The notes under the pieces: generated by a model
Told to the model about the DNA's origin: nothing
The model's input: only the letters and a program-made list of their open reading frames with translations
Database searches by the model: none
Assembly (NCBI GenBank): GCA_934098735.1
Contig: CAKOOS010000006.1
Location: 2,712-66,711 of the forward strand
Reading direction: 5' to 3'
Length of the DNA stretch: 64,000 bases
DNA from: an uncultured Bacilli bacterium
GTDB lineage: Bacteria; Bacillota_I; Bacilli_A; RF39; UBA660
Translations under genes and position numbers: made by a program
Shown: piece by piece, positions 1 to 64,000 of the stretch
Layout: every line of letters begins with the position of its first letter
Position numbering within the stretch: the stretch's first letter is position 1

Positions 1-539
1 TGTAAAATTTTAGCTAATTGAAGGCCCACAAAACGATAATGCCATGGTTCAAAGTTATAACCAGTAACATCTTCTTTTTCTTTTGGATATCTTAGTATAA
101 AACCATAATTATAACTATTGTTTTTAAGCCACAAAACTTCTTTATCATCTTCTTTTACATCATCATCATATGTACCATTTTTTAGATAAGCAATATCCAT
201 AGCAAGACCAGTTTGATGTTCACTTGCTCCAGGTAAAGCAACAAGTTTATAAGCCACATCTCCTTTTTCATTTAATAAATTTCTTAAAATAATTTGTTGA
301 TAGTTATAACTTCTATATCCACTATCAACAATTATAAAATGACCATTTCTATGAGCATCTCTTAATAGACAATCTACATAAATTTTAATATCTTCTCTTA
401 ACATTGGTTTTAAACTAGCATCTTTATATTTATGAAAATTATTTTCATTTTCATCTACAATATACATTTTTCTAGGTACATAATCATTTTGCAAAAGATT
501 ATCTCTATTTACTAAAACACCATAATCTAAATCATCCAT
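1..539 (-). CDS. VanY/M15-family D-alanyl-D-alanine carboxypeptidase (3' end runs off the window start)
   Basis: Not in the ORF track because there is no stop in the window. My translation from ATG 537-539: MDDLDYGVLVNRDNLL...DSGYRSYNYQ...LPGASEHQTGLAMDI...GFILRYPKEKEDVTGYNFEPWHYRFVGLQLAKIL. It has the SxHxxGxAxD and EPWHxR motifs typical of VanY-type zinc peptidases. Confidence 0.75.
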   Translation of the reverse strand, partial: MDDLDYGVLVNRDNLLQNDYVPRKMYIVDENENNFHKYKDASLKPMLREDIKIYVDCLLRDAHRNGHFIIVDSGYRSYNYQQIILRNLLNEKGDVAYKLVALPGASEHQTGLAMDIAYLKNGTYDDDVKEDDKEVLWLKNNSYNYGFILRYPKEKEDVTGYNFEPWHYRFVGLQLAKIL

Positions 540-598
540 TAAATACGCCTCTTTCTTATTATATTCACTTTTAATAAAAGTCTTACTTTAAAGCAAGA

Positions 599-1633
599 CT
601 ATTTATTTGGATCAACTAGTATTTTAACTGCAGAATCAGTTCCACAAGTTAGCCTTTCATAAGCTTTTTGAACCTGTTCAAGAGGAACAATATCATCAAC
701 AAATTTCATAACATCTATCTTTTTATTTGCAATAAGATCAATACAAGATTTAAATTCATTGTAAGTATAAGCTATAGCTCCTTGTAATACTAATTCTTTC
801 ATTACAGCCATTACAGTATAAGTTTCAACAGCATTTGTAGAAACTCCGACAAGAACAACAATTCCTCCAGGTTTTACCATAGTAATAGCACTATTTACAG
901 CTGCACCATTTCCAACGCATTCAATAACAACATCAAATCCACCATTTGTTTTTTCCATCAATTTATTAATAGTTTCTGGATCAGATCCGTTATACCATTC
1001 ATCAGCAACATTTAATTTAACAGCTTTTTTACCTCTTTCAGCATTTGTTTCTGTTAAAATTACTTTACTTGCTCCTTCTAATTTAGCAAACATCGCAGAA
1101 ACAAGTCCAATTATTCCTCCACCTATTACTAAAACATTATCACCAACAGCTATCCTTCCTAAATGTGCTGCATGAAGTCCAACAGCAGTAGGTTCAACCA
1201 TTGCAACCTCTTCATCACGCATTTTATCAGGAACTTTTATAACCATATCAGATCTTACAGATATTCTCTTTGTAAGTCCTCCAGGATTTTCTAAAGACAA
1301 ACCTACAGCTTGAGACCAAGTCTTGCTGCAATATTGTACTTCCCCTTTTTTACAAGCTTCACATTCTCCACACGGAGATATTGGTAAAGCTGTAACCCTA
1401 TCTCCAACTTCTAAATCTAATCTATCACCAGGGTCTACCACTTTTCCACAAAATTCATGACCCATTATTAATCCTTTAGGTTCTCCAGAAACCCAGTAAT
1501 GAATATCAGAGCCACAAATACCAGTTTTAATTACATCAATTAATACTTTTCCTTCTTCTTTTTTTGGTTCTTCAATTTCCTTAATTTCAAATTGTTTTAC
1601 ATCTTTTATTGCACATGCTTTCACTATTTCCAT
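599..1633 (-). CDS. Zn-dependent medium-chain alcohol/polyol dehydrogenase (sorbitol/threonine dehydrogenase-like)
   Basis: GICGSDIHYW, GHEFCGKV, structural-zinc CGECEACKKG and a Rossmann GGGIIGL motif. Confidence 0.85.
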   Translation of the reverse strand: MEIVKACAIKDVKQFEIKEIEEPKKEEGKVLIDVIKTGICGSDIHYWVSGEPKGLIMGHEFCGKVVDPGDRLDLEVGDRVTALPISPCGECEACKKGEVQYCSKTWSQAVGLSLENPGGLTKRISVRSDMVIKVPDKMRDEEVAMVEPTAVGLHAAHLGRIAVGDNVLVIGGGIIGLVSAMFAKLEGASKVILTETNAERGKKAVKLNVADEWYNGSDPETINKLMEKTNGGFDVVIECVGNGAAVNSAITMVKPGGIVVLVGVSTNAVETYTVMAVMKELVLQGAIAYTYNEFKSCIDLIANKKIDVMKFVDDIVPLEQVQKAYERLTCGTDSAVKILVDPNK

Positions 1634-1639
1634 CTCCTT

Positions 1640-2467
1640 TTATTTCTTATTTATAGTAATTAAATGCGGATAAGGTATTTCTATACCTTGTTTTTCAAAT
1701 TCCTTTTTTATTTCATAATTTAACTTATACATATTTTCAAACGTATCATTATTATCTTTACCCCATACCCAAGCTCTAATAGAAATGCTTGAATCATTCC
1801 AGCTAGAAACTCTAACTTTAGGAAACTCAACATCTTTATTTTTTCCTTTTGAATTTGGATGATATAACTTATCTAATTCGTTTTTTACTATATCTATAGC
1901 TTTGTCAACATCAGATTCATAAGAAATATTAAAATCTACTAACTTAACAGTTTCATTATCATAATAATTAAAATTTTCTATTGTATAGGTATTCATCTGA
2001 CTATTTGGTATTATTACTCTTCTATTATTTATGGTCCTAATAATTGTATGCCTCATTGTAATATCTTCAACAGTACCACTAACATTTTTATCTATACATT
2101 CTATAAAGTCTCCAACTTCATATGCATCACCAATTACAACAGCAAAACTTCCGAAAAAATTCTTTAAACTTTCTTGAGCAGCAAGTCCAAGAACAACAGA
2201 ACTAATTCCTAAACCTGACAAAAGAGTTGTAGAAAAAGTATTAAATACTTCAAATTGTCCCATTATAATCAAGATACATAAAGAATATAGAACTAATTTT
2301 TTTATTCGTTTAACAAACATAAGTAATGTAGTAACATTCTTTTTCCTTTTTCTTCTAATAGTTCGATCAATAAGATTATCAATTATTTTATTAATAAAAA
2401 ATGTTGCAAGGGCTAGTACTAATATCATAACAAGCTTATCAACATATTTTACAAAAAAATCTTTCAT
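1640..2467 (-). CDS. MscS-family mechanosensitive channel
   Basis: N-terminal TM helices followed by a beta-domain (GDFIECIDKNVSGTVEDITMRHTIIRTINNRRVIIPNS), typical of small-conductance mechanosensitive channels. Confidence 0.8.
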   Translation of the reverse strand: MKDFFVKYVDKLVMILVLALATFFINKIIDNLIDRTIRRKRKKNVTTLLMFVKRIKKLVLYSLCILIIMGQFEVFNTFSTTLLSGLGISSVVLGLAAQESLKNFFGSFAVVIGDAYEVGDFIECIDKNVSGTVEDITMRHTIIRTINNRRVIIPNSQMNTYTIENFNYYDNETVKLVDFNISYESDVDKAIDIVKNELDKLYHPNSKGKNKDVEFPKVRVSSWNDSSISIRAWVWGKDNNDTFENMYKLNYEIKKEFEKQGIEIPYPHLITINKK

Positions 2468-2550
2468 TTAATCACCTAAATAAATTGTATCATAAATTTG
2501 CATTTTTAAAAAGATATGATATAATAAAAAACAATTTAATGGGGGTAATT

Positions 2551-3285
2551 ATGAATTTTTTAAGCGTTGGAACAGACACAATAAGTCAAAATTTATTTCA
2601 AAATATAAAAAATGGAAATGACACAAAACCTTACGGAGGACTCTGGGCAACAACATATGATTCAAGATTTCCAGGATATAACGAATGGGTTGATTTTTTA
2701 ATACAAAATATTCATTTATTATTTTACATGAATTATACAAATCCCTTTGAATTACCTGCAGTGTATTTTACTTTAAAAGATAATGCTAAAATATTTAATA
2801 TTGATTCTAAAGAAAAACTTGAATATTTAAAAAATAAATATCCTAATCAAGAAAAATGGATTAATTTTGAAAAACTTCAAGAAGATTATGATGGTATATT
2901 TATACGCATTACTAATTTATTAAATGAGAAAAATATTAATTCTTTTGGTGTAAATACCCTTATTTTATTTAACTTAAATTGTATTAAAGAATATCAAAGT
3001 GCTAAAGTATTTATTGAACCATTCGATTACACATTATATAATCACCTTACTGAATATGAAATAAAATTAGATTCAGAAAAAAAACAAATAAAAAAAACAG
3101 ATCAAAATATTGAACTATTAATTTCTAAAATAAAAGAATATATTAAAAACAATAATTTATCATGTACAATTGAAAGCGAAAGAAAAATATTAAAAATATT
3201 TTATGAAGAATTTAAAAAAATTAAAAACGAAGAAGTCAAAAACAAAGAAAGCTTACTTATAAGAAAAGCCTTTTTAAGTGTTTAA
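2551..3285 (+). CDS. hypothetical protein
   Basis: Long ORF. I moved the start to ATG 2551 (MNFLSV...), which has a GGGGG Shine-Dalgarno 6 nt upstream. I recognise no family. Confidence 0.5.
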   Translation: MNFLSVGTDTISQNLFQNIKNGNDTKPYGGLWATTYDSRFPGYNEWVDFLIQNIHLLFYMNYTNPFELPAVYFTLKDNAKIFNIDSKEKLEYLKNKYPNQEKWINFEKLQEDYDGIFIRITNLLNEKNINSFGVNTLILFNLNCIKEYQSAKVFIEPFDYTLYNHLTEYEIKLDSEKKQIKKTDQNIELLISKIKEYIKNNNLSCTIESERKILKIFYEEFKKIKNEEVKNKESLLIRKAFLSV

Positions 3286-3905
3286 TCTATTTTAAACACT
3301 TTTTTCATGATTAAACTTAAAACGTAAGCACAAATAATCATAATAACAACAGTTATCATACTTCTTGGATTGTGAAAACTTTCTAAAAGTCCAGTTCCAA
3401 CAACACCCCAAAAATACACTAAAAATATTTTACTTATTAAAATAGAAATTAAAAATTTTTTAAAATCCATATTCACAAGTCCAGCAGCTATATTCATCAT
3501 AAAAGCTGGAGTAAAAGGAAAAGATAAAATTATTGTTATTTTTGTTAATGATAAATTTTCTATATAATTCATACATTTAGTTAAGGAATTAATATTTTTA
3601 ATCTTTTTTATAACCCAATTACGAAAAAATTTTTTTACCAAATAATATGACAACAAACATCCCAAAACAGTACATACCCAAGAAATTATAAACCCACCTA
3701 TTTTGCCAAAGGCCACAAAATTAATTGTAATAAAAACAAATAATGGAAGCGGAGGTATTATACTTTCTAACACAATAAACAAACAACCCAATAATGGGCC
3801 GTATACACCAAGATTATCTATTGCATTCATTATAAAATTATAAAAATTATTAAAAATACTACTCATAAATATCACTATTAATATTATAACACAATTTTTA
3901 GTCAC
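3282..3905 (-). CDS. TVP38/TMEM64 (DedA-related) membrane protein
   Basis: About 5 TM helices with a VLESIIPPLPLFVFI... / SFPFTPAFMMNIAAG pattern typical of the SNARE-associated/DedA superfamily. Confidence 0.6.
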   Translation of the reverse strand: MTKNCVIILIVIFMSSIFNNFYNFIMNAIDNLGVYGPLLGCLFIVLESIIPPLPLFVFITINFVAFGKIGGFIISWVCTVLGCLLSYYLVKKFFRNWVIKKIKNINSLTKCMNYIENLSLTKITIILSFPFTPAFMMNIAAGLVNMDFKKFLISILISKIFLVYFWGVVGTGLLESFHNPRSMITVVIMIICAYVLSLIMKKVFKID

Positions 3906-4152
3906 GTATAACTTGAGTTACATCATAACCAAAATATTCTAACATTGCTACAACTTTATTACTTAAATAACCTTTTTCACAAATAATATAATATTTTTTT
4001 TGATAATCCAAACAACTTTTATAATTCATAAGCAATTTATCTGCATATATATTAATTTTACTAAATGGATGTTTTTGATAATCAAGAGGATGCTGAACAT
4101 CTATTAATATTCCCATTGTATCATTAAATTCACTTAATTTAATTCTTTTCAT
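3898..4152 (-). CDS. single-domain rhodanese-like protein
   Basis: 84 aa. ILIDVQHPLDY...YYIICEKGYLS resembles a rhodanese active-site loop with a Cys. Confidence 0.65.
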   Translation of the reverse strand: MKRIKLSEFNDTMGILIDVQHPLDYQKHPFSKINIYADKLLMNYKSCLDYQKKYYIICEKGYLSNKVVAMLEYFGYDVTQVIRD

Positions 4153-4194
4153 AATTACCTCACTATATTTTATGCACTTTAATTTTTAGTGCAT

Positions 4195-4218
4195 AGAAAA
4201 AATAACCATTAGGTTATT
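4195..4218 (-). terminator. rho-independent terminator closing the T4SS operon
   Basis: Stem aataacc/ggttatt with a 4-nt loop overlaps the stop codon and is followed by a T-run on the minus strand. Confidence 0.6.
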
Positions 4219-6391
4219 CATCTCCGAAGAAATCATCAAAGAACTCATCATCAGATATTATATTATCAGCAATAACTTTACTATCTGAATCAATATTTAT
4301 TTTAGGATTATCACTTTTTTCTATGTTTTCTTCAGTTTCTTTCTTTATTTCTTCATTAGGTTTAAGTTCTTCAACCATTTTAGGCAAGCTAATATTTTCA
4401 TCATCACTTTGATTAACAAAATGAGCATCCATCTTCTTTTTCTTTTCCTCTTCTTCTTGACGATCAAGTTCTTTTAATTTTTCATCAATTTCTTTAATCA
4501 TGTTATCTATATCTACATTGCTAAGTGAAGCACCTGGCATAAGTTCTGGATTACCAAACGGATTAAATGATGGCATTTGATTACCAGTTGGTCTAAATGG
4601 ATTAGAAGTTCTAAATGTATCAGGTTCATTTGCCATATTTTTATTTCTTTCTTCTATAACAAATTTTTTAAGATCAAACATTTCTACTTCTTTTCTAACT
4701 CTGGTCGGATATTCTTCTTCTTTTCTTTCTATTCCCCATTCCATTTTAAAATCTGGTTCTAACTTTGTTCTAAATGGATCTGTCCTAAGTCTTTTTACAA
4801 TAGCTTCAAAAAGCTTCATTTTTTGTAAATCAGTAACTGTAATAAGTGGTCTTGTTGCATTTTTATCTTTATCATCAGTTATCTTTACTTCACCACACAT
4901 TTTACTAATTTCTTCAAGGGCTTTCATTTCAGTACTTATAAGATAAACTAAATTACCACAATTTCCTTTAATAATTTCTGCAACATTATCACCATATACA
5001 TCATTAAGTTGTGCAAAGTTTTGAATAATAAAGGTAAATCTTATATCACGACTTCTTGCAGCGGATACCATTGCATCAACATCTTTAAGAGGTGGCATAT
5101 TAGCAAATTCATCTAATATAAAATTAGTTCTATACGGTAGTTTTCCACCATTTTCTTGAGCAACATCAATCAAAGTTTCATAACATTGTTTAATAAAGAT
5201 AGTCATTAATGAATGATATGTTTTCTTTTCATCATGAATAATCATAAATACTGCTGTTTTACCATTACCAATATCCTTCATATTAAAATCACTATATGAA
5301 AGCATTTCACTTAATGCTTCACCAATTGAAAACAATCTTATTTTTTGTCTAAAAGTAGCTAATAATCCACCTTTAGTATCAGATGGAGCATTAATAACTG
5401 CAGCAGCTGATATATATTCATTAGACTTTTCGCCTTTCATTTTGAAATATTCTTTAATATAATTACTTCCAGCAGCAAATCTTTCTTCACCAACTGTACT
5501 CATTACATTAATACTATTTAAATTAACTTCTTCTTCTTTAGCATCTTTAAATAAACCAAGTGCCAAGCCAGAAAAATAGTCCGCAGAAGCTTTTTCCCAA
5601 AAGTCAGATTCATTTTTATTACTTGGATCATACAAAATATTTAAAGCAACGTCATTTAATAACTCAATAGCTTTATCTTGATTACCTTCTCTATAATATC
5701 TAAAAGGCATAGTAAGAGGGTTCCATGAATTACCACGCGTAGGTTCACGAAAATTTAAAACAATTATTTTATATCCACGATCTTTTAAGTATGAAGCACA
5801 ATATTTATAGATTTCTCCTTTTGGATCAGTAATAACCATACTTTCACCTTTTTTAGCTAATAAATTAACCATCGGTTTTACTATAGTTTCAGTTTTACCA
5901 GATCCAGTAGACCCAATAACTAAGTTATGATATTCACCATTATCAACCCACATTTCTTTTCCATTATTGATAAGGGGAATTCCTGCAGCAGTTAAATTAT
6001 CGTCTAAAGGATTTACTTTTTCTACATTACTTTGTTCTTTTATATCTTTGTCTTTGGCCCATTTTGAATAACCATCACTAGATTTTTCTTTTAAAATTAT
6101 TCCAAATCCGCCACCTTTATCTTTTTTAAAAATATAAGAAGAAACACTAGCAAAAATAGCAATCAATACCCCAATAAAAAGTAAAATTGTAACAGGTAAA
6201 TATGATCCTGTAAAAGCTTTAAAAGGAAGAAGACCATAAAAAGTACCATCAGTTGAAAGTGAAGCAAAATTAAGTACAGCTATAGCACATAAATACAACA
6301 ACAATCCACAATACAATAAAAACAATAAAAAATCTTTAGGTTCTACTTTAAACTTCATAAAATCCTTCCTTCCATAAATATTATTATACAA
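4214..6391 (-). CDS. type IV coupling protein (VirD4/TraG/PcfC-like) with a long acidic C-terminal tail
   Basis: Two N-terminal TM helices, Walker A GSTGSGKT, Walker B region ILDEFANMP, then AARSRDIRFTFIIQNFAQL. About 135 aa of low-complexity acidic tail ends in DDEFFDDFFGDE. Confidence 0.9.
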   Translation of the reverse strand: MYNNIYGRKDFMKFKVEPKDFLLFLLYCGLLLYLCAIAVLNFASLSTDGTFYGLLPFKAFTGSYLPVTILLFIGVLIAIFASVSSYIFKKDKGGGFGIILKEKSSDGYSKWAKDKDIKEQSNVEKVNPLDDNLTAAGIPLINNGKEMWVDNGEYHNLVIGSTGSGKTETIVKPMVNLLAKKGESMVITDPKGEIYKYCASYLKDRGYKIIVLNFREPTRGNSWNPLTMPFRYYREGNQDKAIELLNDVALNILYDPSNKNESDFWEKASADYFSGLALGLFKDAKEEEVNLNSINVMSTVGEERFAAGSNYIKEYFKMKGEKSNEYISAAAVINAPSDTKGGLLATFRQKIRLFSIGEALSEMLSYSDFNMKDIGNGKTAVFMIIHDEKKTYHSLMTIFIKQCYETLIDVAQENGGKLPYRTNFILDEFANMPPLKDVDAMVSAARSRDIRFTFIIQNFAQLNDVYGDNVAEIIKGNCGNLVYLISTEMKALEEISKMCGEVKITDDKDKNATRPLITVTDLQKMKLFEAIVKRLRTDPFRTKLEPDFKMEWGIERKEEEYPTRVRKEVEMFDLKKFVIEERNKNMANEPDTFRTSNPFRPTGNQMPSFNPFGNPELMPGASLSNVDIDNMIKEIDEKLKELDRQEEEEKKKKMDAHFVNQSDDENISLPKMVEELKPNEEIKKETEENIEKSDNPKINIDSDSKVIADNIISDDEFFDDFFGDE

Positions 6392-6399
6392 TATTTTCT

Positions 6400-7161
6400 T
6401 TAATCAGCAATAACTAAATCATATTTTCCATCATTATTTTGATACATTGAATACCCAGTATTTCTAATCATAGAATAATAAGTTCTTCTAAAAATTATAT
6501 TACTTCCCTTTGCACCATCAATATTAAAAATAGCATAAATAGCATAGCTTGGTTCATAATGAACTTTTTCTACTTCTATATTTTTATTTAATATAATATT
6601 ATTTACTCCATTAATAACAGTATAAATAACACTAAAATAATTATTAGCACCTTCAATATCAAAATTATTTGCCACTATAATATAATCGTTTATACCATCA
6701 TTATTTAAATCAACTGATACCTTTTCTTGATATGTAAAATCATCAATAGTATAATTTTTTGATAAAATATCATTAAGATAATTCACATCTGAAAGAGATA
6801 AAACATCAACATCGTAATTTTTAACATCCTTAATAAGTTTATTAGAATATGCTAATAAATTACCTTCATAAAATAAATTACTATCAGCTGTATAAACATT
6901 CCAGGTATTTATATAATCAATTTGGTAAATACCTTTATAGAAATTATCAACATAAACAGTATAATTAATATCTTTATCTAATTTATCAGAATCTAAACTA
7001 CGCCATGTATCATTCTTTTTTTCCCATAAAGTATTATTTCCCAAAATAAGATAATCTACCTGGTCGCTTTCTTTTACAACGTTATCTTTAAAAACAAACC
7101 ATACTACTATACCTATTATAGCTAAAGCAAGTATTAATATAATTGAAACTTTCTTATTCAT
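6400..7161 (-). CDS. N-terminally membrane-anchored T4SS-associated protein (occupies the PrgL/VirB8-like position)
   Basis: Single TM (IILILALAIIGIVVWFVF) and an extracytoplasmic body with a DLNNDGINDYII Ca-binding-like loop. The function is inferred from position only. Confidence 0.4.
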   Translation of the reverse strand: MNKKVSIILILALAIIGIVVWFVFKDNVVKESDQVDYLILGNNTLWEKKNDTWRSLDSDKLDKDINYTVYVDNFYKGIYQIDYINTWNVYTADSNLFYEGNLLAYSNKLIKDVKNYDVDVLSLSDVNYLNDILSKNYTIDDFTYQEKVSVDLNNDGINDYIIVANNFDIEGANNYFSVIYTVINGVNNIILNKNIEVEKVHYEPSYAIYAIFNIDGAKGSNIIFRRTYYSMIRNTGYSMYQNNDGKYDLVIAD

Positions 7162-7173
7162 AGCAACCCCTTT

Positions 7174-9303
7174 CTATTTAAATCTATAAGATATATATCT
7201 TACTACATCATTAAAACTATATTTATTAACTTTTCCATCCGCAGGATCTTTAACTATTACGTCATCGCCAGAAATACTTTGATACAATAAATAGTGTGTA
7301 GAATATTTACTATTACTTATTTTAATTAAAACAAAATGATTACTTAAATCAAATGAATTTAAAATATTTTTTTTGTCTTGTACACTTTTTGATGCTACTT
7401 TTTGATCAGATGCTACGCTTAAAGATGGTGCAACTGTTTGTACGCATGACCAAGAAAAATTTCCAGAAGAATCAAAACAACCATTTTTATTTAAAGCATT
7501 TACAAAAGTACCTGCATTAAAATTATCAATATTGGTTTTTACACCTGCACATGTTATGCCAGTAGCTATAGCAGTTACAGCACAACCAGAATTACCCATA
7601 TTTAAACCTGAAGAGCCAAGCTTTATACTAGCCCATCTCGAATCACCTTGTCTGTAAAGTGTACAACCTGGAGTATCATGTTCTGTTCCAATATAATTAC
7701 TACCTGTTTCATTAGCCTTACACTCTTCAGATGATAAATTAAATATATTCTGTCTATAAGGAATCATTTTATCATGAACTTGATAAAGTTTATATGCATA
7801 TTTATCTTCGTCAGTAGTTAAAGCACATGAAGAACCATAGCAAGTTTTAGAAGAACTACAATAATTAGTTACTTGACTAACTCTAGTATCAGACATGTAC
7901 TGTTTAATATAAGGAAAATATGCACATCCACCTTGACTCCATGAACCTGGATTATACCAATTATCCCCTAAGTATGCGTACCTTCCCATCATATCAGCTA
8001 GTGTATTATACTGAGATATATTATCAACAAAAGCACGTACACCTTCAACAAATGAACTATATCTCTTGCAATCTTTTCCATGTCCAGTGTTAGTACATCC
8101 CATACCATAATAGTTATATGCATCACCTGGACTATATCCTTCAACTTCAGCTCTGGTAACTAAAACTTCCGGATTAATATCATTTTGAACAGAAATATCA
8201 TAAATATCACCAGCATGATTAATAAATTCGGTTGCATAACTACCAGATTTATTTGCAAAATGATTTTTAATCTTGGCAATAAATTCATCCCTAGATAAAG
8301 TAGTAAATTTAATTGAAAACTCTTCACAAGTTTCAGAATAATTATTTTCGCTTTCTATGTACTCACAATATGTTGATAAATTATAAAGGCTATATTTACT
8401 AGTTTCAGTATCATCTTCGTTTTCTACTTCATTAATATTGGATTCATTTTGAGAATTAAATAAATAGTTTAATATATCGCCATAATTATTAAAATTAGAC
8501 AAATCTAAAGAATTTAAATCATTTGGAATTGACAAAGAAATATCACTATCTAATGAAGTTATAGTTCCAGTAAAAGAGTCTGGTAAATATAAATAATTTT
8601 CTATTTCCGTATAAAGTTCTTCATATTTTGTCAAAATATCGCTAGGAATATCTTTTTCGAAACCAACATTACAAGTATCTAAAGATATATTTTTATTTGT
8701 ATTATTATAATTTCCAATAGAAAGAGCATTTGTCTTTTGAATAATCATTAATGATTTCAATATTTCATCATTATAATCATTATTTTTGGAAATATAATAT
8801 GTGGCACCAAATACATATTCTTTAATACTAAGAGCCGAAACTTCTTCAGTATCACAAGTTTTTAAAGTAACATTCGTCAAATTAAAATTACATTCTTCAT
8901 TATAATATCCTGAATCAGCACCTCCAAAAGCAGAAACAAGAAAAAGAATTACAATTACAAGAATTACAGCAATGGCAATAACCAACAGCACCCAAGGATT
9001 TGCTGCAATAAAAGTAACTATTTTTGAACCTATCTTACCAGCTATTTGAACAGTTTTTTGACTAGCTACACTTTTAATAGCACTTCCAGTGTTAGGAGTC
9101 GCACCTTCATTTGCTAAAGATTCATTAGTTTCTTCATCATTTGCTAGTTCATCAACGTTTTCTTTTTCTTCTTGTTCTAACTCATCATCGATGTCTTCAT
9201 CATTATTTGTTTCACTAGAAAAAGCACCTAATCTTTCATTAATTCTTTGATTAGGATCATATAACAATTTACCATGTTTATTTTCACTGCTTTTTCTATT
9301 CAC
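7174..9303 (-). CDS. membrane-anchored T4SS cell-wall hydrolase (lysozyme/glucosaminidase-like segment plus C-terminal Cys-His peptidase-like domain)
   Basis: Acidic N-terminus and a TM (WVLLVIAIAVILVIVILFLV). INPEVLVTRAEVEGYSPG...NYYGMGC resembles glucosaminidase/lysozyme-like domains. YRQGDSRWASIKLG...MGNSGCAVTAIATG resembles C39-like/CHAP-type papain-fold peptidases. The position matches PrgK/TcpG/CwlT. The domain calls are tentative. Confidence 0.65.
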   Translation of the reverse strand: MNRKSSENKHGKLLYDPNQRINERLGAFSSETNNDEDIDDELEQEEKENVDELANDEETNESLANEGATPNTGSAIKSVASQKTVQIAGKIGSKIVTFIAANPWVLLVIAIAVILVIVILFLVSAFGGADSGYYNEECNFNLTNVTLKTCDTEEVSALSIKEYVFGATYYISKNNDYNDEILKSLMIIQKTNALSIGNYNNTNKNISLDTCNVGFEKDIPSDILTKYEELYTEIENYLYLPDSFTGTITSLDSDISLSIPNDLNSLDLSNFNNYGDILNYLFNSQNESNINEVENEDDTETSKYSLYNLSTYCEYIESENNYSETCEEFSIKFTTLSRDEFIAKIKNHFANKSGSYATEFINHAGDIYDISVQNDINPEVLVTRAEVEGYSPGDAYNYYGMGCTNTGHGKDCKRYSSFVEGVRAFVDNISQYNTLADMMGRYAYLGDNWYNPGSWSQGGCAYFPYIKQYMSDTRVSQVTNYCSSSKTCYGSSCALTTDEDKYAYKLYQVHDKMIPYRQNIFNLSSEECKANETGSNYIGTEHDTPGCTLYRQGDSRWASIKLGSSGLNMGNSGCAVTAIATGITCAGVKTNIDNFNAGTFVNALNKNGCFDSSGNFSWSCVQTVAPSLSVASDQKVASKSVQDKKNILNSFDLSNHFVLIKISNSKYSTHYLLYQSISGDDVIVKDPADGKVNKYSFNDVVRYISYRFK

Positions 9304-9306
9304 TTA

Positions 9307-11094
9307 TTAATAACCTCCACCTGAACCAAATGAATCGAGTTCTTCTTGTGTAAGAACAATTTCAATTTTCATTCTTTTGTTACCACAAACAAAAAGTGCA
9401 TGACCTTGTTCATAATACTTAATCGATTCCTTTTCAGATTCATTTAAATCAATTAATTTAGCTAAATCTTCAACAGCTTGTTTTCTAAGTCCCATAATAA
9501 TGTAATAAGACGCATTATCAAATATAGCTTTACCATGAGTAATAATATTTGGTGCTGCAAAGTCTGTTGGTTGTTGTGTTATTATAATTGTTCCAGTATT
9601 ATATTTTCTGCTTCGTCTTTGAATTTGAGCTAAAAATTCTGCTCCAAGTTCATTATGACCAGCAAGAAGAACATGAGCTTCATCAACCATCATAACAGTA
9701 TTTATATTTTTATCAAGACATAAGCCCCAAGCATATTTTAAAATATTAAAGAATAAAGCATTTTTAATATTTTCATCACTATTCATAAGTTCTTTTATAT
9801 TAAATACTATAAAGTCACTTTCAATAGATAAAGTCGTTTTACCAGTAAAATAATATCTAAGCTCTTTAACTAAAGGTCTAACTTTAAGTTCAAGTCTTTC
9901 CAATACATCACGTTCATGAGTAGCATCAGTCATTCCTATAAGGTGACCTTTTATAGTTGCATAAACATCATCAAATGTTGGGAAATCAGCACTTGTAAGT
10001 TTAGTAAAATCTGTATCATAATCTATTCTAAATCTTTTATAAGTTTCTTGTAATACATCACTAAACATTGTAAGAACATCATCTTCAATACTCGGTGAAT
10101 AATATTTCATAAAAGCTTTAATTTGTTGAATAGTTCTTGTAAGAACAGTATATCCCAAACCTTGTGCTATTTCTTCTTCATCTGCATCTATAACAATTTC
10201 AAGAGGATTAATCATTCCAAATTCTCCACCTTTACCAAGGTCTAAAAAATCTCCTCCCAAAGAATAACACATATCTCCAAGTTCACCTTCAGGGTCAACG
10301 CATACTACCTTAAAACCATTTCTAATATGAGTTCTAAGTAGTATTTTTGCAGCAGTAGATTTACCAGATCCACTCATACCAAGCAAAATAACATTAGCAT
10401 TATTTCTATTATTTTCTTTTTTAATTTGATATAAAAATTGATTAAATAAAATTACTCCGCCAGAAAAGTCTACCCCTAATAAAGTAGCATCACCAGGATC
10501 CTTAATGCTATCAAAAACAAAAGGATACATAGCTGCTATAGTTACAGATGGTATCGGAGTACCAATTCTTTGTTCAATATCTTGTGGAGGAAATATTGGA
10601 AGAATAGACTTTAAAGCTTTTTCTTGTTCAAACATCAAAGAAACAGCTCGCATCCCTAAAGCATCCAAGTAACTTCTCACTTGAATTTTTTTAAGTTCAA
10701 GTTCTTCCTTGTTATTAGCAGTAATCATTAAATGCATTTGAAAATCAAATATTCTTGCTCCTGTTGCAGCAAGCATTTGAATAAATTGTTCAAGAGATTC
10801 ATAATCTTGACGAATTCTCTCTTGCATTGTTTGATCTTTTTCACTTTGGTATCTAACCTTTAAATCTGCTATTTCTTTATTTAACATTTTTTGCAAAACA
10901 CTAAAAGGAATAGGCATGTGTTTAATTGCTATTTTAACACCTTGAATATTAGTCATATCTGACAAAAAGCCAGGAATAATATTTCTAGGAAATGCTATAA
11001 CAGTCATAATTGTAGAATATTTTCCGCCAAGAACAAATTCAGTAGGTTTAAATTCCATTCCTTTTGGTGCTACTTCACTTTTCAATTTACTCAT
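9307..11094 (-). CDS. VirB4-family T4SS ATPase, ATPase body (C-terminal about 3/4)
   Basis: Walker A LGMSGSGKSTAAK, Walker B VMMVDEAH and IIITQQPTDF, as in PrgJ/TcpF/Orf16/ConE-type proteins. Confidence 0.9.
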   Translation of the reverse strand: MSKLKSEVAPKGMEFKPTEFVLGGKYSTIMTVIAFPRNIIPGFLSDMTNIQGVKIAIKHMPIPFSVLQKMLNKEIADLKVRYQSEKDQTMQERIRQDYESLEQFIQMLAATGARIFDFQMHLMITANNKEELELKKIQVRSYLDALGMRAVSLMFEQEKALKSILPIFPPQDIEQRIGTPIPSVTIAAMYPFVFDSIKDPGDATLLGVDFSGGVILFNQFLYQIKKENNRNNANVILLGMSGSGKSTAAKILLRTHIRNGFKVVCVDPEGELGDMCYSLGGDFLDLGKGGEFGMINPLEIVIDADEEEIAQGLGYTVLTRTIQQIKAFMKYYSPSIEDDVLTMFSDVLQETYKRFRIDYDTDFTKLTSADFPTFDDVYATIKGHLIGMTDATHERDVLERLELKVRPLVKELRYYFTGKTTLSIESDFIVFNIKELMNSDENIKNALFFNILKYAWGLCLDKNINTVMMVDEAHVLLAGHNELGAEFLAQIQRRSRKYNTGTIIITQQPTDFAAPNIITHGKAIFDNASYYIIMGLRKQAVEDLAKLIDLNESEKESIKYYEQGHALFVCGNKRMKIEIVLTQEELDSFGSGGGY

Positions 11095-11095
11095 A

Positions 11096-11656
11096 TCACA
11101 TCACCGCCCCAAAGTTAGTTGCCTCTCCATTATTTAAAAAGTTATCAAGAACAATTCTTAAATCATTATTTGAAGTTTGCATTGATTGAAGTCCAGCACT
11201 AGCTAAACCACTTATTAAATTATGCATTTTTTTTTGAACTAACTCTAATCTTTTTTCTTTAAATAAAATATAATATTCAGTATCTACAACGTTATACTCT
11301 GAACTCATAAATAAATTAGCTTTATTTATATCCTGCATAATAAGCTTTCTTTGCGCTTTATTCGTAGCATTATTATACATAAGTTGTAAATGAGATAAAT
11401 ACACGTCTAAATCAACAGGTCTATCTGCAATAAGAAGCCAAAAATCATAATCAATACTATTATAAAAATTACGTAATTGATAAATAGTATTATTTTGACT
11501 TCCTTGATCTAAAATAAATATATTTTTAGGCATAACCTTTACCCCAGTTACATAAGATCCATCATCAAGTTGGATCATACCATTCATTATTTGTCTAATA
11601 GGAAGCCAATCTTCACTATAGCTAACACCTGAAGCATTACTTACTTTCTGACTCAT
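11096..11656 (-). CDS. VirB4 N-terminal domain encoded as a separate ORF
   Basis: Start moved to ATG 11656 (MSQKVSNASG...). SEDWLPIRQIMNGMIQLDDGSYVTGVKVMPKNIFILD resembles the N-terminal domain normally fused to Gram-positive VirB4. The stop at 11096-98 lies 1 nt from the next ATG. Confidence 0.65.
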   Translation of the reverse strand: MSQKVSNASGVSYSEDWLPIRQIMNGMIQLDDGSYVTGVKVMPKNIFILDQGSQNNTIYQLRNFYNSIDYDFWLLIADRPVDLDVYLSHLQLMYNNATNKAQRKLIMQDINKANLFMSSEYNVVDTEYYILFKEKRLELVQKKMHNLISGLASAGLQSMQTSNNDLRIVLDNFLNNGEATNFGAVM

Positions 11657-11954
11657 CTTTAACACACCAACCTTTCCAATAATATCTGCGTGGATTAAAT
11701 ATAAAATTACATACATTTATTATAAATTGTAAAACATTATGATAATACATTACCGGCGTTACTAGAAAACCAGTAATTACAGCCGGCAACAAAATGATTA
11801 TCATTTGAACTGGACTAGCATTTTGAACCACCATTAGTAATATTAATGTTAGTCCACATCCAAAACAAAAAAGTATAATATCAGTTAAGGTAAAAAAACC
11901 TAAAATTAATTGTGACTTTTTTGAATTAGCAGGTATTAAATAATTATTATTCAT
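11637..11954 (-). CDS. TcpE/PrgI-family small membrane protein (VirB3-like)
   Basis: 105 aa with two TM helices, immediately upstream of VirB4, with an RRYYWKGW tail. Confidence 0.6.
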   Translation of the reverse strand: MNNNYLIPANSKKSQLILGFFTLTDIILFCFGCGLTLILLMVVQNASPVQMIIILLPAVITGFLVTPVMYYHNVLQFIINVCNFIFNPRRYYWKGWCVKDESESK

Positions 11955-11978
11955 CCCATTTCATTCCTTTCAAAATTT

Positions 11979-14237
11979 TTATGGCATTCCACCAGGACCA
12001 CCAGGACCTCCAGGACCAGGTCCAAAATCATCAGGGCCGCCAGGGCCAGGACCATGGCCACCACGTGGGCCTCTCATTCTTCCATCTCGACGAGGAACTG
12101 CTTCACCTGGAGCTTTACTTGCTACATCAGAGCTTATCTTATACCTTGTAATTTCAGAAGAATGTTTAGAATATTCCAATTCTTGTTTTTTACGTTTTAA
12201 GTCTGATAACTCGTATTCCTTTTCAATAGCTTGTTGATCAATATCATTTGTATATCTTTCTAGATCATTTAACGAATCAGATACTGTTCCACCTAAATCG
12301 TCAATAGTTTCCCAAAGATTTTCACTATTTAAAATTTGTTCTCTATTTTCAGCACTTAATTGACTTACACCATTTTGGTCAACAAGTACTTGATTTAATG
12401 TACCATTAGATCGAATATTAGCTATTAAACTTTCCATATTAGAATCGTCAGCTCTTTGACCATTTGCAATTTGACGAGCATTATCATTAACATATTTTGC
12501 AACTAATTCTTTTTCATTTGCAGCTAATTTTTGATTAAACGCAGTAATTTGAGCCGAAGTCATATTAGAAGATGAACTTTTCAATTTTTCTTCTAGTGAT
12601 TTTAAGTTACCAGTTTCTACGCGTCTTTCTGTTCGTGTACCCATAATAGCCTTACCATTATTATCACGTAATCCAGTATCATATTCAACTTCAACTTCAT
12701 ATTCAATAGTAGAAATATAATTAGATTTTTTATCCCAAAGTTTATCTTTAGCTCGCTTTTCAATAGCATCCTTTGCATTGTTAAAGTTTTTATTACCTTT
12801 AATTCTATCACTAACATGCTCATCTAGCAACGGTTTTTTAATTAAATCAATTTCTTCATTTTTTTGTGCAATTTGAGAATCTAAAACATGTATATCGCCA
12901 TCTATTTTTCGAACTTCTTGCTCAAACTTAGTATTAAATCCAAAATGTCTACGCAATCTATCCATAATAATTTCACTACGTGAAGCACCATCTTCAATAG
13001 CCTCTTCAACAGCTTTACGATTATTAGCTTCCCGACCAATAACCTTTAAGTCTTTGTTTTTCCATCCATATCGAAAACCACGTATTGCTGCTAGTGGATT
13101 CCCATGAGAAGTTACAAGTGAACCAGCAGCGCCAGCTGCAGCAAAGGCTCCACCCATAGCAAGTTTATCCATTAAACCAAGTTTCATTCCAGCAGTATCA
13201 ATACCAAACATATCTCCAATAATTTTTGGTATTTGTCTTATAAATATAACAACAGCCATAATGAGTAAAGCTGTAATTATGCTTTTAGCACCTGCAGAAC
13301 CACCAAAATCAAGATTTCCATCACCTTTAGCATTTACTATTATTTGAACAAACTTAACACCAAACGCAATAGCCGCCATACGTATAAAGACCTCTACAAA
13401 TAAGCTGATTACTTGCTTTAGCCATTTAGAAAATACATCTTTCATTTTACCACCAGGTATAATTCTACACATAACTGGTATAGGAGCTATTATTTGATAA
13501 AATGCTAATTTAACAACCCTAACTGCTACATCAAAGCAGAAATTTAATAATATATATAAGATAACTATTCCTGCTATAGTTGAAACTGGAAACATATAAG
13601 TTATGCTTTTATCAACTACTTTTTCAGAAAGCGTACTAAACTTAGTAAAAGATTCACCACCTTCTACAGCATCTTTAATATTGTCATAAGAATTCTCAGA
13701 TGAATCTGTATTTTCACCGTCAGATTGATCATTCTCATAAAAGAAAGAAGTAAATGTATAATAAGCAATATCACGTCCTCCATCCTTAATTTCATCAGTG
13801 GAAGAAGAAACATTATTATCATTACCAAGAATAATTTTATAAATAGTACCTTGATTAACTAGAGAATTTTGAATATTAAACGCAACAGAAAATACCGTAG
13901 GTAAAATAGCAATTATTATTAATGAGCTAACAGTATTTCCAATTAATTTTGAAAAGGAAGTTTCTCCTTTTGAAAAATTTTCTGGATTAATAATTGCTTT
14001 AAGAAGAGAATATGCTAAAACAAAAAGCATAATTAAGCCTAAAACAATATATATTCTGCTAACAATATCATTATAACCTTCATTAGTAAACACATTAAGC
14101 TTTACTAAACTATTAAATATTTCTGTTACATAGCAAATTAAATTATAGATTAAACCATCTATCGTTAACAAAAAACCCCACAATGCAGATAAAATAGTAT
14201 CGCCAATAGAAGCCGTAGTTACAAACATACAATTCAC
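11979..14237 (-). CDS. polytopic T4SS channel protein (VirB6/TcpH/PrgH/ConG-like) with a coiled-coil and Gly-Pro tail
   Basis: About 7 TM helices in the first 390 aa, then about 300 aa of charged coiled-coil and a terminal PGPGGPDDFGPGPGGPGGPGGMP. Size and position match VirB6-like proteins of Gram-positive T4SS. Confidence 0.6.
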   Translation of the reverse strand: MNCMFVTTASIGDTILSALWGFLLTIDGLIYNLICYVTEIFNSLVKLNVFTNEGYNDIVSRIYIVLGLIMLFVLAYSLLKAIINPENFSKGETSFSKLIGNTVSSLIIIAILPTVFSVAFNIQNSLVNQGTIYKIILGNDNNVSSSTDEIKDGGRDIAYYTFTSFFYENDQSDGENTDSSENSYDNIKDAVEGGESFTKFSTLSEKVVDKSITYMFPVSTIAGIVILYILLNFCFDVAVRVVKLAFYQIIAPIPVMCRIIPGGKMKDVFSKWLKQVISLFVEVFIRMAAIAFGVKFVQIIVNAKGDGNLDFGGSAGAKSIITALLIMAVVIFIRQIPKIIGDMFGIDTAGMKLGLMDKLAMGGAFAAAGAAGSLVTSHGNPLAAIRGFRYGWKNKDLKVIGREANNRKAVEEAIEDGASRSEIIMDRLRRHFGFNTKFEQEVRKIDGDIHVLDSQIAQKNEEIDLIKKPLLDEHVSDRIKGNKNFNNAKDAIEKRAKDKLWDKKSNYISTIEYEVEVEYDTGLRDNNGKAIMGTRTERRVETGNLKSLEEKLKSSSSNMTSAQITAFNQKLAANEKELVAKYVNDNARQIANGQRADDSNMESLIANIRSNGTLNQVLVDQNGVSQLSAENREQILNSENLWETIDDLGGTVSDSLNDLERYTNDIDQQAIEKEYELSDLKRKKQELEYSKHSSEITRYKISSDVASKAPGEAVPRRDGRMRGPRGGHGPGPGGPDDFGPGPGGPGGPGGMP

Positions 14238-14657
14238 CTACCCAACACAAGGACCATAAGCCCCAAAAAGTTCCATAATGATTTCTACAATCATTGGCAA
14301 GAAAAATAAAATAACACAATAAATAAATCTTTTAATAGCTGTCCCACTAGCTTTTTTTATTGCATCTTTATCATTAGCTATCAAAGCTTTAAAAAAATCC
14401 ATAGTAACAAGTCCCAATAAAGCCACAATAGCTATATATTTCATAACATCCAAAACAAATTGCATCCAGTGAGCTGGTGATGTGACATCATCTGGATCAC
14501 CAAAATAAGTTCTACAATCAGAATTAGTTTCTGCTAAAGTAATACCAAATGCAGTATTTGCTGAATTTAAACTACTTGCATTTGCCTTTACGGTATAAGA
14601 AAAAAGTAACATAAAAAGTAAACTTACAAAAACAAATTTTTTTATTAAAGTATTCAT
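14238..14657 (-). CDS. small secreted/2-TM protein (VirB2/TrbC-like topology)
   Basis: Start moved to ATG 14657 (MNTLIKKFVFVSLLFMLLFSYTVKANA, a signal peptide) with an upstream GGAAGTGA RBS. Two hydrophobic helices follow. It is the first gene of the T4SS operon. The assignment rests on topology only. Confidence 0.45.
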   Translation of the reverse strand: MNTLIKKFVFVSLLFMLLFSYTVKANASSLNSANTAFGITLAETNSDCRTYFGDPDDVTSPAHWMQFVLDVMKYIAIVALLGLVTMDFFKALIANDKDAIKKASGTAIKRFIYCVILFFLPMIVEIIMELFGAYGPCVG

Positions 14658-14695
14658 TAAATCACTTCCATTCATAAAGCAATACTTGCAACTAA

Positions 14696-14724
14696 ATTTT
14701 ATCATATTTGTTTAAAATCGTCAA
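14696..14724 (-). promoter_or_regulatory. sigmaA-type promoter of the T4SS operon
   Basis: On the minus strand: TTGACG (14719-14724), a 17-nt spacer, then TAAAAT (14696-14701), about 35 nt upstream of ATG 14657. Confidence 0.5.
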
Positions 14725-14734
14725 TTTCTTTATA

Positions 14735-14759
14735 TAAAAAAGAAAGCTCCAAAGAGCTT
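14735..14759 (-). terminator. intrinsic terminator after the DUF1292-like gene
   Basis: Stem aagctc/gagctt with a 4-nt loop overlaps stop 14758-60 and is followed by TTTCTTTTTT on the minus strand. Confidence 0.5.
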
Positions 14760-15006
14760 AACTTTCATCATCAAGTTGTAAACTATAATCATCTAATAAT
14801 TTACTTAAAATAACTACATCATTTTCTTCTATAACAGATATATTTTCACCATCAAATTCTTCTTTTAAAACTACATATTTTTCAGTTGGTTCTTCTCTTT
14901 CATTAAGTAAAACTGCCAAAAAATATTTATTATCATTTAAAACGGCATCTAAAAGTAATCCATAACTATTTTTATTAGATAGTGTAATCATTTCTCCAAC
15001 TGTCAT
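14758..15006 (-). CDS. small acidic protein, DUF1292-like (tentative)
   Basis: 82 aa. The ITL..., KYFLAVLL, acidic linker, VVLKEE, acidic C-terminus pattern resembles YrzB/DUF1292 proteins. Confidence 0.4.
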   Translation of the reverse strand: MTVGEMITLSNKNSYGLLLDAVLNDNKYFLAVLLNEREEPTEKYVVLKEEFDGENISVIEENDVVILSKLLDDYSLQLDDES

Positions 15007-15010
15007 TTTT

Positions 15011-16462
15011 TCACCTACTTATTGACTTTTCATCATATTTATTTTTTATATCTATAATACTCTTTTCTTTATTTATTTTATTAATCAATTTTCTTTTTTC
15101 TCTATCAGTAAGTTCATAATTTTGATCAATACTTATTTTCATTACATCCAAAGCATCTTTATTTAAATTGTTTTTTTCTTCTTCTATTAATTTTAAATAA
15201 TTAATATAAGGCTTGCTTTTTTCTTTACTAAGAAGACCAAAAGAACTTAAAATTGCCCCTCCTGCTGCTAAAGATGCAACAGTATGAGAAAGTGCACTTA
15301 CTTTAGCCATTTCATTTGCGGCCAAATTTGAAGCACTTTGAGCAAATTGCTGTAAGCTTGCACTTCCAACATTCCAAATTCCAGATGCCGGATTATAACT
15401 TAGACTTGTTCCAGAAATACTTTTAATAGCTCCAGCTAAAGCAGTATTAGCACTATGAAGTGCTGCTTGTTCAGAAGCAATAGAATTTTGCCACATAGAA
15501 CTATTATTCAACATCGAATTTGCTAAATTTGAAACAGATGTAGCCTTTGCAGCTTGACTTAATAAAGAACTTAGTTCTGTTGACCCTAAAGCAACCGCAA
15601 CACCAATAGCAGCAACACCAGTTGCTATTAGTATTTTCTTTTTATTTTTCTTTATCCATTGCCATGGTTTTTTCTCAACAACTTCATGTTTTTGATTAGG
15701 TTCCTGATTCTTTTCTAAAGGTTTCAAAACTTCTTCTGGTTCATTTATTTCTTCTTTTTTTACATCATCTTTTTCTTCTAAATTTATAGGTTCTAAAATC
15801 TCTTCTGGCTTAGGATTTTCCAAATTTTTATTTATACTTGCATCTTCTATATCTTCTAAAGGCTCTAAAGGTTCTAAAATCTCTTCTGGCTTAGGATTTT
15901 CCAGATTTTTATTTATATTTGAATCTACTATATCTTCTAAAGGCTCTAAAGGTTCTGGATCTAAAAAATCAACATCATCACTAAACTCTGGTAAAATTGT
16001 AATTTCTGGTTCCTCTAAATCTTCTACATGATTATCATCATTTACTGATATAGTATTATAGCTACTATTATTATTTACAGTTAAAATGCTAGTTCTTATT
16101 TCATCTTGCATTTCATCAGACAAATATTCTCTACTATCTTTAATTTCTTTTCTTCTTCGTTCAATTTCTTCATTTATTTCATTTTCTTCATGCTTATCAC
16201 GTGCTTTAATATCTTGAAGTCTTTGAAGTTTATCTAAATTTTCTTTCATATTGTTATAAGCCTTAATTGTTTTTTGTAAGTCATTTAACTTTTCTGTATT
16301 TTCTTCAATAAACTTTACATCTTTAGGTTTATAATAATTATATTCAATTTCAGATACATCATTTTTATTAAAAGCAAGTTCCAATTCTTGTAAGTCTTTT
16401 TTTGCCCTGGTTAAATCTTCTATTAATTTTTTTTCATTCTCTTTTAAATTGTCTATAATCAT
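15011..16462 (-). CDS. coiled-coil / acidic-repeat membrane protein
   Basis: N-terminal heptad-rich charged region, two 27-aa repeats (ILEPLEPLEDIxDxxINKNLENPKPEE), one TM (ILIATGVAAIGVAVALG), a Ser/Ala-rich segment and a second hydrophobic stretch. Confidence 0.6.
   Translation of the reverse strand: MIIDNLKENEKKLIEDLTRAKKDLQELELAFNKNDVSEIEYNYYKPKDVKFIEENTEKLNDLQKTIKAYNNMKENLDKLQRLQDIKARDKHEENEINEEIERRRKEIKDSREYLSDEMQDEIRTSILTVNNNSSYNTISVNDDNHVEDLEEPEITILPEFSDDVDFLDPEPLEPLEDIVDSNINKNLENPKPEEILEPLEPLEDIEDASINKNLENPKPEEILEPINLEEKDDVKKEEINEPEEVLKPLEKNQEPNQKHEVVEKKPWQWIKKNKKKILIATGVAAIGVAVALGSTELSSLLSQAAKATSVSNLANSMLNNSSMWQNSIASEQAALHSANTALAGAIKSISGTSLSYNPASGIWNVGSASLQQFAQSASNLAANEMAKVSALSHTVASLAAGGAILSSFGLLSKEKSKPYINYLKLIEEEKNNLNKDALDVMKISIDQNYELTDREKRKLINKINKEKSIIDIKNKYDEKSISR
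15789..15960. repeat. 81-bp tandem repeat, about 2.1 copies, in frame within the coiled-coil protein gene
   Basis: ggttctaaaatctcttctggcttaggattttcca... recurs at 15789 and 15870 with a few substitutions. A partial third copy starts at 15951. Confidence 0.8.
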
Positions 16463-16544
16463 TTAAGCCACCTCTTACTATAATTTATCATATTTTATAA
16501 CCAAAAACAATAATAGATTCATTTTAAATGTCAAATAAAAAAAA

Positions 16545-17807
16545 CTATTTTTTTAGTTTTTTTAATAGTTTATATCCTTTTAAAGCAATATTGTATCCTA
16601 CATAAATGAAGGGATTAATAACATAATCAAATTCCCCGATTAATTCTATTATCTCGGGATTAAATCCTTTTTTTATTTCATATATTCCATAATAAGGTCC
16701 ATTCTTATCCATATTTCCAGAAATTCCATAAAAGTTAACATACTTTTTATTATATTTAATAGCATCTTTAATATGCTCATTATAAAAAGCATACTTAGGG
16801 TTAAATTCTTTATAAATACTATTAGTACCACTCATAAATGTAATAGCTTCATCTCCAATAAATATTGACATTAAAGCTCCTATATTAATTTCTTTATTAC
16901 TTTTTCTTAAGCTCTCAGCTTCTTCTAACTTTTTATTTAATTTATCAATCTTATTTTCTAATTCTAAATGATGTTTTTTAATTTTTTCTCCAATATTAAT
17001 TTTTTTCATTTGATTATTTAAATTTTCCAATTCTTTTTTAGCATTATCCAAGGAATTCCAAATATAACTATAATAAAGATTAGTATCAATATAAGCAAGA
17101 TATAAAGTAGTATAATCTTTCATTAAGGAAAATTGTCTTTTATAGTAACTAGAAGGTCTTACAATAAAATTCTTCATGCTGGCAGTATCTTGTAATAATT
17201 TAGTAAAAACTTCTATTTCATTTTCATCTATTTTTTTTACTCTTACACCCATATCAATAGTTTTCATAATATTTTTTTTAGTACTTTTAGTAAAAGTATC
17301 TAATGTATCATTATAAGTATCTTTTAGTTTAATACGGCATAACACCCTCGGTTGCAAACTTTCAAAATTTTCTGTAAAACCTAAATGTTTAAAACCTAAT
17401 TTTTTAAAATTAAAGTATACATCTTTTCCACATTCATTAATTTTGTTACCTTCAGAATCTCTGGTAGCATAAATAACATTTGGATCTATCTTCAACATAA
17501 ATCCATGACACTTTTTTATATAATCAATAACTTGTTTATTAAACTCTTTTAAAAGATTAAAATTATATACATCCAATAAATATCCACGAGGACTATAAAA
17601 TAAACTTTGATTTAATGGAAGTTTTTTTTCTAAAAGCATTGTAACTGCAACTAACTTATTATTTTCATAACCTCCTAATAAATGGCTATTCCAACCAGTT
17701 GATTCTTTTAATATTCCCCACTGTGGTAATTGGTAAATTGAAATATAAGGAGATTTTAAAGCATAGTTAGTATAAGAATCTTTATCAATAATCTTAACTT
17801 CCATCAT
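16545..17807 (-). CDS. FemABX-family peptidoglycan interpeptide-bridge aminoacyltransferase
   Basis: SIYQLPQWG...SPRGYLLD, an internal coiled-coil insert (KKELENLNNQMKK...LNKKLEEAE) and FYGISG...GIYEIKKGF. Confidence 0.85.
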   Translation of the reverse strand: MMEVKIIDKDSYTNYALKSPYISIYQLPQWGILKESTGWNSHLLGGYENNKLVAVTMLLEKKLPLNQSLFYSPRGYLLDVYNFNLLKEFNKQVIDYIKKCHGFMLKIDPNVIYATRDSEGNKINECGKDVYFNFKKLGFKHLGFTENFESLQPRVLCRIKLKDTYNDTLDTFTKSTKKNIMKTIDMGVRVKKIDENEIEVFTKLLQDTASMKNFIVRPSSYYKRQFSLMKDYTTLYLAYIDTNLYYSYIWNSLDNAKKELENLNNQMKKINIGEKIKKHHLELENKIDKLNKKLEEAESLRKSNKEINIGALMSIFIGDEAITFMSGTNSIYKEFNPKYAFYNEHIKDAIKYNKKYVNFYGISGNMDKNGPYYGIYEIKKGFNPEIIELIGEFDYVINPFIYVGYNIALKGYKLLKKLKK

Positions 17808-19030
17808 AACCTCCGCAAAAAGCGATAAACTTTTAATAATGGAGGTAATAATTTATATAAAAATTTATTATTTACTAAATCAAATTCTCCAATAAATTCA
17901 ATATATTCATCACCAAATTTTCTTTTAAAATCATGAAGTTTTGCCAAATTTTTATAACTTGTATTAGGATCACCAGTAGTGCCAAACAAATCAAAAAATT
18001 CATATCCCTCGTTATAAGCATCTTTAATGGCTTCATAATAGCTTCTTACAACAGCAAAAGTTAAATTGGCTAGTTCATCACTTCCAATATATAAACTCCA
18101 TGCACGTGTTTTAGTATAAGTACATATTAATGAACACACAACAACTTTTTCTTCTTTTATTTTTTTAAATACATCTAAATCTTTTTCACATTTTACAATT
18201 CTATTTTTTATATCAGCTTCTTTTTTCTTATTTACTTTAACTTCTTCATTTAATTTCTTTAATTCCTCTTCTAAGTCTTCTAATGATTTTTTTACATTTA
18301 AAGTAACATTAAAATATTTCATATTATTATCTTTAGACATCTCTTCACTAAAGATTTCATAATATTTTTCAGAATGAGGATCAAATCCATCTTTATTGCT
18401 ATTACTTTGAATAAGTCTATAAAAATCTTTTACATTTACATTATTATCAATTTCTAAATTATAAGTATAACTTCTTTTAACAGACTTTAAAAATGATTTA
18501 GACATTTTATTTTCTATTTCTTCCCACGGTTTTTTCAAATTTATTCTAAAAGTATATCTTGGTTGATTTCCCTCATAAAGTTTATAAAACCCAGTATGTT
18601 TATAATCTAAAGATAACATAAAATCATAAAGTTTATAATTATTATCATTATCATCAACTTTTTTAGCATCAGCATCAATAGTTTGATACTTAATATCTGG
18701 ATCAAATTTTATATATATGATTTTTTCTTCTTTCATATATTTTTTTAAACAATTAGTAAATTCTTTTATTAAATCATAATTATCATAATCTAAAATAAAT
18801 CCTCGAGGTGCATAACCATAACTATAACCAAGCGGAGTCATTTTTAATAAAATTAAACAAGTAGCTACTAAATTTCCGTTTTCATCTTCCATACCAACAT
18901 ATCTAGGAATTTGATCTTTAGCTCTTTTGCAAAATTGTCCCCATTCATAACTTTGTAAAAAATGTGATTTTTTATGACAATTAGTAAAAGATTGATATTT
19001 ACTTTTCTCTATATTATTTACAAATTTCAT
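17804..19030 (-). CDS. FemABX-family aminoacyltransferase, second paralogue
   Basis: HFLQSYEWGQF...YAPRGFILD, a coiled-coil insert and FDLFGTTG...KLHDFKRKFG. It overlaps the downstream paralogue by 4 nt. Confidence 0.85.
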   Translation of the reverse strand: MKFVNNIEKSKYQSFTNCHKKSHFLQSYEWGQFCKRAKDQIPRYVGMEDENGNLVATCLILLKMTPLGYSYGYAPRGFILDYDNYDLIKEFTNCLKKYMKEEKIIYIKFDPDIKYQTIDADAKKVDDNDNNYKLYDFMLSLDYKHTGFYKLYEGNQPRYTFRINLKKPWEEIENKMSKSFLKSVKRSYTYNLEIDNNVNVKDFYRLIQSNSNKDGFDPHSEKYYEIFSEEMSKDNNMKYFNVTLNVKKSLEDLEEELKKLNEEVKVNKKKEADIKNRIVKCEKDLDVFKKIKEEKVVVCSLICTYTKTRAWSLYIGSDELANLTFAVVRSYYEAIKDAYNEGYEFFDLFGTTGDPNTSYKNLAKLHDFKRKFGDEYIEFIGEFDLVNNKFLYKLLPPLLKVYRFLRRL

Positions 19031-19132
19031 TTTTACCTCACTATACTAAGTTTAACATAAGACCTAAACAAAAGCTAGAATATAAAGTAGACATTTTAAA
19101 ATATATTTAGTACAATTATAATGGTGATAGTT

Positions 19133-19672
19133 ATGAACTTATTAATAATAATACTCATTCTTATAATTATTATAGGATCATTAGGAATAGTTTATACTAT
19201 ATTATATAACAATTTAGTAAGCTATAAAATAAAAATAGAAAAAGCTGAAGGTATTATTGATGAGAGTTTAAGACAAAAATATGACCTTATTGTAAAATTA
19301 AATATACCAATTAAAAAAGTAACAAATAAAAAGGATTATTTAAAAGAATATATAGAATTAAAAAATAAAAGGATTACTAATTATGAAATGGATCGTAAAC
19401 TAACTGAAGCTTATAATATAGTTTTAGAATTAAAATCAGATTATGAAGAATTAAATACTAAAGATTTTAATAAAGATATTAAAGAAATAGAAAAAATTAA
19501 TGAAACATTAATTTCTTGTAAAACATATTATAACAACAACACAAATGAGCTAAATAAAATTATTAGAAAATTCCCAAGTAACATAATTGCTAAAATTCAT
19601 GGCTATAAAATTAAACCTTTCTTTGACGGCAAAAATATGCAAGATGCTGTAATCGATGATTTTAAACTTTAA
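19133..19672 (+). CDS. LemA-family membrane protein
   Basis: N-terminal TM, then YNNLVSYKIKIEKAEGIIDESLRQKYDLI and YNNNTNELNKIIRKFPSNIIA, typical of LemA. Start moved to ATG 19133. Confidence 0.75.
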   Translation: MNLLIIILILIIIIGSLGIVYTILYNNLVSYKIKIEKAEGIIDESLRQKYDLIVKLNIPIKKVTNKKDYLKEYIELKNKRITNYEMDRKLTEAYNIVLELKSDYEELNTKDFNKDIKEIEKINETLISCKTYYNNNTNELNKIIRKFPSNIIAKIHGYKIKPFFDGKNMQDAVIDDFKL

Positions 19673-19680
19673 ATCCATCA

Positions 19681-20457
19681 TTAATCAAGATGGATTTTAT
19701 TTATTATTAAATTTACATCAGAAATAACTACATTAGATGTATTTGCATCACCTAAAATACCAGCCATTACTTGTAAAGTAGTTTCTTTTTCGAAACGAAA
19801 TAAAATGAACTGACAAAAATGCATTTGCTTGCCATCACCAGGAGAAAGCATAAAAGATAAATCTTTTATAACTGCATTAGAATCATCTTTTAAATAAAAA
19901 ATTCCTCCATGTGAATCATCAGCTTTTTCTATTGCTCCAGAAAATTCAATTCTATAAACACCTGGCAAAACAACAACATCTGTATTATTTTGTATAAAAA
20001 TATATTCACTATTATTTGGAATAAACCATGGATCTTGTAAAGTCATTACTCCCGAATGTCTTGCTTCTTGGTATGAAGTAAATAGCATCTCTTCACTAGA
20101 TGATGTTGCAACTGGCCCTACAGGACCTTGTGCACCAGGCATTCCATCTTTCCCTGACTCACCAGGCAATCCTTGATCTCCTTTTTCTCCTTTTAAAGAA
20201 CCAGCATTTTTCCAATTATTTAACTCATCACTCCATATATATAGATTCATTCCTACTAAATAATTTTCATTTTTTGTTCCAGTAGGATGATTTTTTAAAA
20301 ATTCATCTTCAGTATCATAAGTATCTAATATGCTTAATCCTTCACCACTTGGACCTGTTGGACCAGTCGGACCAATTATACTACATCCAAAACCCAAATC
20401 AAGAAGTTCTTTGCGTAATTTTTGTTGTTCTTTAATTTTATTACATAAATCTCCCAC
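19681..20457 (-). CDS. collagen-like triple-helix repeat protein with a globular C-terminal domain (BclA/C1q-like)
   Basis: [12 protein letters not shown], then an interrupting domain (YLVGMNLYIWSDELNNWKNAG), then GEKGDQGLPGESGKDGMPGAQGPVGP, then about 140 aa of beta-rich C-terminus. Confidence 0.75.
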   Translation of the reverse strand: MGDLCNKIKEQQKLRKELLDLGFGCSIIGPTGPTGPSGEGLSILDTYDTEDEFLKNHPTGTKNENYLVGMNLYIWSDELNNWKNAGSLKGEKGDQGLPGESGKDGMPGAQGPVGPVATSSSEEMLFTSYQEARHSGVMTLQDPWFIPNNSEYIFIQNNTDVVVLPGVYRIEFSGAIEKADDSHGGIFYLKDDSNAVIKDLSFMLSPGDGKQMHFCQFILFRFEKETTLQVMAGILGDANTSNVVISDVNLIINKIHLD

Positions 20458-20561
20458 AAAATCACCTAATATAGTATATGAAAAGAAAATAAAAAGGTTA
20501 TTAGACTTTTGTCATTACAACTTGTCCACTTACTACATAAATTATATTGAAAGGAGAAAAA

Positions 20562-21347
20562 ATGAATAACAATATTAAAAGAGCAAAACAAATAATTGAT
20601 TGTTATAATAAAGAAAATCCCAATACAACTTTTACTTGTTTTGGCCCAACTGGTCCAACAGGTCCAACAGGACCACAAGGCCCCGCTAGTATCGCTGTAG
20701 GAGTAACTACTACTACTGATCCTGGTACTAATGCTAGTGTTACTAATGTAGGTACTGATGATAACGTTATTTTAAACTTCAACATTCCTAGAGGAGAAAC
20801 AGGTCCAATTGGTCCTCAAGGAATACCTGGAACAGAGGGCCCAACAGGACCAGCAGGACCACAAGGTCTTCAAGGTCTTCAAGGAATACAGGGACCAACA
20901 GGACCAACAGGTCCAGCAGGACCTACCGCTATTGAAACTTATGGTCGTAAATACAATACTAGTACAGACAATATTTCTTTAGAAACTAATATTGCTCAAA
21001 ATATTCCACTTGGTAATAATGGTCCTACTAACAAAATTACTACTGCTACACAAAATAAACTTACAATAGCGGAAAATGGAGTTTATTTAGTAGAATATGG
21101 TTTTTCTGGAAGTTCAAGTACTAATGCTACATTAACTGTTGAAGTAAAACAAAATGCTAATGCTATAGGTAGTACTTCAATTGTTAAAACTGTAACCGCT
21201 AATAACAATACAGACTTTAACAGTAGTACTATTAATTCATTTGCTGTTGGTGATGAAATAGGATTAAGTATTAAGTCTTCTACAGCCGCTACAATAACAC
21301 CTGCTAATGGTACTAATGCTTATTTGAATATTATTAGAATATCTTAA
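20562..21347 (+). CDS. collagen-like (BclA-type) protein
   Basis: ATG 20562 with an [24 protein letters not shown] and [44 protein letters not shown] tracts, with a Thr/Asn-rich beta C-terminal domain. Confidence 0.8.
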
Positions 21348-21351
21348 GAAA

Positions 21352-21377
21352 AAGCATCTCTTCGGAGGTGTTTTTTT
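21352..21377 (+). terminator. rho-independent terminator of the collagen-like gene
   Basis: agcatctc ttcg gaggtgtt hairpin (with G-U pairs) followed by T7. Confidence 0.65.
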
Positions 21378-21404
21378 AACAAAGCCACTTTAAAGTGCTA
21401 TAAT
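21376..21404 (+). promoter_or_regulatory. sigmaA-like promoter (TTAACA-17-TATAAT)
   Basis: TTAACA at 21376-81, a 17-nt spacer and TATAAT at 21399-21404. Confidence 0.5.
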
Positions 21405-21458
21405 TTAACCAGTTGTGAAACAATGGGGGTTGCAGAATAACTAAATAAGCATAATAGT

Positions 21459-21490
21459 AATCTCATTGTATCTACAATGAGATTTTTTTG
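21459..21490 (+). terminator. terminator/attenuator hairpin upstream of the small sigma-like ORF
   Basis: Stem aatctcatt/aatgagatt (9 bp, 8-nt loop) followed by T7. It lies about 50 nt downstream of the predicted transcription start and 19 nt upstream of ATG 21509. Confidence 0.6.
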
Positions 21491-21508
21491 AAATTTAGGA
21501 GGGTAATT

Positions 21509-21788
21509 ATGGAAATAAATAAAAAAAATTTTTGAAAACTTTTTTGCTGAGGCAAAAATTAATTTAACTCGAGAAAAAAAATTTTTATACAATTTAACAA
21601 ATCTAATTTGTAATACATCTGTTAATAGTATAATGAATTTATCAGAAAAACAAACTTTTGTATTAAGAAAGAGCTTAGGTGTTTTTGATGATGGTATAAT
21701 ACAAAGTTTAAGATTAATAGGTGAAAACTTGGATGAACCTAAAAGTATTGAAGCAATTAGGATGATACTAAAAAAAGTTACAGAATGA
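21509..21788 (+). pseudogene. small sigma-70 region-4-like HTH protein, reading frame broken at an A8 tract
   Basis: AGGAGGG RBS and ATG 21509. The frame hits TGA at 21533-35. The +1 frame is open from 21519 to TGA 21786-88 and encodes ...LSEKQTFVLRKSLGVFDDGIIQSLRLIGENLDEPKSIEAIRMILKKVTE. Removing one A from A8 (21521-28) gives a continuous 92-aa ORF. Confidence 0.5.
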
Positions 21789-21854
21789 CTTTAGTCTATA
21801 TTCATAGAATGATTTCAGCAGAGAAAAGTAAAATATGCGAAGAACATATAGTAT

Positions 21855-22514
21855 TTATTTAGACCAATCAATCGGTACAAGCCCATTTTTTAATAAAAAA
21901 TCATTAGTTTTTGAAAAAGGTTTACTACCAAAAAAACCAGAATAAGCAGAAAAAGGAGAAGGATGAGGACTAGTAATTATATAATGATGTGGGTTAGTAA
22001 TAAACTTAGCTTTCTCTTTAGCAAAATTACCCCATAATATAAAGACTACTGGCGTATCTTTCATATTTAAAGTTTTAATAATATAATCCGTTAAAAGTTC
22101 CCATCCCATATTACGATGACTTGCAGCCTTATCCTTTTCAACAGTTAAAACAGCATTGAGAAGTAAAACACCTTGTTTAGCCCAATTTGTTAAATCTCCA
22201 TTATCTTTAGGATTAATATTTAAATCAGAATATAATTCCTTATATATATTTTGAAGAGAAGGAGGTACTTTTACTCCTTGCTGAACAGAAAAAGACAAAC
22301 CATGAGCTTCTCCTTCACCATGATAAGGATCTTGTCCAACGATAACAACTTTCGTATTTTCATAACTAGTTAATTTTAAGGCATTAAAAATATAATTTTT
22401 CGGAGGAAATATAGTTTTAGTATCATACTCATGCATAATTTTTTGATAAAATCTTTGAAATCCTTGACTATTCCAAATAATACTTAACTTTTCATCCCAA
22501 TCATTTCCAATCAT
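21855..22514 (-). CDS. ung: uracil-DNA glycosylase
   Basis: VVIVGQDPYHG and SPHPSPFSA family-1 UDG motifs. Confidence 0.92.
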   Translation of the reverse strand: MIGNDWDEKLSIIWNSQGFQRFYQKIMHEYDTKTIFPPKNYIFNALKLTSYENTKVVIVGQDPYHGEGEAHGLSFSVQQGVKVPPSLQNIYKELYSDLNINPKDNGDLTNWAKQGVLLLNAVLTVEKDKAASHRNMGWELLTDYIIKTLNMKDTPVVFILWGNFAKEKAKFITNPHHYIITSPHPSPFSAYSGFFGSKPFSKTNDFLLKNGLVPIDWSK

Positions 22515-23341
22515 TTTAAAGCCTCCTTACAAGCATATAAAATATCTTCAAAATTATTTGCAGCAATTAAAAATCTACTTGTATGACAAAAACGTAAATA
22601 AGGTGGTAACTTATGTAACCATGCTTCTGGAAACTCTTTTTTAAGATCTTTTGTATCTGAATTTTTAGGAATTCCTTGAGCACAATATCCACCACGATGA
22701 GATGGGTATATGACATAAATTGCTTCAGTTTCAGGTAAATAATCTTGAAAATATAAATGCTCATTTAAAATGATAATTCTTTTATCAGCAGATTCTTCAT
22801 AACATTTTTTAAGTTTTTTTAAATCTTTCAAATGATTTTTCTCTTTTAAAATCATTCTTTCTAATATAACTTTAGCAAATTTAACAGCTTCAAAAAATTC
22901 AAAATCGCCATCATCCGTTTTAAGAATTGGATTTAAAACATCAATTGCTAAAGCTAACGCATTATAACTTCCTGTATTATCTGATAAGTCTAAACTCTCA
23001 ATTAACTTTTTATCAATTTTTTTATAAACGTATTCACCGTATAATGAAGGAGCAAATTCTCTCCATAGCTTACCAAAAGCTGCAAAAGGAATTCCATTTT
23101 CTCTTTTTTCATTATCAACTGAATGATGATCAAACTTTCCAAGCCCAATATCAAATACAATTCCATCAAAGTTTTCAGGTACACTATTTACCCTTTTAAT
23201 TTCAATATCTGGATTAATTATTTTTAAAAAAGCTGCCCCAAAAACATCATCAGCATGAAATTTAGCTGCATGAGTCAAAGCAACCTTACATTTTTTTACA
23301 TCTTCTATTTTCACTATTACCTCACTTATGATAACTTTCAT
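22511..23341 (-). CDS. MYG1/UPF0160-family metal-dependent hydrolase
   Basis: THAAKFHADDVFG N-terminal motif and FDIGLGKFDHH. Confidence 0.75.
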   Translation of the reverse strand: MKVIISEVIVKIEDVKKCKVALTHAAKFHADDVFGAAFLKIINPDIEIKRVNSVPENFDGIVFDIGLGKFDHHSVDNEKRENGIPFAAFGKLWREFAPSLYGEYVYKKIDKKLIESLDLSDNTGSYNALALAIDVLNPILKTDDGDFEFFEAVKFAKVILERMILKEKNHLKDLKKLKKCYEESADKRIIILNEHLYFQDYLPETEAIYVIYPSHRGGYCAQGIPKNSDTKDLKKEFPEAWLHKLPPYLRFCHTSRFLIAANNFEDILYACKEALK

Positions 23342-23759
23342 TATTATTTATTTTACAAGATCTATATATTTGTTCTAATAAAATTCCACGAAACAAGCCA
23401 TGAGGAAAAGTCATTTTAGAAAAACTAATTAATTCATTACAGCAATCTTTAATTTCATCATTAAGTCCAAGAGAAGCTCCGATAATAAAAGTAATATTAC
23501 TATTTTGAGGTAATATATTAGAAATTTTTTGAGCAAATTCTAAACTTGTATAAGATTTTCCTCCTAAATCAAGACCAATATTATAATCACTTTTTTTAAT
23601 ATTTTGAAGTAGCATAGCTACTTCTTTTTCATATATATTATTGTCTTTAAGTTCCACAATTTCTAATTTAATATACTTATTTATTCTCTTTTGATAATCC
23701 TTAATTAATTCATCTAAATAACTCTCTTTTATTTTTCCTACACAAAGTATTTTTATCAT
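23322..23759 (-). CDS. rlmH: 23S rRNA (pseudouridine1915-N3)-methyltransferase
   Basis: 145-aa SPOUT protein: MIKILCVGKIKE...FIIGASLGL...SFSKMTFPHGLFRGILLEQIYR. Confidence 0.85.
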   Translation of the reverse strand: MIKILCVGKIKESYLDELIKDYQKRINKYIKLEIVELKDNNIYEKEVAMLLQNIKKSDYNIGLDLGGKSYTSLEFAQKISNILPQNSNITFIIGASLGLNDEIKDCCNELISFSKMTFPHGLFRGILLEQIYRSCKINNNESYHK

Positions 23760-24520
23760 ATTTCAATTACATCCGTTCTTTCATTCTGTCTAGCACAAAT
23801 AATATCATCAAAATCTATTCCATATTCTTTAAATGTATCATGTATAGTATTTAAAGCTACTTCTTCCAAATTATTTGTTTCACTAAGATGGATTAAAACA
23901 ATCTTCTTAGTTTTATCTCCAATTAACTTTGTAAGATAAAAAGAAGCAGCTTTATTAGATAAATGTCCTTCATCTGATAATACTCTTTTTTTTAACCATG
24001 CTGGATATGGTCCATGTGTTAAAAGTTCAATGTCATGGTTACTTTCAAATAAATAAACATCAAGATTATTTAAATATTTAAAATTTTTAGAATTTATGTA
24101 TCCTGTGTCAGTTACATAACCAATCTTCTTATTTGCAAATTCAATAACAAAATTCCTAGAATCCGGAGCATCATGACTAGATTTAAAGGATTTAATCATT
24201 ATACCATCTAGATTTATTTCATCTTCAAGAACAATGATATGTTTATAATCCTTTACATCTTCAATTGAATAAAATAATTTTTGACTTACAACTAAAGCTG
24301 CTCCAGTTTTAGAAAGTAGGGTTTTTAAGGCCGTTGTATGATCACTATGATTATGACTTATTATCACATAATCTATATCCTTAATATTAACATCTATACT
24401 TTTTAAAGCTTCACTAATATATTTATAATTACGTCCTGCATCAAGTAAAAACTTTTTATTATTTGCCTCTAAAAACGTTACATTTCCTTTAGAGCCACTT
24501 GACAATACTGCTACTTTCAT
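23756..24520 (-). CDS. MBL-fold metallo-hydrolase (YycJ/WalJ-like)
   Basis: Start moved to ATG 24520 (MKVAVLSSGSKGNVTFLE...). HNHSDH zinc motif. Synteny with rlmH as in Bacillus yycJ-yydA. Confidence 0.8.
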   Translation of the reverse strand: MKVAVLSSGSKGNVTFLEANNKKFLLDAGRNYKYISEALKSIDVNIKDIDYVIISHNHSDHTTALKTLLSKTGAALVVSQKLFYSIEDVKDYKHIIVLEDEINLDGIMIKSFKSSHDAPDSRNFVIEFANKKIGYVTDTGYINSKNFKYLNNLDVYLFESNHDIELLTHGPYPAWLKKRVLSDEGHLSNKAASFYLTKLIGDKTKKIVLIHLSETNNLEEVALNTIHDTFKEYGIDFDDIICARQNERTDVIEI

Positions 24521-25992
24521 TATCGCAACCTTATATAATTTAATGGATTTTGGAAAGAATAGCTTCCATGGAATGGCCATCCGATAGAAACACCAAAATG
24601 CAAGTGAACTCCAAATGCTAAACCAGTTTCACCCATTTCTCCTATTTGCATTCCTTTAGTTACAGTTTGCCCCTCTTTTACTAATGCCTGATATAAATGA
24701 GCATATTGTGTATAAATATTATTATCATGTGCAATAATTATATAATTTCCATCTGTGCTACGATAGCTTACTTCAACAACAGTACCATCACCAACAGCAT
24801 AAACCGGTGATCTAAATCCTGTCCCAGAAATATCAATACCTGAATGCATTTTATGGCCACGCCATCCAAATGGACTAGTAAGCATAAACGGATAATTTGT
24901 TGGATAACCCCATCCAGTCGTAGCAACATAACTACCACTTACACCAGAATATCTTCTTCCAACAGTAACCTCTTGTTTAACCATTTCTCTAATAAGCTCA
25001 CTTTTTTCAGTCTTAACTTCACTTGAAGCATTACCATTAACAACTTCATAAGAATAATGAACAAGTGTAAGCTCATTAACTCCAGCTTTAGTAATTTCTT
25101 TATAAGTATAATCTTTCGTATTATCAACAACGGTTTCTGTTATAAATGGAGTTTCATTTTCATCTATTTTGTAAACATTATATGATAAGGTAACAACTGG
25201 ATTTATTAAAGTAACATTTACTGTACTTCCAACAGATAGCATAGCATTTTCACTTTTATACTTAGGATTAGCTATTAAAAATTCTTGAGAATTTATATGA
25301 TTATCTTCACTTATACTAGCTATAGTATCCCCAGTTTTAACGACATAAGTATCCATCTGTGCATCAGGACCAAATATTAAATATTGACTTAATGATTCAG
25401 CATCTTTATATATTTTATCATCAACACTTATATAACCCTCTTTAATAGTAATAGTTTCATCAAAATACATATTACTTATAACAGAACCTATTTCAGTAAT
25501 ACTTCTATTGCCTTTATTATATTCTTCTAACTGTTCTTCAGTAATAAATGATAATACAAATTTTCTTATTGCTTCATTAAATATTTCTTCATCCAAAACA
25601 TTTATAACAATATTTTCTTTAGTTTTATCATTAGGCTTTATCGTAACAATATACCCTTTAATAGTAAAATTATCAGCATTTTCTATTTTTTTATATATTT
25701 CATCTACACTCGTAAAATTATCATCAAACGTCTTAGTTTTAACAATATCTAAACCAGCAGGTGGATAAACATAACTAACATCATATTCATCTTTAATATT
25801 TTGTTGCTCATTATTAATTAAACTATAAAGTTCATCTTTATTTTTAATTAAACCAATTACTTTACCATCAAGATACACTTGAAAAGCATCTGTTGCATCA
25901 GTATAAGCATAAGAATAATTATTATTCAACAAATAAATTATTAGAATTGATACAGCAATTATAGCTGTTATTAATTTACCTTTATTATTCAT
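24520..25992 (-). CDS. M23-family peptidoglycan endopeptidase with a LysM domain
   Basis: N-terminal anchor, LysM (YVVKTGDTIASISEDNHINSQEFLIANP) and M23 motifs HSGIDISG and HLHFGV. Confidence 0.8.
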   Translation of the reverse strand: MNNKGKLITAIIAVSILIIYLLNNNYSYAYTDATDAFQVYLDGKVIGLIKNKDELYSLINNEQQNIKDEYDVSYVYPPAGLDIVKTKTFDDNFTSVDEIYKKIENADNFTIKGYIVTIKPNDKTKENIVINVLDEEIFNEAIRKFVLSFITEEQLEEYNKGNRSITEIGSVISNMYFDETITIKEGYISVDDKIYKDAESLSQYLIFGPDAQMDTYVVKTGDTIASISEDNHINSQEFLIANPKYKSENAMLSVGSTVNVTLINPVVTLSYNVYKIDENETPFITETVVDNTKDYTYKEITKAGVNELTLVHYSYEVVNGNASSEVKTEKSELIREMVKQEVTVGRRYSGVSGSYVATTGWGYPTNYPFMLTSPFGWRGHKMHSGIDISGTGFRSPVYAVGDGTVVEVSYRSTDGNYIIIAHDNNIYTQYAHLYQALVKEGQTVTKGMQIGEMGETGLAFGVHLHFGVSIGWPFHGSYSFQNPLNYIRLR

Positions 25993-27328
25993 TTTCTAAA
26001 ACATTTCCTTTTAATTGACTTTTAAAACTACTCATATTAAGTTCAAATAAAAGATTTACTGTTCCTAAGCCTCCTTTTCTGTGCTTAGCTATTATTAATT
26101 CTGCTGGCACTATTTTTTGATTAAAATCTTTAGCTTTTTCATAATAGTCTTTTCTATTTATAAATAAAACCATATCCGCATCTTGTTCCAAAGAACCAGA
26201 TTCACGTAAATCTGCAAGCATAGGTTGATTGCTTTCTCTTTTTTCGGCACTTCTGGATAATTGAGATAATGCTATAACTGGAACATTTAATTCAAGTGCC
26301 ATTGTTTTTAAAGATCTTGATATTTCTGATACTTCCACTTGTCTAGATTCAACTCTCCTTGAACCAGAACTTACTAATTGAAGATAATCTATTACAACAA
26401 GACCTAACCCATTTTCACTATTAGCAAGTCTACGACATTTAGCCCTTATTTCTTGGGCAGTTACACCAGCATTGTCTTCAATAAAAATATTAGTATCTGA
26501 TAGTTGAGATAATGCTTCATTATATCTTTTCCAATCTTTTTCTTGCATATTACCAGTTTGTAATTTATAAGCATCTATTTGACCAATTGAAGATATCATA
26601 CGATTAATAAGCATTTCTGCTGACATTTCTAAGTTAAATACTGCAACTGCCTTTTTAGTATGAGTAGCAGCATAAGATGCCATATTTAATGCAAGAGCAG
26701 TTTTTCCCATTCCAGGACGAGCTGCTAAAATAATCATTTCACCGCCTTGCAATCCTGTTGTTATTTTATCAAAATCTGGAAATCCTGTTTCTATACCAGT
26801 AATACTTTTTTTATTCTTTGCAAGTTCTTCTAATTTTGCTTGGGCTCTTCTTAAAATTTCTTGAATTGGAACAAAATCTCCAACACTTCTAGCCCTAACA
26901 ACATTAAGAATATTTTTCTCTGCATTGTCAAGCAATGAATTAACATCTTCATCATCATAAGTTTTAGTTATAATTTCACTAGCTGTATCAATTAAATTTC
27001 TTCTTATTGCATAATCTTTTACAATTTTAATATAAAAATCCAAATTAGAACTTGTAACAACAGAGTCAATAACCTCAGCAATATAATCAAGCCCTACGGC
27101 ATTTAATTTTTTATCTTTATCAAGTTCATCTTTAATAGTTGTTATGTCAATCGGAGTCTTACTCTCATGTAAGCTTTTTATTGCATTAAAAATATATCTG
27201 TTTTTTTCATCAAAAAACATATCAGCAGTTACTTCTTCAACAATTTTAGATACTTCATTATTATTTAAAAAAGCAACCCCCAAAACACTCATTTCAGCAT
27301 CTTTATTCTGAGGCATAACTCTTGCCAT
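25985..27328 (-). CDS. dnaB: replicative DNA helicase
   Basis: AEMSVLG, Walker A AARPGMGKTA, VIDYLQL and ALSQLSR. Confidence 0.93.
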   Translation of the reverse strand: MARVMPQNKDAEMSVLGVAFLNNNEVSKIVEEVTADMFFDEKNRYIFNAIKSLHESKTPIDITTIKDELDKDKKLNAVGLDYIAEVIDSVVTSSNLDFYIKIVKDYAIRRNLIDTASEIITKTYDDEDVNSLLDNAEKNILNVVRARSVGDFVPIQEILRRAQAKLEELAKNKKSITGIETGFPDFDKITTGLQGGEMIILAARPGMGKTALALNMASYAATHTKKAVAVFNLEMSAEMLINRMISSIGQIDAYKLQTGNMQEKDWKRYNEALSQLSDTNIFIEDNAGVTAQEIRAKCRRLANSENGLGLVVIDYLQLVSSGSRRVESRQVEVSEISRSLKTMALELNVPVIALSQLSRSAEKRESNQPMLADLRESGSLEQDADMVLFINRKDYYEKAKDFNQKIVPAELIIAKHRKGGLGTVNLLFELNMSSFKSQLKGNVLENE

Positions 27329-27337
27329 AAAAACCTC

Positions 27338-27778
27338 CTATTTTACTAATTCTACATTTATATTAAAAACAACTTTCTTATGTAACTCGATTGTTACTCT
27401 TGTAACACCTAAACTACTTATAGCAACATCTGTTTTTATACATTTTTTATCTATTTTATAACCCATTTCTTTTAATTTATCACTTATTTGTTTATTTGAT
27501 ATTGTACCAAACACACGATCTTGAGCACCAGTTTTAACCTTAAATGTTATAGTTTTATTTTCTAATTTTTTCTTTATATCATTTAAACTATCAACCAAAG
27601 CAGCCTCTTCTTTTTCTCTATTATCTAATTCATTTTGTAGTATTTCTCCACTTCTTTTAGTAAAGGGAACAGCTAGATTATTTTTAATTAAATAATTATT
27701 AGCATAACCATCACTAACATTTATAACAGCATCTTTTTTTCCTTTACCTTTTACATCACTTAATAAAATTACTTTCAT
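27338..27778 (-). CDS. rplI: 50S ribosomal protein L9
   Basis: MKVILLSDVKGKGKKD...GYANNYLI start. Adjacent to dnaB, as in Bacillus. Confidence 0.9.
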   Translation of the reverse strand: MKVILLSDVKGKGKKDAVINVSDGYANNYLIKNNLAVPFTKRSGEILQNELDNREKEEAALVDSLNDIKKKLENKTITFKVKTGAQDRVFGTISNKQISDKLKEMGYKIDKKCIKTDVAISSLGVTRVTIELHKKVVFNINVELVK

Positions 27779-27813
27779 AAATGCCTCCTTAAATACAATT
27801 TATTATATCATAA

Positions 27814-29193
27814 TTAGAATCTAAAATAAATGAAAGGATTATAACTTGAAGCCAAAATACATATAATACTAATTATAAATAAAATTATTAAACCAATATC
27901 TCTAACATTTTCATTTTTAGTAAATATATTTTTTAAAAGAGGTGTAGATGCAATAACACCTATAACAAAAATAATTATTGTTCTTACTTTAAATATTTGT
28001 AAATGGAAAAATATATTTATATTACCTAAACCATTAAATCCAAATAAAGATATAAAAGCTGTTTTAAGTAAATTCATATCAGTAAAATAAAATATTATAA
28101 AACTAATGACTACTAAACTCATAGTATAAAAATGTTGCCAAAAATTAGGAAGTTTTTTTAATATATCTTTTAAAGCAAATTTTTCTATGATTAAAATAAC
28201 AAAGAAATATAAGCCCCACAAAACAAAATTCCAACTAGCACCATGCCATAATCCTGTTAAAAACCAAACTATGAAAATATTAAAAATATTTCTTAATTTA
28301 CTAACCTTATTTCCACCTAAAGGAATATAAACATAATCTCTAAAAAAACTAGATAAAGATATATGCCATCTACGCCAATAATCTGTTATGCTTTTGGAAA
28401 TAAAAGGATAGTTGAAGTTTTCTAAAAAATGAAATCCCAACATTCTTCCTAAACCTATAGCCATATCACTATAACCAGAAAAATCAAAATAAATTTGTAA
28501 AGTATAACAAATTCCACCTATAAGCATGCCTAAAAAACCAATTTCAGTTAAATTGTATCCAAACAAAGTATCAGCTACATAAGCCATTTCATTAGCTATA
28601 ATTGCTTTTTTAGATAGTCCTACTATAAATCTTCTAATACCAGATGAAAAATCCTTAATACATTCTTTTCTATCACTTAATTCTTCATTTACTGTACTAT
28701 ATCTAACTATAGGGCCAGCTATAAGCTGAGGAAATGCACTAATATAACATCCTAAATTAATAATACTTTTTTGAACATCTACTTCTTTTTTATAAACATC
28801 AATAACATAAGTTAAAATTTGAAAAGTATAAAAACTAATTCCAATTGGTAAACTTAAACTTAAAAACTTTAAATTTAAATGAAATATATTATTAATATTT
28901 GCTAAGAAAAAATTAGAATATTTAAATAAAAACAATAAACCAATATTAAATATAATATCTATTACTAAATACATTTTTCTTTTAGAACTTTTATCCATCA
29001 AAATAGCAATAAAATAATTAATTACTATTGATAAAATCATAAGAAGTACATATATAGGTTCGCCATAACCATAAAAGAAAAGAGAAAATAATAACAATAC
29101 TAAATTACGGTTTTTCCTTTTTTTAGGAATAAAATAACAAAGTAAAAACAAAGGTAAAAAACCAAATAAGAATATTAAGCTAGAAAAAACCAT
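27814..29193 (-). CDS. MBOAT-family membrane O-acyltransferase (AlgI/DltB/PatA-like)
   Basis: Polytopic. It carries the signature YWRRWHISLSSFFRDYVYIPLGGN. Confidence 0.85.
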   Translation of the reverse strand: MVFSSLIFLFGFLPLFLLCYFIPKKRKNRNLVLLLFSLFFYGYGEPIYVLLMILSIVINYFIAILMDKSSKRKMYLVIDIIFNIGLLFLFKYSNFFLANINNIFHLNLKFLSLSLPIGISFYTFQILTYVIDVYKKEVDVQKSIINLGCYISAFPQLIAGPIVRYSTVNEELSDRKECIKDFSSGIRRFIVGLSKKAIIANEMAYVADTLFGYNLTEIGFLGMLIGGICYTLQIYFDFSGYSDMAIGLGRMLGFHFLENFNYPFISKSITDYWRRWHISLSSFFRDYVYIPLGGNKVSKLRNIFNIFIVWFLTGLWHGASWNFVLWGLYFFVILIIEKFALKDILKKLPNFWQHFYTMSLVVISFIIFYFTDMNLLKTAFISLFGFNGLGNINIFFHLQIFKVRTIIIFVIGVIASTPLLKNIFTKNENVRDIGLIILFIISIICILASSYNPFIYFRF

Positions 29194-30383
29194 TATTTAA
29201 CTCTCCCTTCAAAGTTATAGTTATATTGATCAAATAAAGTTGATCCACCATCATATAAAAATAAAACTTTATTAATATTATTTTTAGTTACATATTTTAT
29301 TAAATCAAAATTATTATTTTTATATTCATCATAGCGTAGATTTACTACATGAGTTTTATTAAAAGAAGATGCAATTAAATAATCTATTTGCCAGCTATAA
29401 GAATCACCAACAATAAGTAAGTTATCTTTAGTATCATCATTATAATCATAAACAACATTTCCATATTGGCCATTAAAATAAGAAACATAATAATCATAAT
29501 ATTTATAGCTACGATCAAAACGTATTTCACGTGGCTTAAATAATTCATCTTTTTCTTTGCCATTTAATGAAACATTATAATTTAAATCTAAATCTATATC
29601 ACTTATATAATCAAATATTAAATCATTTAAAGCTGTTTTAGCTAAAGAACCATAATATTTTCTTTCTTTATGTTCAGTAATATTTAAATTATCTACTTTT
29701 GAAATATTTAGCATATCAGTAATATCTTCGTATCCTTTAAGGGCTCCATTTATAGTCCAGTGATGATCCGTTTTATAAAAATATTTTTTATAATTATCTA
29801 TTGTATCAACATTCATTACTTTTACTTTAATATTTTCATTTAATTTGTTTACAAATTCTTCAGTATATTTAGATAAATTATTCGTTTTTAATGTGGTAAA
29901 TTCATATCTAGTAGGTATATAAATATATAAGTCTATACCTTTTTTACTTAATTCATTAAAAAAATCAACTTGTCTATTTAATCTTTCTTCTAAATCTTTA
30001 TCAGAATATTTATTCTCTAAAAAATAAAATTCATTATTCTTATCATAAAAAACATATTCACCATCACTATTAGTTCTAATAGGTACTTCATTAAAAACTA
30101 ATTTATTAGTATAAAAATTAAAATTTTGATAAAATGTATTCAAGGTTTGATAAAAAGGAAAATAATTTGTTATTCTATTTTCGACAGCATTTTCTATTCT
30201 TCCAATTTTATTATTAATCTTATCCACAAAATTTTTTTCAGTTTTTGCATTATAACTTACCCAGTTATCTTTATTTACCTCTAAATGTTGAACTTTGCTT
30301 ATGGCAAAATTAATTGGCAAAGCTAAAAAAACTCCAAAAACTACAAACAAAAAAACTTCAATAATTATTTTATCTCTTTTCAT
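29193..30383 (-). CDS. DHHW-family (AlgJ/AlgX-like SGNH) extracytoplasmic acyltransferase partner
   Basis: N-terminal anchor and the literal motif YKTDHHWTINGA. Its start shares one base (29193) with the MBOAT stop codon. Confidence 0.7.
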   Translation of the reverse strand: MKRDKIIIEVFLFVVFGVFLALPINFAISKVQHLEVNKDNWVSYNAKTEKNFVDKINNKIGRIENAVENRITNYFPFYQTLNTFYQNFNFYTNKLVFNEVPIRTNSDGEYVFYDKNNEFYFLENKYSDKDLEERLNRQVDFFNELSKKGIDLYIYIPTRYEFTTLKTNNLSKYTEEFVNKLNENIKVKVMNVDTIDNYKKYFYKTDHHWTINGALKGYEDITDMLNISKVDNLNITEHKERKYYGSLAKTALNDLIFDYISDIDLDLNYNVSLNGKEKDELFKPREIRFDRSYKYYDYYVSYFNGQYGNVVYDYNDDTKDNLLIVGDSYSWQIDYLIASSFNKTHVVNLRYDEYKNNNFDLIKYVTKNNINKVLFLYDGGSTLFDQYNYNFEGRVK

Positions 30384-30425
30384 ATATTTCTCCTATATAA
30401 TTTTAACAAAATAATTTATTAAAGT

Positions 30426-31532
30426 CTATATTTGCTTATTTTTTCTATTCAAAGATAACTGAGGTGATACTGATAATAATTCTTCTTTACTAATTCCAAA
30501 ATATTTTACAAATTGATTGTTTCCTATAAAAAGTAATCTATAATTATCATCAGTAATATTTATTTTTATTTCTTTCGTTAAATAGTTATATCTTGCATAA
30601 TTCAATTTCGTACTTTGCATAAGCTGTCTAGCTTCTTTTAGCACAACAAACTTTAAATTAGTTTCCTCATAAAAATTTAATTTTTGCCAAATAGCATCAG
30701 TACTAAACCCTAAAATGCCAGAAAACTGCACAATTATATCAATTATTTCATTCATAGAATAACCAAACTGAAGAAAAATATCTATTTTTAAAGAAATATT
30801 ATCTTCACTTAAACTAAAAATATTTGGAAAATCAATAATTATTTTTTTTATATCAATAGTATTTACTCCCAAATTTTCAAAATATTTTATCTTTTGCTCC
30901 AAGTTACTCTCAGATAAACAAAATAAATTAGAAGATTTGGTAGTAATTTTTCTTACATCTTGTTTTGTAAATCCCATATTTTCAAAATAGCTAAACTTAT
31001 CATTTAAATAACTTTCACTAAGTCCATACAAAGATGGTAAATTTTTTGTCATTTTTATTATATCTTCATTTGAATAATTTAAACTTTTAAAATATAAAAA
31101 TTTATTTTTAATACTCTCTGTTTTAAGTCCCAATATCAACGGATATTTTATTATAATTTTAAAAACATCGTCGTTATATCCTAATTTTTTTAAAAATTCA
31201 ATTTTTTGATTTATGACCTTAATATTGTAACCAAGTATGCAAGGAAAATTCTTGACAATATTTAATACATTTTTTCTAGAAAAACCGAAGCTATATAAAT
31301 TATTTAATTTAATTAGAATATTATTCGAACTAAGAGTTATAGAAGTCGGAAAAGATATAATAATCTTTCTAGAATCCTCATTTGTATATCCTAGAGAAAG
31401 AAAAAAATCAAAACAATCTACAAATCTTTGTTCTAAAGAATTAATATTCATATTGTAAATTGGATAAGTATTCATTATAGAATTATAATCATTTTGAGAA
31501 AATCCATATTTTAAAAAAAGTTCATTTAACAT
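30426..31532 (-). CDS. mTERF-repeat protein
   Basis: About 9 tandem repeats of roughly 33-35 aa of the form F(L/F)xxLG(Y/F)(S/T)xxD(I/V)xKIIxxxPxI(L/F)xLSxxxLxxK. GGGGG RBS. Confidence 0.6.
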   Translation of the reverse strand: MLNELFLKYGFSQNDYNSIMNTYPIYNMNINSLEQRFVDCFDFFLSLGYTNEDSRKIIISFPTSITLSSNNILIKLNNLYSFGFSRKNVLNIVKNFPCILGYNIKVINQKIEFLKKLGYNDDVFKIIIKYPLILGLKTESIKNKFLYFKSLNYSNEDIIKMTKNLPSLYGLSESYLNDKFSYFENMGFTKQDVRKITTKSSNLFCLSESNLEQKIKYFENLGVNTIDIKKIIIDFPNIFSLSEDNISLKIDIFLQFGYSMNEIIDIIVQFSGILGFSTDAIWQKLNFYEETNLKFVVLKEARQLMQSTKLNYARYNYLTKEIKINITDDNYRLLFIGNNQFVKYFGISKEELLSVSPQLSLNRKNKQI

Positions 31533-31552
31533 TTACTATTCCCCCTTGAAGT

Positions 31553-31576
31553 AAAAAAACAAGATTTCTCTTGTTT
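31553..31576 (-). terminator. terminator after rpsR
   Basis: Stem aaacaaga/tcttgttt with a 4-nt loop overlaps the stop, with a T-run on the minus strand. Confidence 0.65.
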
Positions 31577-31790
31577 ATTTAACGTATGGTATTAAAGCCA
31601 TAAATCTTGCATATTTAATTTGTTCAGCAATATGTCTTTGATGTTTTGCACATGCGCCAGTCATTCTTCTAGGTAATATTTTACCTTTATCATTTATGTA
31701 TTTATTCATTATCATAACATCTTTATAATCTACACTTTTTCCAGCACACATTTGACATATTTTTTTCTTTTTACGATAAAATTCTGCCAT
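31575..31790 (-). CDS. rpsR: 30S ribosomal protein S18
   Basis: ...CQMCAGKSVDYKDV...KILPRRMTG.CAKHQR...IKYARFMALIPY. Confidence 0.93.
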   Translation of the reverse strand: MAEFYRKKKKICQMCAGKSVDYKDVMIMNKYINDKGKILPRRMTGACAKHQRHIAEQIKYARFMALIPYVK

Positions 31791-31805
31791 TATATATCCT
31801 CCTTT

Positions 31806-32279
31806 TTAAAATGGTAAATCATCACTACTTAAAGTAAATTCATCTCCAAAATCTTTATAAGGATCTTCACTAATATCAGTTGTTTCAATATTATTTGCTG
31901 TAGGTTCAGGGCTATAAGCTGAAGTATTATTACTTGATGCAAAATTTGTATTTCCAGCATCAGTTCTACTACCTAAAAATTCAAAATTGTCAACAATTAC
32001 GTCTGTAGTATATCTTTTACTACCATCTTGAGCATCATAACTACTATTTCTAATTCTACCTTGAACTAAAACCAATTGTCCTTTGTGACAATATTTATTA
32101 ATAGTTTGTGCACTACGATTAAAAGCTACACAATTTATAAACTCAGTTTCTCTTTCACCATCACGGCTAACAAAATCGCTTTGACAAGCTAGTGAAAATC
32201 TAGAAATTTCCATATTATTTTGAGTCATTCTTGATTCTGGATCTCTTGTAAAACGTCCAGTTAAAATTACTTTGTTCAT
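31806..32279 (-). CDS. ssb: single-stranded DNA-binding protein
   Basis: MNKVILTGRFTRDPE OB fold and a C-terminal DDLPF tip. Confidence 0.93.
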   Translation of the reverse strand: MNKVILTGRFTRDPESRMTQNNMEISRFSLACQSDFVSRDGERETEFINCVAFNRSAQTINKYCHKGQLVLVQGRIRNSSYDAQDGSKRYTTDVIVDNFEFLGSRTDAGNTNFASSNNTSAYSPEPTANNIETTDISEDPYKDFGDEFTLSSDDLPF

Positions 32280-32281
32280 TC

Positions 32282-32572
32282 CTATTCTCCTTCTACTTTA
32301 ATGATTAAATGTCTTAAAACATCTTCATTAATAGAAACTTTACGATCAAATTCAGAAATTGTTTCATGATCAGCTTCAACAGTCATAACATAGTAATATC
32401 CACTAACTTCTTTCTTAATAGGATAAGCTAATTTCTTTCTACCCATTTCTTTGAATTCGATAACCTTAGATGGTTTTTTGTTTATAAGTTTTTGTAAATC
32501 TTCACTAGTTTTTTTAATTTTATCTTCTTCCATAGTAGACTTAACTATAAACATAATTTCATATTTAGTCAT
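32282..32572 (-). CDS. rpsF: 30S ribosomal protein S6
   Basis: True start MTKYEIMFIV at ATG 32572, with a GGAGGTG RBS. The ORF-track N-terminal extension is translated leader. Confidence 0.9.
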   Translation of the reverse strand: MTKYEIMFIVKSTMEEDKIKKTSEDLQKLINKKPSKVIEFKEMGRKKLAYPIKKEVSGYYYVMTVEADHETISEFDRKVSINEDVLRHLIIKVEGE

Positions 32573-32669
32573 CAATTTCACCTCCTTACGGTCTTTTCGG
32601 CTTCTAAACGAAGCAAGGAGTAATTTCTTTACTCGCAAGTATTATAACAAAAATATATTCAAACATCAA
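32573..32669 (-). promoter_or_regulatory. rpsF promoter (TTGATG-17-TATAAT) plus structured leader, candidate S6:S18 autoregulatory element
   Basis: The -10 is at 32641-46 and the -35 at 32664-69 (minus strand). The leader has hairpins gagtaa/ttactc and gcttc/gaagc and two CCG triplets just before the RBS. Confidence 0.4.
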
Positions 32670-32703
32670 GATTAAAATACTATCTACTTTAAAAAAATCT
32701 ACG

Positions 32704-33378
32704 TTATTTCGTAGAATTTTTCTTGCTTTTTTTCTCAGCTTTTTCCTTAATAGTTTCTTTTTTTTCTTCTATAATAGTTACATCTTCAGATTCAACATCA
32801 ATTACTTTAGTACCAGCTAATAAATCATGAAGTCCTCTATTATCTTTTCTTAAAACCATCATGATAATTAAGATCATGTATATTGTTGATTGAAGCATAT
32901 TTACTATATAAGTAAAGTAATAAAAGTTTGATCCCTTAAGAATATAAACCGCAATCATATTTATAACTGTAAAAAATATATTATTTAAAATTAATGTTCT
33001 AAGAAAATAGTTTCCAAAATTTAATTTTTTGCCATTATTACTTACAACTTTAATTTTTAAAACTTTTTTACCAACGGTTTGACCATTCATAACCATTTGT
33101 AGAATTCCAAAATAACCAACTAAAGAAATAACACTAATAATATTACTTACCACACGATATTTATATATATCATAATTTAACTCAATTATTCTATCTTTAT
33201 AATCTACACTGTTTTCATTTTGAGCATCAGAAACAATATCTAAATACTCATTATATGATTTTTCGTAATCTTTTTTATAAGGATCAATTCGTGGTATCAT
33301 TGATATAGCACTAACGACAACAGTTACTATTAAAATATCAATTATATAAGCCACGATTCTTTTTAAACATGTATCCAT
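32704..33378 (-). CDS. RDD-family membrane protein
   Basis: RIVAYIIDILIV..., GQTVGKKVLKIKVV... and RGLHDLLAGTKVI, as in RDD domains. Confidence 0.7.
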   Translation of the reverse strand: MDTCLKRIVAYIIDILIVTVVVSAISMIPRIDPYKKDYEKSYNEYLDIVSDAQNENSVDYKDRIIELNYDIYKYRVVSNIISVISLVGYFGILQMVMNGQTVGKKVLKIKVVSNNGKKLNFGNYFLRTLILNNIFFTVINMIAVYILKGSNFYYFTYIVNMLQSTIYMILIIMMVLRKDNRGLHDLLAGTKVIDVESEDVTIIEEKKETIKEKAEKKSKKNSTK

Positions 33379-33385
33379 AAATCTC

Positions 33386-34036
33386 CTAATCTTTATTATT
33401 ATTAAATAACTCTAATATTTGTAAAAATATATTAATAAAATCCAAATAAAGTTGTAAAGCTCCATAAATAGCTAAATTATCTGCAGGTAAATTAGTATCA
33501 CTTAAAGCCTTTATTTTTTGAACATCATAAGCAGTTACTCCTAAAAATAGGATTAAACAAACAACAGATAAAACAATATCTAAAACTGTATTACCCATAA
33601 AAACATTAATTACAGATAATATAATTACTCCAAGTATTCCAATTAAAAAATAAAAGCCTATTTTAGTTAAATCCACCTTTGTATTATAACCTATACAAGC
33701 CATAACTCCAAAAATAACTGCACCAAGCAAGAAAACAATTAAAATTGAAGTTAGTTCATAATAAACAAATATTGATGAAAAAGTAAGTCCACTTACAAAC
33801 GAATATAATATAAAACATACTTTTGCTGAAGTAGGACTCATTTTCATTACTCTAGCAGATAAAACAATAACCAAAATAAATTCTAAAACTATAAATACCC
33901 AAAAAGCATTTCCAAATACATTAGATAACATATTAGCATTTTGAGCAACAGCATATCCAGTAACAAACGTTACTAATAAGCCAATACACATCCATACAAA
34001 TGAATTACTTATAACTTTATTACCTTCCATATTCAC
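33386..34036 (-). CDS. Bax-inhibitor-1/YccA-family membrane protein
   Basis: 7 TM helices and a C-terminal YGALQLYLDFINIFLQILELF. Confidence 0.8.
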   Translation of the reverse strand: MNMEGNKVISNSFVWMCIGLLVTFVTGYAVAQNANMLSNVFGNAFWVFIVLEFILVIVLSARVMKMSPTSAKVCFILYSFVSGLTFSSIFVYYELTSILIVFLLGAVIFGVMACIGYNTKVDLTKIGFYFLIGILGVIILSVINVFMGNTVLDIVLSVVCLILFLGVTAYDVQKIKALSDTNLPADNLAIYGALQLYLDFINIFLQILELFNNNKD

Positions 34037-34045
34037 TCTCCTTTA

Positions 34046-35146
34046 TTAAACATTAAATCGGAAATAACAAATATCTCCATCATTAATTATATACTCTTTT
34101 CCTTCAATTCGCAACTTACCGGCATCACGAACATTTTTTTCAGAGCCAAGAACTTCTAAATCAGTAAAACTCATTACTTCTGCTCTTATAAAACCTCTCA
34201 TAATATCACTATGAATTAATCCAGCACATGCTGGAGCTTTCATACCCTTTTTAAAAGTCCAAGCTCTAACTTCATCCGGACCTGCAGTAAAAAATGTAGC
34301 TAATCCAAGAAGATCATAAGTTGCAAATATTAATTTATCCAAACCACTATTTTTAATGCCTACTTCTTCTAAAAACATTTTCTTTTCTTCATCTTCCAAA
34401 CCTGCTAAATCTGCTTCAAGCTTTGAGCACATAACGATAACTCCAGCTCCTTCACTATTAGCATAATCTTTTACTTTTTTAGAATATTCATTATCACCAA
34501 CAGCAACATCATCTTCTTCTACATTAGCAACATAAATAATTGGTTTAAGAGTTAAAAAACTAAAGTTTTTAATAATTTTTAATTCGTCTTTATCAAAACT
34601 AAGTCTTCTAAGTGGAACATTTGCTTCTAAAGATTTTTGACATTTTTTTAAAACATTTAATTCAGCTAAAGCTTCTTTATCTTTTGTTGTAATTGCTTTT
34701 TTTTCAATTTTTTCAATTCTATTAGAAACAACATCTAAATCAGCTAATACAAGTTCAATGTTAATAACTTCAATATCACTAACAGGATCCACTTTACCAG
34801 TAACATGCGTTACATTTGGATCATTAAAACATCTAACAACTTCAACTATAGCATCACACTCTCTTATATGTGATAGAAACTTATTCCCAAGTCCTTCACC
34901 ATGAGATGCCCCAGCTACTAAACCAGCAATATCTGTAAATTCAAATGTTGTTGGAACTACACTTTTAGGATTATACATATTTTTTAAATAATCAATTCTT
35001 TTATCTGGAACAAATACTATTCCAACATTTGGTTCTATAGTAGCAAATGGATAATTTGCTGCTAAAATATTTTGCTTTGTAATAGCATTAAATAATGTTG
35101 ATTTTCCAACATTTGGAAGGCCAACTATGCCTGCTTTTAAACTCAT
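34046..35146 (-). CDS. ychF: redox-regulated ATPase YchF
   Basis: GIVGLPNVGKSTLFNA, DIAGLV and a C-terminal TGS domain (FFTAGPDEVRAWT). Confidence 0.93.
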   Translation of the reverse strand: MSLKAGIVGLPNVGKSTLFNAITKQNILAANYPFATIEPNVGIVFVPDKRIDYLKNMYNPKSVVPTTFEFTDIAGLVAGASHGEGLGNKFLSHIRECDAIVEVVRCFNDPNVTHVTGKVDPVSDIEVINIELVLADLDVVSNRIEKIEKKAITTKDKEALAELNVLKKCQKSLEANVPLRRLSFDKDELKIIKNFSFLTLKPIIYVANVEEDDVAVGDNEYSKKVKDYANSEGAGVIVMCSKLEADLAGLEDEEKKMFLEEVGIKNSGLDKLIFATYDLLGLATFFTAGPDEVRAWTFKKGMKAPACAGLIHSDIMRGFIRAEVMSFTDLEVLGSEKNVRDAGKLRIEGKEYIINDGDICYFRFNV

Positions 35147-35157
35147 ATAATATCCCC

Positions 35158-36699
35158 CTATAATCCAACACCGGTACCAATACCAAGTGGAAATTTAATT
35201 ATATACCAAATAATTATAAATAATAAATAAATTAAAGCTGTAATTATAGCATAAGGTAGCTGATAACTAATTGCTTCTTTCAAAGTAATAGGTTTATTAC
35301 TTTGATTATAATTTTCTAAATAAGCTAAATAAACTACAAAATAAGCAAATACTGGAGTTAAACCAATCGCAACAGAACTTCCAAGTCTAAATACTAATTG
35401 ACAAAATTCCGGCGCAATACCAACATTCATTAAAGTAGGAATTACACCTGAAACAATATCATAACTATATAAAACATTTGGAAGAAACAGAGAAATAATT
35501 ATTGAACTTGCAAATAATAAAAGCACTAAGGGAAGTCCAGCAAATGAAGAATTCTCTAAAACATTTGTAAGTGCACCAGCGACCACATTTCCAATATTAG
35601 AACGTTTAAAAATATTTATAAACGTAGCAGATGCAAAAATCATAACAAGAATTTTACCAATACCATTTAAAGAATATCCAAGTGAATCAACAAATTCTTT
35701 ATTATTATTTATTGTTTTGGCTCCAATTCCATAAAATAAACCAAGTAATACAAATAATAAAGCCACAACAAAGACAAAGCCATTACTAAAAAATGAATTG
35801 TAACTAAATAGTTTGTCTATATATAAAGTTTGATTATAATCCAATAAATTACCTGAAAAAGGAAGTCCCGGAATAATATTATAAATAAATATAAGCATAT
35901 AAATTAATCCAGCACCTAAAGAAAATAACAAGCCTCTTTTTTGTCTATTAGTTAAAAGAAGTTCATCTACATTTTCTTCTTCCATAAATTCATATTTTGG
36001 AATCTTCTTAGCTATATAAGATTCAGTAATATTTGTTATCACGAGAGCCATAATAATAATTAATATAAACATAACAAGGATAAATCCCCAGCTTGAAATA
36101 GTATAATTATTAGCTAATATGTATGCATTATTTAATGACATTGTAATTAAACTTGAGTCATAACTAGTTATAAATAAACTAAGTCCACTACCACATGTTA
36201 AAGCTGCAAATGCAGATATTATCCCAATCATTGGGCTTCTTTTACCATATAAAAATAATAGAGCCCCTAAAGGAACTAAAATAATATAAGATAAATCACC
36301 TACTAAACTAGATAAAATGCACAAAAGCACATATACAAATGTAACAGTGTACTTTTTAGCTTTTTTAGTCATTAAGGTAATAATAGTTTTTAAAAAACCA
36401 CTTTTAACCATTACTCCAATTCCTAAAAGAATAATTATTAAATGAATAAGAACCGCATAATTTGCAAAATTTTTAACCGTTGTAGTAAAAATATATTTTA
36501 ATCCACTTAAACTAAATAAAGAATTAATAGCTTCCGTTGTAACTTGAAAATCACCAGTTATTGTAGAAACTTTATTAAATGTTGCTTGAACATTAAAAAA
36601 ACGTAATATACCACTTAATACTATAGTAACAAAAGATAATATTAAGATGGTCATAACTGGATGTAAACCAATTTTTTCTTTAGTTCGAAGTTTTTTCAT
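35158..36699 (-). CDS. AbgT-family transporter
   Basis: 513-aa polytopic protein. The N-terminal HPVMTILIL... and LLGIGVMVKSGF pattern resembles p-aminobenzoyl-glutamate transporter family members. Confidence 0.6.
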   Translation of the reverse strand: MKKLRTKEKIGLHPVMTILILSFVTIVLSGILRFFNVQATFNKVSTITGDFQVTTEAINSLFSLSGLKYIFTTTVKNFANYAVLIHLIIILLGIGVMVKSGFLKTIITLMTKKAKKYTVTFVYVLLCILSSLVGDLSYIILVPLGALLFLYGKRSPMIGIISAFAALTCGSGLSLFITSYDSSLITMSLNNAYILANNYTISSWGFILVMFILIIIMALVITNITESYIAKKIPKYEFMEEENVDELLLTNRQKRGLLFSLGAGLIYMLIFIYNIIPGLPFSGNLLDYNQTLYIDKLFSYNSFFSNGFVFVVALLFVLLGLFYGIGAKTINNNKEFVDSLGYSLNGIGKILVMIFASATFINIFKRSNIGNVVAGALTNVLENSSFAGLPLVLLLFASSIIISLFLPNVLYSYDIVSGVIPTLMNVGIAPEFCQLVFRLGSSVAIGLTPVFAYFVVYLAYLENYNQSNKPITLKEAISYQLPYAIITALIYLLFIIIWYIIKFPLGIGTGVGL

Positions 36700-36880
36700 T
36701 TACTATCACCTTTTTTAATTTTTTCATAAATTCTAATCTATCCATCATTATTTCTCGACCGCAATTTTTACATTTAATTTTTATATCAGCACCATTTCTA
36801 GTTATAATCCATAAATTCGTCCCACAAGCATGAGGTTTTTTCATAATTACATCATCATTTAAGTTAAAATTCTTTTCCAT
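36680..36880 (-). CDS. DUF951 (YyzM-like) small zinc-ribbon protein
   Basis: KKPHACGTNLWIITRNGADIKIKCKNCGREIMM. It sits next to parB, as in Bacillus. Confidence 0.7.
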   Translation of the reverse strand: MEKNFNLNDDVIMKKPHACGTNLWIITRNGADIKIKCKNCGREIMMDRLEFMKKLKKVIVNEKTSN

Positions 36881-37764
36881 TATTCATCCTCTACTTTAAG
36901 ATTCATTTTATTAAGTAAATCTTCTAGTTCATCAACACCATCAAAATATATTTCAATTTTCTTCTTACTTACACGTACCTTTGTATTTAAGCTATCCATT
37001 ATAATGTTTTCATACATACGATACTTATGATCATAACTTTTCTTACTCTTAGCAATATCATTATTATTAATTTTTACTTCTTGACTTATTTTTTCCAAAT
37101 CATGAACACTTAAATTATCTGTAATAACTTTTTTAGCTAAATCAGTAACTTTTTCTTCGTCATCCATCTTAGATAATACTCTTGCATGCGACATACTTAA
37201 ACTATTTTTTTCAACTAATCTTTTAACTTCTTCAGGTAGCTTTAAAATGCCTAACATATTAGTAACATAAGTTCTACTTTTACCAAATTTTGTAGCAAAC
37301 TCTTCTTGAGTATATCCCCGTAATTTAATTATATTACTAATACTTGTAGCTTCATCTATAGGATTTAAATCTTCTCTTTGGATATTTTCTATTAAAGCAA
37401 TTTCCATCATTTCTTGGTCATCAAAATCTTTAATAATAGCGGGAATCTTTTTTAATCCAGCAATTTTAGCAGCTTTTGTTCTTCTTTCACCAGCTATTAG
37501 CTCATATCCTTTAATGCTTTTTTTGACAATAACAGGTTGTACAACACCATATTCTTCTATTGACTTTGCAAGTTCATTTAAAGTATTTGTATCAAACGTT
37601 TTACGAGGTTGATATGGATTACTTCTTATATCATCAATATTAATTTCTGTTACATCATTTTTATTTTCTTCTTGAATTTTTTCTTCAAAATTGTCAAAAT
37701 CTATCACTGTATTTGAAAATAGTTGTTCAAGACCTTTTCCTAAAGCTTTCTTTTTATTCTCCAT
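36880..37764 (-). CDS. parB: chromosome partitioning protein ParB/Spo0J
   Basis: [17 protein letters not shown] and LIAGERR. Confidence 0.9.
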
Positions 37765-38539
37765 CTCTACTGATCACTTCCTTTGCTAAATTAGCATAAG
37801 CCTCCGTAGCTCTGCTAGTAGGATCATATTCATTTATAGGTTTACCATGACTTGGTGCTTCAACTAATCTTACTAATCTAGGAATTATTGTATTAAATAC
37901 TTTATCTTTAAAATATTTTCTAATTTCTTCAATAACTTCTAATCCAATATTAGTTCTTCCATCTAACATAGTTAAAAGTACTCCTTCAATTCTAAGATCT
38001 GGATTCATACTTCCTTGAACCATAATTATCGAATTTAAAAGTTGAGTTATACCCTCTAGAGCAAAAAACTCACATTGAACAGGAATAATAACTGAATCGC
38101 TAGCCACTAAAGCATTCATAGTACCAAGACCAAGTGATGGTTGACAATCAATAATAATATAATCATAATTATCTTTTATTTCATCTAATTTAAGTTTTAA
38201 TTGAATATTTTGTTGAAATTCTTTATCTTCAAGCATTTTTTTAACAAATTCTACATCTACACCAGCTAAGTTAATTGTAGATGGAATAATACTTAAATTA
38301 TGAAATTTAGTTTTTTTAATAGCTTTTTTAACTTCACATTTACCAGTAATAAGCTCATATACATCATTTTTAAAATCATTTGAGTTAAGACCTAAACCTG
38401 TTGTAGCATTACTTTGAGGATCCATATCAATTAATAGGACTCTTTTCCCCAATTTTCCAAGTGCCGCAGAAAGATTTATACTAGTAGTAGTTTTACCTAC
38501 TCCTCCTTTTTGATTTACAAGTGATATAATTTTAGCCAT
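37754..38539 (-). CDS. parA: chromosome partitioning ATPase ParA/Soj
   Basis: Start at ATG 38539 ([19 protein letters not shown]), with a deviant Walker A. Confidence 0.9.
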
Positions 38540-38623
38540 AACAAGCACCTCTTCTATACAACTTTCGTACTACTATATTTTAACATACAATTTTGTATAA
38601 TTAAAATGTTTTTAATAATTTTA

Positions 38624-38662
38624 TAAAAAAAAAGATAATTTAGTAATAATCTAAATTATCTT
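38624..38662 (-). terminator. terminator after the large secreted protein gene
   Basis: 11-bp stem agataatttag/ctaaattatct and T8 on the minus strand. Confidence 0.7.
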
Positions 38663-40399
38663 TTATATTTCAATTCGGTATGGCTTATCAATAGTTCCAA
38701 GACCATCTGCTAACGTTACATCAGCATTTAAGTAAAATGACGGCCTTACACAAGCTTCAGTACTAGTTACAGACTTAGTAAGACTTCCCCCCATTCCAAT
38801 CATAAATGCAGAGGAACTTGATGTTGTACTTGAGTAAGGCGTTAAAGTCCACTCTTCATGCCCCATCCACATCCAATTATTTGATCTATAAATTGAATAA
38901 TCGTCCATGGTTGTTGCCCAAGCACTAGGATCAGCAGCATATCCATAATCACTAGCATACATAAGTCCAATTTTAGATTTACCATCTAAAAAATATTCTT
39001 TTGAAGCATTAGTAATTTCATTAGTATACATATTTTTTGTTACAACTCTCCAATCAGTTTGAGCACTTACTTTCCATGTTGTACTAGCAATTTTATTTGT
39101 CCATGAACTAGTTAAATAATTAATTAAGTTAGTATTTAAATTAGTAGTATTTAATAGCGATGTACTCCAATCTGAAGAAGCTTTTTTATTAGTTTTATAA
39201 TTCCAGTAATAACTATAATGTCTTTCAGGATTATTTCTTGAACCACTTCTAAATGATGATGAAAACCCATAGTATTCTCCACCAGTTCCAATATCGGTTC
39301 TATTTGAATAATCATATTTAATTAATTTAATTTGATCACCAAATACCCCAATTATACGATATAAATTCATTTCCGGACAAGTATCAGCGGTTGATCCAAA
39401 ACAAACAAAGTTTTTAACATTATCTTTGGTTATATATCCATCTTCAACTGCTTTGTCAAGAGCAGCTCCAAAAGTACTATAAATAGTTCTAGTACTATCA
39501 TAACGTAATCTATATTCAGGAGTTGACTCATTTGTATCACATAAGTCTCCTAAATAATTTGCATCGCGACAAGAAAAGTATATAAGATCTGTTTTTGTTC
39601 TATCAGTAGAACTAGATGCTATGACACTTTTATATCCAGCATTTTTAGCCTTATCAGTTAAAACAAAATCAGCACCTGAATAGCGATATGAGTTATCACC
39701 AGCCCCATTAGTTAAAGTATTATCATGATAATATAAAGAATTTTGCCCCTGAATTCCAGTATATTTAGATTTTATAAAATCAGCAAGAACAACTTTATCT
39801 GGAGTTTGAACAGATGTAGATAAAATATTAGATTTAATACCTTCACTATCAACAGCATAAACTTTTAAACGATATAAAGTGTTTTTTGTTAAGCCAGTAA
39901 CAGAAACAATGTTATCAGTTGTTTCAGTATAAGTTTGTCCATCATCAAGACTATATAAGTATTTTACTATTTCATTTTTACCAGGTGTTGCTGATATAAC
40001 CATTGTAAAACTATTTGTTAGAGTGTCTTCAGTTGAAACACTATTAAGATTAGCAGATAAATATTTATCAAAATATACATAACACTTATCTGTTATTCTA
40101 GTATTAACAGAAACAGAATTATCAGAATCGTCCCAAGATAAAGAACTTCCTCCTTCACAATAAGATAAACTTTTATTAAATTGATAACCTGTAGGCCATT
40201 TAGATGATGTAGAAAGTTCGTATTGCCCAGAATCATAAGATTTTTCTAAATAAATAGAAATCATGTTATTATAAATATTTTTTTCTGCTTTATTATTTTC
40301 ATAAACTTTAGACTTATAATAAGTATTATATAATATAGCTATAGTGCTTATAATCAAAATAGAAACTATACTTAAAGTAATAATTTTTTTTCTATTCAT
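38663..40399 (-). CDS. membrane-anchored surface protein with a fibronectin type III domain and a DUF6273-like C-terminal domain
   Basis: Start at ATG 40399 (AAGGAGG RBS) and an N-terminal TM. FN3-like segment FTMVISATPGKNEIVKYLYSLDDGQTY...LTKNTLYRLKVYAVD. The C-terminus ...EWTLTP...ACVRPSFYL resembles the WWLRSP...VRPAL type domain. Tentative. Confidence 0.55.
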   Translation of the reverse strand: MNRKKIITLSIVSILIISTIAILYNTYYKSKVYENNKAEKNIYNNMISIYLEKSYDSGQYELSTSSKWPTGYQFNKSLSYCEGGSSLSWDDSDNSVSVNTRITDKCYVYFDKYLSANLNSVSTEDTLTNSFTMVISATPGKNEIVKYLYSLDDGQTYTETTDNIVSVTGLTKNTLYRLKVYAVDSEGIKSNILSTSVQTPDKVVLADFIKSKYTGIQGQNSLYYHDNTLTNGAGDNSYRYSGADFVLTDKAKNAGYKSVIASSSTDRTKTDLIYFSCRDANYLGDLCDTNESTPEYRLRYDSTRTIYSTFGAALDKAVEDGYITKDNVKNFVCFGSTADTCPEMNLYRIIGVFGDQIKLIKYDYSNRTDIGTGGEYYGFSSSFRSGSRNNPERHYSYYWNYKTNKKASSDWSTSLLNTTNLNTNLINYLTSSWTNKIASTTWKVSAQTDWRVVTKNMYTNEITNASKEYFLDGKSKIGLMYASDYGYAADPSAWATTMDDYSIYRSNNWMWMGHEEWTLTPYSSTTSSSSAFMIGMGGSLTKSVTSTEACVRPSFYLNADVTLADGLGTIDKPYRIEI

Positions 40400-40465
40400 A
40401 ATTAATAGCCTCCTTATGATAACATTATAGCATACCAAAGACTAAATGGCTAATATATTTTTCAA

Positions 40466-40493
40466 TCAAAAAACCAAATGTTTACATTTGGTT
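40466..40493 (-). terminator. terminator after the Zn-ribbon gene
   Basis: 9-bp stem aaccaaatg/catttggtt. The stop codon lies in the loop, with a T-run on the minus strand. Confidence 0.65.
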
Positions 40494-40673
40494 ATCAATT
40501 GTTTTCCATTCAGTTGTACCACATTTAGTACATATCTTCGGAGCTAAAACTTTTTTACCCTTAGGTAACTCCATATTCGTATCAATTTTACTACATAAAA
40601 TGCCACTTTCAGGATCAATATATGCTACCCCAAATTTAGCATCTTTACAACAATTACATTCTTCATTTTTCAT
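40482..40673 (-). CDS. small zinc-ribbon protein (two CxxC pairs)
   Basis: Start at ATG 40673 with an AAAGGAGG RBS. MKNEECNCC...CTKCGTTEW. The ORF-track start at 40730 would run through the rplQ terminator. Confidence 0.5.
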   Translation of the reverse strand: MKNEECNCCKDAKFGVAYIDPESGILCSKIDTNMELPKGKKVLAPKICTKCGTTEWKTIDNQM

Positions 40674-40718
40674 AATTTTTCCTCCTTTATTATTATGAAA
40701 AATAATAAATAAATTATG

Positions 40719-40751
40719 CAAAAAAAACATAGCAACATTCGTTACTATGTT
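40719..40751 (-). terminator. terminator of the alpha operon (after rplQ)
   Basis: 11-bp stem with 1 mismatch (aacatagcaac/gttactatgtt) and T8 on the minus strand. Confidence 0.65.
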
Positions 40752-40756
40752 TTAAA

Positions 40757-41098
40757 TTAAACTAATTCTAGTCTAACTTCTAAAGCATCGTCTCCACGAC
40801 GTTCATTAAGTTTTATAATTCTTGTATATCCGCCATTTCTAGTTTCATAAGTTTTAGCTAGTTCATTAAATACTTTTGCTACAACTTCTTTATCATTATG
40901 TAAGAAAGCTAAAGCTTTTCTACGAGCTACTAATGAACCATCTTTACCATAAGTAATCATTTTATCAACAAATTTTCTTACTTCTTTAGCTCTTGCTTCA
41001 GTAGTAACAACATATCCATACATAATTACGTCTTTAGTAAGTCCAGCTAAAATACTTCTTCTAATTCTAGTTTCTCTTCCTAATTTTCTATATTTCAT
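40757..41098 (-). CDS. rplQ: 50S ribosomal protein L17
   Basis: MKYRKLGR...GGYTRIIKL. Confidence 0.95.
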   Translation of the reverse strand: MKYRKLGRETRIRRSILAGLTKDVIMYGYVVTTEARAKEVRKFVDKMITYGKDGSLVARRKALAFLHNDKEVVAKVFNELAKTYETRNGGYTRIIKLNERRGDDALEVRLELV

Positions 41099-41101
41099 AT
41101 T

Positions 41102-42046
41102 CTACTCCTTAAATGATAGTCCTAATTCATCAACCTTATCAAGTACTTCTTTTAAAGATTTCTTTCCTAAGTTTCTGATCTTAGTAACTTCTACTTCTTT
41201 TTTGTTAACTAAATCTTGAACGGTATGAATACCAGCTCTTTTCAAACAATTATAAGCTCTCACTGAAAATTCAACTTCTTCAATTGGAGTTTCTAATGTT
41301 TTAGTCATATTATCAATTTTCTTTTCTTGCATAATACCTGCAATATTACTAATTGAATTTAAATCAGCTATAATATTAAAATGTTCAATTAATATTTTTG
41401 CTCCAAGAGCCATAGCTTCTTCTGGAGTCATACTACCATTCGTAGTAATTTCCATAACTAGTTTATCATAAGATTCATCTTGTCCAACACGAGTATCAAG
41501 TACTTCATATTTTACAACTTCAATTGGTGAATAATTAGAATCAATAGCTATAACGCCTGCAATATTTTCAGTTAGTTTTGCTTTATTTACAGAACTTGGT
41601 GCATAACCACGTCCATTATTAACAGTCATCTCAATATTAATTTTTCCACCACTTACCAAATTACAAATAACTAAATCAGGATTCATAATTTCAATATCAG
41701 CATCTTTTTCAATATCTGAAGCAAGAACAGGGCCTTCAACAGATTTAGTAAGTCTAATAACTTTTTCACCATTTGAATGATTTTTAACAACTAAATTTTT
41801 AATATTTAATACAATTGTTGTAACATCTTCGACAACTCCTTCAATTTTTTGAAATTCATGTAAAACTCCATCAATTCTAATTGAAGTAACAGCACTTCCA
41901 GGTAAACTTGATAGAAGAACTCTACGCATAGCATTACCAATTGTAGTACCAAAACCTCTTTCTAAAGGTTCTAATTCAAATTTAGCATAATGATTGCTTT
42001 CTTGATATTCTGTAATTTTATAGTCAGGTTTTTCAAATTTTATCAT
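41102..42046 (-). CDS. rpoA: DNA-directed RNA polymerase alpha subunit
   Basis: LERGFGTTIGNAMRRVLLSSLPG and the C-terminal domain VRAYNCLKRAGI. Confidence 0.95.
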   Translation of the reverse strand: MIKFEKPDYKITEYQESNHYAKFELEPLERGFGTTIGNAMRRVLLSSLPGSAVTSIRIDGVLHEFQKIEGVVEDVTTIVLNIKNLVVKNHSNGEKVIRLTKSVEGPVLASDIEKDADIEIMNPDLVICNLVSGGKINIEMTVNNGRGYAPSSVNKAKLTENIAGVIAIDSNYSPIEVVKYEVLDTRVGQDESYDKLVMEITTNGSMTPEEAMALGAKILIEHFNIIADLNSISNIAGIMQEKKIDNMTKTLETPIEEVEFSVRAYNCLKRAGIHTVQDLVNKKEVEVTKIRNLGKKSLKEVLDKVDELGLSFKE

Positions 42047-42064
42047 GATTACGTTCCTTTCTAA

Positions 42065-42448
42065 TTAGTTTCTTGGTCTTTTTGGTGGACGACATCCGTT
42101 GTGAGGAATTGGTGTTTCATCAGTTATACTTGTAATTTCTAATCCTGCAGTTTGTAAAGAACGAATTGCATTTTCTCTTCCAGGTCCAAGGCCTTTAACA
42201 AATACATCTACTTTAGTAACTCCAGCTTCAACAGCAGCAGCAGCAGCAGCTTCACTAGTAAGTCCAGCAGCAAATGGAGTTTTCTTTTTACTTCCTTTAT
42301 ATCCTATTCTACCAGCTGATGACCAACTAATAGCATTTCCATCTTTATCACTTATTGTAACAATAGTATTGTTATAAGTTGAATGAATATGTGCAACAGC
42401 TTCAGGAATATTTTTCTTTACTTTTCTTTTTCTTCTATTATATGCCAT
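42065..42448 (-). CDS. rpsK: 30S ribosomal protein S11
   Basis: [14 protein letters not shown]...[15 protein letters not shown]. Confidence 0.95.
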
Positions 42449-42458
42449 TCTTATCCTC

Positions 42459-42833
42459 CTACTTTCCTACTTTTTTCTTATTAGCAACAACTTTTCCTCT
42501 ACCTTTACGAGTCTTAGCATTTCTACTAGTTCTTTGTCCTCTTACGGGTAAGCCTTTTTTGTGTCTAATACCTTCGTAACAATTAATTTCCATTTTATTT
42601 TTAATGCTCATTTGAACATCACGTCTTAAATCACCTTCAACAGTATATTTATCGATTTCTTTACGTAACTTAGCAATTTCATCTTCTGTTAAATCTTTAA
42701 TTTTTTTAGTTGGATCAACATTTGTAGCTTCACATATTGTAAGTGCTAAACTTCTACCAATACCATAAATTGCTGTAAGTCCAATACAAGTATGTTTTTC
42801 TCCTGGTAATTCAATATTTTTAATTCTTGCCAT
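42459..42833 (-). CDS. rpsM: 30S ribosomal protein S13
   Basis: [12 protein letters not shown]...GIGRS...GLPVRGQRT. Confidence 0.95.
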
Positions 42834-42844
42834 TTATATCCTCC

Positions 42845-42958
42845 TTAACCTTGTACTTGTTTATGTTTAGGATTTTCACATATAACCCTAACTTTTCCTT
42901 TTCTTCTTATAATTTTACATTTTTTACAAATTTTCTTTACTGATGGTCTAACTTTCAT
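42845..42958 (-). CDS. rpmJ: 50S ribosomal protein L36
   Basis: Below the ORF-track length cutoff. My translation is [37 protein letters not shown]. Confidence 0.9.
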
Positions 42959-42969
42959 AATTTCACTCC

Positions 42970-43188
42970 TTATCTATTATTCCATTTTATAATCCCACGT
43001 GTTAAATCGTAAGGTGAAAGTTCCACTGTAACTTTATCACCTGGTAAAATACGAATCATATGCATACGCATTTTACCAGAAACGTAGGCCTTTACAGTGT
43101 GTCCATTATTTAGTTCTACTAGATAATCACTACCCTTTAGAACTTCAATAACTTTTCCTTCAACTTCTATCTTATCTTTTTTTCCCAT
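42970..43188 (-). CDS. infA: translation initiation factor IF-1
   Basis: 72-aa S1-like OB fold: ...VEGKVIEVL...[27 protein letters not shown]. Confidence 0.95.
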
Positions 43189-43190
43189 AT

Positions 43191-43934
43191 TTAGTCTCCT
43201 GTTAATATTTCATATCCATCTTTTGTAACTAATACTGTATTTTCATAGTGAGCAGATGGTTTTCCATCCCAAGTTTTGACTGTCCAGTCATCATCACAAA
43301 GATAAACTTTTTTAGTTCCTAAATTAAGCATAGGTTCTATAGCAATAGTCATACCAGCTTTCAACTTAACCATTGAATTATCGTCAAAATTAGGTATATC
43401 TGGTTCTTCATGCATATCAGTTCCAATACCATGGCCAACAAGCTCTTCAACAACACTTAATCCATGGTCATGAGCATACTTTTCAATAGCCCTACTTATA
43501 TCTCGAACTCTTGCACCTTCTTTTACTTCTTTTACGCCTGCATAAAAAGCATTTTTTGTATTTTCAACTAAATCAGATACTTCTTTATCTACTTCTCCAA
43601 TTATATAAGTTCTAGTAGCATCAGCATGATATCCTTTATAACTTAATACTAAGTCAATTGAAACAATATCACCATCTTTTAATACTCTTTTTCCTGGTAT
43701 TCCATGAACGACTTCATCATTTACAGAAATACAAGCAGTTGCTGGATACCCTTCATAACCTAAGCAGGATGGAACACAATTATTTTTAATTATAAAATCA
43801 TGAATAATTGAATCAAGTTTTTGAGTTGTTATTCCAGGTTTCACATAAGACCCAATCATTTTAAAAGTAGCCATTAAATATTTTCCAGCTTCTTTCATTA
43901 GTTGAATTTCTCTATCACTTTTAATACTAATCAT
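43191..43934 (-). CDS. map: type I methionine aminopeptidase
   Basis: Start at ATG 43934 ([17 protein letters not shown]). VVHGIP, D..S.D and HGIG. Confidence 0.92.
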
Positions 43935-44565
43935 TAGCAACTTCCACGATATCTTCAAAAATATCTTCTACATTTCTATTAACATCTACTTTATGAAGCT
44001 TATTTTTTTTACCATAATAATCTAACAATGGTTTAGTATTCTTAATAAATGATTCAAATCTTACTTTAAATGATTCTTCATTATCATCATTTCTTTTAGT
44101 AAGTTTAGAACCACACTTATCACAAATACCTTCAATTTTAGGTTTTAAACTGTCCACATTTAGATTATAAGACTTTCCACATTTACATGTAAGTCTACCT
44201 AATATTCTATTTATGGCTTCTAGCTCATCTAAATCTAAATATATAACTTCGTAATTATCATTGTCAATTATTTTATCTAAAGCTTCAGCTTGATTAAGAG
44301 TTCTAGGAAAACCATCCAATATAAATGGTTTTCCATCTAATTTAGCAAGTTCATCACTAATTATTTTAATCATGATATCGTCACTAACTAAATCTCCCTT
44401 ATCAATAATATTTTTAACTTGTAACCCAATATCAGTTTTAGCATCAATAGCATTTCTTAACATATCACCAGTAGATAAGTGATTATAAGAATATTCTTCT
44501 TTTAACTTGTGACTATGAGTTCCTTTTCCCGCTGCGGGAGGAGCTATAAATATTATATTTTTCAT
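43927..44565 (-). CDS. adk: adenylate kinase (zinc-lid type)
   Basis: APPAAGKGT P-loop. The lid has CKCG...CDKCG. Confidence 0.93.
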   Translation of the reverse strand: MKNIIFIAPPAAGKGTHSHKLKEEYSYNHLSTGDMLRNAIDAKTDIGLQVKNIIDKGDLVSDDIMIKIISDELAKLDGKPFILDGFPRTLNQAEALDKIIDNDNYEVIYLDLDELEAINRILGRLTCKCGKSYNLNVDSLKPKIEGICDKCGSKLTKRNDDNEESFKVRFESFIKNTKPLLDYYGKKNKLHKVDVNRNVEDIFEDIVEVAND

Positions 44566-45831
44566 TTATCTTAATCTCTTTCTTTTAGCCGAATAGCTAC
44601 GGCTTATTAAACTACTTTCCATTTGTTTATAAGTTTCAATAGCAACACCAACAACAATTAGCATTCCAGTTCCTCCAATAGTAACTTGACTAGACAAGTT
44701 AAATATTGAAGAGAATATAATTGGAATAGATGCTAATATGATTAGGAAGAAACTACCAACTAAAGTAAGTTTTCCCATTGAATTACTTATATAACTACTT
44801 GTGTCATTTCCAGGTCTTATACCAGGAATATATCCACCACGTTCATTTAAATTCTTACTCATTTCTTCAGGATTCATAACCATAAATGTATAGAAATAAC
44901 CAAATAATATAATAAGAACAATATAAATAACAAAACCAGTTGGAGTTGTATAAACTATATATTTATTTACAAAATCTATTGCTTTTTGATTACCAATTAA
45001 AGCCACAATTGTTGCTGGTATAGTAGTAAATACTGATGCAATAATAACAGGCATAACTCCTGCAGAGTTTATTTTTATTGGTAAAAAACTTTGTTGAGCA
45101 CCATAAGCACTCGTAGATTTGTTAGCATATTGAATTGGTATTCTTCTTTCTGCAAGTTGAATCCATATAATGCCAATTATAATTAGTAAATAAATTAATA
45201 TAAACAAACTAAAGAATAATATACCTAATCCAGTAGCATACGTACCAGATGTAATAAAGCCATTATAAGCTCCAGTAAATATGCCAGGCATACTTAGAAT
45301 TATACCAGCCATAATTATCATTGATTGACCATTACCAATTCCTTTATTAGTTATTTGATCTCCCATCCATAAACAGAAGGAAGTACCTGCAGTCATAACT
45401 AATGCAGTTTTTAATTGAGTAAATGTATCAACACCATTCATATAAAATACGCATAATACATAGGCTTGTAAAAATCCTATAATAATACCTAAATATCTAT
45501 TAATTTTATTTATTTTTTGGCGTCCAACATATCCTTGATCTTTTAAATCTTTAAAATAAGGAATAATATCCATTTGCAAAAGTTGAGTAATAATTGATGC
45601 AGTGATATAAGGAGATACACCTAATCCGAAGATAGAGAAACTTCTAAGTCCTCCACCACTCATAATGTTAAATATCTCTAAAAAACCTAATTCATCATAA
45701 ACAACAGATGCCCATGGAATGGTAACAGATGTTCCCAAACAAAATATTCCTAAACAAAATAATGTAAAATAAATTCTTTTTCGTAAATCTTTATTAGATT
45801 TATTAAATAGTTGGGAAAATCCGCGAAACAT
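44566..45831 (-). CDS. secY: preprotein translocase subunit SecY
   Basis: 10-TM protein between rplO and adk. GGLRSFSIFGLGVSPYITASI. Confidence 0.95.
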   Translation of the reverse strand: MFRGFSQLFNKSNKDLRKRIYFTLFCLGIFCLGTSVTIPWASVVYDELGFLEIFNIMSGGGLRSFSIFGLGVSPYITASIITQLLQMDIIPYFKDLKDQGYVGRQKINKINRYLGIIIGFLQAYVLCVFYMNGVDTFTQLKTALVMTAGTSFCLWMGDQITNKGIGNGQSMIIMAGIILSMPGIFTGAYNGFITSGTYATGLGILFFSLFILIYLLIIIGIIWIQLAERRIPIQYANKSTSAYGAQQSFLPIKINSAGVMPVIIASVFTTIPATIVALIGNQKAIDFVNKYIVYTTPTGFVIYIVLIILFGYFYTFMVMNPEEMSKNLNERGGYIPGIRPGNDTSSYISNSMGKLTLVGSFFLIILASIPIIFSSIFNLSSQVTIGGTGMLIVVGVAIETYKQMESSLISRSYSAKRKRLR

Positions 45832-46275
45832 CTAAATCACCTCAGCTTTGCCGCCTGCATTTTCAATTTTTGTTACAGCTTGTGTAGAAAATCTACTAGC
45901 CTTTACAGTAAGCTTTTTAGTAAGTTCACCATACGCTAATACTTTAACACCACTAAGTTGTTTCTTAATTATTTTTCTTTCTTTAAGTATTTCTGGAGTT
46001 ACAACATCACCATCATTAAAGAATTTTTCTAAATCATTTAAATTAATAACAGCATATTTTGTTTCAAATTGTTTGTTATTAAATCCTCTGATTGGAATTC
46101 TTCTATAAAGTGGAGTTTGACCACCTTGGAACCAAGGCTTAATTGATGCACCACTTCTAGATTTTTGACCATTTTCTCCACGTGTTGCAGTTTTACCCAT
46201 TCCAGATCCTGGACCTCTACCAACACGTTTAATACTTTTCATTTCTTTAGTTTTTGGTAAATTTTCTAATCTCAT
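45832..46275 (-). CDS. rplO: 50S ribosomal protein L15
   Basis: Start at ATG 46275 ([29 protein letters not shown]), 1 nt after the rpsE stop. Confidence 0.93.
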
Positions 46276-46276
46276 T

Positions 46277-46783
46277 TTATAATTCCTCAACTTTCTTTCC
46301 ACGAAGTTCAGCAATGTGTTCTGGAGTTCTTTGACTCTTAAGTGCTTCTAAAGTTGCTTTAGCAACATTTACTTGAGTATTAGCTCCAAGAGATTTTGCA
46401 ACTATATCTTTTACACCAGCTAATTCCAAAACAGCACGAGCAGCACCACCAGCGATGATTCCACGTCCTTCTTTAGCAGGTTTTACAAGAACAACAGCTC
46501 TTCCTACTTTAGCAGTAGCTTCATGAGGAATGGTTCTTCCTTCACTAAGAGCAATTTTGCAAACATTTTTATTAGCAGCTTGTAAAGCTTTTTTGATAGC
46601 TTCTGGAACTTCATTTGCTTTTCCACTACCAATACCTACTAAGCCTTTACGATTTCCAACTGCAACAGTAGCAGAGAAACGGAAATGTCTACCACCTTGA
46701 GTAACTTTAGTAACTCTAGTTATAGCAATTACTTTTTCTTCTAATAAATTTTTCTTTTCAGTTTTTTGATTATTATTTCTCAT
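46277..46783 (-). CDS. rpsE: 30S ribosomal protein S5
   Basis: [35 protein letters not shown]. Confidence 0.95.
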
Positions 46784-46793
46784 GCTACCCTCC

Positions 46794-47150
46794 TTAAAAT
46801 TCTAGTCCAGCTTCTCTTGCTGCATCAGCAAGTGCTTCAACTCTACCATGATATTGATAACCACCACGGTCAAATACTACAGTTTTAATTTTTAATTTTA
46901 AACATTTTTCAGCAATATCTTTTCCAACAGCTTTTGCTGCTTCAATATTACCACCATTTTTAAGTTTTAATTCTAAATTAGAAGAACTAGCTAGGGTAGT
47001 TTTATTTACATCATCAATAACTTGAGCATAAATACCTTTGTTAGATCTAAAAACATTTAATCTTGGGCATTCCTTAGTACCACTAATAGTTTTACGTACT
47101 CTTTCATGACGTCTAATACGAGCTTTATTATTTGCTTCTTTTTTAATCAT
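46794..47150 (-). CDS. rplR: 50S ribosomal protein L18
   Basis: [10 protein letters not shown]...[17 protein letters not shown]...FDRGGY.YHGRV.ALA.AARE.GL.F. Confidence 0.95.
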
Positions 47151-47164
47151 ATTTTAACTCCTCC

Positions 47165-47701
47165 CTATGCCGCTTTCTTTCCTTCTTTACGACGTACGTG
47201 TTCATCTTTATAACGAATACCTTTACCTTTATAAGGTTCTGGTTCTCTTACTTTTCTAACGTTAGCCGCAAATTCAGTAACTTTTTGTTTATCTATACCA
47301 TGAATAGTAATTTCTGTATTACTTTCACTTGTAACAGATAAACCTTCAGGTGCTTCCATTACAACTGGGTGAGAATATCCAGCGTTTATAGTAATTTTAT
47401 TACCACTTACTTGAAAACGATATCCAACACCTACTGCTTCTAAGCCTTTATCAAATCCTTTAGAAACACCAATTATCATATTATTAATTAATGAATTTGT
47501 TGTTCCTTGCATCATATTTGCTTTTTGACTTGGTTTAACTTGTTTTGTTAAAACAACACCATCTTCAACAGTAACATTAATTAATTTATCAAATTCATAA
47601 CTAAGTTCACCCTTAGGTCCCTTAACATTTATTACATTTCCATTAATATTTATTTCTACTCCGTCAGGAATAACTAATTTTCTTTCACCTATTCTACTCA
47701 T
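47165..47701 (-). CDS. rplF: 50S ribosomal protein L6
   Basis: MSRIG...I.IP.GV...GPKGEL...EPYKGKGIRY. Confidence 0.95.
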   Translation of the reverse strand: MSRIGERKLVIPDGVEININGNVINVKGPKGELSYEFDKLINVTVEDGVVLTKQVKPSQKANMMQGTTNSLINNMIIGVSKGFDKGLEAVGVGYRFQVSGNKITINAGYSHPVVMEAPEGLSVTSESNTEITIHGIDKQKVTEFAANVRKVREPEPYKGKGIRYKDEHVRRKEGKKAA

Positions 47702-47710
47702 AAAACATGC

Positions 47711-48109
47711 TTACCAAATATAGGCAAGAACTTCGCCTCCTAACCCTTTATTTCTCGCTTCTTTATCAGTCATTAGACCTTCAGAAGTTGAGATTATAGC
47801 AATACCTAGTCCGTTTAGAACACGAGGAATTTCATCCACTTTAGCATAAACTCTTAAACCAGATTTACTAATTCTTTTAAGTCCTGTAATAACTCTTTCT
47901 TTTTTAGCTCCATACTTAAGTGTTAAAGTAAGTTTATCACCATTTGTATTTTTTTCATACACGTAATCAGCAATATAACCTTCACGTTTAAGTATTTCAG
48001 CAATACCTAAAGTCATCTTTGTTCCAATAACTTCAACAGTATTATATTTCATTTGATTCGCATTACGAATACGAGTTAACATATCTGCTATTTTATCTTG
48101 TACAAACAT
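47711..48109 (-). CDS. rpsH: 30S ribosomal protein S8
   Basis: [12 protein letters not shown]...ILKREGYI...[11 protein letters not shown]. Confidence 0.95.
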
Positions 48110-48122
48110 TTTCTTCCTCCTT

Positions 48123-48308
48123 CTACCAACTAGATTTCTTTACACCTGGTAATTTACCTTCATTTGCTAGTTCTCTAAAACAAATTCTACAAATACCATA
48201 TTTTCTTAATACACCATGAGGTCTTCCACAACGATTACATCTTGTGTAAGCACGTGTTGAAAATTTAGGTGCTCTTTGATTTTTAACAACCATACTTTTC
48301 TTTGCCAT
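48123..48308 (-). CDS. rpsN: 30S ribosomal protein S14, zinc-binding type Z
   Basis: 61 aa with CNRCGRP...CRICFRE. Confidence 0.95.
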
Positions 48309-48318
48309 AAGCTCCTCC

Positions 48319-48858
48319 TTAATTCTTGAAAGGCATTCCGAAGCCTTTTAATAAATCTCTAGCTTCGTCATTGCTATGTGCCGTAGTAACAAATATAATA
48401 TCCATACCACGTACTTTTACTACATCATCATATTCAATTTCAGGAAATATAAGTTGTTCTTTAATACCAATAGTATAATTTCCTTTTCCATCAAAAGCAT
48501 GAGCTGAAACGCCACGGAAATCTCTAACACGTGGAAGTCCAATTTTAACTAATTTTTCAAAGAAATTATACATATTTTCTCCTCTTAGAGTAACTTTTAC
48601 CCCAACAGGTTGACCTTCTCTTAATTTAAATCCTGCAATTGACTTACGAGCTTTAGTAACTACGCACTTTTGACCACTTATAGCTTCAAGATCTTTTACA
48701 GCAGCCGTAATAAATTTTTCATCTTTACTACCTTCACCAACACCCATGTTGATAACAATCTTTTCAAGTTTTGGAACAGCCATAATAGTAGTATAATTAT
48801 GTTCCTTCATTAATTCAGGAACAATTTTTTCATCATATAATTTTCTAAAATTACTCAT
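48319..48858 (-). CDS. rplE: 50S ribosomal protein L5
   Basis: Position in the spc operon. [10 protein letters not shown] and RDFRG motifs. Confidence 0.95.
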
Positions 48859-48860
48859 AA

Positions 48861-49154
48861 TTACTTACTCGCTTTCTTAGAAGTTTTTTTCTTTTCAGTT
48901 TTAACTTCTTCTTTTTTTGAAGCTTTTGCTTCTTTATCATTTATTACTTTAACATTTGAAACATGAATAGGAGCTTCAATTTCAAAAATTCCACCTTTAT
49001 CATTTGTATTTGTTGGTTTACTATGCTTTTTAACAATATGTACACCTTCAACTACAACTTTAGAATCTTTTTTTAATGTTTTAATAACTTTGCCTTCTTT
49101 GCCTTTATCAGCACCAGCAATGATTCTAACAGTATCTCCAACTTTTACTTTCAT
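48861..49154 (-). CDS. rplX: 50S ribosomal protein L24
   Basis: [23 protein letters not shown] motif and a Lys-rich tail. Confidence 0.93.
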
Positions 49155-49163
49155 TTTTGCCTC

Positions 49164-49532
49164 CTATAATACTTCTGGAGCTAAAGAAACAATTTTCATA
49201 TAATCTTTTTCTCTAAGCTCTCTAGCAACTGGTCCTAAAACTCTTGTTCCAACAGGTGATTTATCATCCTTAATTAAAACACAAGCATTGTCATCAAATT
49301 TGATATAAGAACCATCATTTCTTCTAACGCCTTCAACGCTTCTTACGATTACGGCTTTAACAACTTTACCTTTTTTAACTGGACTGTTAGGAATAGCTTT
49401 TTTAACTGTTCCAACAACAACATCTCCAATATTACCATATTTAACTTTAGAACCACCAAGAACTCTAATTACTAAAAGTTCTCTTGCTCCTGAGTTATCA
49501 GCAACTTTTAATCTACTTTCTTGCATTACCAT
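49164..49532 (-). CDS. rplN: 50S ribosomal protein L14
   Basis: [16 protein letters not shown]...VIRVLGG. Confidence 0.95.
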
Positions 49533-49543
49533 AATTTTGCCTC

Positions 49544-49801
49544 CTAAAGGATAACAGCTTCAACTAAAATTTCTACTAATTCATATCTTTTTGTTTTAGA
49601 TAATGGTTTAGTCATTCTAATTTTTACTGTATCTCCTACTTTAGCTCTATTTTCTTCATCATGAGCAGCATATTTCTTAGAATATTTAACATTTTTCTTG
49701 TATAAAGGATGTCTTTTTGAAGTTTCAACATTAACAGTTATTGTTTTGTTATTAGATGCACTAACAACTTTACCAATTAATTCTTGTTTCTTTTCTGTCA
49801 T
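49544..49801 (-). CDS. rpsQ: 30S ribosomal protein S17
   Basis: GKVVS....KTITV.VE....HPLYKK. Confidence 0.95.
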
Positions 49802-50016
49802 TATTTATTACCTCCATTAATTTCTCTTTCTTTAAGAATAGTTTTCATTCTTGCAACATCTCTTCTTAAAGTTCTAAGTTCCACTGGTTTTTCAAGTGTA
49901 CCATTTGCTTGTTGCATTCTCTTTGTAAATAATTCTTCTTTTGTATCTTTGATTTTTTTAGTCAAATCTTCCGTAGATAATTTTCTAAGTTCTTTAATTT
50001 CCAAGAGAATCACCAT
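49801..50016 (-). CDS. rpmC: 50S ribosomal protein L29
   Basis: [25 protein letters not shown]. The exact start is uncertain because the track start overlaps rplP by 23 nt. Confidence 0.9.
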
Positions 50017-50431
50017 CCTTTACTTCTTCTTTTTTAACAAATTTTGATTTAACAGATAATTTATGAGATGCAAGTCTTAAAGCTTCACGAGCTATAGCTT
50101 CATCTACTCCTGTAATTTCAAACATTATTTTACCTTTTTTAACTACTGCTACCCATTCATCTACTGAACCTTTACCTTTACCTTGACGAGTTTCAAGAGG
50201 TTTTTTAGTTCTTGGCATGTGTGGGAAAATATTAATAAATACTTTACCACCACGTTTCATATAACGTGTCATAGCAATACGAGCAGCTTCTATTTGACGA
50301 GCTGAAATCCATCCGCCTTCTATAGCTTCTAGACCATAGTCACCAAAGTGAAGTTCAGTATTACCTTTTGCTTTACCATCATAGCTTATTCTATGACTTT
50401 TACGATACTTAGTTCTTTTTGGCATCAACAT
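49994..50431 (-). CDS. rplP: 50S ribosomal protein L16
   Basis: [11 protein letters not shown]... Confidence 0.95.
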
Positions 50432-51086
50432 TTTTATCAGCTCCCTTCACTGTTTTCTTTGCAGGAAGAATTTCATTTTTATAAATCCATACTTTAACCC
50501 CTATCTTACCATAAGTTGTATCAGCTTCAGCGATAGCATAATCAACATCAGCTCTTATAGTATGAAGTGGCACAGTTCCTTCAGTATATCCTTCAGTACG
50601 AGCCATTTCAGCTCCTCCTAAACGACCAGAAACAGCTGTTTTACAACCCTTTGCTCCAGCTTTCATTACATTACGAATAGCTCTTTTTTGAGCTGTTCTA
50701 AATGGTGCTCTTGCAGCAATTTGATTTGCAATATTTTGTGCAACTAAAGCAGCATTTAAATCAGGATTTTTTTCTTCAACAATATTAATGAAAACTTCTT
50801 CTCCAACAAGTTTAGATAATTTTTTTCTTAATTTTTCAATATCTTCTCCACCACGACCGATGATAACACCAGGTTTAGCAGTATAAATAGATACTTCACA
50901 TCTATTTTTCTTACGTTCAACAATTACACTTGCAATAGCAGCTTCTTTAAGATTCTTTTCTAAATATTCTCTAATTTTAATATCATTAATTAAATATTCA
51001 GCATAATTATCTTTAGAATACCATTTACTTTGCCAGTCTTTGTTAACACCAAGTCTATATCCTATAGGATTAACTTTTTGTCCCAT
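50409..51086 (-). CDS. rpsC: 30S ribosomal protein S3
   Basis: [13 protein letters not shown] and a KH domain. Confidence 0.95.
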
Positions 51087-51088
51087 TT

Positions 51089-51436
51089 TTACTTAACTCC
51101 CTTCGCATCATCAGTAACTTTTACAGTTATATGACTACTTCTCTTATCATGGCGGTCTACATTACCACGACTTGCAAATTTAATTCTTTTATAAACAGGT
51201 CCTGGATTAATGTAACATTCACTAATTCTAAGTTCAGATTCATTTGCGCCGTTATTATTAACAGCATTTGCAACTGCTGAATTTAAAACTTTAAGAATTA
51301 ATCTACTAGCTTTTGTATTAGTATTTTCTAATATTCCTCTAGCAGTTTCAACGTCTTTTCCTCTAACTAAGTCCATTGTCATTCTAGCAAGTCTTGGCTT
51401 AATTAAAGCATTTTTATGAATTGCATAAGCTTCCAT
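51089..51436 (-). CDS. rplV: 50S ribosomal protein L22
   Basis: Position between rpsS and rps[13 protein letters not shown]. Confidence 0.95.
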
Positions 51437-51444
51437 GTTACCTC

Positions 51445-51708
51445 CTACTTATTACCTGCATGGCCTGTAAATTTACGAGTTTGTGAAAATTCTCCTAATT
51501 TATGTCCAACCATGTCTTCAGTTATATAAACTGGAATAAAATCTTTTCCATTATGAACAGCTAAAGTATGACCAACAAAGTCAGGAAAAATAGTAGATCT
51601 TCTTGACCATGTTTTAATAACTGTTTTTTTATTTCCCTTATTCATTTCTTGAATCTTTTTCATAAGTGATTCTTCTACATAAGGTCCTTTTTTTAAACTT
51701 CTTGCCAT
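51445..51708 (-). CDS. rpsS: 30S ribosomal protein S19
   Basis: [11 protein letters not shown]...[20 protein letters not shown]. Confidence 0.95.
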
Positions 51709-51716
51709 TTTTCCTC

Positions 51717-52550
51717 CTATTTCTTAGCCTTTCTACTTACTATAAGTTTTTCGCTTTTCTTTTTGCTTTTACGAGTTTTAACTCCAAGAGCAGGTTTACC
51801 CCAAGGAGTCATCGGATTCTTACGTCCAATTGGTGCACGACCTTCTCCACCACCATGAGGGTGATCATTTGGATTCATTACAGATCCACGGTTTGTAGGT
51901 CTAATACCTAAATGACGTTTTCTACCAGCTTTACCTAAATTTACTAGTTTGTAATCTTCATTACCTACAACACCAATAGTTGCAATACATGATCCAAGAA
52001 TAAGTCTTGTTTCGCCAGATTGTAAACGAAGCATTACATATTTACCTTCACGTCCAAGTATTTGAGCTCCAGCTCCAGCACTACGACAAATTTCAGCACC
52101 TTTACCAGGTTGAAGTTCAATGCAATGAACCATAGTACCAACCGGAATATTTTTAAGTGGTAGAGCATTACCTACTTTAATATCAGCAGATTCGCCATTT
52201 TCAATTATTGCACCAACTTTTAAACCATTTGGAGCAATAATATATCTTTTTTCTCCATCTTTATAATTAATTAATGCTATGTTTGCATTTCTGTTTGGAT
52301 CGTATTCAATACTAGCAACACGTCCTGTAACGCCAATTTTATTTCTTTTATAATCAATAACACGGTATTTTCTTTTAGCTCCACCACCAATGTGACGAAC
52401 TGTCATTTTACCTTGATTATTTCTACCACCAGTTTTACTAATGCTAACTAACAAAGATTTAGTTGGAGTAGAACTAGTGATTTCTTCATTTTGTAAAGTA
52501 CTCATTCCACGACGACCATTAGTCGTTGGTTTATAATGTTTTATAGCCAT
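51717..52550 (-). CDS. rplB: 50S ribosomal protein L2
   Basis: [14 protein letters not shown]...[12 protein letters not shown]. Confidence 0.95.
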
Positions 52551-52564
52551 TTTTATCCTCCAAT

Positions 52565-52840
52565 CTAAATTTCTATTGAAGAACCTTCGCTTAAAGTAAC
52601 AATTGCTTTTTTATAAGTTTTAGTTCTTCCAGAGTATTTTCCAACTCTTCTTCTTTTTGATTTTGTATTTAAAGTATTAACATTTTCAACACTTACTTTA
52701 AATGCTTCTTCAACAGCCTTTTTAATTTCTGTTTTAGTAGCATCTTTTACTACTTTGAATGTATATACATTATTTTGTCTATTAGCCATAGACTTTTCAG
52801 TAATAACTGGTGCAATAATAACATCTGAATAATGTCTCAT
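52565..52840 (-). CDS. rplW: 50S ribosomal protein L23
   Basis: D.I..PVITEKS...YTFKV...A.KTEIK.AVE..F.V.V..VNT. Confidence 0.95.
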
Positions 52841-53463
52841 TATTTAAGCACCTCCTTTAATTTATTAACTGTTTCTTCATCCATTACAACAGTATCAGCA
52901 TTTACTAAATCATAACAATTAATTTCATCAGCATAAATAACTAAACAATTTGGTAAATTTCTTGTTGCTAAATATAAATTTTCAGCATCATCACTTGTAA
53001 CAAACAAAATTTTATCTTCTAATTTTAAATTATTAAGTACTACTAAAGCATCTTTTGTTTTAGCACTTTCCATTTGGAAATTATCAACAACCACTAGCTT
53101 TTTTTCTAAAACTTTTTCAGATAAAGCACTTTTTAGAGCAAGTACTCTTTCCTTTTTATTTATTTTAAAACTAAAATCACGATTATCAACGCCAAAAGGT
53201 ATTCCGCCACCTCTCCATTGAGTAGCTCTAATGCTACCTTGACGAGCTCTACCAGTACCTTTTTGTTTCCATGGCTTTCTTCCGCCACCAGAAACTTCAC
53301 TTCTATTTTTAGTTTTTCTTGTTCCTTGACGAGTAGCATCTAATTGTAAACGAATCATTTTCTTTAAAGCATCATCATTTACTTCAATTTTAAAGATACT
53401 ATCACTTAATGTTAAATCTTTTACATTTTCACCTTTAAGGTTCTTAACACTTATCTTTGTCAT
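52840..53463 (-). CDS. rplD: 50S ribosomal protein L4
   Basis: RQGT.KTK.RSEVSGGGRKPW.QKGTGRARQGS. Confidence 0.95.
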   Translation of the reverse strand: MTKISVKNLKGENVKDLTLSDSIFKIEVNDDALKKMIRLQLDATRQGTRKTKNRSEVSGGGRKPWKQKGTGRARQGSIRATQWRGGGIPFGVDNRDFSFKINKKERVLALKSALSEKVLEKKLVVVDNFQMESAKTKDALVVLNNLKLEDKILFVTSDDAENLYLATRNLPNCLVIYADEINCYDLVNADTVVMDEETVNKLKEVLK

Positions 53464-53486
53464 TTTAATTCCTTTCTAAGCAAGTA

Positions 53487-54254
53487 TTACTTACTTTCTT
53501 CTTCCTTAGTTTCTTCTTTAGTATCTGTTACTACTTCAGTAGTAGCTTCTTCTGTTACTTCTGGAGTTTCAACTACTTCATCAACAACAGTTTCAACTTC
53601 ATAAGTTAAAATTTCTTTTGGGTTTTCCTTTCTACTATTTTTAATAGCAGTTTTAATTAATACTAAAGAATTTTTTGCTCCTGGAACATTTCCACTAACT
53701 AAAATATAATTTTCATTTGCATTTACTTCAATTATTTCAAGATTTTGAATAGTAACTGTATCAACACCCATGTGTCCAGCTAACTTTTTGCCTTTCAAAA
53801 CTCTTTTTGGTAACATAGTACCTAAAGATCCTGGTCCTCTATGATAATGAGATCCATGAGTCATTGGTCCACGAGATTGATTATGTCTTTTAATAACCCC
53901 AGTAAAACCTTTACCTTTTGATGTACCAGTAACATCAACTATTTCTCCAACACTAAATACTTCAGCGCTGATTGTATCACCAATATTATAAGTTGATTCT
54001 ACATCTCTTATTTCTTTTAAGTAGCGCTTAGGAGTAGTATTAGCTTTCTTTGCATTTCCCATTTCTGGTCTAGTTGCATTTTTTTCTTTCTTTTCAAACA
54101 CACCAAGTTGAATAGCATTATAACCATTATTGTCAACAGTTTTAACTTGCATTACTACGTTAGGTTCAACTTCAATAACTGTAACAGGAATTAATTTACC
54201 TTCTTTAGTAAATACTTGAGTCATTCCAACTTTGCGTCCTAAGATTCCTTTCAT
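53487..54254 (-). CDS. rplC: 50S ribosomal protein L3 with an acidic C-terminal extension of about 45 aa
   Basis: [15 protein letters not shown]...GKGF.GVIKRHN. The tail is [39 protein letters not shown]. Confidence 0.93.
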
Positions 54255-54274
54255 ATTTTTCTTCCTTCCTTTTC

Positions 54275-54583
54275 TTATAATTTGATATTTACATCAACAC
54301 CACTTGGAATATCTAAGTGTTGTAATGCATCAATTGTTTCTTTGCTTGGGTTTTTGATATCGATAAGTCTCTTGTGAGTTCTTCTTTCAAATTGTTCCCT
54401 TGCATCTTTATATTTATGAACTGCTCTTAATACTGTAACCTTTTCTATTTCAGTTGGTAGAGGAACAGGTCCAGAAATTTCACCGCCAGTTCTTTTAACA
54501 GTTTCCACAATTTTTCCAGCAGCTATATCAAGTAAACGATGATCATAAGCTTTCAAATTGATTCTTACTTTTGTATTTGACAT
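54275..54583 (-). CDS. rpsJ: 30S ribosomal protein S10
   Basis: [15 protein letters not shown]...SGPVPLPT. Confidence 0.95.
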
Positions 54584-54713
54584 TTTATGTCCTCCTTTCG
54601 CCTATATCTAGTATAGACATACTCCGTACAAGTTCTCTAATTCACTATTTTGTTCTACCAACTTAACCTAGTGTATCAGTAACCTCGCACATCAACGCAG
54701 TCATACGAATAAA

Positions 54714-54743
54714 ATTATAACACTAAAGTGTATGAAAAAGCAA
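54714..54743 (-). promoter_or_regulatory. S10-operon promoter (TTGCTT-18-TATAAT with a TGn extended -10)
   Basis: Minus strand: TTGCTT at 54738-43, then tgtTATAAT with TATAAT at 54714-19. It is followed by a leader of about 125 nt (54584-54707) that looks richer in GC than its surroundings. Confidence 0.5.
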
Positions 54744-54775
54744 GAAAAAATTGCAAAAAAAAGAAATAACAAAAG

Positions 54776-56275
54776 TTATTCTCTAATTAATAAGGATTCA
54801 GTTTCTTCCATTTCTTTTGGTATAGCTATATCCATGTAATCTAAAATTGTCGGAGCAACACTCACTAAAGTCCCTTTTGATTTAATTTTTATTTTCTCAT
54901 CACAAATAATAAAAGGAACCAAAGAAGTTGTGTGAGTTGTACAAATGCTACCATCTAAGTTCTGCATTGTATCCGCATTACCATGATCGGATAGTAATAT
55001 GACAGTATAAAAATTTTCTTCTGCTTTTTCCATTATTTTGCTTAAACAAACATCAACTGCCATACAAGCTTTAGTGGTGGCATCCATATTTCCGGTATGA
55101 CCTACCATATCTGGATTAGCATAGTTAACTAAAATAAAATCATAATCATTATTCATTGCCGAAATTACTTTTTTAGTAACATCAACGCAACTCATTTCAG
55201 GCTTTAAATCATAAGTAGAAACATCAGGTGATGGAATATGAAATTTATCACATTTATTAATTTTACCATCTACACCACCATCAAAAAAATAAGTTACATG
55301 AGGAAACTTTTCACTTTCAGCTATTCTAGCTTGAGTAAAATCCAATTCACTTAAATAAAGGCCTAACGAATTCTTTATAACTGGTTTTTCAATCAAATTA
55401 TAAGTTTTAATTTTTTTATCAACTGGCAAGAAACTAAAAACTATAGTATCACTCATATCTTTAACAGAAAAACTATCAAAAGTGCTGGAATTTACAATTG
55501 ATGATAATATTTGTTTGGATCTATCTGACCTATAATTCATCCAAATTAAAACATCTCCATTTTTAATAAGATTATTACTACATCTAATTGGTTTAATAAA
55601 TTCATCTGTTATATTGTTTTCATAACAGTTTTCAATGCTTTTAGATATATTAATAGAATTTATTCCTTTTCCATTAATAACTAAATCATAATATACTTTT
55701 GTCCGATCATAATTTAAATCACGATCCATTGCATAATACCTACCACAAACACTAACAATGTCTCCAACGCCATAATTTTTAATAATATCTTTAATCATAT
55801 TGATATATTTGATAGCATCACAAACACCAGTATCACGACCATCTGTTATTAAATGAAAATGTATCTTTTTAAAATCATTTTCAACAAGCCATTTATACAT
55901 ATTTATAAAATCATCAATACCAGCATGAACATTGCCATCACTACATAAACCCATAATATGAACATCTTTATCTTTTAAACTTAAAAGCTTTAAAACATTC
56001 TTGTTTTCCAAATCAGGATTAGTAAAAAAATCATTAACAAGCACTTCATTTTGTTTTAAAAGCCTTCCAGCACCGATAGTCAAATGGCCAACTTCACTAT
56101 TACCAGCTTGACCTTTAGATAAGCCAACAGCTTCCTCACTAGCTTCAAGTAAAGCATGAGGATACTTAGACCACAAATCATTAAAAGTATTCATAGATGC
56201 AGCCAGTATAGCATTTCCTTTTTCTTCTTCACGGTACCCAAATCCATCGAAAATGATTGTCAATATTTTTTTCAT
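54776..56275 (-). CDS. gpmI: 2,3-bisphosphoglycerate-independent phosphoglycerate mutase
   Basis: ILTIIFDGFGYRE...GNSEVGHLTIGAGR...NPDMVGHTG. Confidence 0.92.
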   Translation of the reverse strand: MKKILTIIFDGFGYREEEKGNAILAASMNTFNDLWSKYPHALLEASEEAVGLSKGQAGNSEVGHLTIGAGRLLKQNEVLVNDFFTNPDLENKNVLKLLSLKDKDVHIMGLCSDGNVHAGIDDFINMYKWLVENDFKKIHFHLITDGRDTGVCDAIKYINMIKDIIKNYGVGDIVSVCGRYYAMDRDLNYDRTKVYYDLVINGKGINSINISKSIENCYENNITDEFIKPIRCSNNLIKNGDVLIWMNYRSDRSKQILSSIVNSSTFDSFSVKDMSDTIVFSFLPVDKKIKTYNLIEKPVIKNSLGLYLSELDFTQARIAESEKFPHVTYFFDGGVDGKINKCDKFHIPSPDVSTYDLKPEMSCVDVTKKVISAMNNDYDFILVNYANPDMVGHTGNMDATTKACMAVDVCLSKIMEKAEENFYTVILLSDHGNADTMQNLDGSICTTHTTSLVPFIICDEKIKIKSKGTLVSVAPTILDYMDIAIPKEMEETESLLIRE

Positions 56276-56328
56276 AAAACACCTTCACTATACGTATAAT
56301 AACATACCATTTTTAAAAAAACAATATC

Positions 56329-56351
56329 ACAAAAAAAGCCTAAAAGGCTTA
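56329..56351 (-). terminator. short terminator after spo0A
   Basis: Stem aagcct/aggctt with a 3-nt loop overlaps the stop, with T7 on the minus strand. Confidence 0.45.
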
Positions 56352-57113
56352 TACAACAATTTCTTTCTTATCTAATTTAAATCTATCAGCAATTGTAGTT
56401 AAAAACTCAGAATTAGTTGGTCTACTACGATCAAAATCAATACTATTACCAAATATTTCTTCCATAAGTTTTATATCACCTCTAGACCAGCTAATTTCAA
56501 TAGCATGTCTAATAGCTCTTTCAACTCTAGAAGATGTTGTCTGATATTTATCAGCAATCTGAGGATATAACTCTTTTGTTACTAACGTAGCAACATTTTC
56601 ATTAGCATATAAAAGAAGTACACCTTCTCTTATATATCTATAGCCTCTTACATGACTTGGTATACCTAAATCATGTAAAAGAGTACTAACTTCTAATTCT
56701 ATTTTTCCACTTTTAGCAAGTTTTAATTCATCTTTTTGTTCAATCAAATCTAATATTCTTCTTTCAATTACTTCCATATCAATTGGTTTTAACATGAAAT
56801 AATCAGCATTTAAAGTTTGAACTTTTCTGATTGTAAAATCATCTTTAAAACTAGATAAAACTATAATTTTTTTAGTAATTTTCTTAGATTTCATTTCCTC
56901 TAGTACCTTAATACCATCCAAGTGAGGTAAAATTAAATCAATAATTAATAAATCATATTCATTTGGATAATTTAAAACATAATCTAAACCATCTCTACCA
57001 TTATTAAAAGTTCCCACAATATTAATAACTGTATTATTTCTGAAATACTCCCTCACACTTCTTAGTACTGCCTCATTGTCATCAACAACTACTACTCTTA
57101 CTTGTTTTTCCAT
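56349..57113 (-). CDS. spo0A: sporulation master regulator Spo0A
   Basis: Receiver domain (VVVVDDN...LLIIDLILPHLDG...MLKP) and the Spo0A-specific C-terminal domain (LHDLGIPSHVRGYRYIREGV...SSRVERAIRHAIEISW). Confidence 0.9.
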   Translation of the reverse strand: MEKQVRVVVVDDNEAVLRSVREYFRNNTVINIVGTFNNGRDGLDYVLNYPNEYDLLIIDLILPHLDGIKVLEEMKSKKITKKIIVLSSFKDDFTIRKVQTLNADYFMLKPIDMEVIERRILDLIEQKDELKLAKSGKIELEVSTLLHDLGIPSHVRGYRYIREGVLLLYANENVATLVTKELYPQIADKYQTTSSRVERAIRHAIEISWSRGDIKLMEEIFGNSIDFDRSRPTNSEFLTTIADRFKLDKKEIVV

Positions 57114-57196
57114 GTGTTTTCCCTTTCAAAATAAATTATTTTTCTGCCTACGTCTTCATTATAAGCCAATAAAATTGAAATTGCTACAAAAACTTT

Positions 57197-57243
57197 TGTC
57201 GACCAATGTAAAGCATAGTAAAGAAATGTCTATAAATGTCGAA
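57197..57243. promoter_or_regulatory. two 0A-box-like heptamers upstream of spo0A
   Basis: TGTCGAC at 57197-57203 and TGTCGAA at 57237-57243, against the 0A box consensus TGNCGAA. They lie 84-130 nt upstream of the spo0A ATG. Confidence 0.45.
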
Positions 57244-57275
57244 ATAATAAATTTTACCATAAAAACAAGTGTTAT

Positions 57276-57304
57276 TAAAAAATGCAAAAACATTATTTTT
57301 GCAT
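57276..57304 (-). terminator. terminator after tpiA
   Basis: 9-bp stem atgcaaaaa/tttttgcat. The tpiA stop lies in the loop, with a T-run on the minus strand. Confidence 0.65.
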
Positions 57305-58003
57305 TTCTTGAAGCATTTTTTTTACAGAATCAATATCTAAGGAAGCTCCACCTACTAAAAAGCCATCTAGAGCATTAATTTTCAGTAATTCGGCAATGTT
57401 TTTTTCACTAACACTTCCTCCATACAAAACTTCTAATTTGGTTTCATATTTTTCATAAATCATATCTTTAATAAAATCAATCGTTTCAATAATATCTTCT
57501 TTGCTCGGAGTCTTGCCAGTCCCAATTGCCCAAATTGGCTCATAAGCAATAATAATATTTTTAATTTCTACATTATTTAATACTTCACTTACTTGTTTTT
57601 CTAAAACTATAAAAGTATCTCCATTTTCTTTATCTTGTAACGTTTCCCCAATACAATATATAACATTTAAATCATTTTCTAGAGCATTACTAATTTTATT
57701 TATAAAATCAATATTAATTTCATTTTTATATATTCGTCTTTCACTATGACCAACTAAAACGTAATTACACCCTAAACTTTTAATTTGTTCTCCAGTTACT
57801 TCACCAGTTATAGTCTTATCTATAAAAGAACTAATATCTTGAGCTCCTAAGTTATATCTATTTTTAGTAAATAAGGATATAAATGGAAATGGTGGCATTA
57901 TAATTAGTTTATGATTGCCATCAATTTCTTGCAAAGAATTATTATATTCTATTATTTCATTTTTTAATAATTTATTTTTAAAATTACAAACCAAATATTT
58001 CAC
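57293..58003 (-). CDS. tpiA: triosephosphate isomerase
   Basis: CNFK, VLVGHSERR, AYEPIWAIGTG and GGS. Confidence 0.9.
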   Translation of the reverse strand: MKYLVCNFKNKLLKNEIIEYNNSLQEIDGNHKLIIMPPFPFISLFTKNRYNLGAQDISSFIDKTITGEVTGEQIKSLGCNYVLVGHSERRIYKNEINIDFINKISNALENDLNVIYCIGETLQDKENGDTFIVLEKQVSEVLNNVEIKNIIIAYEPIWAIGTGKTPSKEDIIETIDFIKDMIYEKYETKLEVLYGGSVSEKNIAELLKINALDGFLVGGASLDIDSVKKMLQEMQK

Positions 58004-58004
58004 T

Positions 58005-59129
58005 TTATTCCATCCAATCTAACGCTTTTAATTTTCCATCTGCAATATATTCAAGAGTTGCTCCTCCACCACTTGATAAAAATTTAAAACTATTTTCGTA
58101 TCCAAATTTTTTAACTGCAGAAACTGTATCTCCTCCACCAACTATAACAATCTTTTTACTCTTTTCTAAAATCTTAAATAAATTCTCTGTTCCTTCAGTA
58201 AAACGTTCATCTTCAAATTTTCCACATGTACCATTAACAAAGATTACTTCACTTTCATTTATATACCTAGAAAATAATTCTATTGTCTTATTTCCAACAT
58301 CATAAATTACTCCATCGTCAATAGTAAAATCAACAGGTAAAATGATTTTATTTTTGTATCCATTCATTAAAACATTTAATTTAGCTAAAATATCTTTATC
58401 ATTAGTTGCAACACTATCCCCAATCGAAGCACCTTTAGCTTTTAAAAATGAATTAGCTATTCCACCTCCAACTAAAAGATAATCACATCTTTTTAACAAT
58501 GATTCTATTATAGGAAGCTTATCATCTACTTTAGCACCTCCCATAAATACACAAAATGGATGAGGAGTATCATGAATTAAAATATCTAAATTTTGTAATT
58601 CTTCTTCAACCAAAAAGCCTATTACATGTGGAAGATATTTCGCTATTCCCGCAGTTGAGGCATGAGCTCTATGTAAAGAACCAAAAGCATCATTTACATA
58701 AACATCTCCTAAACTAGCCCAATACCTTGCTAAAGATAAGTCATTATTACTTTCCTTTTTATCATATAAATCCATAAATCTTGTATTTTCTAAAAGTATT
58801 ACAGATCCCAAAGAATAATTATCAACAATTTCTTTAACTTTAGATCCATAACAATTATCTATAAATACAACTTCTTTTTGAAGTAAATCAGAAAGTTCTT
58901 TTCCAACTACTTTTAAACTATTATTATTTCTATCATTTTCAGTTTTAACTCTTCCAAAATGACTTAAAATAATTATCTTGCAATTATGTTCCAATAAATA
59001 ATTTATAGTTTTTAAACTCTTTTTAATCTTGGAATTATCCTTGATAACACCATTTTCTACAGGAACATTAAAATCACATCTTAATATCACACTTTTATTA
59101 TTTATTTCAATATCTCTAACCGTTTTCAT
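58005..59129 (-). CDS. pgk: phosphoglycerate kinase
   Basis: LRCDFNVP, SHFGR and GGGDT. Confidence 0.9.
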   Translation of the reverse strand: MKTVRDIEINNKSVILRCDFNVPVENGVIKDNSKIKKSLKTINYLLEHNCKIIILSHFGRVKTENDRNNNSLKVVGKELSDLLQKEVVFIDNCYGSKVKEIVDNYSLGSVILLENTRFMDLYDKKESNNDLSLARYWASLGDVYVNDAFGSLHRAHASTAGIAKYLPHVIGFLVEEELQNLDILIHDTPHPFCVFMGGAKVDDKLPIIESLLKRCDYLLVGGGIANSFLKAKGASIGDSVATNDKDILAKLNVLMNGYKNKIILPVDFTIDDGVIYDVGNKTIELFSRYINESEVIFVNGTCGKFEDERFTEGTENLFKILEKSKKIVIVGGGDTVSAVKKFGYENSFKFLSSGGGATLEYIADGKLKALDWME

Positions 59130-59233
59130 TTTTTATCCTTTCTAAAATATTTTAACATGTCAAATATTATTATTCAATATTTATTGACGAACAAAAACAA
59201 AAATGATAGCATATACCTAAAAACGGGTGTTTT

Positions 59234-60481
59234 ATGAGAAAAATAACAATTGATATTAGAATAAATTATGAACACAAAAACACAATTTCATTATATAAAA
59301 ATATTGATGAATATAATTTAATAATGTCCTTTGATAACTTAAATTCATATCTTGAATTTCTAAATAATTCTTACGTAAAAATAGATGAAGTAATAATTGA
59401 TCAGGTTTTAACGGAAGATATTAAAAATTATTTAATTTTCTTTATTTCAAAAAGAAAAGAAAAATTAAAAGAAACTACCCCCATTTATAAAATAGAAAAT
59501 GAAAAAGATTTAGATATATTATCTAAATATAACGAAAAAATAATACTAAATTTGAAAGAACTTCCATTTGAGGAAATAATTAAGATAATTACATCTTCAA
59601 AAATTAAAAGCAATTTTTATTTTATGGATAAATATTCCATAGATAATGAAACAATATCTTTAAAAGAAATACTAAATATGTATGAAAATATCTTTAAAAT
59701 AGCTAATAAAATAAATAACAAAGCTGAAAGTCCCCTTGAAAAATATTATGAAATTTATAAATTTTTAAAATCACATATCTATAAAGAAGAACTTAAAGGA
59801 GAAAGTCCAAATAAAAGTAGAAGTTTAAATCAAATTTTAAATAACGATTCTATTGTATGTGTTGGATTTTCTAAATACTTTTTAGCAATAAGTGAAATAT
59901 TAAAGCTAAAAAGTGAAGAAGTATATTGGGAAAATAAAGACAAAAATTTAAGTGGACATTCATCAATTATAATTTATTTAAATGATTTAAAATATAATTT
60001 AAAAGGAATTTATGCTATAGACTCGGCTTGGGATTGTAAAAAAAATTTACATGATGAAAATTATCAACAAAATATAAGTCATTTTTTAACGCCGATTAAT
60101 ATAGAAATATTAGAAAAAAATAAAGAAAATTTGATAAATCCACGATCAAATTTGTATTTTTCATTAATAAATTTAATAAATATTCAAAAAGAACTTAAAA
60201 AAAACAAAGATTCCAAAATAATTAAATGGATCAATTACTCTATAAATCAAAAAATTAGTAAAATATATGATAACTTAAACATAGAAAATTATTCTAAATC
60301 AATTTATGAAAATAATAAAAATATAAAAAATATGAGTAATAAATTAATACCGTTAGAAATATTAGAAAGTTTAACAGCAGAAGATAATTGTTTTATTACT
60401 ACTAGTTTTCATTTTAGAGCTTTAAAAACAAAAGAAAAACTTTTATATTTACTAGCAAATGATAACAATTTTAAAAGGTAA
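59234..60481 (+). CDS. hypothetical protein, possible transglutaminase-like Cys-His-Asp core
   Basis: Long ORF. IVCVGFSKYF...SGHSSIIIYL...IYAIDSAWD is spaced like a transglutaminase-like cysteine protease triad. Weak. Confidence 0.4.
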   Translation: MRKITIDIRINYEHKNTISLYKNIDEYNLIMSFDNLNSYLEFLNNSYVKIDEVIIDQVLTEDIKNYLIFFISKRKEKLKETTPIYKIENEKDLDILSKYNEKIILNLKELPFEEIIKIITSSKIKSNFYFMDKYSIDNETISLKEILNMYENIFKIANKINNKAESPLEKYYEIYKFLKSHIYKEELKGESPNKSRSLNQILNNDSIVCVGFSKYFLAISEILKLKSEEVYWENKDKNLSGHSSIIIYLNDLKYNLKGIYAIDSAWDCKKNLHDENYQQNISHFLTPINIEILEKNKENLINPRSNLYFSLINLINIQKELKKNKDSKIIKWINYSINQKISKIYDNLNIENYSKSIYENNKNIKNMSNKLIPLEILESLTAEDNCFITTSFHFRALKTKEKLLYLLANDNNFKR

Positions 60482-60580
60482 CAAAAATAATTAATATTAA
60501 AAAAAGCACTATCGCTAGTACCTTTTCAAACTATATAACAGCAAAACAATCTGCAAAATAGAAAGTCTGCCTAAGTATCA

Positions 60581-60614
60581 TTTGGCAGGGGCAGAGAGAA
60601 TCGAACTTCATCAA
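60581..60614 (-). repeat. partial copy of the tRNA-Trp 3' half (att-like direct repeat)
   Basis: tttggcaggggcagagagaatcgaact (27/27 identical to 61466-61492), then t-catcaa versus cccatcaa. Confidence 0.85.
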
Positions 60615-60778
60615 TAGAATTACCTTAAAACCATTTGAAATAAGATATTTTTATAAACTTTCAAGGTAATTTAAAACATTTAAATAATTGGCACATTGTT
60701 TTTTATCTCAAATAACAATTGACACAACTTAAAAACTAAACTTATAATTTTTAAATCATAGACAACAATTTATTAAAA

Positions 60779-61282
60779 TTATTTTTCATAAAAATCACTT
60801 AATGTATCTAAGTTTGTTTTTCTAAATTTATCTTCTTTTACTAATTTTAATATTTCCTCTTTTGAAAGGTATTCAACTTTTTCTACTTCATCTTCTTCTA
60901 TTTCAATTTTAGTCAAGTCGTAGTTTTTTCTAATATAAAAGACATCTTTAAATGCATTTTCATATTTATAAGTTTTAAATAATTTTATTTCATTAATATC
61001 AACATTAATATTCATTTCTTCTAATAATTCTTCTCGAATTGCTTCGTAACTATCTTGTCCACTTTTTACGTGCCCACCAGGTAAAGCCCATATTTCTTTT
61101 TTTCTAGTAGATGTTTTTTGGACTAAAATTTCATTATTATCGTTTTCTATTATTGCTAAAACAACTATAGTATACCTTCCTTCAGGCGTTATAGATTTTT
61201 CACCTTTCTTTCTAAAGATTTTTTCTCCTGTTAAATTTTTGTTTTCATCGTATAAATCAGTATATTCTCCCATATTTTCCAT
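60779..61282 (-). CDS. NUDIX hydrolase
   Basis: Nudix box GGHVKSGQDSYEAIREELLEEMNI. Confidence 0.85.
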   Translation of the reverse strand: MENMGEYTDLYDENKNLTGEKIFRKKGEKSITPEGRYTIVVLAIIENDNNEILVQKTSTRKKEIWALPGGHVKSGQDSYEAIREELLEEMNINVDINEIKLFKTYKYENAFKDVFYIRKNYDLTKIEIEEDEVEKVEYLSKEEILKLVKEDKFRKTNLDTLSDFYEK

Positions 61283-61415
61283 TCTCCTCTTACAATTATC
61301 TTTTAAGTTTTATCTTATATATCTTTTCTTAATTCACTTTTTTCTTTATTAAATTGCATTTGCTCCAAATCTTGTAATGGATAACCATTAAAAAACTCTA
61401 TTTTTATATTTTTTT

Positions 61416-61456
61416 ATAAAAAAAGATTTTTTCTGCTTTACATTTCAGAAAAAATC
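61416..61456 (-). terminator. terminator downstream of tRNA-Trp
   Basis: 11-bp stem gattttttctg/cagaaaaaatc and a T-run on the minus strand. Confidence 0.65.
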
Positions 61457-61467
61457 GAAATAACCTT

Positions 61468-61541
61468 TGGCAGGGGCAGAGAGAATCGAACTCCCATCAA
61501 AAGTTTTGGAGACTCCTATGCTACCATTATACCATGCCCCT
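61468..61541 (-). tRNA. trnW: tRNA-Trp (anticodon CCA), CCA end encoded
   Basis: The reverse complement AGGGGCATGGTATAATGGTAGCATAGGAGTCTCCAAAACTTTTGATGGGAGTTCGATTCTCTCTGCCCCTGCCA folds by hand. Acceptor is AGGGGCA/UGCCCCU, anticodon stem GGAGU/ACUUU, loop CUCCAAA, with a GTTCGATTC T-loop. Confidence 0.9.
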
Positions 61542-61638
61542 ATAAATAACACGGACAACAAAATTATAACATAAGAAAAATTAAAAATCTACCCTTAACA
61601 TATTATAATCTTTTTCATAAATTATACTAGGTGATTTT

Positions 61639-62061
61639 ATGCTTATTAATTATACAGATAATGAACTAGAATTATTAGCACGAATAATGCGAGCTGAAGC
61701 CCTTGGAGAAGGAAATTTAGGTATGCTAATGGTAGGAAATGTAGTTGCAAACCGTGTTTTAGCAGATTGCTTAACTTTTAAAAATGTTAATAGTATTTCC
61801 GATGTTATATATCAGCCAAATCAATTCACTGGTGCTGATTCCTCACTTTTTAATGCATCAGCAACAACGCTGGAAAAACAATTAGCAGAAAGAATATTAC
61901 GAGGTGAATATTATTATCCAGCCACTAACGCTTTATGGTTTTATTCTCCAACTAGTAATAGTAGTTGTAAACAAACTTGGTATAATCAAGATTTAGCTGG
62001 AAGATACAAAAATCATTGTTTTTATAATCCAGATGCAGGAGTTTGCAAAAAAATTCACTAA
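61639..62061 (+). CDS. cwlJ: spore cortex-lytic enzyme CwlJ (SleB/Hydrolase_2 domain)
   Basis: 140 aa. ELLARIMRAEALGEGNLGMLMVGNVVANRV...IYQPNQF...WYNQ...KNHCFYNP is collinear with Bacillus CwlJ as I remember it. Confidence 0.85.
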   Translation: MLINYTDNELELLARIMRAEALGEGNLGMLMVGNVVANRVLADCLTFKNVNSISDVIYQPNQFTGADSSLFNASATTLEKQLAERILRGEYYYPATNALWFYSPTSNSSCKQTWYNQDLAGRYKNHCFYNPDAGVCKKIH

Positions 62062-62112
62062 ACTTGGTATATTCTAACAAATATTGTATAATTAGTTATT
62101 GAAGGTGTTTAT

Positions 62113-62808
62113 ATGTTTTATACTAGTTTTATAATATTTATAATATATTCATTTTTTGGCTGGCTTATGGAAGTTACTTTAACTTTCATAAAAGAAAAAA
62201 AATTCGTTAACCGAGGCTTTTTAATTGGACCTTGTTGTCCTATATACGGATGCGGATGTCTTCTTTTAATATCCTTATTAGGTAAGTTTAAAGATAATAT
62301 AATTATTTTACTAATTCTTACCATTTTAATTTGTTCTATTTTAGAATACTTCACAAGTTGGATTTTAGAAAAAATATTTAAATTAAGATGGTGGGACTAC
62401 TCAAATCAAAAATTCAATATAAACGGAAGAATATGTTTAGAAACAATGACACCATTTACCATTATTGGAGTAGTTGTTGTTAAATACGTAAATCCAAAAT
62501 TGCTATTTTTAATTAAAAAAATACCAAATAATATAATAATAATTCTAGCAATAATTCTTTTCACACTTTTTATATTAGATTTAATAATTTCATGTAACAT
62601 AATAAACAATGTAAAATTTATTGCTGAAAACACCAAAAAAGATTCAACAGAAGACATAAAAAAAGCTGTATTTAAATTTATTCATAATAATCTATATGCT
62701 TATAAAAGAATATTTAAAGCATTTCCAGATATTACAAAAATAATAAAAGAAAAAACTATGCAAACCAGAGAATTTATTTCAAAACATACAAAAAGAAAGA
62801 GTAAATAA
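62113..62808 (+). CDS. DUF1113 / putative ABC-transporter type IV family membrane protein
   Basis: IIYSFFGWLMEV...KKFVNRGFLIGPCCPIYGCG signature. Confidence 0.65.
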   Translation: MFYTSFIIFIIYSFFGWLMEVTLTFIKEKKFVNRGFLIGPCCPIYGCGCLLLISLLGKFKDNIIILLILTILICSILEYFTSWILEKIFKLRWWDYSNQKFNINGRICLETMTPFTIIGVVVVKYVNPKLLFLIKKIPNNIIIILAIILFTLFILDLIISCNIINNVKFIAENTKKDSTEDIKKAVFKFIHNNLYAYKRIFKAFPDITKIIKEKTMQTREFISKHTKRKSK

Positions 62809-62873
62809 TCTGGCTTTTTTTATATTTGTGGCAATAATATATCGTTATTATATTATTCTAAATTCATATTTTG

Positions 62874-62910
62874 GCATAAAAAATGTAGACTGTTTTTTGA
62901 GTCTACATTT
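62874..62910 (-). terminator. terminator after the LysM gene (the hairpin could also serve the convergent plus-strand gene)
   Basis: 10-bp stem aaatgtagac/gtctacattt and a T-run on the minus strand. Confidence 0.65.
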
Positions 62911-62928
62911 AAGAAATACCCATAATTT

Positions 62929-63516
62929 TTATGGTAACAATAATTTTTGACCTATAGATAATGCTGTTGTTGATAAGTTATTTAATTTCATAATTGCATC
63001 AACCGTAGTTTTATATCGATTAGCAATGCTATACAAACTATCTCCTTTTTTAACAGTATAAACCTCATTTTCTTGACTACTATTTACATTAGGAATAACT
63101 AACTTTTGACCAATACTTAAAGTATTAGATTTTAAATTATTTTTATTTTTTAACTCATCTACAGAGACATTATAAGATTTAGCAATACTATATAAACTAT
63201 CTCCTTTTTTGACAATATAAATATTTTCTGTACTTTCGCTTTCTTGAGTTGGTACCTTTATTATTTGTCCAATTGCTAAGCTGTCTGTAACAATGTTGTT
63301 TATAGATTTTAAGTTATCAACACTAGTATTAAATTTTTTAGCTATAGCATATAGTGTATCACCAGATTTTACTACATATTCACCATAATCAGTTTCAGTT
63401 TCTTTTGCACCAGGAATTATAAGATTTTGACCTACACTTAACAAATTACTAGATAAATTATTTGCTTGCTTTAATTCTGCAACTGTAACACCAAGTTTTC
63501 TTGAAATACTCCACAA
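62929..63516 (-). CDS. C-terminal four-LysM-repeat module of a cell-wall-binding protein; appears to lack its 5' end
   Basis: Four LysM repeats (..GD(S/T)L(W/Y)(S/A)IA.K....V..L...N.L....L..GQ.L.IP). The track start is a TTG inside the first repeat. The in-frame sequence YIKIVSGDSL completes that repeat upstream (to 63543) but has no start codon and hits a stop at 63550-52. Confidence 0.6.
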   Translation of the reverse strand: MWSISRKLGVTVAELKQANNLSSNLLSVGQNLIIPGAKETETDYGEYVVKSGDTLYAIAKKFNTSVDNLKSINNIVTDSLAIGQIIKVPTQESESTENIYIVKKGDSLYSIAKSYNVSVDELKNKNNLKSNTLSIGQKLVIPNVNSSQENEVYTVKKGDSLYSIANRYKTTVDAIMKLNNLSTTALSIGQKLLLP

Positions 63517-63536
63517 ACTATCTCCAGATACAATTT

Positions 63537-64000
63537 TTATGTAACATTTTTAAATGTAAATATAATATCTACCTGTTTATCTTGATAGATATAAATTTTT
63601 TCAACTAAATTAATTATTAATTCTCTAGTTGGATTTTCAAGTGATAAAAATTCATTTATATATTTTTCTATTTGTTTGTTATCTATTTTATTTTCTTCTA
63701 TTTGTTCATTTTTAAGATTATCAATTTTCTTTTTATTATTATCTATTTCAGTTTTAATATTTTCACTTACTCTTAAGTATTGTTCTTCATCAATAATACC
63801 TTTTAATCTATCCATATATGTTTTATCTAGACTTTCAGTTAATTTATTATTTGTTATCTCTAAACTTTCAATTTGTTTTTTTATCTTTAAACTATTATCT
63901 TCAAACTTTATATTATTAATAGATTCTTTTATCTTGTTTTTATCTAAATACTTTTTACATACATCCCTTATATTATCTAAAATAACATTTTCTAATACTT
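63537..64000 (-). CDS. large serine recombinase, C-terminal part (5' end beyond the window)
   Basis: I checked that the frame stays open from 63815 to 64000. ...LENVILDNIRDVCKKYLDKNK...LTESLDKTYMDRLKGIIDEEQYLRVSENIKTE...PTRELIINLVEKIYIYQDKQVDIIFTFKN matches the coiled-coil plus DUF4368-type tail of TndX/SpoIVCA-like recombinases as I remember them. Confidence 0.65.
   Translation of the reverse strand, partial: VLENVILDNIRDVCKKYLDKNKIKESINNIKFEDNSLKIKKQIESLEITNNKLTESLDKTYMDRLKGIIDEEQYLRVSENIKTEIDNNKKKIDNLKNEQIEENKIDNKQIEKYINEFLSLENPTRELIINLVEKIYIYQDKQVDIIFTFKNVT

What the first reader, a model, noticed from the sequence alone, without database searches (positions are those of the whole stretch)
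4195..14724. Intact Gram-positive type IV secretion operon with no relaxase, integrase or replication gene, set among origin-proximal core genes
Nine tightly packed co-directional ORFs (gaps of 0-25 nt, some overlapping) have their own TTGACG-17-TAAAAT promoter and a terminal terminator. They encode a signal-peptide/2-TM small protein, a 752-aa polytopic VirB6/TcpH-like protein and a 2-TM TcpE/PrgI (VirB3-like) protein. These are followed by VirB4 in two pieces, a membrane-anchored two-domain wall hydrolase, an anchored 253-aa protein and a VirD4/TraG coupling protein. The order VirB6-VirB3-VirB4-hydrolase-anchored protein-T4CP mirrors pCF10 prgH-prgI-prgJ-prgK-prgL...pcfC. The absences are what make it odd. 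I see no relaxase-like ORF (HUH, MobM or Rep_trans type), no tyrosine or serine recombinase, no rep/par module and no flanking direct repeats. The left flank is rhodanese/TVP38/MscS/ADH. The right flank is FemAB, ung, dnaB, rpsF-ssb-rpsR and parAB. Every ORF looks intact and co-oriented with the core genes. There are three possibilities: a domesticated T4SS used for something other than self-transfer (protein or DNA export, contact-dependent antagonism), a machine served in trans by a relaxase elsewhere, or the surviving core of an old ICE.
Basis: partly seen in the sequence, partly recalled or inferred. Interest (0 to 1): 0.72.

Follow-up and report, generated by a model that had tools for sequence, protein, structure and literature searches.

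The report
Host-owned secretion machine in gut Bacilli
This is a complete Gram-positive type IV secretion operon that is no longer part of a mobile element: it is inherited vertically and kept under strong selection across a whole clade of uncultured, small-genome gut bacteria, so it probably does something for the cell other than spreading a plasmid.

Summary
Window 4197-14724 (minus strand) is one transcription unit of eight genes, not nine: VirB2-like pilin, VirB6-like, TcpE/VirB3-like, a split VirB4 (N and C pieces), a membrane-anchored wall hydrolase, an anchored partner protein and a VirD4 coupling protein. Pfam finds no relaxase, recombinase or replication gene in the 64 kb, and there are no att-like repeats.

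The same block sits at the same chromosomal place in at least 22 metagenome contigs of this species. Relatives occur in 275 species-level genomes of uncultured gut Bacilli, probably GTDB order RF39. The best 80 share 79-94% VirB4 identity.

The motor genes are as constrained as neighbouring housekeeping genes, or more so (dN/dS 0.07-0.18). Their dS matches the flanks, which argues for vertical descent. The closest plasmid VirB4 is only 29% identical, on a plasmid with a MobP3 relaxase that has no counterpart here.

Surface-exposed parts are hypervariable even within the species. Hydrolase type and the next gene swap as strictly matched pairs.

Best reading: a domesticated T4SS. It parallels the relaxase-less T4SS of Patescibacteria but probably arose independently. 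The substrate is unknown, and a relaxase elsewhere in the genome is not excluded.

The parts
14744..14759 (-). Hairpin plus T-run that ends the upstream orf483-orf82 unit. It marks the left boundary of the T4SS transcription unit.
   Evidence: Terminator scan; sequence read.
14696..14724 (-). Promoter TTGACG-17-TAAAAT with a TG-extended -10.
   Evidence: The -35, the extended -10 and the spacing are conserved in at least 10 species whose upstream DNA is unrelated.
14658..14695 (-). Conserved 5' leader and ribosome-binding site (GGAAGTGAT) in front of the real start codon.
   Evidence: Alignment of upstream regions.
14238..14657 (-). VirB2-like T4SS pilin: signal peptide plus two hydrophobic helices joined by a charged loop, with two invariant Cys residues. 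The mechanical ORF extends to 14705, but that stretch overlaps the -10 box.
   Evidence: PF18895 T4SS_pilin hit in 23 of 89 family members. Hydropathy. A gene annotated 'pilin' occupies the same position on plasmid pEYLC1.2.
11979..14237 (-). VirB6-like polytopic channel protein: at least 5 TM segments in residues 55-342, followed by a ~400-aa soluble C-terminal domain.
   Evidence: Pfam TrbL 25.4 bits (cut-off 25.9). NCBIfam Mycoplasma/pLS20 conjugation TM families, all below their cut-offs. Hydropathy.
11971..13148 (-). Hypervariable cassette 1: the C-terminal half of the VirB6-like protein. It cannot be aligned between strains whose flanking DNA is 98-99% identical.
   Evidence: blastn of the window against same-species contigs. 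Product lengths range from 695 to 843 aa.
11637..11954 (-). TcpE/PrgI (VirB3-like) protein with two TM segments.
   Evidence: Pfam TcpE 26.2 bits (cut-off 29.9). Matches positions 2-96 of the fused Mycoplasma VirB3-VirB4 profile. dN/dS 0.09.
11096..11656 (-). VirB4 N-terminal piece (TrsD/'TraC-like'), about 186 aa. The mechanical ORF starts at 11716.
   Evidence: Positions 103-277 of the VirB4_plasma profile. PF26593 in the precomputed annotation. A separate gene in 78 of 79 related loci and on plasmid pEYLC1.2.
9307..11094 (-). VirB4 ATPase, C-terminal piece of 595 aa, with Walker A and B intact.
   Evidence: 79-94% identical in 80 species. dN/dS 0.07.
7174..9303 (-). Membrane-anchored wall hydrolase: a conserved cytoplasmic N-terminal motif, one TM segment, a helical GH73-like domain and a C39/papain-like Cys peptidase domain. 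Part of hypervariable cassette 2.
   Evidence: AlphaFold model (pLDDT 83.6) and Foldseek matches to the PCAT1/ComA peptidase domains plus weak SagB/LytB matches. Invariant Cys574 and His670. Other alleles in this slot carry M23, lysozyme, SpoIID, CHAP, NlpC/P60 or SGNH domains.
6400..7161 (-). N-terminally anchored 253-aa protein, the cognate partner of the C39-type hydrolase. Part of hypervariable cassette 2. Fold unknown.
   Evidence: Co-varies 15/15 with the C39-type hydrolase. AlphaFold model unusable, pLDDT 45. No Pfam or PDB hit.
6411..9305 (-). Extent of hypervariable cassette 2 (hydrolase plus partner). In other strains of the same species it is replaced as a unit by an M23/lysozyme hydrolase and an unrelated 278-aa protein.
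4214..6391 (-). VirD4-type coupling protein (CD1115 family): two N-terminal TM segments, Walker A and B intact, and an acidic C-terminal tail. The likely start codon is the ATG at 6358.
   Evidence: NCBIfam 297.9 bits against a cut-off of 250; Pfam T4SS-DNA_transf, TraG-D_C and TrwB_AAD_bind. Walker motifs intact in 56 of 56 orthologues. dN/dS 0.18.
4197..4215 (-). Weak hairpin (AACC-TAAT-GGTT) plus T-run directly after the T4CP stop codon; the probable operon terminator.
   Evidence: Sequence read. Not reported by the scan. A clear hairpin plus T-run lies at the same position in most other species.

Best explanation
This is a host-owned ('domesticated') Gram-positive type IV secretion system. 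It descends from a conjugative element of Bacilli of the MobP3-relaxase / CD1115-T4CP / pilin type. It has lost its relaxase and all integration and replication functions. It is now inherited vertically as a single promoter-to-terminator operon across a clade of uncultured, genome-reduced gut Bacilli, probably GTDB order RF39.

Inferred mechanism:
- The split VirB4 (N and C pieces), docked on the VirB3-like protein, energises a membrane channel formed by the VirB6-like protein.
- The anchored multi-domain hydrolase opens the peptidoglycan, under the control of its cognate partner protein.
- The VirB2-like pilin builds an extracellular fibre or channel lining.
- The VirD4 coupling protein feeds a cytoplasmic substrate into the channel during cell-to-cell contact.

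Shown: gene identities, intactness, order-wide conservation, vertical descent, strong constraint on the cytoplasmic and motor parts, rapid cassette-like turnover of the exposed parts, and absence of a relaxase or recombinase in cis.

Inferred: that the machine serves the cell rather than a mobile element, and that it acts on contacted cells.

Substrate (my rough split):
- About 0.45: protein or other cargo in an interbacterial interaction (antagonism, or dependence on partner cells).
- About 0.30: DNA transfer using a relaxase encoded elsewhere.
- About 0.15: DNA uptake or release, or an adhesion-only role.
For: All canonical monoderm T4SS parts are present and intact.

The exact VirB4 is found in at least 22 metagenome contigs, always between FemAB and rhodanese/VTT/MscS/ADH. 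Relatives occur in 275 GTDB species genomes, and the best 80 share 79-94% identity.

Synteny of pilin-VirB6-VirB3-VirB4N-VirB4C is near universal. Hydrolase, partner and T4CP follow in 41 of 50 loci with enough downstream sequence.

dN/dS is 0.07 for VirB4C, 0.09 for TcpE, 0.15 for VirB4N and 0.18 for T4CP. Neighbouring ADH, MscS and UDG give 0.13-0.15. dS of the T4SS genes (0.79-1.0) equals that of the flanks (0.75-1.12).

VirB4 divergence tracks flank divergence, with rho 0.67-0.82 for T4CP, VTT and MscS.

Outside the clade, identity drops to 45-47% in two tiny clusters and then to 34% or less. The best plasmid hit is 29%.

The nearest plasmid has the same gene order plus a MobP3 relaxase, which has no tblastn hit in the window or in 92 loci.

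Pfam finds no relaxase or recombinase across the window. There are no att repeats. The promoter and terminator are conserved across species.
Against: Only 64 kb of this genome, and +/-10 kb in relatives, could be searched. A relaxase or oriT elsewhere would make this a conjugation machine working in trans.

Relaxase detection rests on Pfam and one MobP3 query, so an unknown relaxase family would be missed.

dS is close to saturation, so the dN/dS values are best read as a ranking.

Nine of 50 loci lack hydrolase, partner and T4CP within the downstream flank held (7-10 kb). T4CP dependence may therefore not be universal.

There are no expression or functional data. All genomes are MAGs, and the RF39 label rests on record names and my own knowledge of GTDB.
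Confidence: 0.75

Rival explanations
1. A chromosomal conjugation machine that works with a relaxase and oriT encoded elsewhere, either on mobilisable islands or on the chromosome itself. It would move DNA between cells of the clade, a distributive or Mycoplasma-like chromosomal transfer.
For: A VirD4-type T4CP with the TraG-D_C domain is kept in the operon under purifying selection. The closest profile matches are to Mycoplasma ICE VirB4 and TM proteins. Sharp-edged allele replacements inside 98-99% identical DNA show active homologous exchange between strains. One locus (L049) carries a second, truncated T4CP gene with HTH genes nearby.
Against: No relaxase by Pfam in the window, and no MobP3 homologue in the window or in 92 related loci. 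Order-wide fixation with constraint equal to or above housekeeping genes is unusual for a function that benefits other mobile elements. Recombination between strains can occur by any route.
Confidence: 0.2
2. The decaying, non-functional remnant of an ancient ICE that happens to persist.
For: Relaxase, integrase and att sites are missing. In 10 related species the operon starts directly 3' of tRNA-Trp, a classic ICE integration site.
Against: The VirB4 C piece is an intact ORF in 79 of 80 loci, the other being cut at a contig end. Walker A is intact in 90 of 90 VirB4 and 56 of 56 T4CP. dN/dS of 0.07-0.18 is as low as or lower than housekeeping neighbours. The promoter is conserved.
Confidence: 0.03
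3. An ordinary ICE whose relaxase, integrase and att sites lie outside the region examined.
For: The window ends 600 bp beyond ADH on one side.
Against: Both flanks are core genes: ribosomal operons, dnaB, parAB, FemAB, MscS. The flanks co-diverge with the operon. The block is present at the same site in every strain found. GC content does not differ from the surroundings.
Confidence: 0.02
4. A DNA-uptake (ComB-like) or DNA-release system, or a pilus used only for adhesion.
For: It is relaxase-less and chromosomal, like ComB. Weak NCBIfam matches to the archaeal Ced import ATPases. Pilin arrays and Tad-like pilus genes lie next to the operon in some lineages.
Against: ComB-type uptake systems lack a VirD4 coupling protein (my own knowledge). 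Here T4CP is in the operon and constrained. The Ced matches are far below their cut-offs.
Confidence: 0.1

Closest known systems
Relaxase-less chromosomal T4SS of Patescibacteria (for example Southlakia epibionticum), as described in PMC12102498 and PMC12857230
   Same: Both are monoderm MPF_FATA-derived systems, chromosomal and lineage-wide, with no relaxase. In both, a TrsD-like VirB4 N-terminal homologue is encoded next to VirB4. Both have VirB2-like (PF18895) pilins, often in arrays of divergent paralogues, and wall hydrolases directly downstream of virB4. Both lie near replication-origin marker genes and occur in genome-reduced organisms with many auxotrophies.
   Different: This one is in a different phylum (Bacillota). 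The named VirB4 relatives I sampled are from Erysipelotrichales and from a Mycoplasmatota plasmid, so an independent domestication is likely. T4CP is inside the operon and constrained here, whereas in Patescibacteria it is usually remote and was not essential. The window's species has a single pilin gene. Essentiality and an epibiotic lifestyle are unknown for this clade.
MobP3 / CD1115-T4CP / pilin-type conjugative plasmids of Bacilli (Exiguobacterium acetylicum pEYLC1.2; Bacillus thuringiensis plasmids)
   Same: The core order is the same: pilin - TrbL/VirB6 - small TM protein - ~200-aa VirB4 N-terminal piece - ~600-aa VirB4 - hydrolase. The T4CP is of the same NCBIfam family. A Tad-like pilus cluster is adjacent, as in some related loci.
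   Different: The plasmid has CopG and a MobP3 relaxase directly before T4CP, plus ParM. Here none of these is present and T4CP sits at the end of the operon. Identity is only 29-31%.
Enterococcus pCF10 Prg/Pcf and the pIP501/pGO1 Tra/Trs conjugation systems
   Same: The order VirB6-like, VirB3-like, VirB4, multi-domain anchored hydrolase, anchored protein, T4CP matches (my own knowledge of pCF10). The split TrsD/TrsE-like VirB4 matches the pGO1 subclass (PMC12102498).
   Different: Those systems are plasmid-borne, with relaxases (PcfG, TraA) and an oriT. The 253-aa protein is not shown to have a VirB8/PrgL fold. Those systems are reported to lack VirB2-like pilins (PMC12857230).
Mycoplasma ICE conjugation module (Mbov_0396/Mbov_0397 families)
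   Same: These give the best NCBIfam matches for VirB4 (340 bits) and for the VirB6-like protein.
   Different: In Mycoplasma, VirB3 and VirB4 are fused. The elements are mobile and use a DDE transposase (my own knowledge), and they lack VirB1-like and VirB8-like parts (PMC12857230). All scores here are below the family cut-offs.
Bacteria-killing T4SS of Xanthomonas/Stenotrophomonas with effector-immunity pairs (my own knowledge)
   Same: It is a chromosomal T4SS with a T4CP and no relaxase. Wall-degrading enzymes are paired with cognate envelope-anchored or lipoprotein partners. Here hydrolase type and downstream gene co-vary perfectly.
   Different: That system is diderm, and its effectors are soluble proteins with a C-terminal secretion domain. 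Here the hydrolase is TM-anchored, like conjugative hydrolases. Killing has not been tested.

Membership tests
Gram-positive (MPF_FATA) type IV secretion system | VirB4-family ATPase | tested here: met
   P-loop_TraG and AAA_10 above the Pfam cut-offs. VirB4_plasma 340 bits. PDB 4AG5, E 4e-58. Walker A intact.
Gram-positive (MPF_FATA) type IV secretion system | VirD4/TcpA-type coupling protein | tested here: met
   NCBIfam conju_CD1115, 297.9 bits against a cut-off of 250. Pfam T4SS-DNA_transf, 190 bits.
Gram-positive (MPF_FATA) type IV secretion system | VirB6-like polytopic membrane protein | tested here: inconclusive
   TrbL 25.4 bits against a cut-off of 25.9. Three NCBIfam conjugation TM families match, all below their cut-offs. 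At least 5 TM segments and the correct operon position.
Gram-positive (MPF_FATA) type IV secretion system | VirB3-like (TcpE/PrgI) small two-TM protein next to VirB4 | tested here: inconclusive
   TcpE 26.2 bits against a cut-off of 29.9. Aligns to the VirB3 part of the fused Mycoplasma profile. Two TM segments.
Gram-positive (MPF_FATA) type IV secretion system | Membrane-anchored multi-domain peptidoglycan hydrolase (VirB1 analogue) | tested here: met
   The AlphaFold model has a C39/papain-like domain (Foldseek probability 1.0, TM up to 0.65 on the target) plus a helical domain with weak GH73-like matches. Alleles in the same slot carry M23, lysozyme, SpoIID, CHAP and NlpC/P60 domains.
Gram-positive (MPF_FATA) type IV secretion system | VirB8-like (NTF2-fold) anchored protein | tested here: inconclusive
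   The AlphaFold model of the 253-aa protein has pLDDT 45. There are no Pfam or PDB hits. The slot holds three families with no detectable mutual homology.
Integrative and conjugative element / conjugative plasmid | Relaxase (any MOB class) with the transfer genes | tested here: not met
   No relaxase family by Pfam across the window. The MobP3 relaxase of the closest plasmid has no tblastn hit in the window or in 92 loci. The rest of the genome was not searchable.
Integrative and conjugative element / conjugative plasmid | Integrase or recombinase, with flanking att repeats | tested here: not met
   No recombinase Pfam hit (same calls). The only flanking 'repeat' is a pair of similar ribosome-binding-site regions.
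Integrative and conjugative element / conjugative plasmid | Variable presence among strains; phylogeny decoupled from the host | tested here: not met
   The block is present at the same site in all contigs found. dS equals the flanks and divergence co-varies with the flanks.
Patescibacteria-type co-opted T4SS | Chromosomal, lineage-wide and without a relaxase | tested here: met
Patescibacteria-type co-opted T4SS | TrsD-like gene next to virB4, and VirB2-like (PF18895/PF04956) pilins, often in arrays | tested here: met
   VirB4N is a separate gene in 78 of 79 loci. PF18895 hits 23 of 89 pilin-family members. 25 of 61 loci have 2-4 copies; the window has one.
Patescibacteria-type co-opted T4SS | VirB4 belongs to the Patescibacteria VirB4 clade | not testable with these tools
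   No Patescibacteria sequences with taxonomy were available. The named relatives sampled at 29-34% identity are from Thomasclavelia, Solobacterium, Erysipelotrichaceae and a Mycoplasmatota plasmid, so membership is unlikely.
Patescibacteria-type co-opted T4SS | Required for growth on a partner cell | not testable with these tools
   The clade is uncultured.
ComB-type DNA-uptake T4SS | No VirD4 coupling protein | tested here: not met
   T4CP is present in the operon and constrained.

The most novel reading that the evidence does not exclude
These gut Bacilli (probably RF39), which lack fatty-acid and many amino-acid and vitamin pathways, may live by physical contact with other cells. On this reading the pilin-bearing T4SS is their contact organ, a Bacillota counterpart of the essential Patescibacteria system that arose independently. 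The strictly matched, strain-variable hydrolase/partner cassettes and the variable VirB6 domain would then set which target cell walls can be breached, or act as effector/immunity-like pairs in kin discrimination.
Probability: 0.25. Interest if true: 0.9.

Novelty: new variant of a known kind. Interest (0 to 1): 0.7.

Why it matters
RF39 is prevalent in human and animal guts and is still described as uncultured in the papers I read (the newest from 2025). It is known mainly for genome reduction and auxotrophy (PMC6784871, PMC9606305). Full-text searches found no paper linking RF39 to a T4SS.

A recent review calls the Patescibacteria T4SS unique among monoderms, both for being needed for growth and for having pilins (PMC12857230). 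A second pilin-bearing, relaxase-less T4SS, probably independently domesticated and fixed across an order of Bacillota, would show that the co-option of conjugation machines by reduced-genome bacteria is recurrent.

It gives a concrete handle on how these organisms interact with neighbours: imaging, co-culture design and metatranscriptomics. It also offers a natural set of swapped hydrolase/partner modules for studying how Gram-positive T4SSs cross cell walls.

Tried and rejected
- **PHROGs scan of all ten proteins.** Only generic P-loop matches, so there is no phage link.
- **AlphaFold of the 253-aa protein with a 4-sequence alignment.** pLDDT was 45, unusable, so no fold search was run on it.
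- **Profile searches against PDB sequences** for the pilin, hydrolase, a253, c13 and c18 families. No meaningful hits.
- **hhalign between the three 'partner' families.** Only TM or short chance matches.
- **tblastn of the pilin against plasmids.** No match.
- **att-site search.** The only flanking direct repeat (4147-4167 and 19025-19045) is two similar ribosome-binding-site and start regions. Rejected.
- **The promoter scan alone.** It is uninformative because hits are at chance frequency, so I used cross-species conservation instead.
- **A frameshifted VirB4.** Considered and rejected: the split is present in 78 of 79 loci and on the closest plasmid.
- **Recent horizontal spread as the cause of high VirB4 identity.** Considered and rejected because dS equals that of the flanks and synteny is shared.
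- **Text confirmation that Ca. Onthocola and CAG:609 are RF39.** Only partly obtained, because the relevant part of PMC8035907 lies beyond the text held.
- **Pfam on the Tad-like neighbours (c15, c16, c21, c40, c47).** No hits. Only the TadA-like ATPase was confirmed, by tblastn.

Full report
**What is there.** On the minus strand, between 14724 and 4197, lie eight co-directional genes with gaps of 0-24 nt and one 20-nt overlap.
- The coupling protein passes the curated cut-off of NCBIfam conju_CD1115 (297.9 against 250) and hits Pfam T4SS-DNA_transf at 190 bits.
- The 595-aa protein is a VirB4 C-terminal piece. It hits P-loop_TraG and AAA_10, the Mycoplasma VirB4 profile at 340 bits, and PDB 4AG5 at E 4e-58.
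- The 105-aa, ~186-aa and 595-aa products align one after another to positions 2-96, 103-277 and 294-891 of a single fused VirB3-VirB4 profile.
- The TrbL and TcpE assignments fall a fraction of a bit to a few bits under Pfam's cut-offs. They are consistent with topology and position.
- The first gene is a VirB2-like pilin. The window copy has no hit of its own, but 23 of 89 family members match PF18895 T4SS_pilin. The family shares a signal peptide, two hydrophobic helices, a charged loop and two invariant cysteines.
- The 709-aa protein has no direct Pfam hit. An AlphaFold model of its last 380 residues (pLDDT 83.6) has a C39/papain-like peptidase domain and a helical domain with weak GH73-like matches. 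Cys574 and His670 are invariant.
- The 253-aa anchored protein remains of unknown fold.

**Boundaries and absences.**
- A hairpin plus T-run ends the upstream orf82 unit at 14759-14744. The TTGACG-17-TAAAAT promoter follows at 14724-14696.
- Promoter-like sites occur at chance frequency in this AT-rich DNA. This one, with its extended -10 and a ~40-nt leader, is nonetheless conserved in at least 10 species whose further-upstream DNA is unrelated.
- After the T4CP stop the window has only a weak hairpin plus T-run. Most related species have a clear one at the same position, and the following rhodanese gene has its own -10-like box.
- Pfam annotation covers the whole window, through precomputed hits on identical contigs and direct scans. 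It shows FemAB, LemA, collagen-like/BclA genes, UDG, DnaB, L9, S18-SSB-S6, ParB/ParA, the S10-spc-alpha ribosomal operons, Spo0A and glycolytic genes on one side, and rhodanese, VTT/DedA, MscS and ADH on the other. It shows no relaxase, recombinase or replication initiator.
- There are no att-like repeats, no tRNA lies near the block (the window's only tRNA is at 61468-61541) and there is no compositional break.

**Distribution.**
- The exact 595-aa VirB4 is encoded on at least 22 human-gut metagenome contigs, always in the same flanks.
- In a collection with one genome per species, 275 stretches encode a relative. The best 80 share 79-94% identity.
- Their records are named 'Clostridium sp. 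CAG:609', 'Firmicutes bacterium CAG:460', 'Mycoplasma sp. CAG:776', 'uncultured Tenericutes UMGS...', 'Candidatus Onthocola' and 'uncultured Bacilli'. From my own knowledge of GTDB these belong to order RF39. I could not fully verify that from text.
- ORF clustering of the 80 loci gives these counts:
  - VirB4N next to VirB4C in 78 of 79.
  - VirB6 in 58 of 61 loci with enough upstream sequence.
  - At least one pilin-family gene in 53 of 61, with arrays of 2-4 in 25.
  - Hydrolase, partner and T4CP in 41 of 50 loci with enough downstream sequence.
  - Nine loci, forming what looks like one lineage, have collagen-like and other genes there instead.

**Vertical inheritance and constraint.**
- Against 11 nearby species, dN/dS is as follows:

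| Gene | dN/dS |
|---|---|
| VirB4C | 0.07 |
| TcpE | 0.09 |
| VirB4N | 0.15 |
| T4CP | 0.18 |
| UDG, ADH, MscS (neighbours) | 0.13-0.15 |
| FemAB (neighbour) | 0.23 |

- dS of the T4SS genes (0.79-1.0) is the same as that of the flanks (0.75-1.12). dS is near saturation, so I use these values as a ranking only.
- VirB4 identity to the window co-varies with that of T4CP (rho 0.82), VTT (0.68) and MscS (0.67).
- Walker A is intact in all 90 VirB4C and all 56 T4CP orthologues.
- An exhaustive search of 1.8 billion cluster representatives shows an isolated clade: one representative at 68% identity, two tiny clusters at 45-47%, then 34% or less.
- The named relatives I sampled at that distance are from Thomasclavelia ramosa, Solobacterium, Erysipelotrichaceae and a Mycoplasmatota plasmid.
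- The best plasmid VirB4 and T4CP are 29-30% identical.

**Ancestry.**
- The closest plasmid, Exiguobacterium acetylicum pEYLC1.2, carries CopG - MobP3 relaxase - CD1115-type T4CP - pilin - TrbL - 117-aa protein - 200-aa protein - VirB4 - ... - SH3 hydrolase - a Tad-like pilus cluster.
- Its 200-aa protein is homologous to VirB4N. The split VirB4 is therefore ancestral, in line with the TrsD/TrsE arrangement described for the pGO1 subclass (PMC12102498).
- Its MobP3 relaxase has no hit in the window or in any of 92 loci.
- A TadA-like ATPase and small pilin-like TM proteins lie just upstream of the pilin arrays in several related lineages.
- In 10 species the operon starts 45-230 nt after tRNA-Trp, which is a plausible relic of the original integration site. 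In the window that tRNA, with the same two neighbours, lies 47 kb away.

**Hypervariable parts.**
- Within the window's own species, DNA is 98-99% identical except for two blocks with sharp edges.
  - One is the C-terminal half of the VirB6-like protein (13148-11971).
  - The other is the hydrolase-plus-partner pair (9305-6411). In other strains it is replaced by an M23/Phage_lysozyme2 hydrolase of 933-939 aa and an unrelated 278-aa protein.
- Across species the hydrolase slot shuffles M23, two lysozyme families, SpoIID, C39-like, CHAP, NlpC/P60 and SGNH domains. All of these sit behind a constant cytoplasmic motif and TM anchor.
- The type of the hydrolase's last 200 residues predicts the family of the next gene without exception in 48 species-level loci:
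  - C39-like with a253, 15 of 15.
  - M23/lysozyme2 with c18, 11 of 11.
  - Four other types with the lipoprotein c13, 22 of 22.
- The three partner families show no detectable homology to each other.
- Relatedness inflates these counts, but the swap also occurs within one species and between close species.
- Such pairs suggest a cognate enzyme and its regulator, or an immunity-like protein.

**Interpretation.**
- The data exclude an ordinary ICE and a decaying remnant. They support a machine that has become a host trait.
- The closest functional analogue is the chromosomal, origin-proximal, relaxase-less T4SS of Patescibacteria. That system has TrsD-like genes, VirB2-like pilin arrays and hydrolases next to virB4, and it is essential for epibiotic growth of Southlakia (PMC12102498; PMC12857230).
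- The present system differs in phylum, in its retained in-operon T4CP and probably in origin.
- What it transports is not shown. A constrained T4CP argues for export of a cytoplasmic substrate. Fast-evolving, cassette-like exposed parts argue for interaction with variable partners or enemies (other cells, phages or host immunity).
- A relaxase elsewhere in the genome would turn the reading into conjugation in trans, and I could not test that.

**Known or new.**
- Full-text searches found no paper linking RF39 with type IV secretion.
- RF39 papers describe genome reduction and auxotrophy only (PMC6784871).
- The kind of system, a co-opted monoderm T4SS, is known. This lineage, its T4CP-containing architecture and the matched hydrolase/partner cassettes appear to be undescribed.

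Noticed in passing
window 6411-9305; related loci L001-L090: The hydrolase's catalytic type and the family of the next gene co-vary perfectly across 48 species-level loci: C39-like with a253, M23/lysozyme2 with c18, and the other types with the lipoprotein c13. The pair swaps as a unit even within one species. This looks like cognate enzyme/regulator or effector/immunity-like pairs.
   Followed up: partly
window 9000-9303 (N-terminus of the hydrolase): Every hydrolase allele, whatever its catalytic domains, keeps the same cytoplasmic N-terminal motif ((N)KLLYDPNQ..RRLGAFS), an acidic linker and the TM segment AFIAANPW. This may be the module that docks it to the T4SS.
   Followed up: no
window 61468-61541 (tRNA-Trp), 61639-62808; L023, L027, L028, L029, L033, L035, L039, L040, L044, L049: In 10 related species tRNA-Trp(CCA) lies 45-230 nt upstream of the pilin gene on the same strand, with Hydrolase_2 and CmpB-like neighbours. 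In the window the same tRNA and neighbours are 47 kb away. This may be the relic integration site of the ancestral element, later separated by a rearrangement.
   Followed up: partly
L059, L067, L068, L070, L080-L084, L086 (upstream of the pilin arrays); L093 19469-25614: A Tad-like pilus gene set sits next to the T4SS in several lineages: a TadA-like ATPase, two polytopic proteins, paired ~80-aa and ~170-aa pilin-like proteins and a ~320-aa protein. The same pairing occurs on the Exiguobacterium plasmid. It is not present in the window.
   Followed up: partly
window 14658-14695 and orthologous leaders: A ~40-nt leader between the -10 box and the ribosome-binding site (consensus TTTAtGTATCAAGTGTTGCTTG..GGAATAGGAGTGATTT) is conserved across at least 10 species. 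It could be an operator or a regulatory RNA element.
   Followed up: no
window 14238-14657: The pilin family has exactly two invariant residues, Cys64 and Cys153 (numbered from the ORF start at 14705; residues 48 and 137 of the product that starts at 14657). Cys64 lies before the first hydrophobic helix and Cys153 near the C-terminus. A disulfide could staple the hairpin, in place of the head-to-tail cyclisation of some VirB2 pilins.
   Followed up: no
window 15785-15946 (inside orf483, 15011-16462): An 81-nt tandem repeat (two copies, 94% identical) lies in a coiled-coil, single-TM protein whose length varies between strains (455-483 aa). This gene and orf82 are found almost only in this species.
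   Followed up: no
window 19681-21347 and 56349-57113: Two divergently oriented collagen-like (GPT-repeat, BclA_C) genes and a Spo0A gene suggest that this reduced-genome organism forms spores with an exosporium-like layer.
   Followed up: no
L014, L015, L017, L019, L020, L056 (between T4CP and the rhodanese gene); L066, L072, L056 (after VirB4C): There are sporadic insertions inside or beside the operon. One is a PD-(D/E)XK transposase-family gene. The other is a set of ORFs whose first ~60 residues include a P-loop-like motif. Neither disrupts the T4SS genes.
   Followed up: partly
L052, L054, L061, L067, L071, L073, L074, L075, L087: One group of species keeps pilins-VirB6-VirB3-VirB4N-VirB4C but has no hydrolase, partner or T4CP within the downstream flank held (7-10 kb). 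In several of these loci collagen-like genes follow instead. Whether the missing genes moved or were lost is unknown.
   Followed up: no
L049 52-3749: A second, truncated T4CP gene (417 aa) with HTH-type genes lies upstream of the resident operon. This may be a separate mobile element using or decaying next to it.
   Followed up: no

Follow-up and report, generated by a model that had tools for sequence, protein, structure and literature searches.

A four-LysM reading frame in a gut Bacilli genome as the probable tail of an amidase gene cut by a small serine recombinase cassette

The window analysed here, 64,000 nucleotides of one contig (CAKOOS010000006.1) from an uncultured Bacilli bacterium, belongs to a very AT-rich gut lineage and carries spo0A and a cwlJ/sleB-type gene. 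Close to its right end lies a minus-strand open reading frame (62929-63516) that gene callers begin at the TTG at 63516 and that encodes 195 amino acids. As the first-pass annotation had proposed from the letters alone, the domain search found four LysM repeats (PF01476, E = 1.5e-69 over four stretches) and no other domain. The frame upstream of the TTG stays open, reading CYIKIVSGDSLW, up to the TAA at 63550-63552, the same closing codon that had been noted before. A second minus-strand frame ends within this upstream stretch and runs open to the end of the window. Downstream of the LysM frame, between two convergent genes, a hairpin followed by a run of T is likely the terminator of the gene to which the LysM repeats belong (Table 1).

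Table 1. Features at the right end of the window and their coordinates
Feature	Position	Strand	Remark
Hairpin and T-run (aatgtagact-caaaaaac-agtctacatt-tttttt), past the amidase stop, where two genes converge	62882..62909	-	Seen directly in the sequence; likely terminator
Amidase 3' segment, codons 205-402 and stop, four LysM repeats	62929..63525	-	Four LysM domains; same as L001/L004 up to 63525, unrelated beyond
Unoccupied attB-like site, start of LysM repeat 4, GTTAAAAAAGGAGATAG	63038..63054	-	Counterpart in other species is occupied by relatives
Unoccupied attB-like site, start of LysM repeat 3, GTCAAAAAAGGAGATAG	63197..63213	-	Counterpart in other species is occupied by relatives
Unoccupied attB-like site, start of LysM repeat 2, GTAAAATCTGGTGATAC	63356..63372	-	Counterpart in other species is occupied by relatives
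7-bp core GGAGATA (gene strand), common to both element A junctions	63519..63525	-	Recurs 3,681 bp on: L002 15088-15094, window-equivalent 67200-67206
Right-end arm of element A, ACATAAAAATTGTATCT (gene strand); half of palindromic attP; holds the recombinase stop codon	63526..63542	-	Conserved in all 28 junction sets
Recombinase 3' end, last 153 of 521 codons and stop, open to window end	63537..64000	-	Contigs identical to window; stop codon 63537-63539

Two contigs of the same species, L001 and L004, carry an uninterrupted gene of 402 codons, whose protein has an Amidase_3 domain at residues 9-183 and four LysM repeats at residues 198-402. A signal peptide would find no space in its N-terminus, MDERAVKKVVIDAGHGG. 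The window frame corresponds to codons 205-402 of this gene, and the two sequences part exactly at 63526, host DNA ending at 63525. The YIKIVSGDSLW that had been read as the conserved beginning of the first repeat is thus a hybrid, since the uninterrupted allele has YYTVKKGDSLW at this place and YIKIVS comes from the end of the inserted element, whose terminal arm encodes this LysM-like mimic in the host frame. The same junction is present in at least five independently assembled contigs (L002, L005, L006, L007 and L009) and 40 contigs have a record of exactly this 195-aa product, so the junction is not an artefact of assembly.

Could the four repeats form a gene of their own that starts at the TTG and merely adjoins the recombinase? 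A GGAG stands 5 nt before the TTG and the product has been called repeatedly, which suggests that the fragment may be translated from the recombinase transcript. Nevertheless, the element-free alleles of the same species are 402-aa amidases collinear with the window frame, the att core is the very point at which homology to them stops, and the search for a stand-alone form away from any recombinase, a check proposed by the first-pass annotation, gave only relatives with the full amidase. We therefore regard an independent four-LysM gene as very improbable.

Beyond the junction, the contigs L002 and L005 show where the rest of the gene went. Codons 15-204 lie 3.68 kb farther on and join in frame to codons 205-402, and the 402-aa reading frame rejoined in silico differs from L001 at four residues and from L004 at three. 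What separates the two parts, here called element A, measures 3,681 bp from core to core and is flanked by a 7-bp direct repeat, GGAGATA. The earlier suggestion that an element extending past position 64000 splits a wall-binding protein gene is thereby borne out by the uninterrupted alleles. Its corollary, that the 5' part would lie at the far end of the element, holds for codons 15-204 and fails for codons 1-14 and the promoter, which have been removed by a second, unrelated large serine recombinase (LSR) element. This element B cuts the amidase at the CA of the His15 codon, 3.7 kb beyond the first junction, and with both elements in place the gene is in three pieces. Judging from L001 and from the complete B-type elements L065 and L068, the first 14 codons and the promoter of the window strain would lie beyond element B.

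The ends of element A were compared over 28 distinct junction sets. The attP reconstructed for element A itself, CATAAAAATTGTATCT-GG-AGATACGATTTTTATG, is a near-perfect palindrome on the GG, its arms being complementary at 14 of 16 positions, and together with attL and attR sharing only the 7-bp core it has the dyad symmetry and the very short common sequence of LSR attachment sites. Crossover probably takes place within GGAGATA, at the leading GG, which is the centre of the attP dyad, although the exact dinucleotide is provisional: in L107, from a GC-rich host, the two junctions have 13 bp in common and a GG crossover fits less well. The predicted products of excision are an attB reading ...ACAGTAAAAAAAGGAGATAGTTTGTGGAG... 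and a circular attP reading ...AAAATTGTATCTGGAGATACGATTTTTATGG.... When related loci were joined at the core, the host frame was open in 17 of 17 distinct loci, so that precise excision would, in silico, rebuild an intact gene.

The genes of element A are all co-oriented with the amidase and comprise, in order, a 380-aa protein, a 67-aa protein, a conserved leader (about 450 nt, non-coding), a 59-aa frame overlapping the start of the recombinase, and the 521-aa recombinase, whose stop codon falls inside the terminal arm. A hairpin with a T-run follows the cargo genes. In the window strain the recombinase frame, the 59-aa frame and both att arms are all intact. The part of the recombinase that falls in the window gave no Pfam match; its last 153 codons agree with L005 exactly and with L002 except for one nucleotide (63822), and the full protein of these contigs contains the motif YIRLSRDD and the three domains of an LSR, namely the catalytic resolvase domain (PF00239, E = 1.7e-22), the recombinase domain (PF07508, 5.5e-22) and the zinc ribbon (PF13408, 1.6e-10; values for L002). 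The frame had thus been rightly named a large serine recombinase, but the DUF4368-like tail ascribed to it was undetected by Pfam here and is present instead in the recombinase of element B. The closest solved relative is the catalytic domain of TnpX (E = 2.4e-28), and the best NCBIfam matches, CcrB and CcrC, fall far below the family cut-offs. The 380-, 67- and 59-aa proteins had no match in Pfam, PHROGs or PADLOC, nor had the first of them in NCBIfam or the PDB. Rfam gave no match for elements A and B, and a generic scan for sigma-70 promoters and terminators was uninformative (47 matches against 37 expected in 25%-GC DNA).

A recombinase at such a position had suggested the edge of a prophage, with the integrase merely abutting a LysM gene, and it does match the integrase family phrog_95 (E = 1.3e-104). 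However, this is the sole phage-family match in an element of 3,681 bp and four reading frames, in which Pfam and PHROGs revealed no structural, lysis or replication family. A collection of 50,697 phage records yielded neither a nucleotide match nor a close protein match to element A, and no relative of the recombinase above 40% identity occurs in the phage and plasmid collections; at the nucleotide level the plasmid collection likewise gave no match. Proteins with BRO-N domains, of phage-like families, are encoded in elements B and C and might be taken as a further phage trait, but the complete relatives of element B carry a Mob_Pre relaxase (L065), HTH regulators and an Mrr-type nuclease rather than virion genes. 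With its ends mapped, element A is not a prophage, and the reading of the locus as a prophage edge has very little probability left.

Taken together, these data indicate, with a probability that we put at about 0.9, that the frame at 62929-63516 is the tail of a 402-codon amidase gene cut by element A, a 3,681-bp LSR cassette of non-phage nature. The frame would be no gene in its own right but the last part of a gene for a peptidoglycan amidase made in the cytoplasm, with element A inserted at codon 204/205, in the first LysM repeat. The recombinase would recognise the DNA that codes for the start of a LysM repeat (Y-x-V-K-x-G-D-S/T-L) and exchange strands inside GGAGATA, probably at GG, and the reverse reaction is predicted to restore the frame precisely; that element A actually excises is something we infer.

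The family of element A offers further evidence on the choice of target. In many gut species, relatives of its recombinase (78-96% identical) sit where a LysM repeat begins, and the protein clusters with 85-94% identity to this recombinase number more than 120. In orthologous amidases they are inserted at the start of LysM repeat 1, 2, 3 or 4, and others interrupt M23-LysM and GH25-LysM genes, including a GH25 muramidase with a signal peptide and hence secreted. The window itself contains four matches to the attB-like motif against 0.01 expected. Common to the family is a 2.2-kb recombination module made up of the leader, the 59-aa frame and the recombinase, while the cargo varies and may be, for instance, a DpnII restriction-modification system. 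The module keeps 82-92% nucleotide identity even where the amidases of the two hosts share only about 45-57%, which implies recent mobility. The family is abundant and spreads horizontally; some copies are decaying, as the frameshifted recombinase of L126 shows. Having more than one place to land in a gene, and a very broad range of hosts, explains why near-identical copies number hundreds to thousands in human-gut metagenomes. Such a serine recombinase, aiming at a conserved and repeated motif that codes for a protein domain, represents a new kind of targeting.

Element A is not alone in its choice of gene. Besides element B, whose relatives also cross over at CA, a third LSR lineage cuts the amidase at about codon 89 in other strains, so that three lineages converge on three conserved motifs of a single gene. 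The divergence of the B-type recombinases does not follow that of their hosts (r = 0.37), and in some pairs the recombinase is 98% identical and the host 76-88%, which argues for horizontal spread. For elements that spread in this way, intact gene fragments cannot be read as a sign of long-term selection.

Although more than 200 related genomes conserve the amidase gene, about 85% of the contigs of this species have it in interrupted form (62 of 73, among 15 of the 24 cluster members; 15 of 19 in a separate count). So high a frequency of interruption would fit an element A that is an immobile remnant and an amidase gene that is a pseudogene in pieces, its loss tolerated through redundant lytic enzymes. 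The frameshift in L126 points the same way, as does the exact attP joint, which was not found in the 176 loci or in IMG/VR. Such an irreversible knockout seems improbable to us, though less so than a prophage edge or a separate LysM gene. The window strain has kept the recombinase, the 59-aa frame and both arms intact; the high identity of the module between very different hosts implies that it moved recently; none of the 17 rejoined host genes has a stop codon or frameshift; and the clade as a whole has conserved both the gene and its promoter.

The promoter may link the amidase to sporulation. Upstream of the gene, AC-N16/17-CATANNNTA occurs in 55 of 65 distinct regions as compared with 4.9% of control ORFs, and CATAnnnTA in 62 of the 65. 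At -17 a C is conserved in 94% of these regions, and a G stands in only 2% where a TTGACA box would have one. By comparison with the sigma-K consensus (PMC3789822, PMC517825), the uninterrupted alleles appear to carry a conserved sigma-K-type promoter, a motif whose spacing overlaps that of sigma-A promoters. The cwlJ/sleB-type gene of the window has the same promoter type. In view of its conserved promoter the amidase looks like CwlC, and it has the corresponding build, with an N-terminal Amidase_3 domain, no signal peptide and C-terminal wall-binding repeats, so that it is most likely a CwlC-like enzyme made in the mother cell. CwlC itself begins with an Amidase_3 domain, has no signal peptide and ends in repeats of the SPOR type that bind peptidoglycan. 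The amidase here has LysM repeats in place of SPOR, and it is likened to CwlC by build and promoter motif. A promoter of the sigma-K type, such as it appears to have, is found with CwlC and CwlH, which serve mother-cell lysis in Bacillus subtilis, and with two sigma-K-dependent amidases of C. difficile, CD1898 and CD2184 (PMC3789822, PMC517825). CwlD was also considered as an identity and rejected, TIGR02883 scoring 67 bits against a cut-off of 221.

Such a target raises the possibility, which extends the cut-gene explanation given above, of a developmental switch resembling skin: excision of elements A and B would be specific to the terminal mother cell during sporulation, the amidase would be rebuilt for expression under sigma-K, and the spore would keep the integrated copies. 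The promoter and the CwlC-like build of the target are consistent with this idea, as are spo0A and the similarly promoted cwlJ/sleB-type gene in the window, the coexistence of wide conservation with frequent interruption, the intactness of all rejoined fragments, the meeting of three LSR lineages in one gene, and the precedents of skin in sigK, SPbeta in spsM, gin in gerE and yin in yabG. Since the genes of element A point the same way as the host gene, transcription running on from the host promoter could, more speculatively, raise the expression of the recombinase in the mother cell. On the other hand, neither AC-N16/17-CATANNNTA nor ATA-N16-18-CATA, the sigma-K and sigma-E type motifs, was present upstream of the small ORF or the recombinase in 29 A-type, 8 B-type and 8 C-type loci; sigma-A-like boxes were found instead, and on this search neither the recombinase nor a directionality factor of the A, B and C elements appears to be under a sporulation sigma factor. 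The hairpin and T-run 3' of the cargo may block read-through. In addition, the A family also enters LysM repeats elsewhere, the secreted muramidase among them, the horizontal movement of the elements means that intact fragments could reflect recent insertion, and the lineage is itself only presumed to sporulate. On balance, we hold developmental excision as a tentative idea, more probable than a permanent knockout and well short of an even chance.

One of the closest known systems is gin, inserted in gerE of Bacillus cereus ATCC 10987, for which sporulation-specific excision by GirC and the directionality factor GirX has been shown (Abe et al. 2017, PMC5595907). Both gin and element A are non-phage serine-recombinase elements inside a coding sequence, which in the case of gin is a late mother-cell gene (PMC5595907); both have a short shared core within an imperfect inverted repeat (9 bp in gin, 7 bp in A); and in both cases restriction-modification cargo occurs, in A among members of the family, and several recombinase genes gather at one locus. 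They differ in that gin has 31 genes and A four reading frames in 3.7 kb, in that no sporulation-type promoter was found in A, and in that the target of A is an amidase entered at a repeated domain motif with several alternative sites.

The elements skin (sigK), SPbeta (spsM), vfbin (spoVFB), vrin (spoVR) and yin (yabG) resemble A in having an LSR gene next to the att site, in interrupting a frame that precise excision would rebuild, and in the frequency of the interrupted form. As with skin, SPbeta and gin, the insertion here lies within a coding sequence, and expression of the target in the mother cell is suggested by the promoter motif and the CwlC-like build. Those five are, however, prophages or their remnants, from several to well over 100 kb long, and have one site per gene. 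At the amidase locus a single gene offers at least three sites, and what enters them are small cassettes or elements that can be mobilised. The control of skin-type elements is known, and consists of the expression of SpoIVCA or of directionality factors under sigma-E or sigma-K.

Tn4451 and Tn4453 have in TnpX the closest solved relative of the recombinase and resemble element A in that the element end is similar to the target. They resemble the B-type elements in combining an LSR (with DUF4368) and Mob_Pre, as in tnpX and tnpZ. TnpX both excises and inserts, needing no separate directionality factor, and it is a plausible model that the recombinase of element A acts in the same way. Element A differs from these transposons in its lack of a relaxase in the domain search, in having the recombinase as last gene, reading outward, in its GGAGATA core with a GG centre as opposed to a GA dinucleotide, and in a domain-coding target as opposed to loosely defined sites. 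A Tn4451-type mobilisable transposon was rejected as an identity for element A in view of the missing relaxase and the core; L065, of the B type, has Mob_Pre but crosses over at CA. With SCCmec, element A shares the small size of an LSR-mobilised cassette, the conserved module with variable cargo, the lack of its own transfer genes, and the occurrence of arrays, tandem or composite, at a single chromosomal site. SCC elements, by contrast, leave rlmH (orfX) undisrupted, entering at its 3' end, and use ccrAB pairs or ccrC, while element A disrupts a reading frame and its recombinase is not a Ccr orthologue.

In its widest form, our proposal sees the amidase of this clade of spo0A-bearing gut Bacilli as a docking gene shared by at least three unrelated LSR lineages, one of which homes to LysM-coding DNA. 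In most genomes of the species the gene would be in two or three pieces, the pieces perhaps being rejoined by excision in the mother cell, possibly through sigma-K read-through. It would amount to a switch of the skin/sigK kind with several elements and several sites, made up of defence-carrying cassettes of 3-10 kb and not of prophages. As a whole we consider this picture possible and no firmer than the developmental excision that it includes. Six interrupted sporulation genes were found in the literature (sigK, spsM, spoVFB, spoVR, gerE and yabG), to which a CwlC-like amidase would add a seventh.

The 2.2-kb module, compact and with a well-defined attP and attB, may be of interest to developers of recombinase tools. 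For the annotation of gut metagenome-assembled genomes, the "LysM proteins" of 195, 261 and 306-314 aa in catalogues of this clade are likely gene fragments and not a protein family. The homologue search with the LysM fragment gave mostly repeat-driven matches, together with many LysM-only products of 308-310 aa, which is the size expected from a cut near codon 90.

The minus-strand ORF near the edge of the window was described in the first-pass annotation as consisting of four LysM repeats and nothing else, and a domain search bore this out, with four LysM domains as the sole content of its 195 aa (TTG start; translation of the open frame: CYIKIVSGDSLW). By looking up the neighbouring CmpB-like protein in public assemblies, we recovered contigs that belong to the same species and fall into four states. 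Two of them (L001 and L004) lack the element and carry not a stand-alone four-LysM gene but a 402-aa amidase gene, with an Amidase_3 domain (residues 9-183), four LysM repeats (residues 198-402) and an N-terminus, MDERAVKKVVIDAGHGG, too short for a signal peptide. Because the window is collinear with these uninterrupted alleles up to 63525 and unrelated to them from 63526 on, the LysM ORF represents codons 205-402 of the amidase gene. The LysM-like residues directly 5' of the junction, YIKIVS, had been taken for the start of the host repeat; since the uninterrupted allele reads ...YYTVKKGDSLW... at this point, they are encoded by element DNA and mimic the target. Many 'LysM-only' proteins of 308-310 aa (e.g., P0124, P0133 and P0159), sharing about 63% identity with the window fragment, were also present in the protein catalogue; amidase genes interrupted around codon 90 would leave products of this length, so that these may be gene fragments and not a protein family.

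Two further contigs, L002 and L005, match the window throughout the 1.9 kb that they share with it (a single mismatch in L002) and continue beyond 64000 through the rest of the recombinase gene, the other element genes and an amidase 5' fragment that joins in frame. Amidase residues 15-209 are encoded there, 3.7 kb further on, confirming the earlier proposal that a serine-recombinase element had split the gene of a wall-binding protein, here a wall hydrolase. The junctions of this cassette, element A, read ...AAAAAAA-GGAGATA-CGATTTTTATGG... and ...TTGTATCT-GGAGATA-GTTTGTGG..., and joining the flanks in silico at this core yields an ORF of 402 aa differing by four residues from L001 and by three from L004. 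The reconstructed attP, the element's own site (CATAAAAATTGTATCT-GG-AGATACGATTTTTATG), is almost perfectly palindromic about a central GG, the anatomy expected of a serine-integrase site.

The frame open to the window end (153 residues) has no Pfam match of its own, but contigs identical to the window reveal it to be the C-terminus of a 521-aa large serine recombinase (Resolvase, Recombinase, Zn_ribbon_recom), whose closest solved relative is the TnpX catalytic domain of Tn4451 (E = 2.4e-28). All element A genes are co-oriented with the amidase, and nothing apart from the recombinase had a match in Pfam, PHROGs or PADLOC; the 380-aa protein, the only cargo also searched in NCBIfam and PDB, had none there either. 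Phage and plasmid collections held nothing above 40% identity to the recombinase. Element A is a 3.7-kb cassette and not the prophage that had been suggested as one possibility. The leader 5' of the 59-aa ORF is conserved (aligned in 29 loci) and holds, following the cargo, a hairpin plus T-run; it also contains a TTGACT-N17-TAnnnT box and a pair of short ORFs, both preceded by a ribosome-binding site. It had no match in Rfam, and may regulate recombinase expression. A small ORF lies directly 5' of the recombinase gene in all three lineages found (59, 47-51 and 30 aa), with a similar N-terminus in elements A and B (MVKYKVNLKFK / MEVVYNVKYKFK); it matched no family and could be a directionality factor or a regulator.

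Coordinates and content of the features discussed (minus and plus signs give the strand; L numbers are public contigs)
Feature	Location	Description
LysM ORF	window 62929-63516 (-)	frame open 5' up to TAA 63550-63552
Recombinase stop codon	window 63537-63539 (-)	frame open to window end
CmpB-like protein	window 62113-62808	used for contig look-up
Direct repeat GGAGATA flanking element A	window 63519-63525; window-equivalent 67200-67206	7 bp; core-to-core 3,681 bp
Element A genes		380-aa protein, 67-aa protein, ~450-nt leader, 59-aa ORF overlapping recombinase start, recombinase
Leader	L002 13170-13625 (window-equivalent ~65282-65737)	~450 nt
Small ORFs 5' of recombinases	L002 12990-13169; L002 18246-18389; L003 15187-15279; L065 8129-8284	
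Unoccupied element A target sites	LysM repeats 2-4 of amidase fragment; 25325-25341	last site in M23-LysM gene
Fifth target-motif match	window 25325-25341 (-), in ORF 24520-25992	GTTAAAACTGGGGATAC; single LysM repeat of LysM + Peptidase_M23 gene, unoccupied
Element A relative, split recombinase	L126 9001-10559	residues 1-318 and 314-521
B-type element genes	L065	Mob_Pre relaxase, HTH regulators, Mrr-type nuclease, HTH_36 replication-type protein, small ORF, recombinase
C-type element	L003 16200-20696; L010 6824-11320	other strains of the window's species
Promoter region of cwlJ/sleB-like gene	window 61598-61635 (+), motif 61598-61624; gene 61639-62061	AC-N16-CATAAATTA, then AGGTGAT, ATG; architecture as amidase gene
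NUDIX hydrolase gene	window 60779-61282 (-)	
tRNA-Trp	window 61468-61541 (-)	

Beyond what had been proposed, element A belongs to a very abundant family targeting LysM-coding DNA. Proteins sharing 85-94% identity with its recombinase fall into more than 120 clusters, some of which comprise 600-900 sequences. Other gut contigs yielded 28 distinct sets of junctions in which the element end AATGTTACATAAAAATTGTATC(A/T) adjoins GGNGAY..., where LysM repeat 1, 2, 3 or 4 begins; joining produced an open frame in all 17 cases having both junctions. The host was the orthologous amidase in 12 of these 17; in the others it was an M23-LysM peptidase, a GH25-LysM muramidase (which has a signal peptide) or a LysM-only protein. 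Since non-amidase LysM genes also host such elements, the recombinase recognises DNA encoding Y-x-V-K-x-G-D-S/T-L rather than one particular gene. Four more target sites, all unoccupied, are present in the window, against 0.01 expected by chance; M23-LysM genes are occupied by element A relatives in two other contigs (L099 and L106). Only the right-hand 2.2 kb of the family is conserved (leader, 59-aa ORF, recombinase and arm), with 82-92% nucleotide identity between hosts whose amidases are ~45-57% identical. The cargo varies (L091 has a 363-aa protein and a DpnII-type restriction-modification system) and the elements measure 3.2 to 8.6 kb. The family is one of cassettes that spread horizontally with a fixed recombination module. 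In one relative the recombinase occupies two overlapping frames, owing either to a frameshift that has immobilised this copy or to an assembly error.

A 5' part of the amidase gene was indeed present at the far end of element A, but the gene is cut again at codon 15. Amidase homology ends at His15, in the zinc-binding motif DAG-H-GG, and beyond it lies element B, with a BRO-N gene and a second recombinase (530 aa, DUF4368, 33% identical to the first). In nine species representatives, relatives of the latter (57-75% identical) directly precede the amidase sequence from residues 13-15 on, and eight further contigs break at that same point. Complete B-type elements of ~9-9.6 kb occur in two loci (L065 and L068), with ends that map the crossover to the CA in the His codon; the one in L065 is an integrative mobilisable element. 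Site 2, at about codon 89-91 (GGDG motif), is cut in other strains of the window's species (L003, L010 and L008) by a third recombinase (526 aa, 38% identical; element C) and other elements, and in other species it is occupied by elements of at least two different arm types. Double interruptions by A plus C were found in four loci (L111, L124, L128 and L138). The C-type cargo is mainly made up of defence genes: a 1,066-aa protein weakly matching SLFN/AlbA_2, a GmrSD_N/HNH protein that fits a model for type II restriction enzymes (E = 2.3e-91) and a methylase of the EcoRI type. Element junctions are also the exact break points of many independent assemblies, with contigs starting 58-85 nt 5' of amidase residue 14-15 (L027, L028, L035, L038, L050, L051, L057 and L076) or ending at or near an element A junction (L009 and L112). 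A sample containing both occupied and empty forms, or several copies of the element, would be expected to give such breaks.

The window, which contains spo0A and a cwlJ/sleB-type hydrolase gene, comes from an uncultured gut bacterium of the class Bacilli (~27% GC) whose relatives include "Firmicutes bacterium CAG:460" and Candidatus Onthocola. Upstream of the uninterrupted amidase alleles we found a conserved AC-N16/17-CATANNNTA followed by an AGGTGAT ribosome-binding site; the motif occurs in 55 of 65 distinct amidase upstream regions versus 4.9% of 1,783 control ORFs. With the regions aligned on the -10 box, CATAnnnTA is present in 62 of 65, the C at -17 is 94% conserved, within T(A/C)AC, and G appears in 2% where TTGACA would place it. 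Judged by sequence, this motif matches the published sigma-K consensus (-35 AC, -10 CATATAAT; PMC3789822). In B. subtilis, the mother cell is lysed by the sigma-K/GerE-dependent amidases CwlC and CwlH (PMC517825, PMC3789822), and the architecture and promoter motif point to a CwlC-like amidase here. As the cwlJ/sleB-like gene shares the promoter architecture of the amidase, a small regulon of spore-related wall hydrolases under a mother-cell sigma factor is suggested for this organism.

The nature of the target gene favours an excision of the elements timed to sporulation, as do the published precedents (skin, SPbeta, vfbin, vrin, gin and yin) and the convergence of three recombinase lineages on one amidase gene. 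Moreover, the 402-aa form was found in only 11 of 73 contigs (15 listed of the 24 members of the species' protein cluster), 43 having the 195-aa fragment and 19 site-2 fragments, and 4 of 19 contigs from the neighbour-protein look-up were uninterrupted; mostly interrupted though the gene is in this species, it is conserved together with its promoter in more than 200 related genomes. Nevertheless, elements A, B and C have sigma-A-like boxes and no sigma-E/sigma-K motif 5' of the small ORF or recombinase, and the A family is not confined to amidases. Because the elements spread horizontally, intact fragments may simply be young insertions. The attP joint was not found in the fetched loci or in IMG/VR. 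We therefore regard sporulation-timed excision as rather doubtful, and reversible insertion by an active TnpX-like recombinase, whatever its timing, as much more probable. Compared with published gene-intervening elements and Tn4451-type elements, the amidase-splitting cassette is a variant on their theme, new in detail.

Elsewhere in the same region, a NUDIX hydrolase gene adjoins tRNA-Trp in the window, L001 and L005; none was called in L002, L003, L004 and L006-L009, where the space separating the 415-aa gene from the hydrolase gene could not accommodate one. The pattern resembles a strain-variable insertion/deletion next to a tRNA gene.
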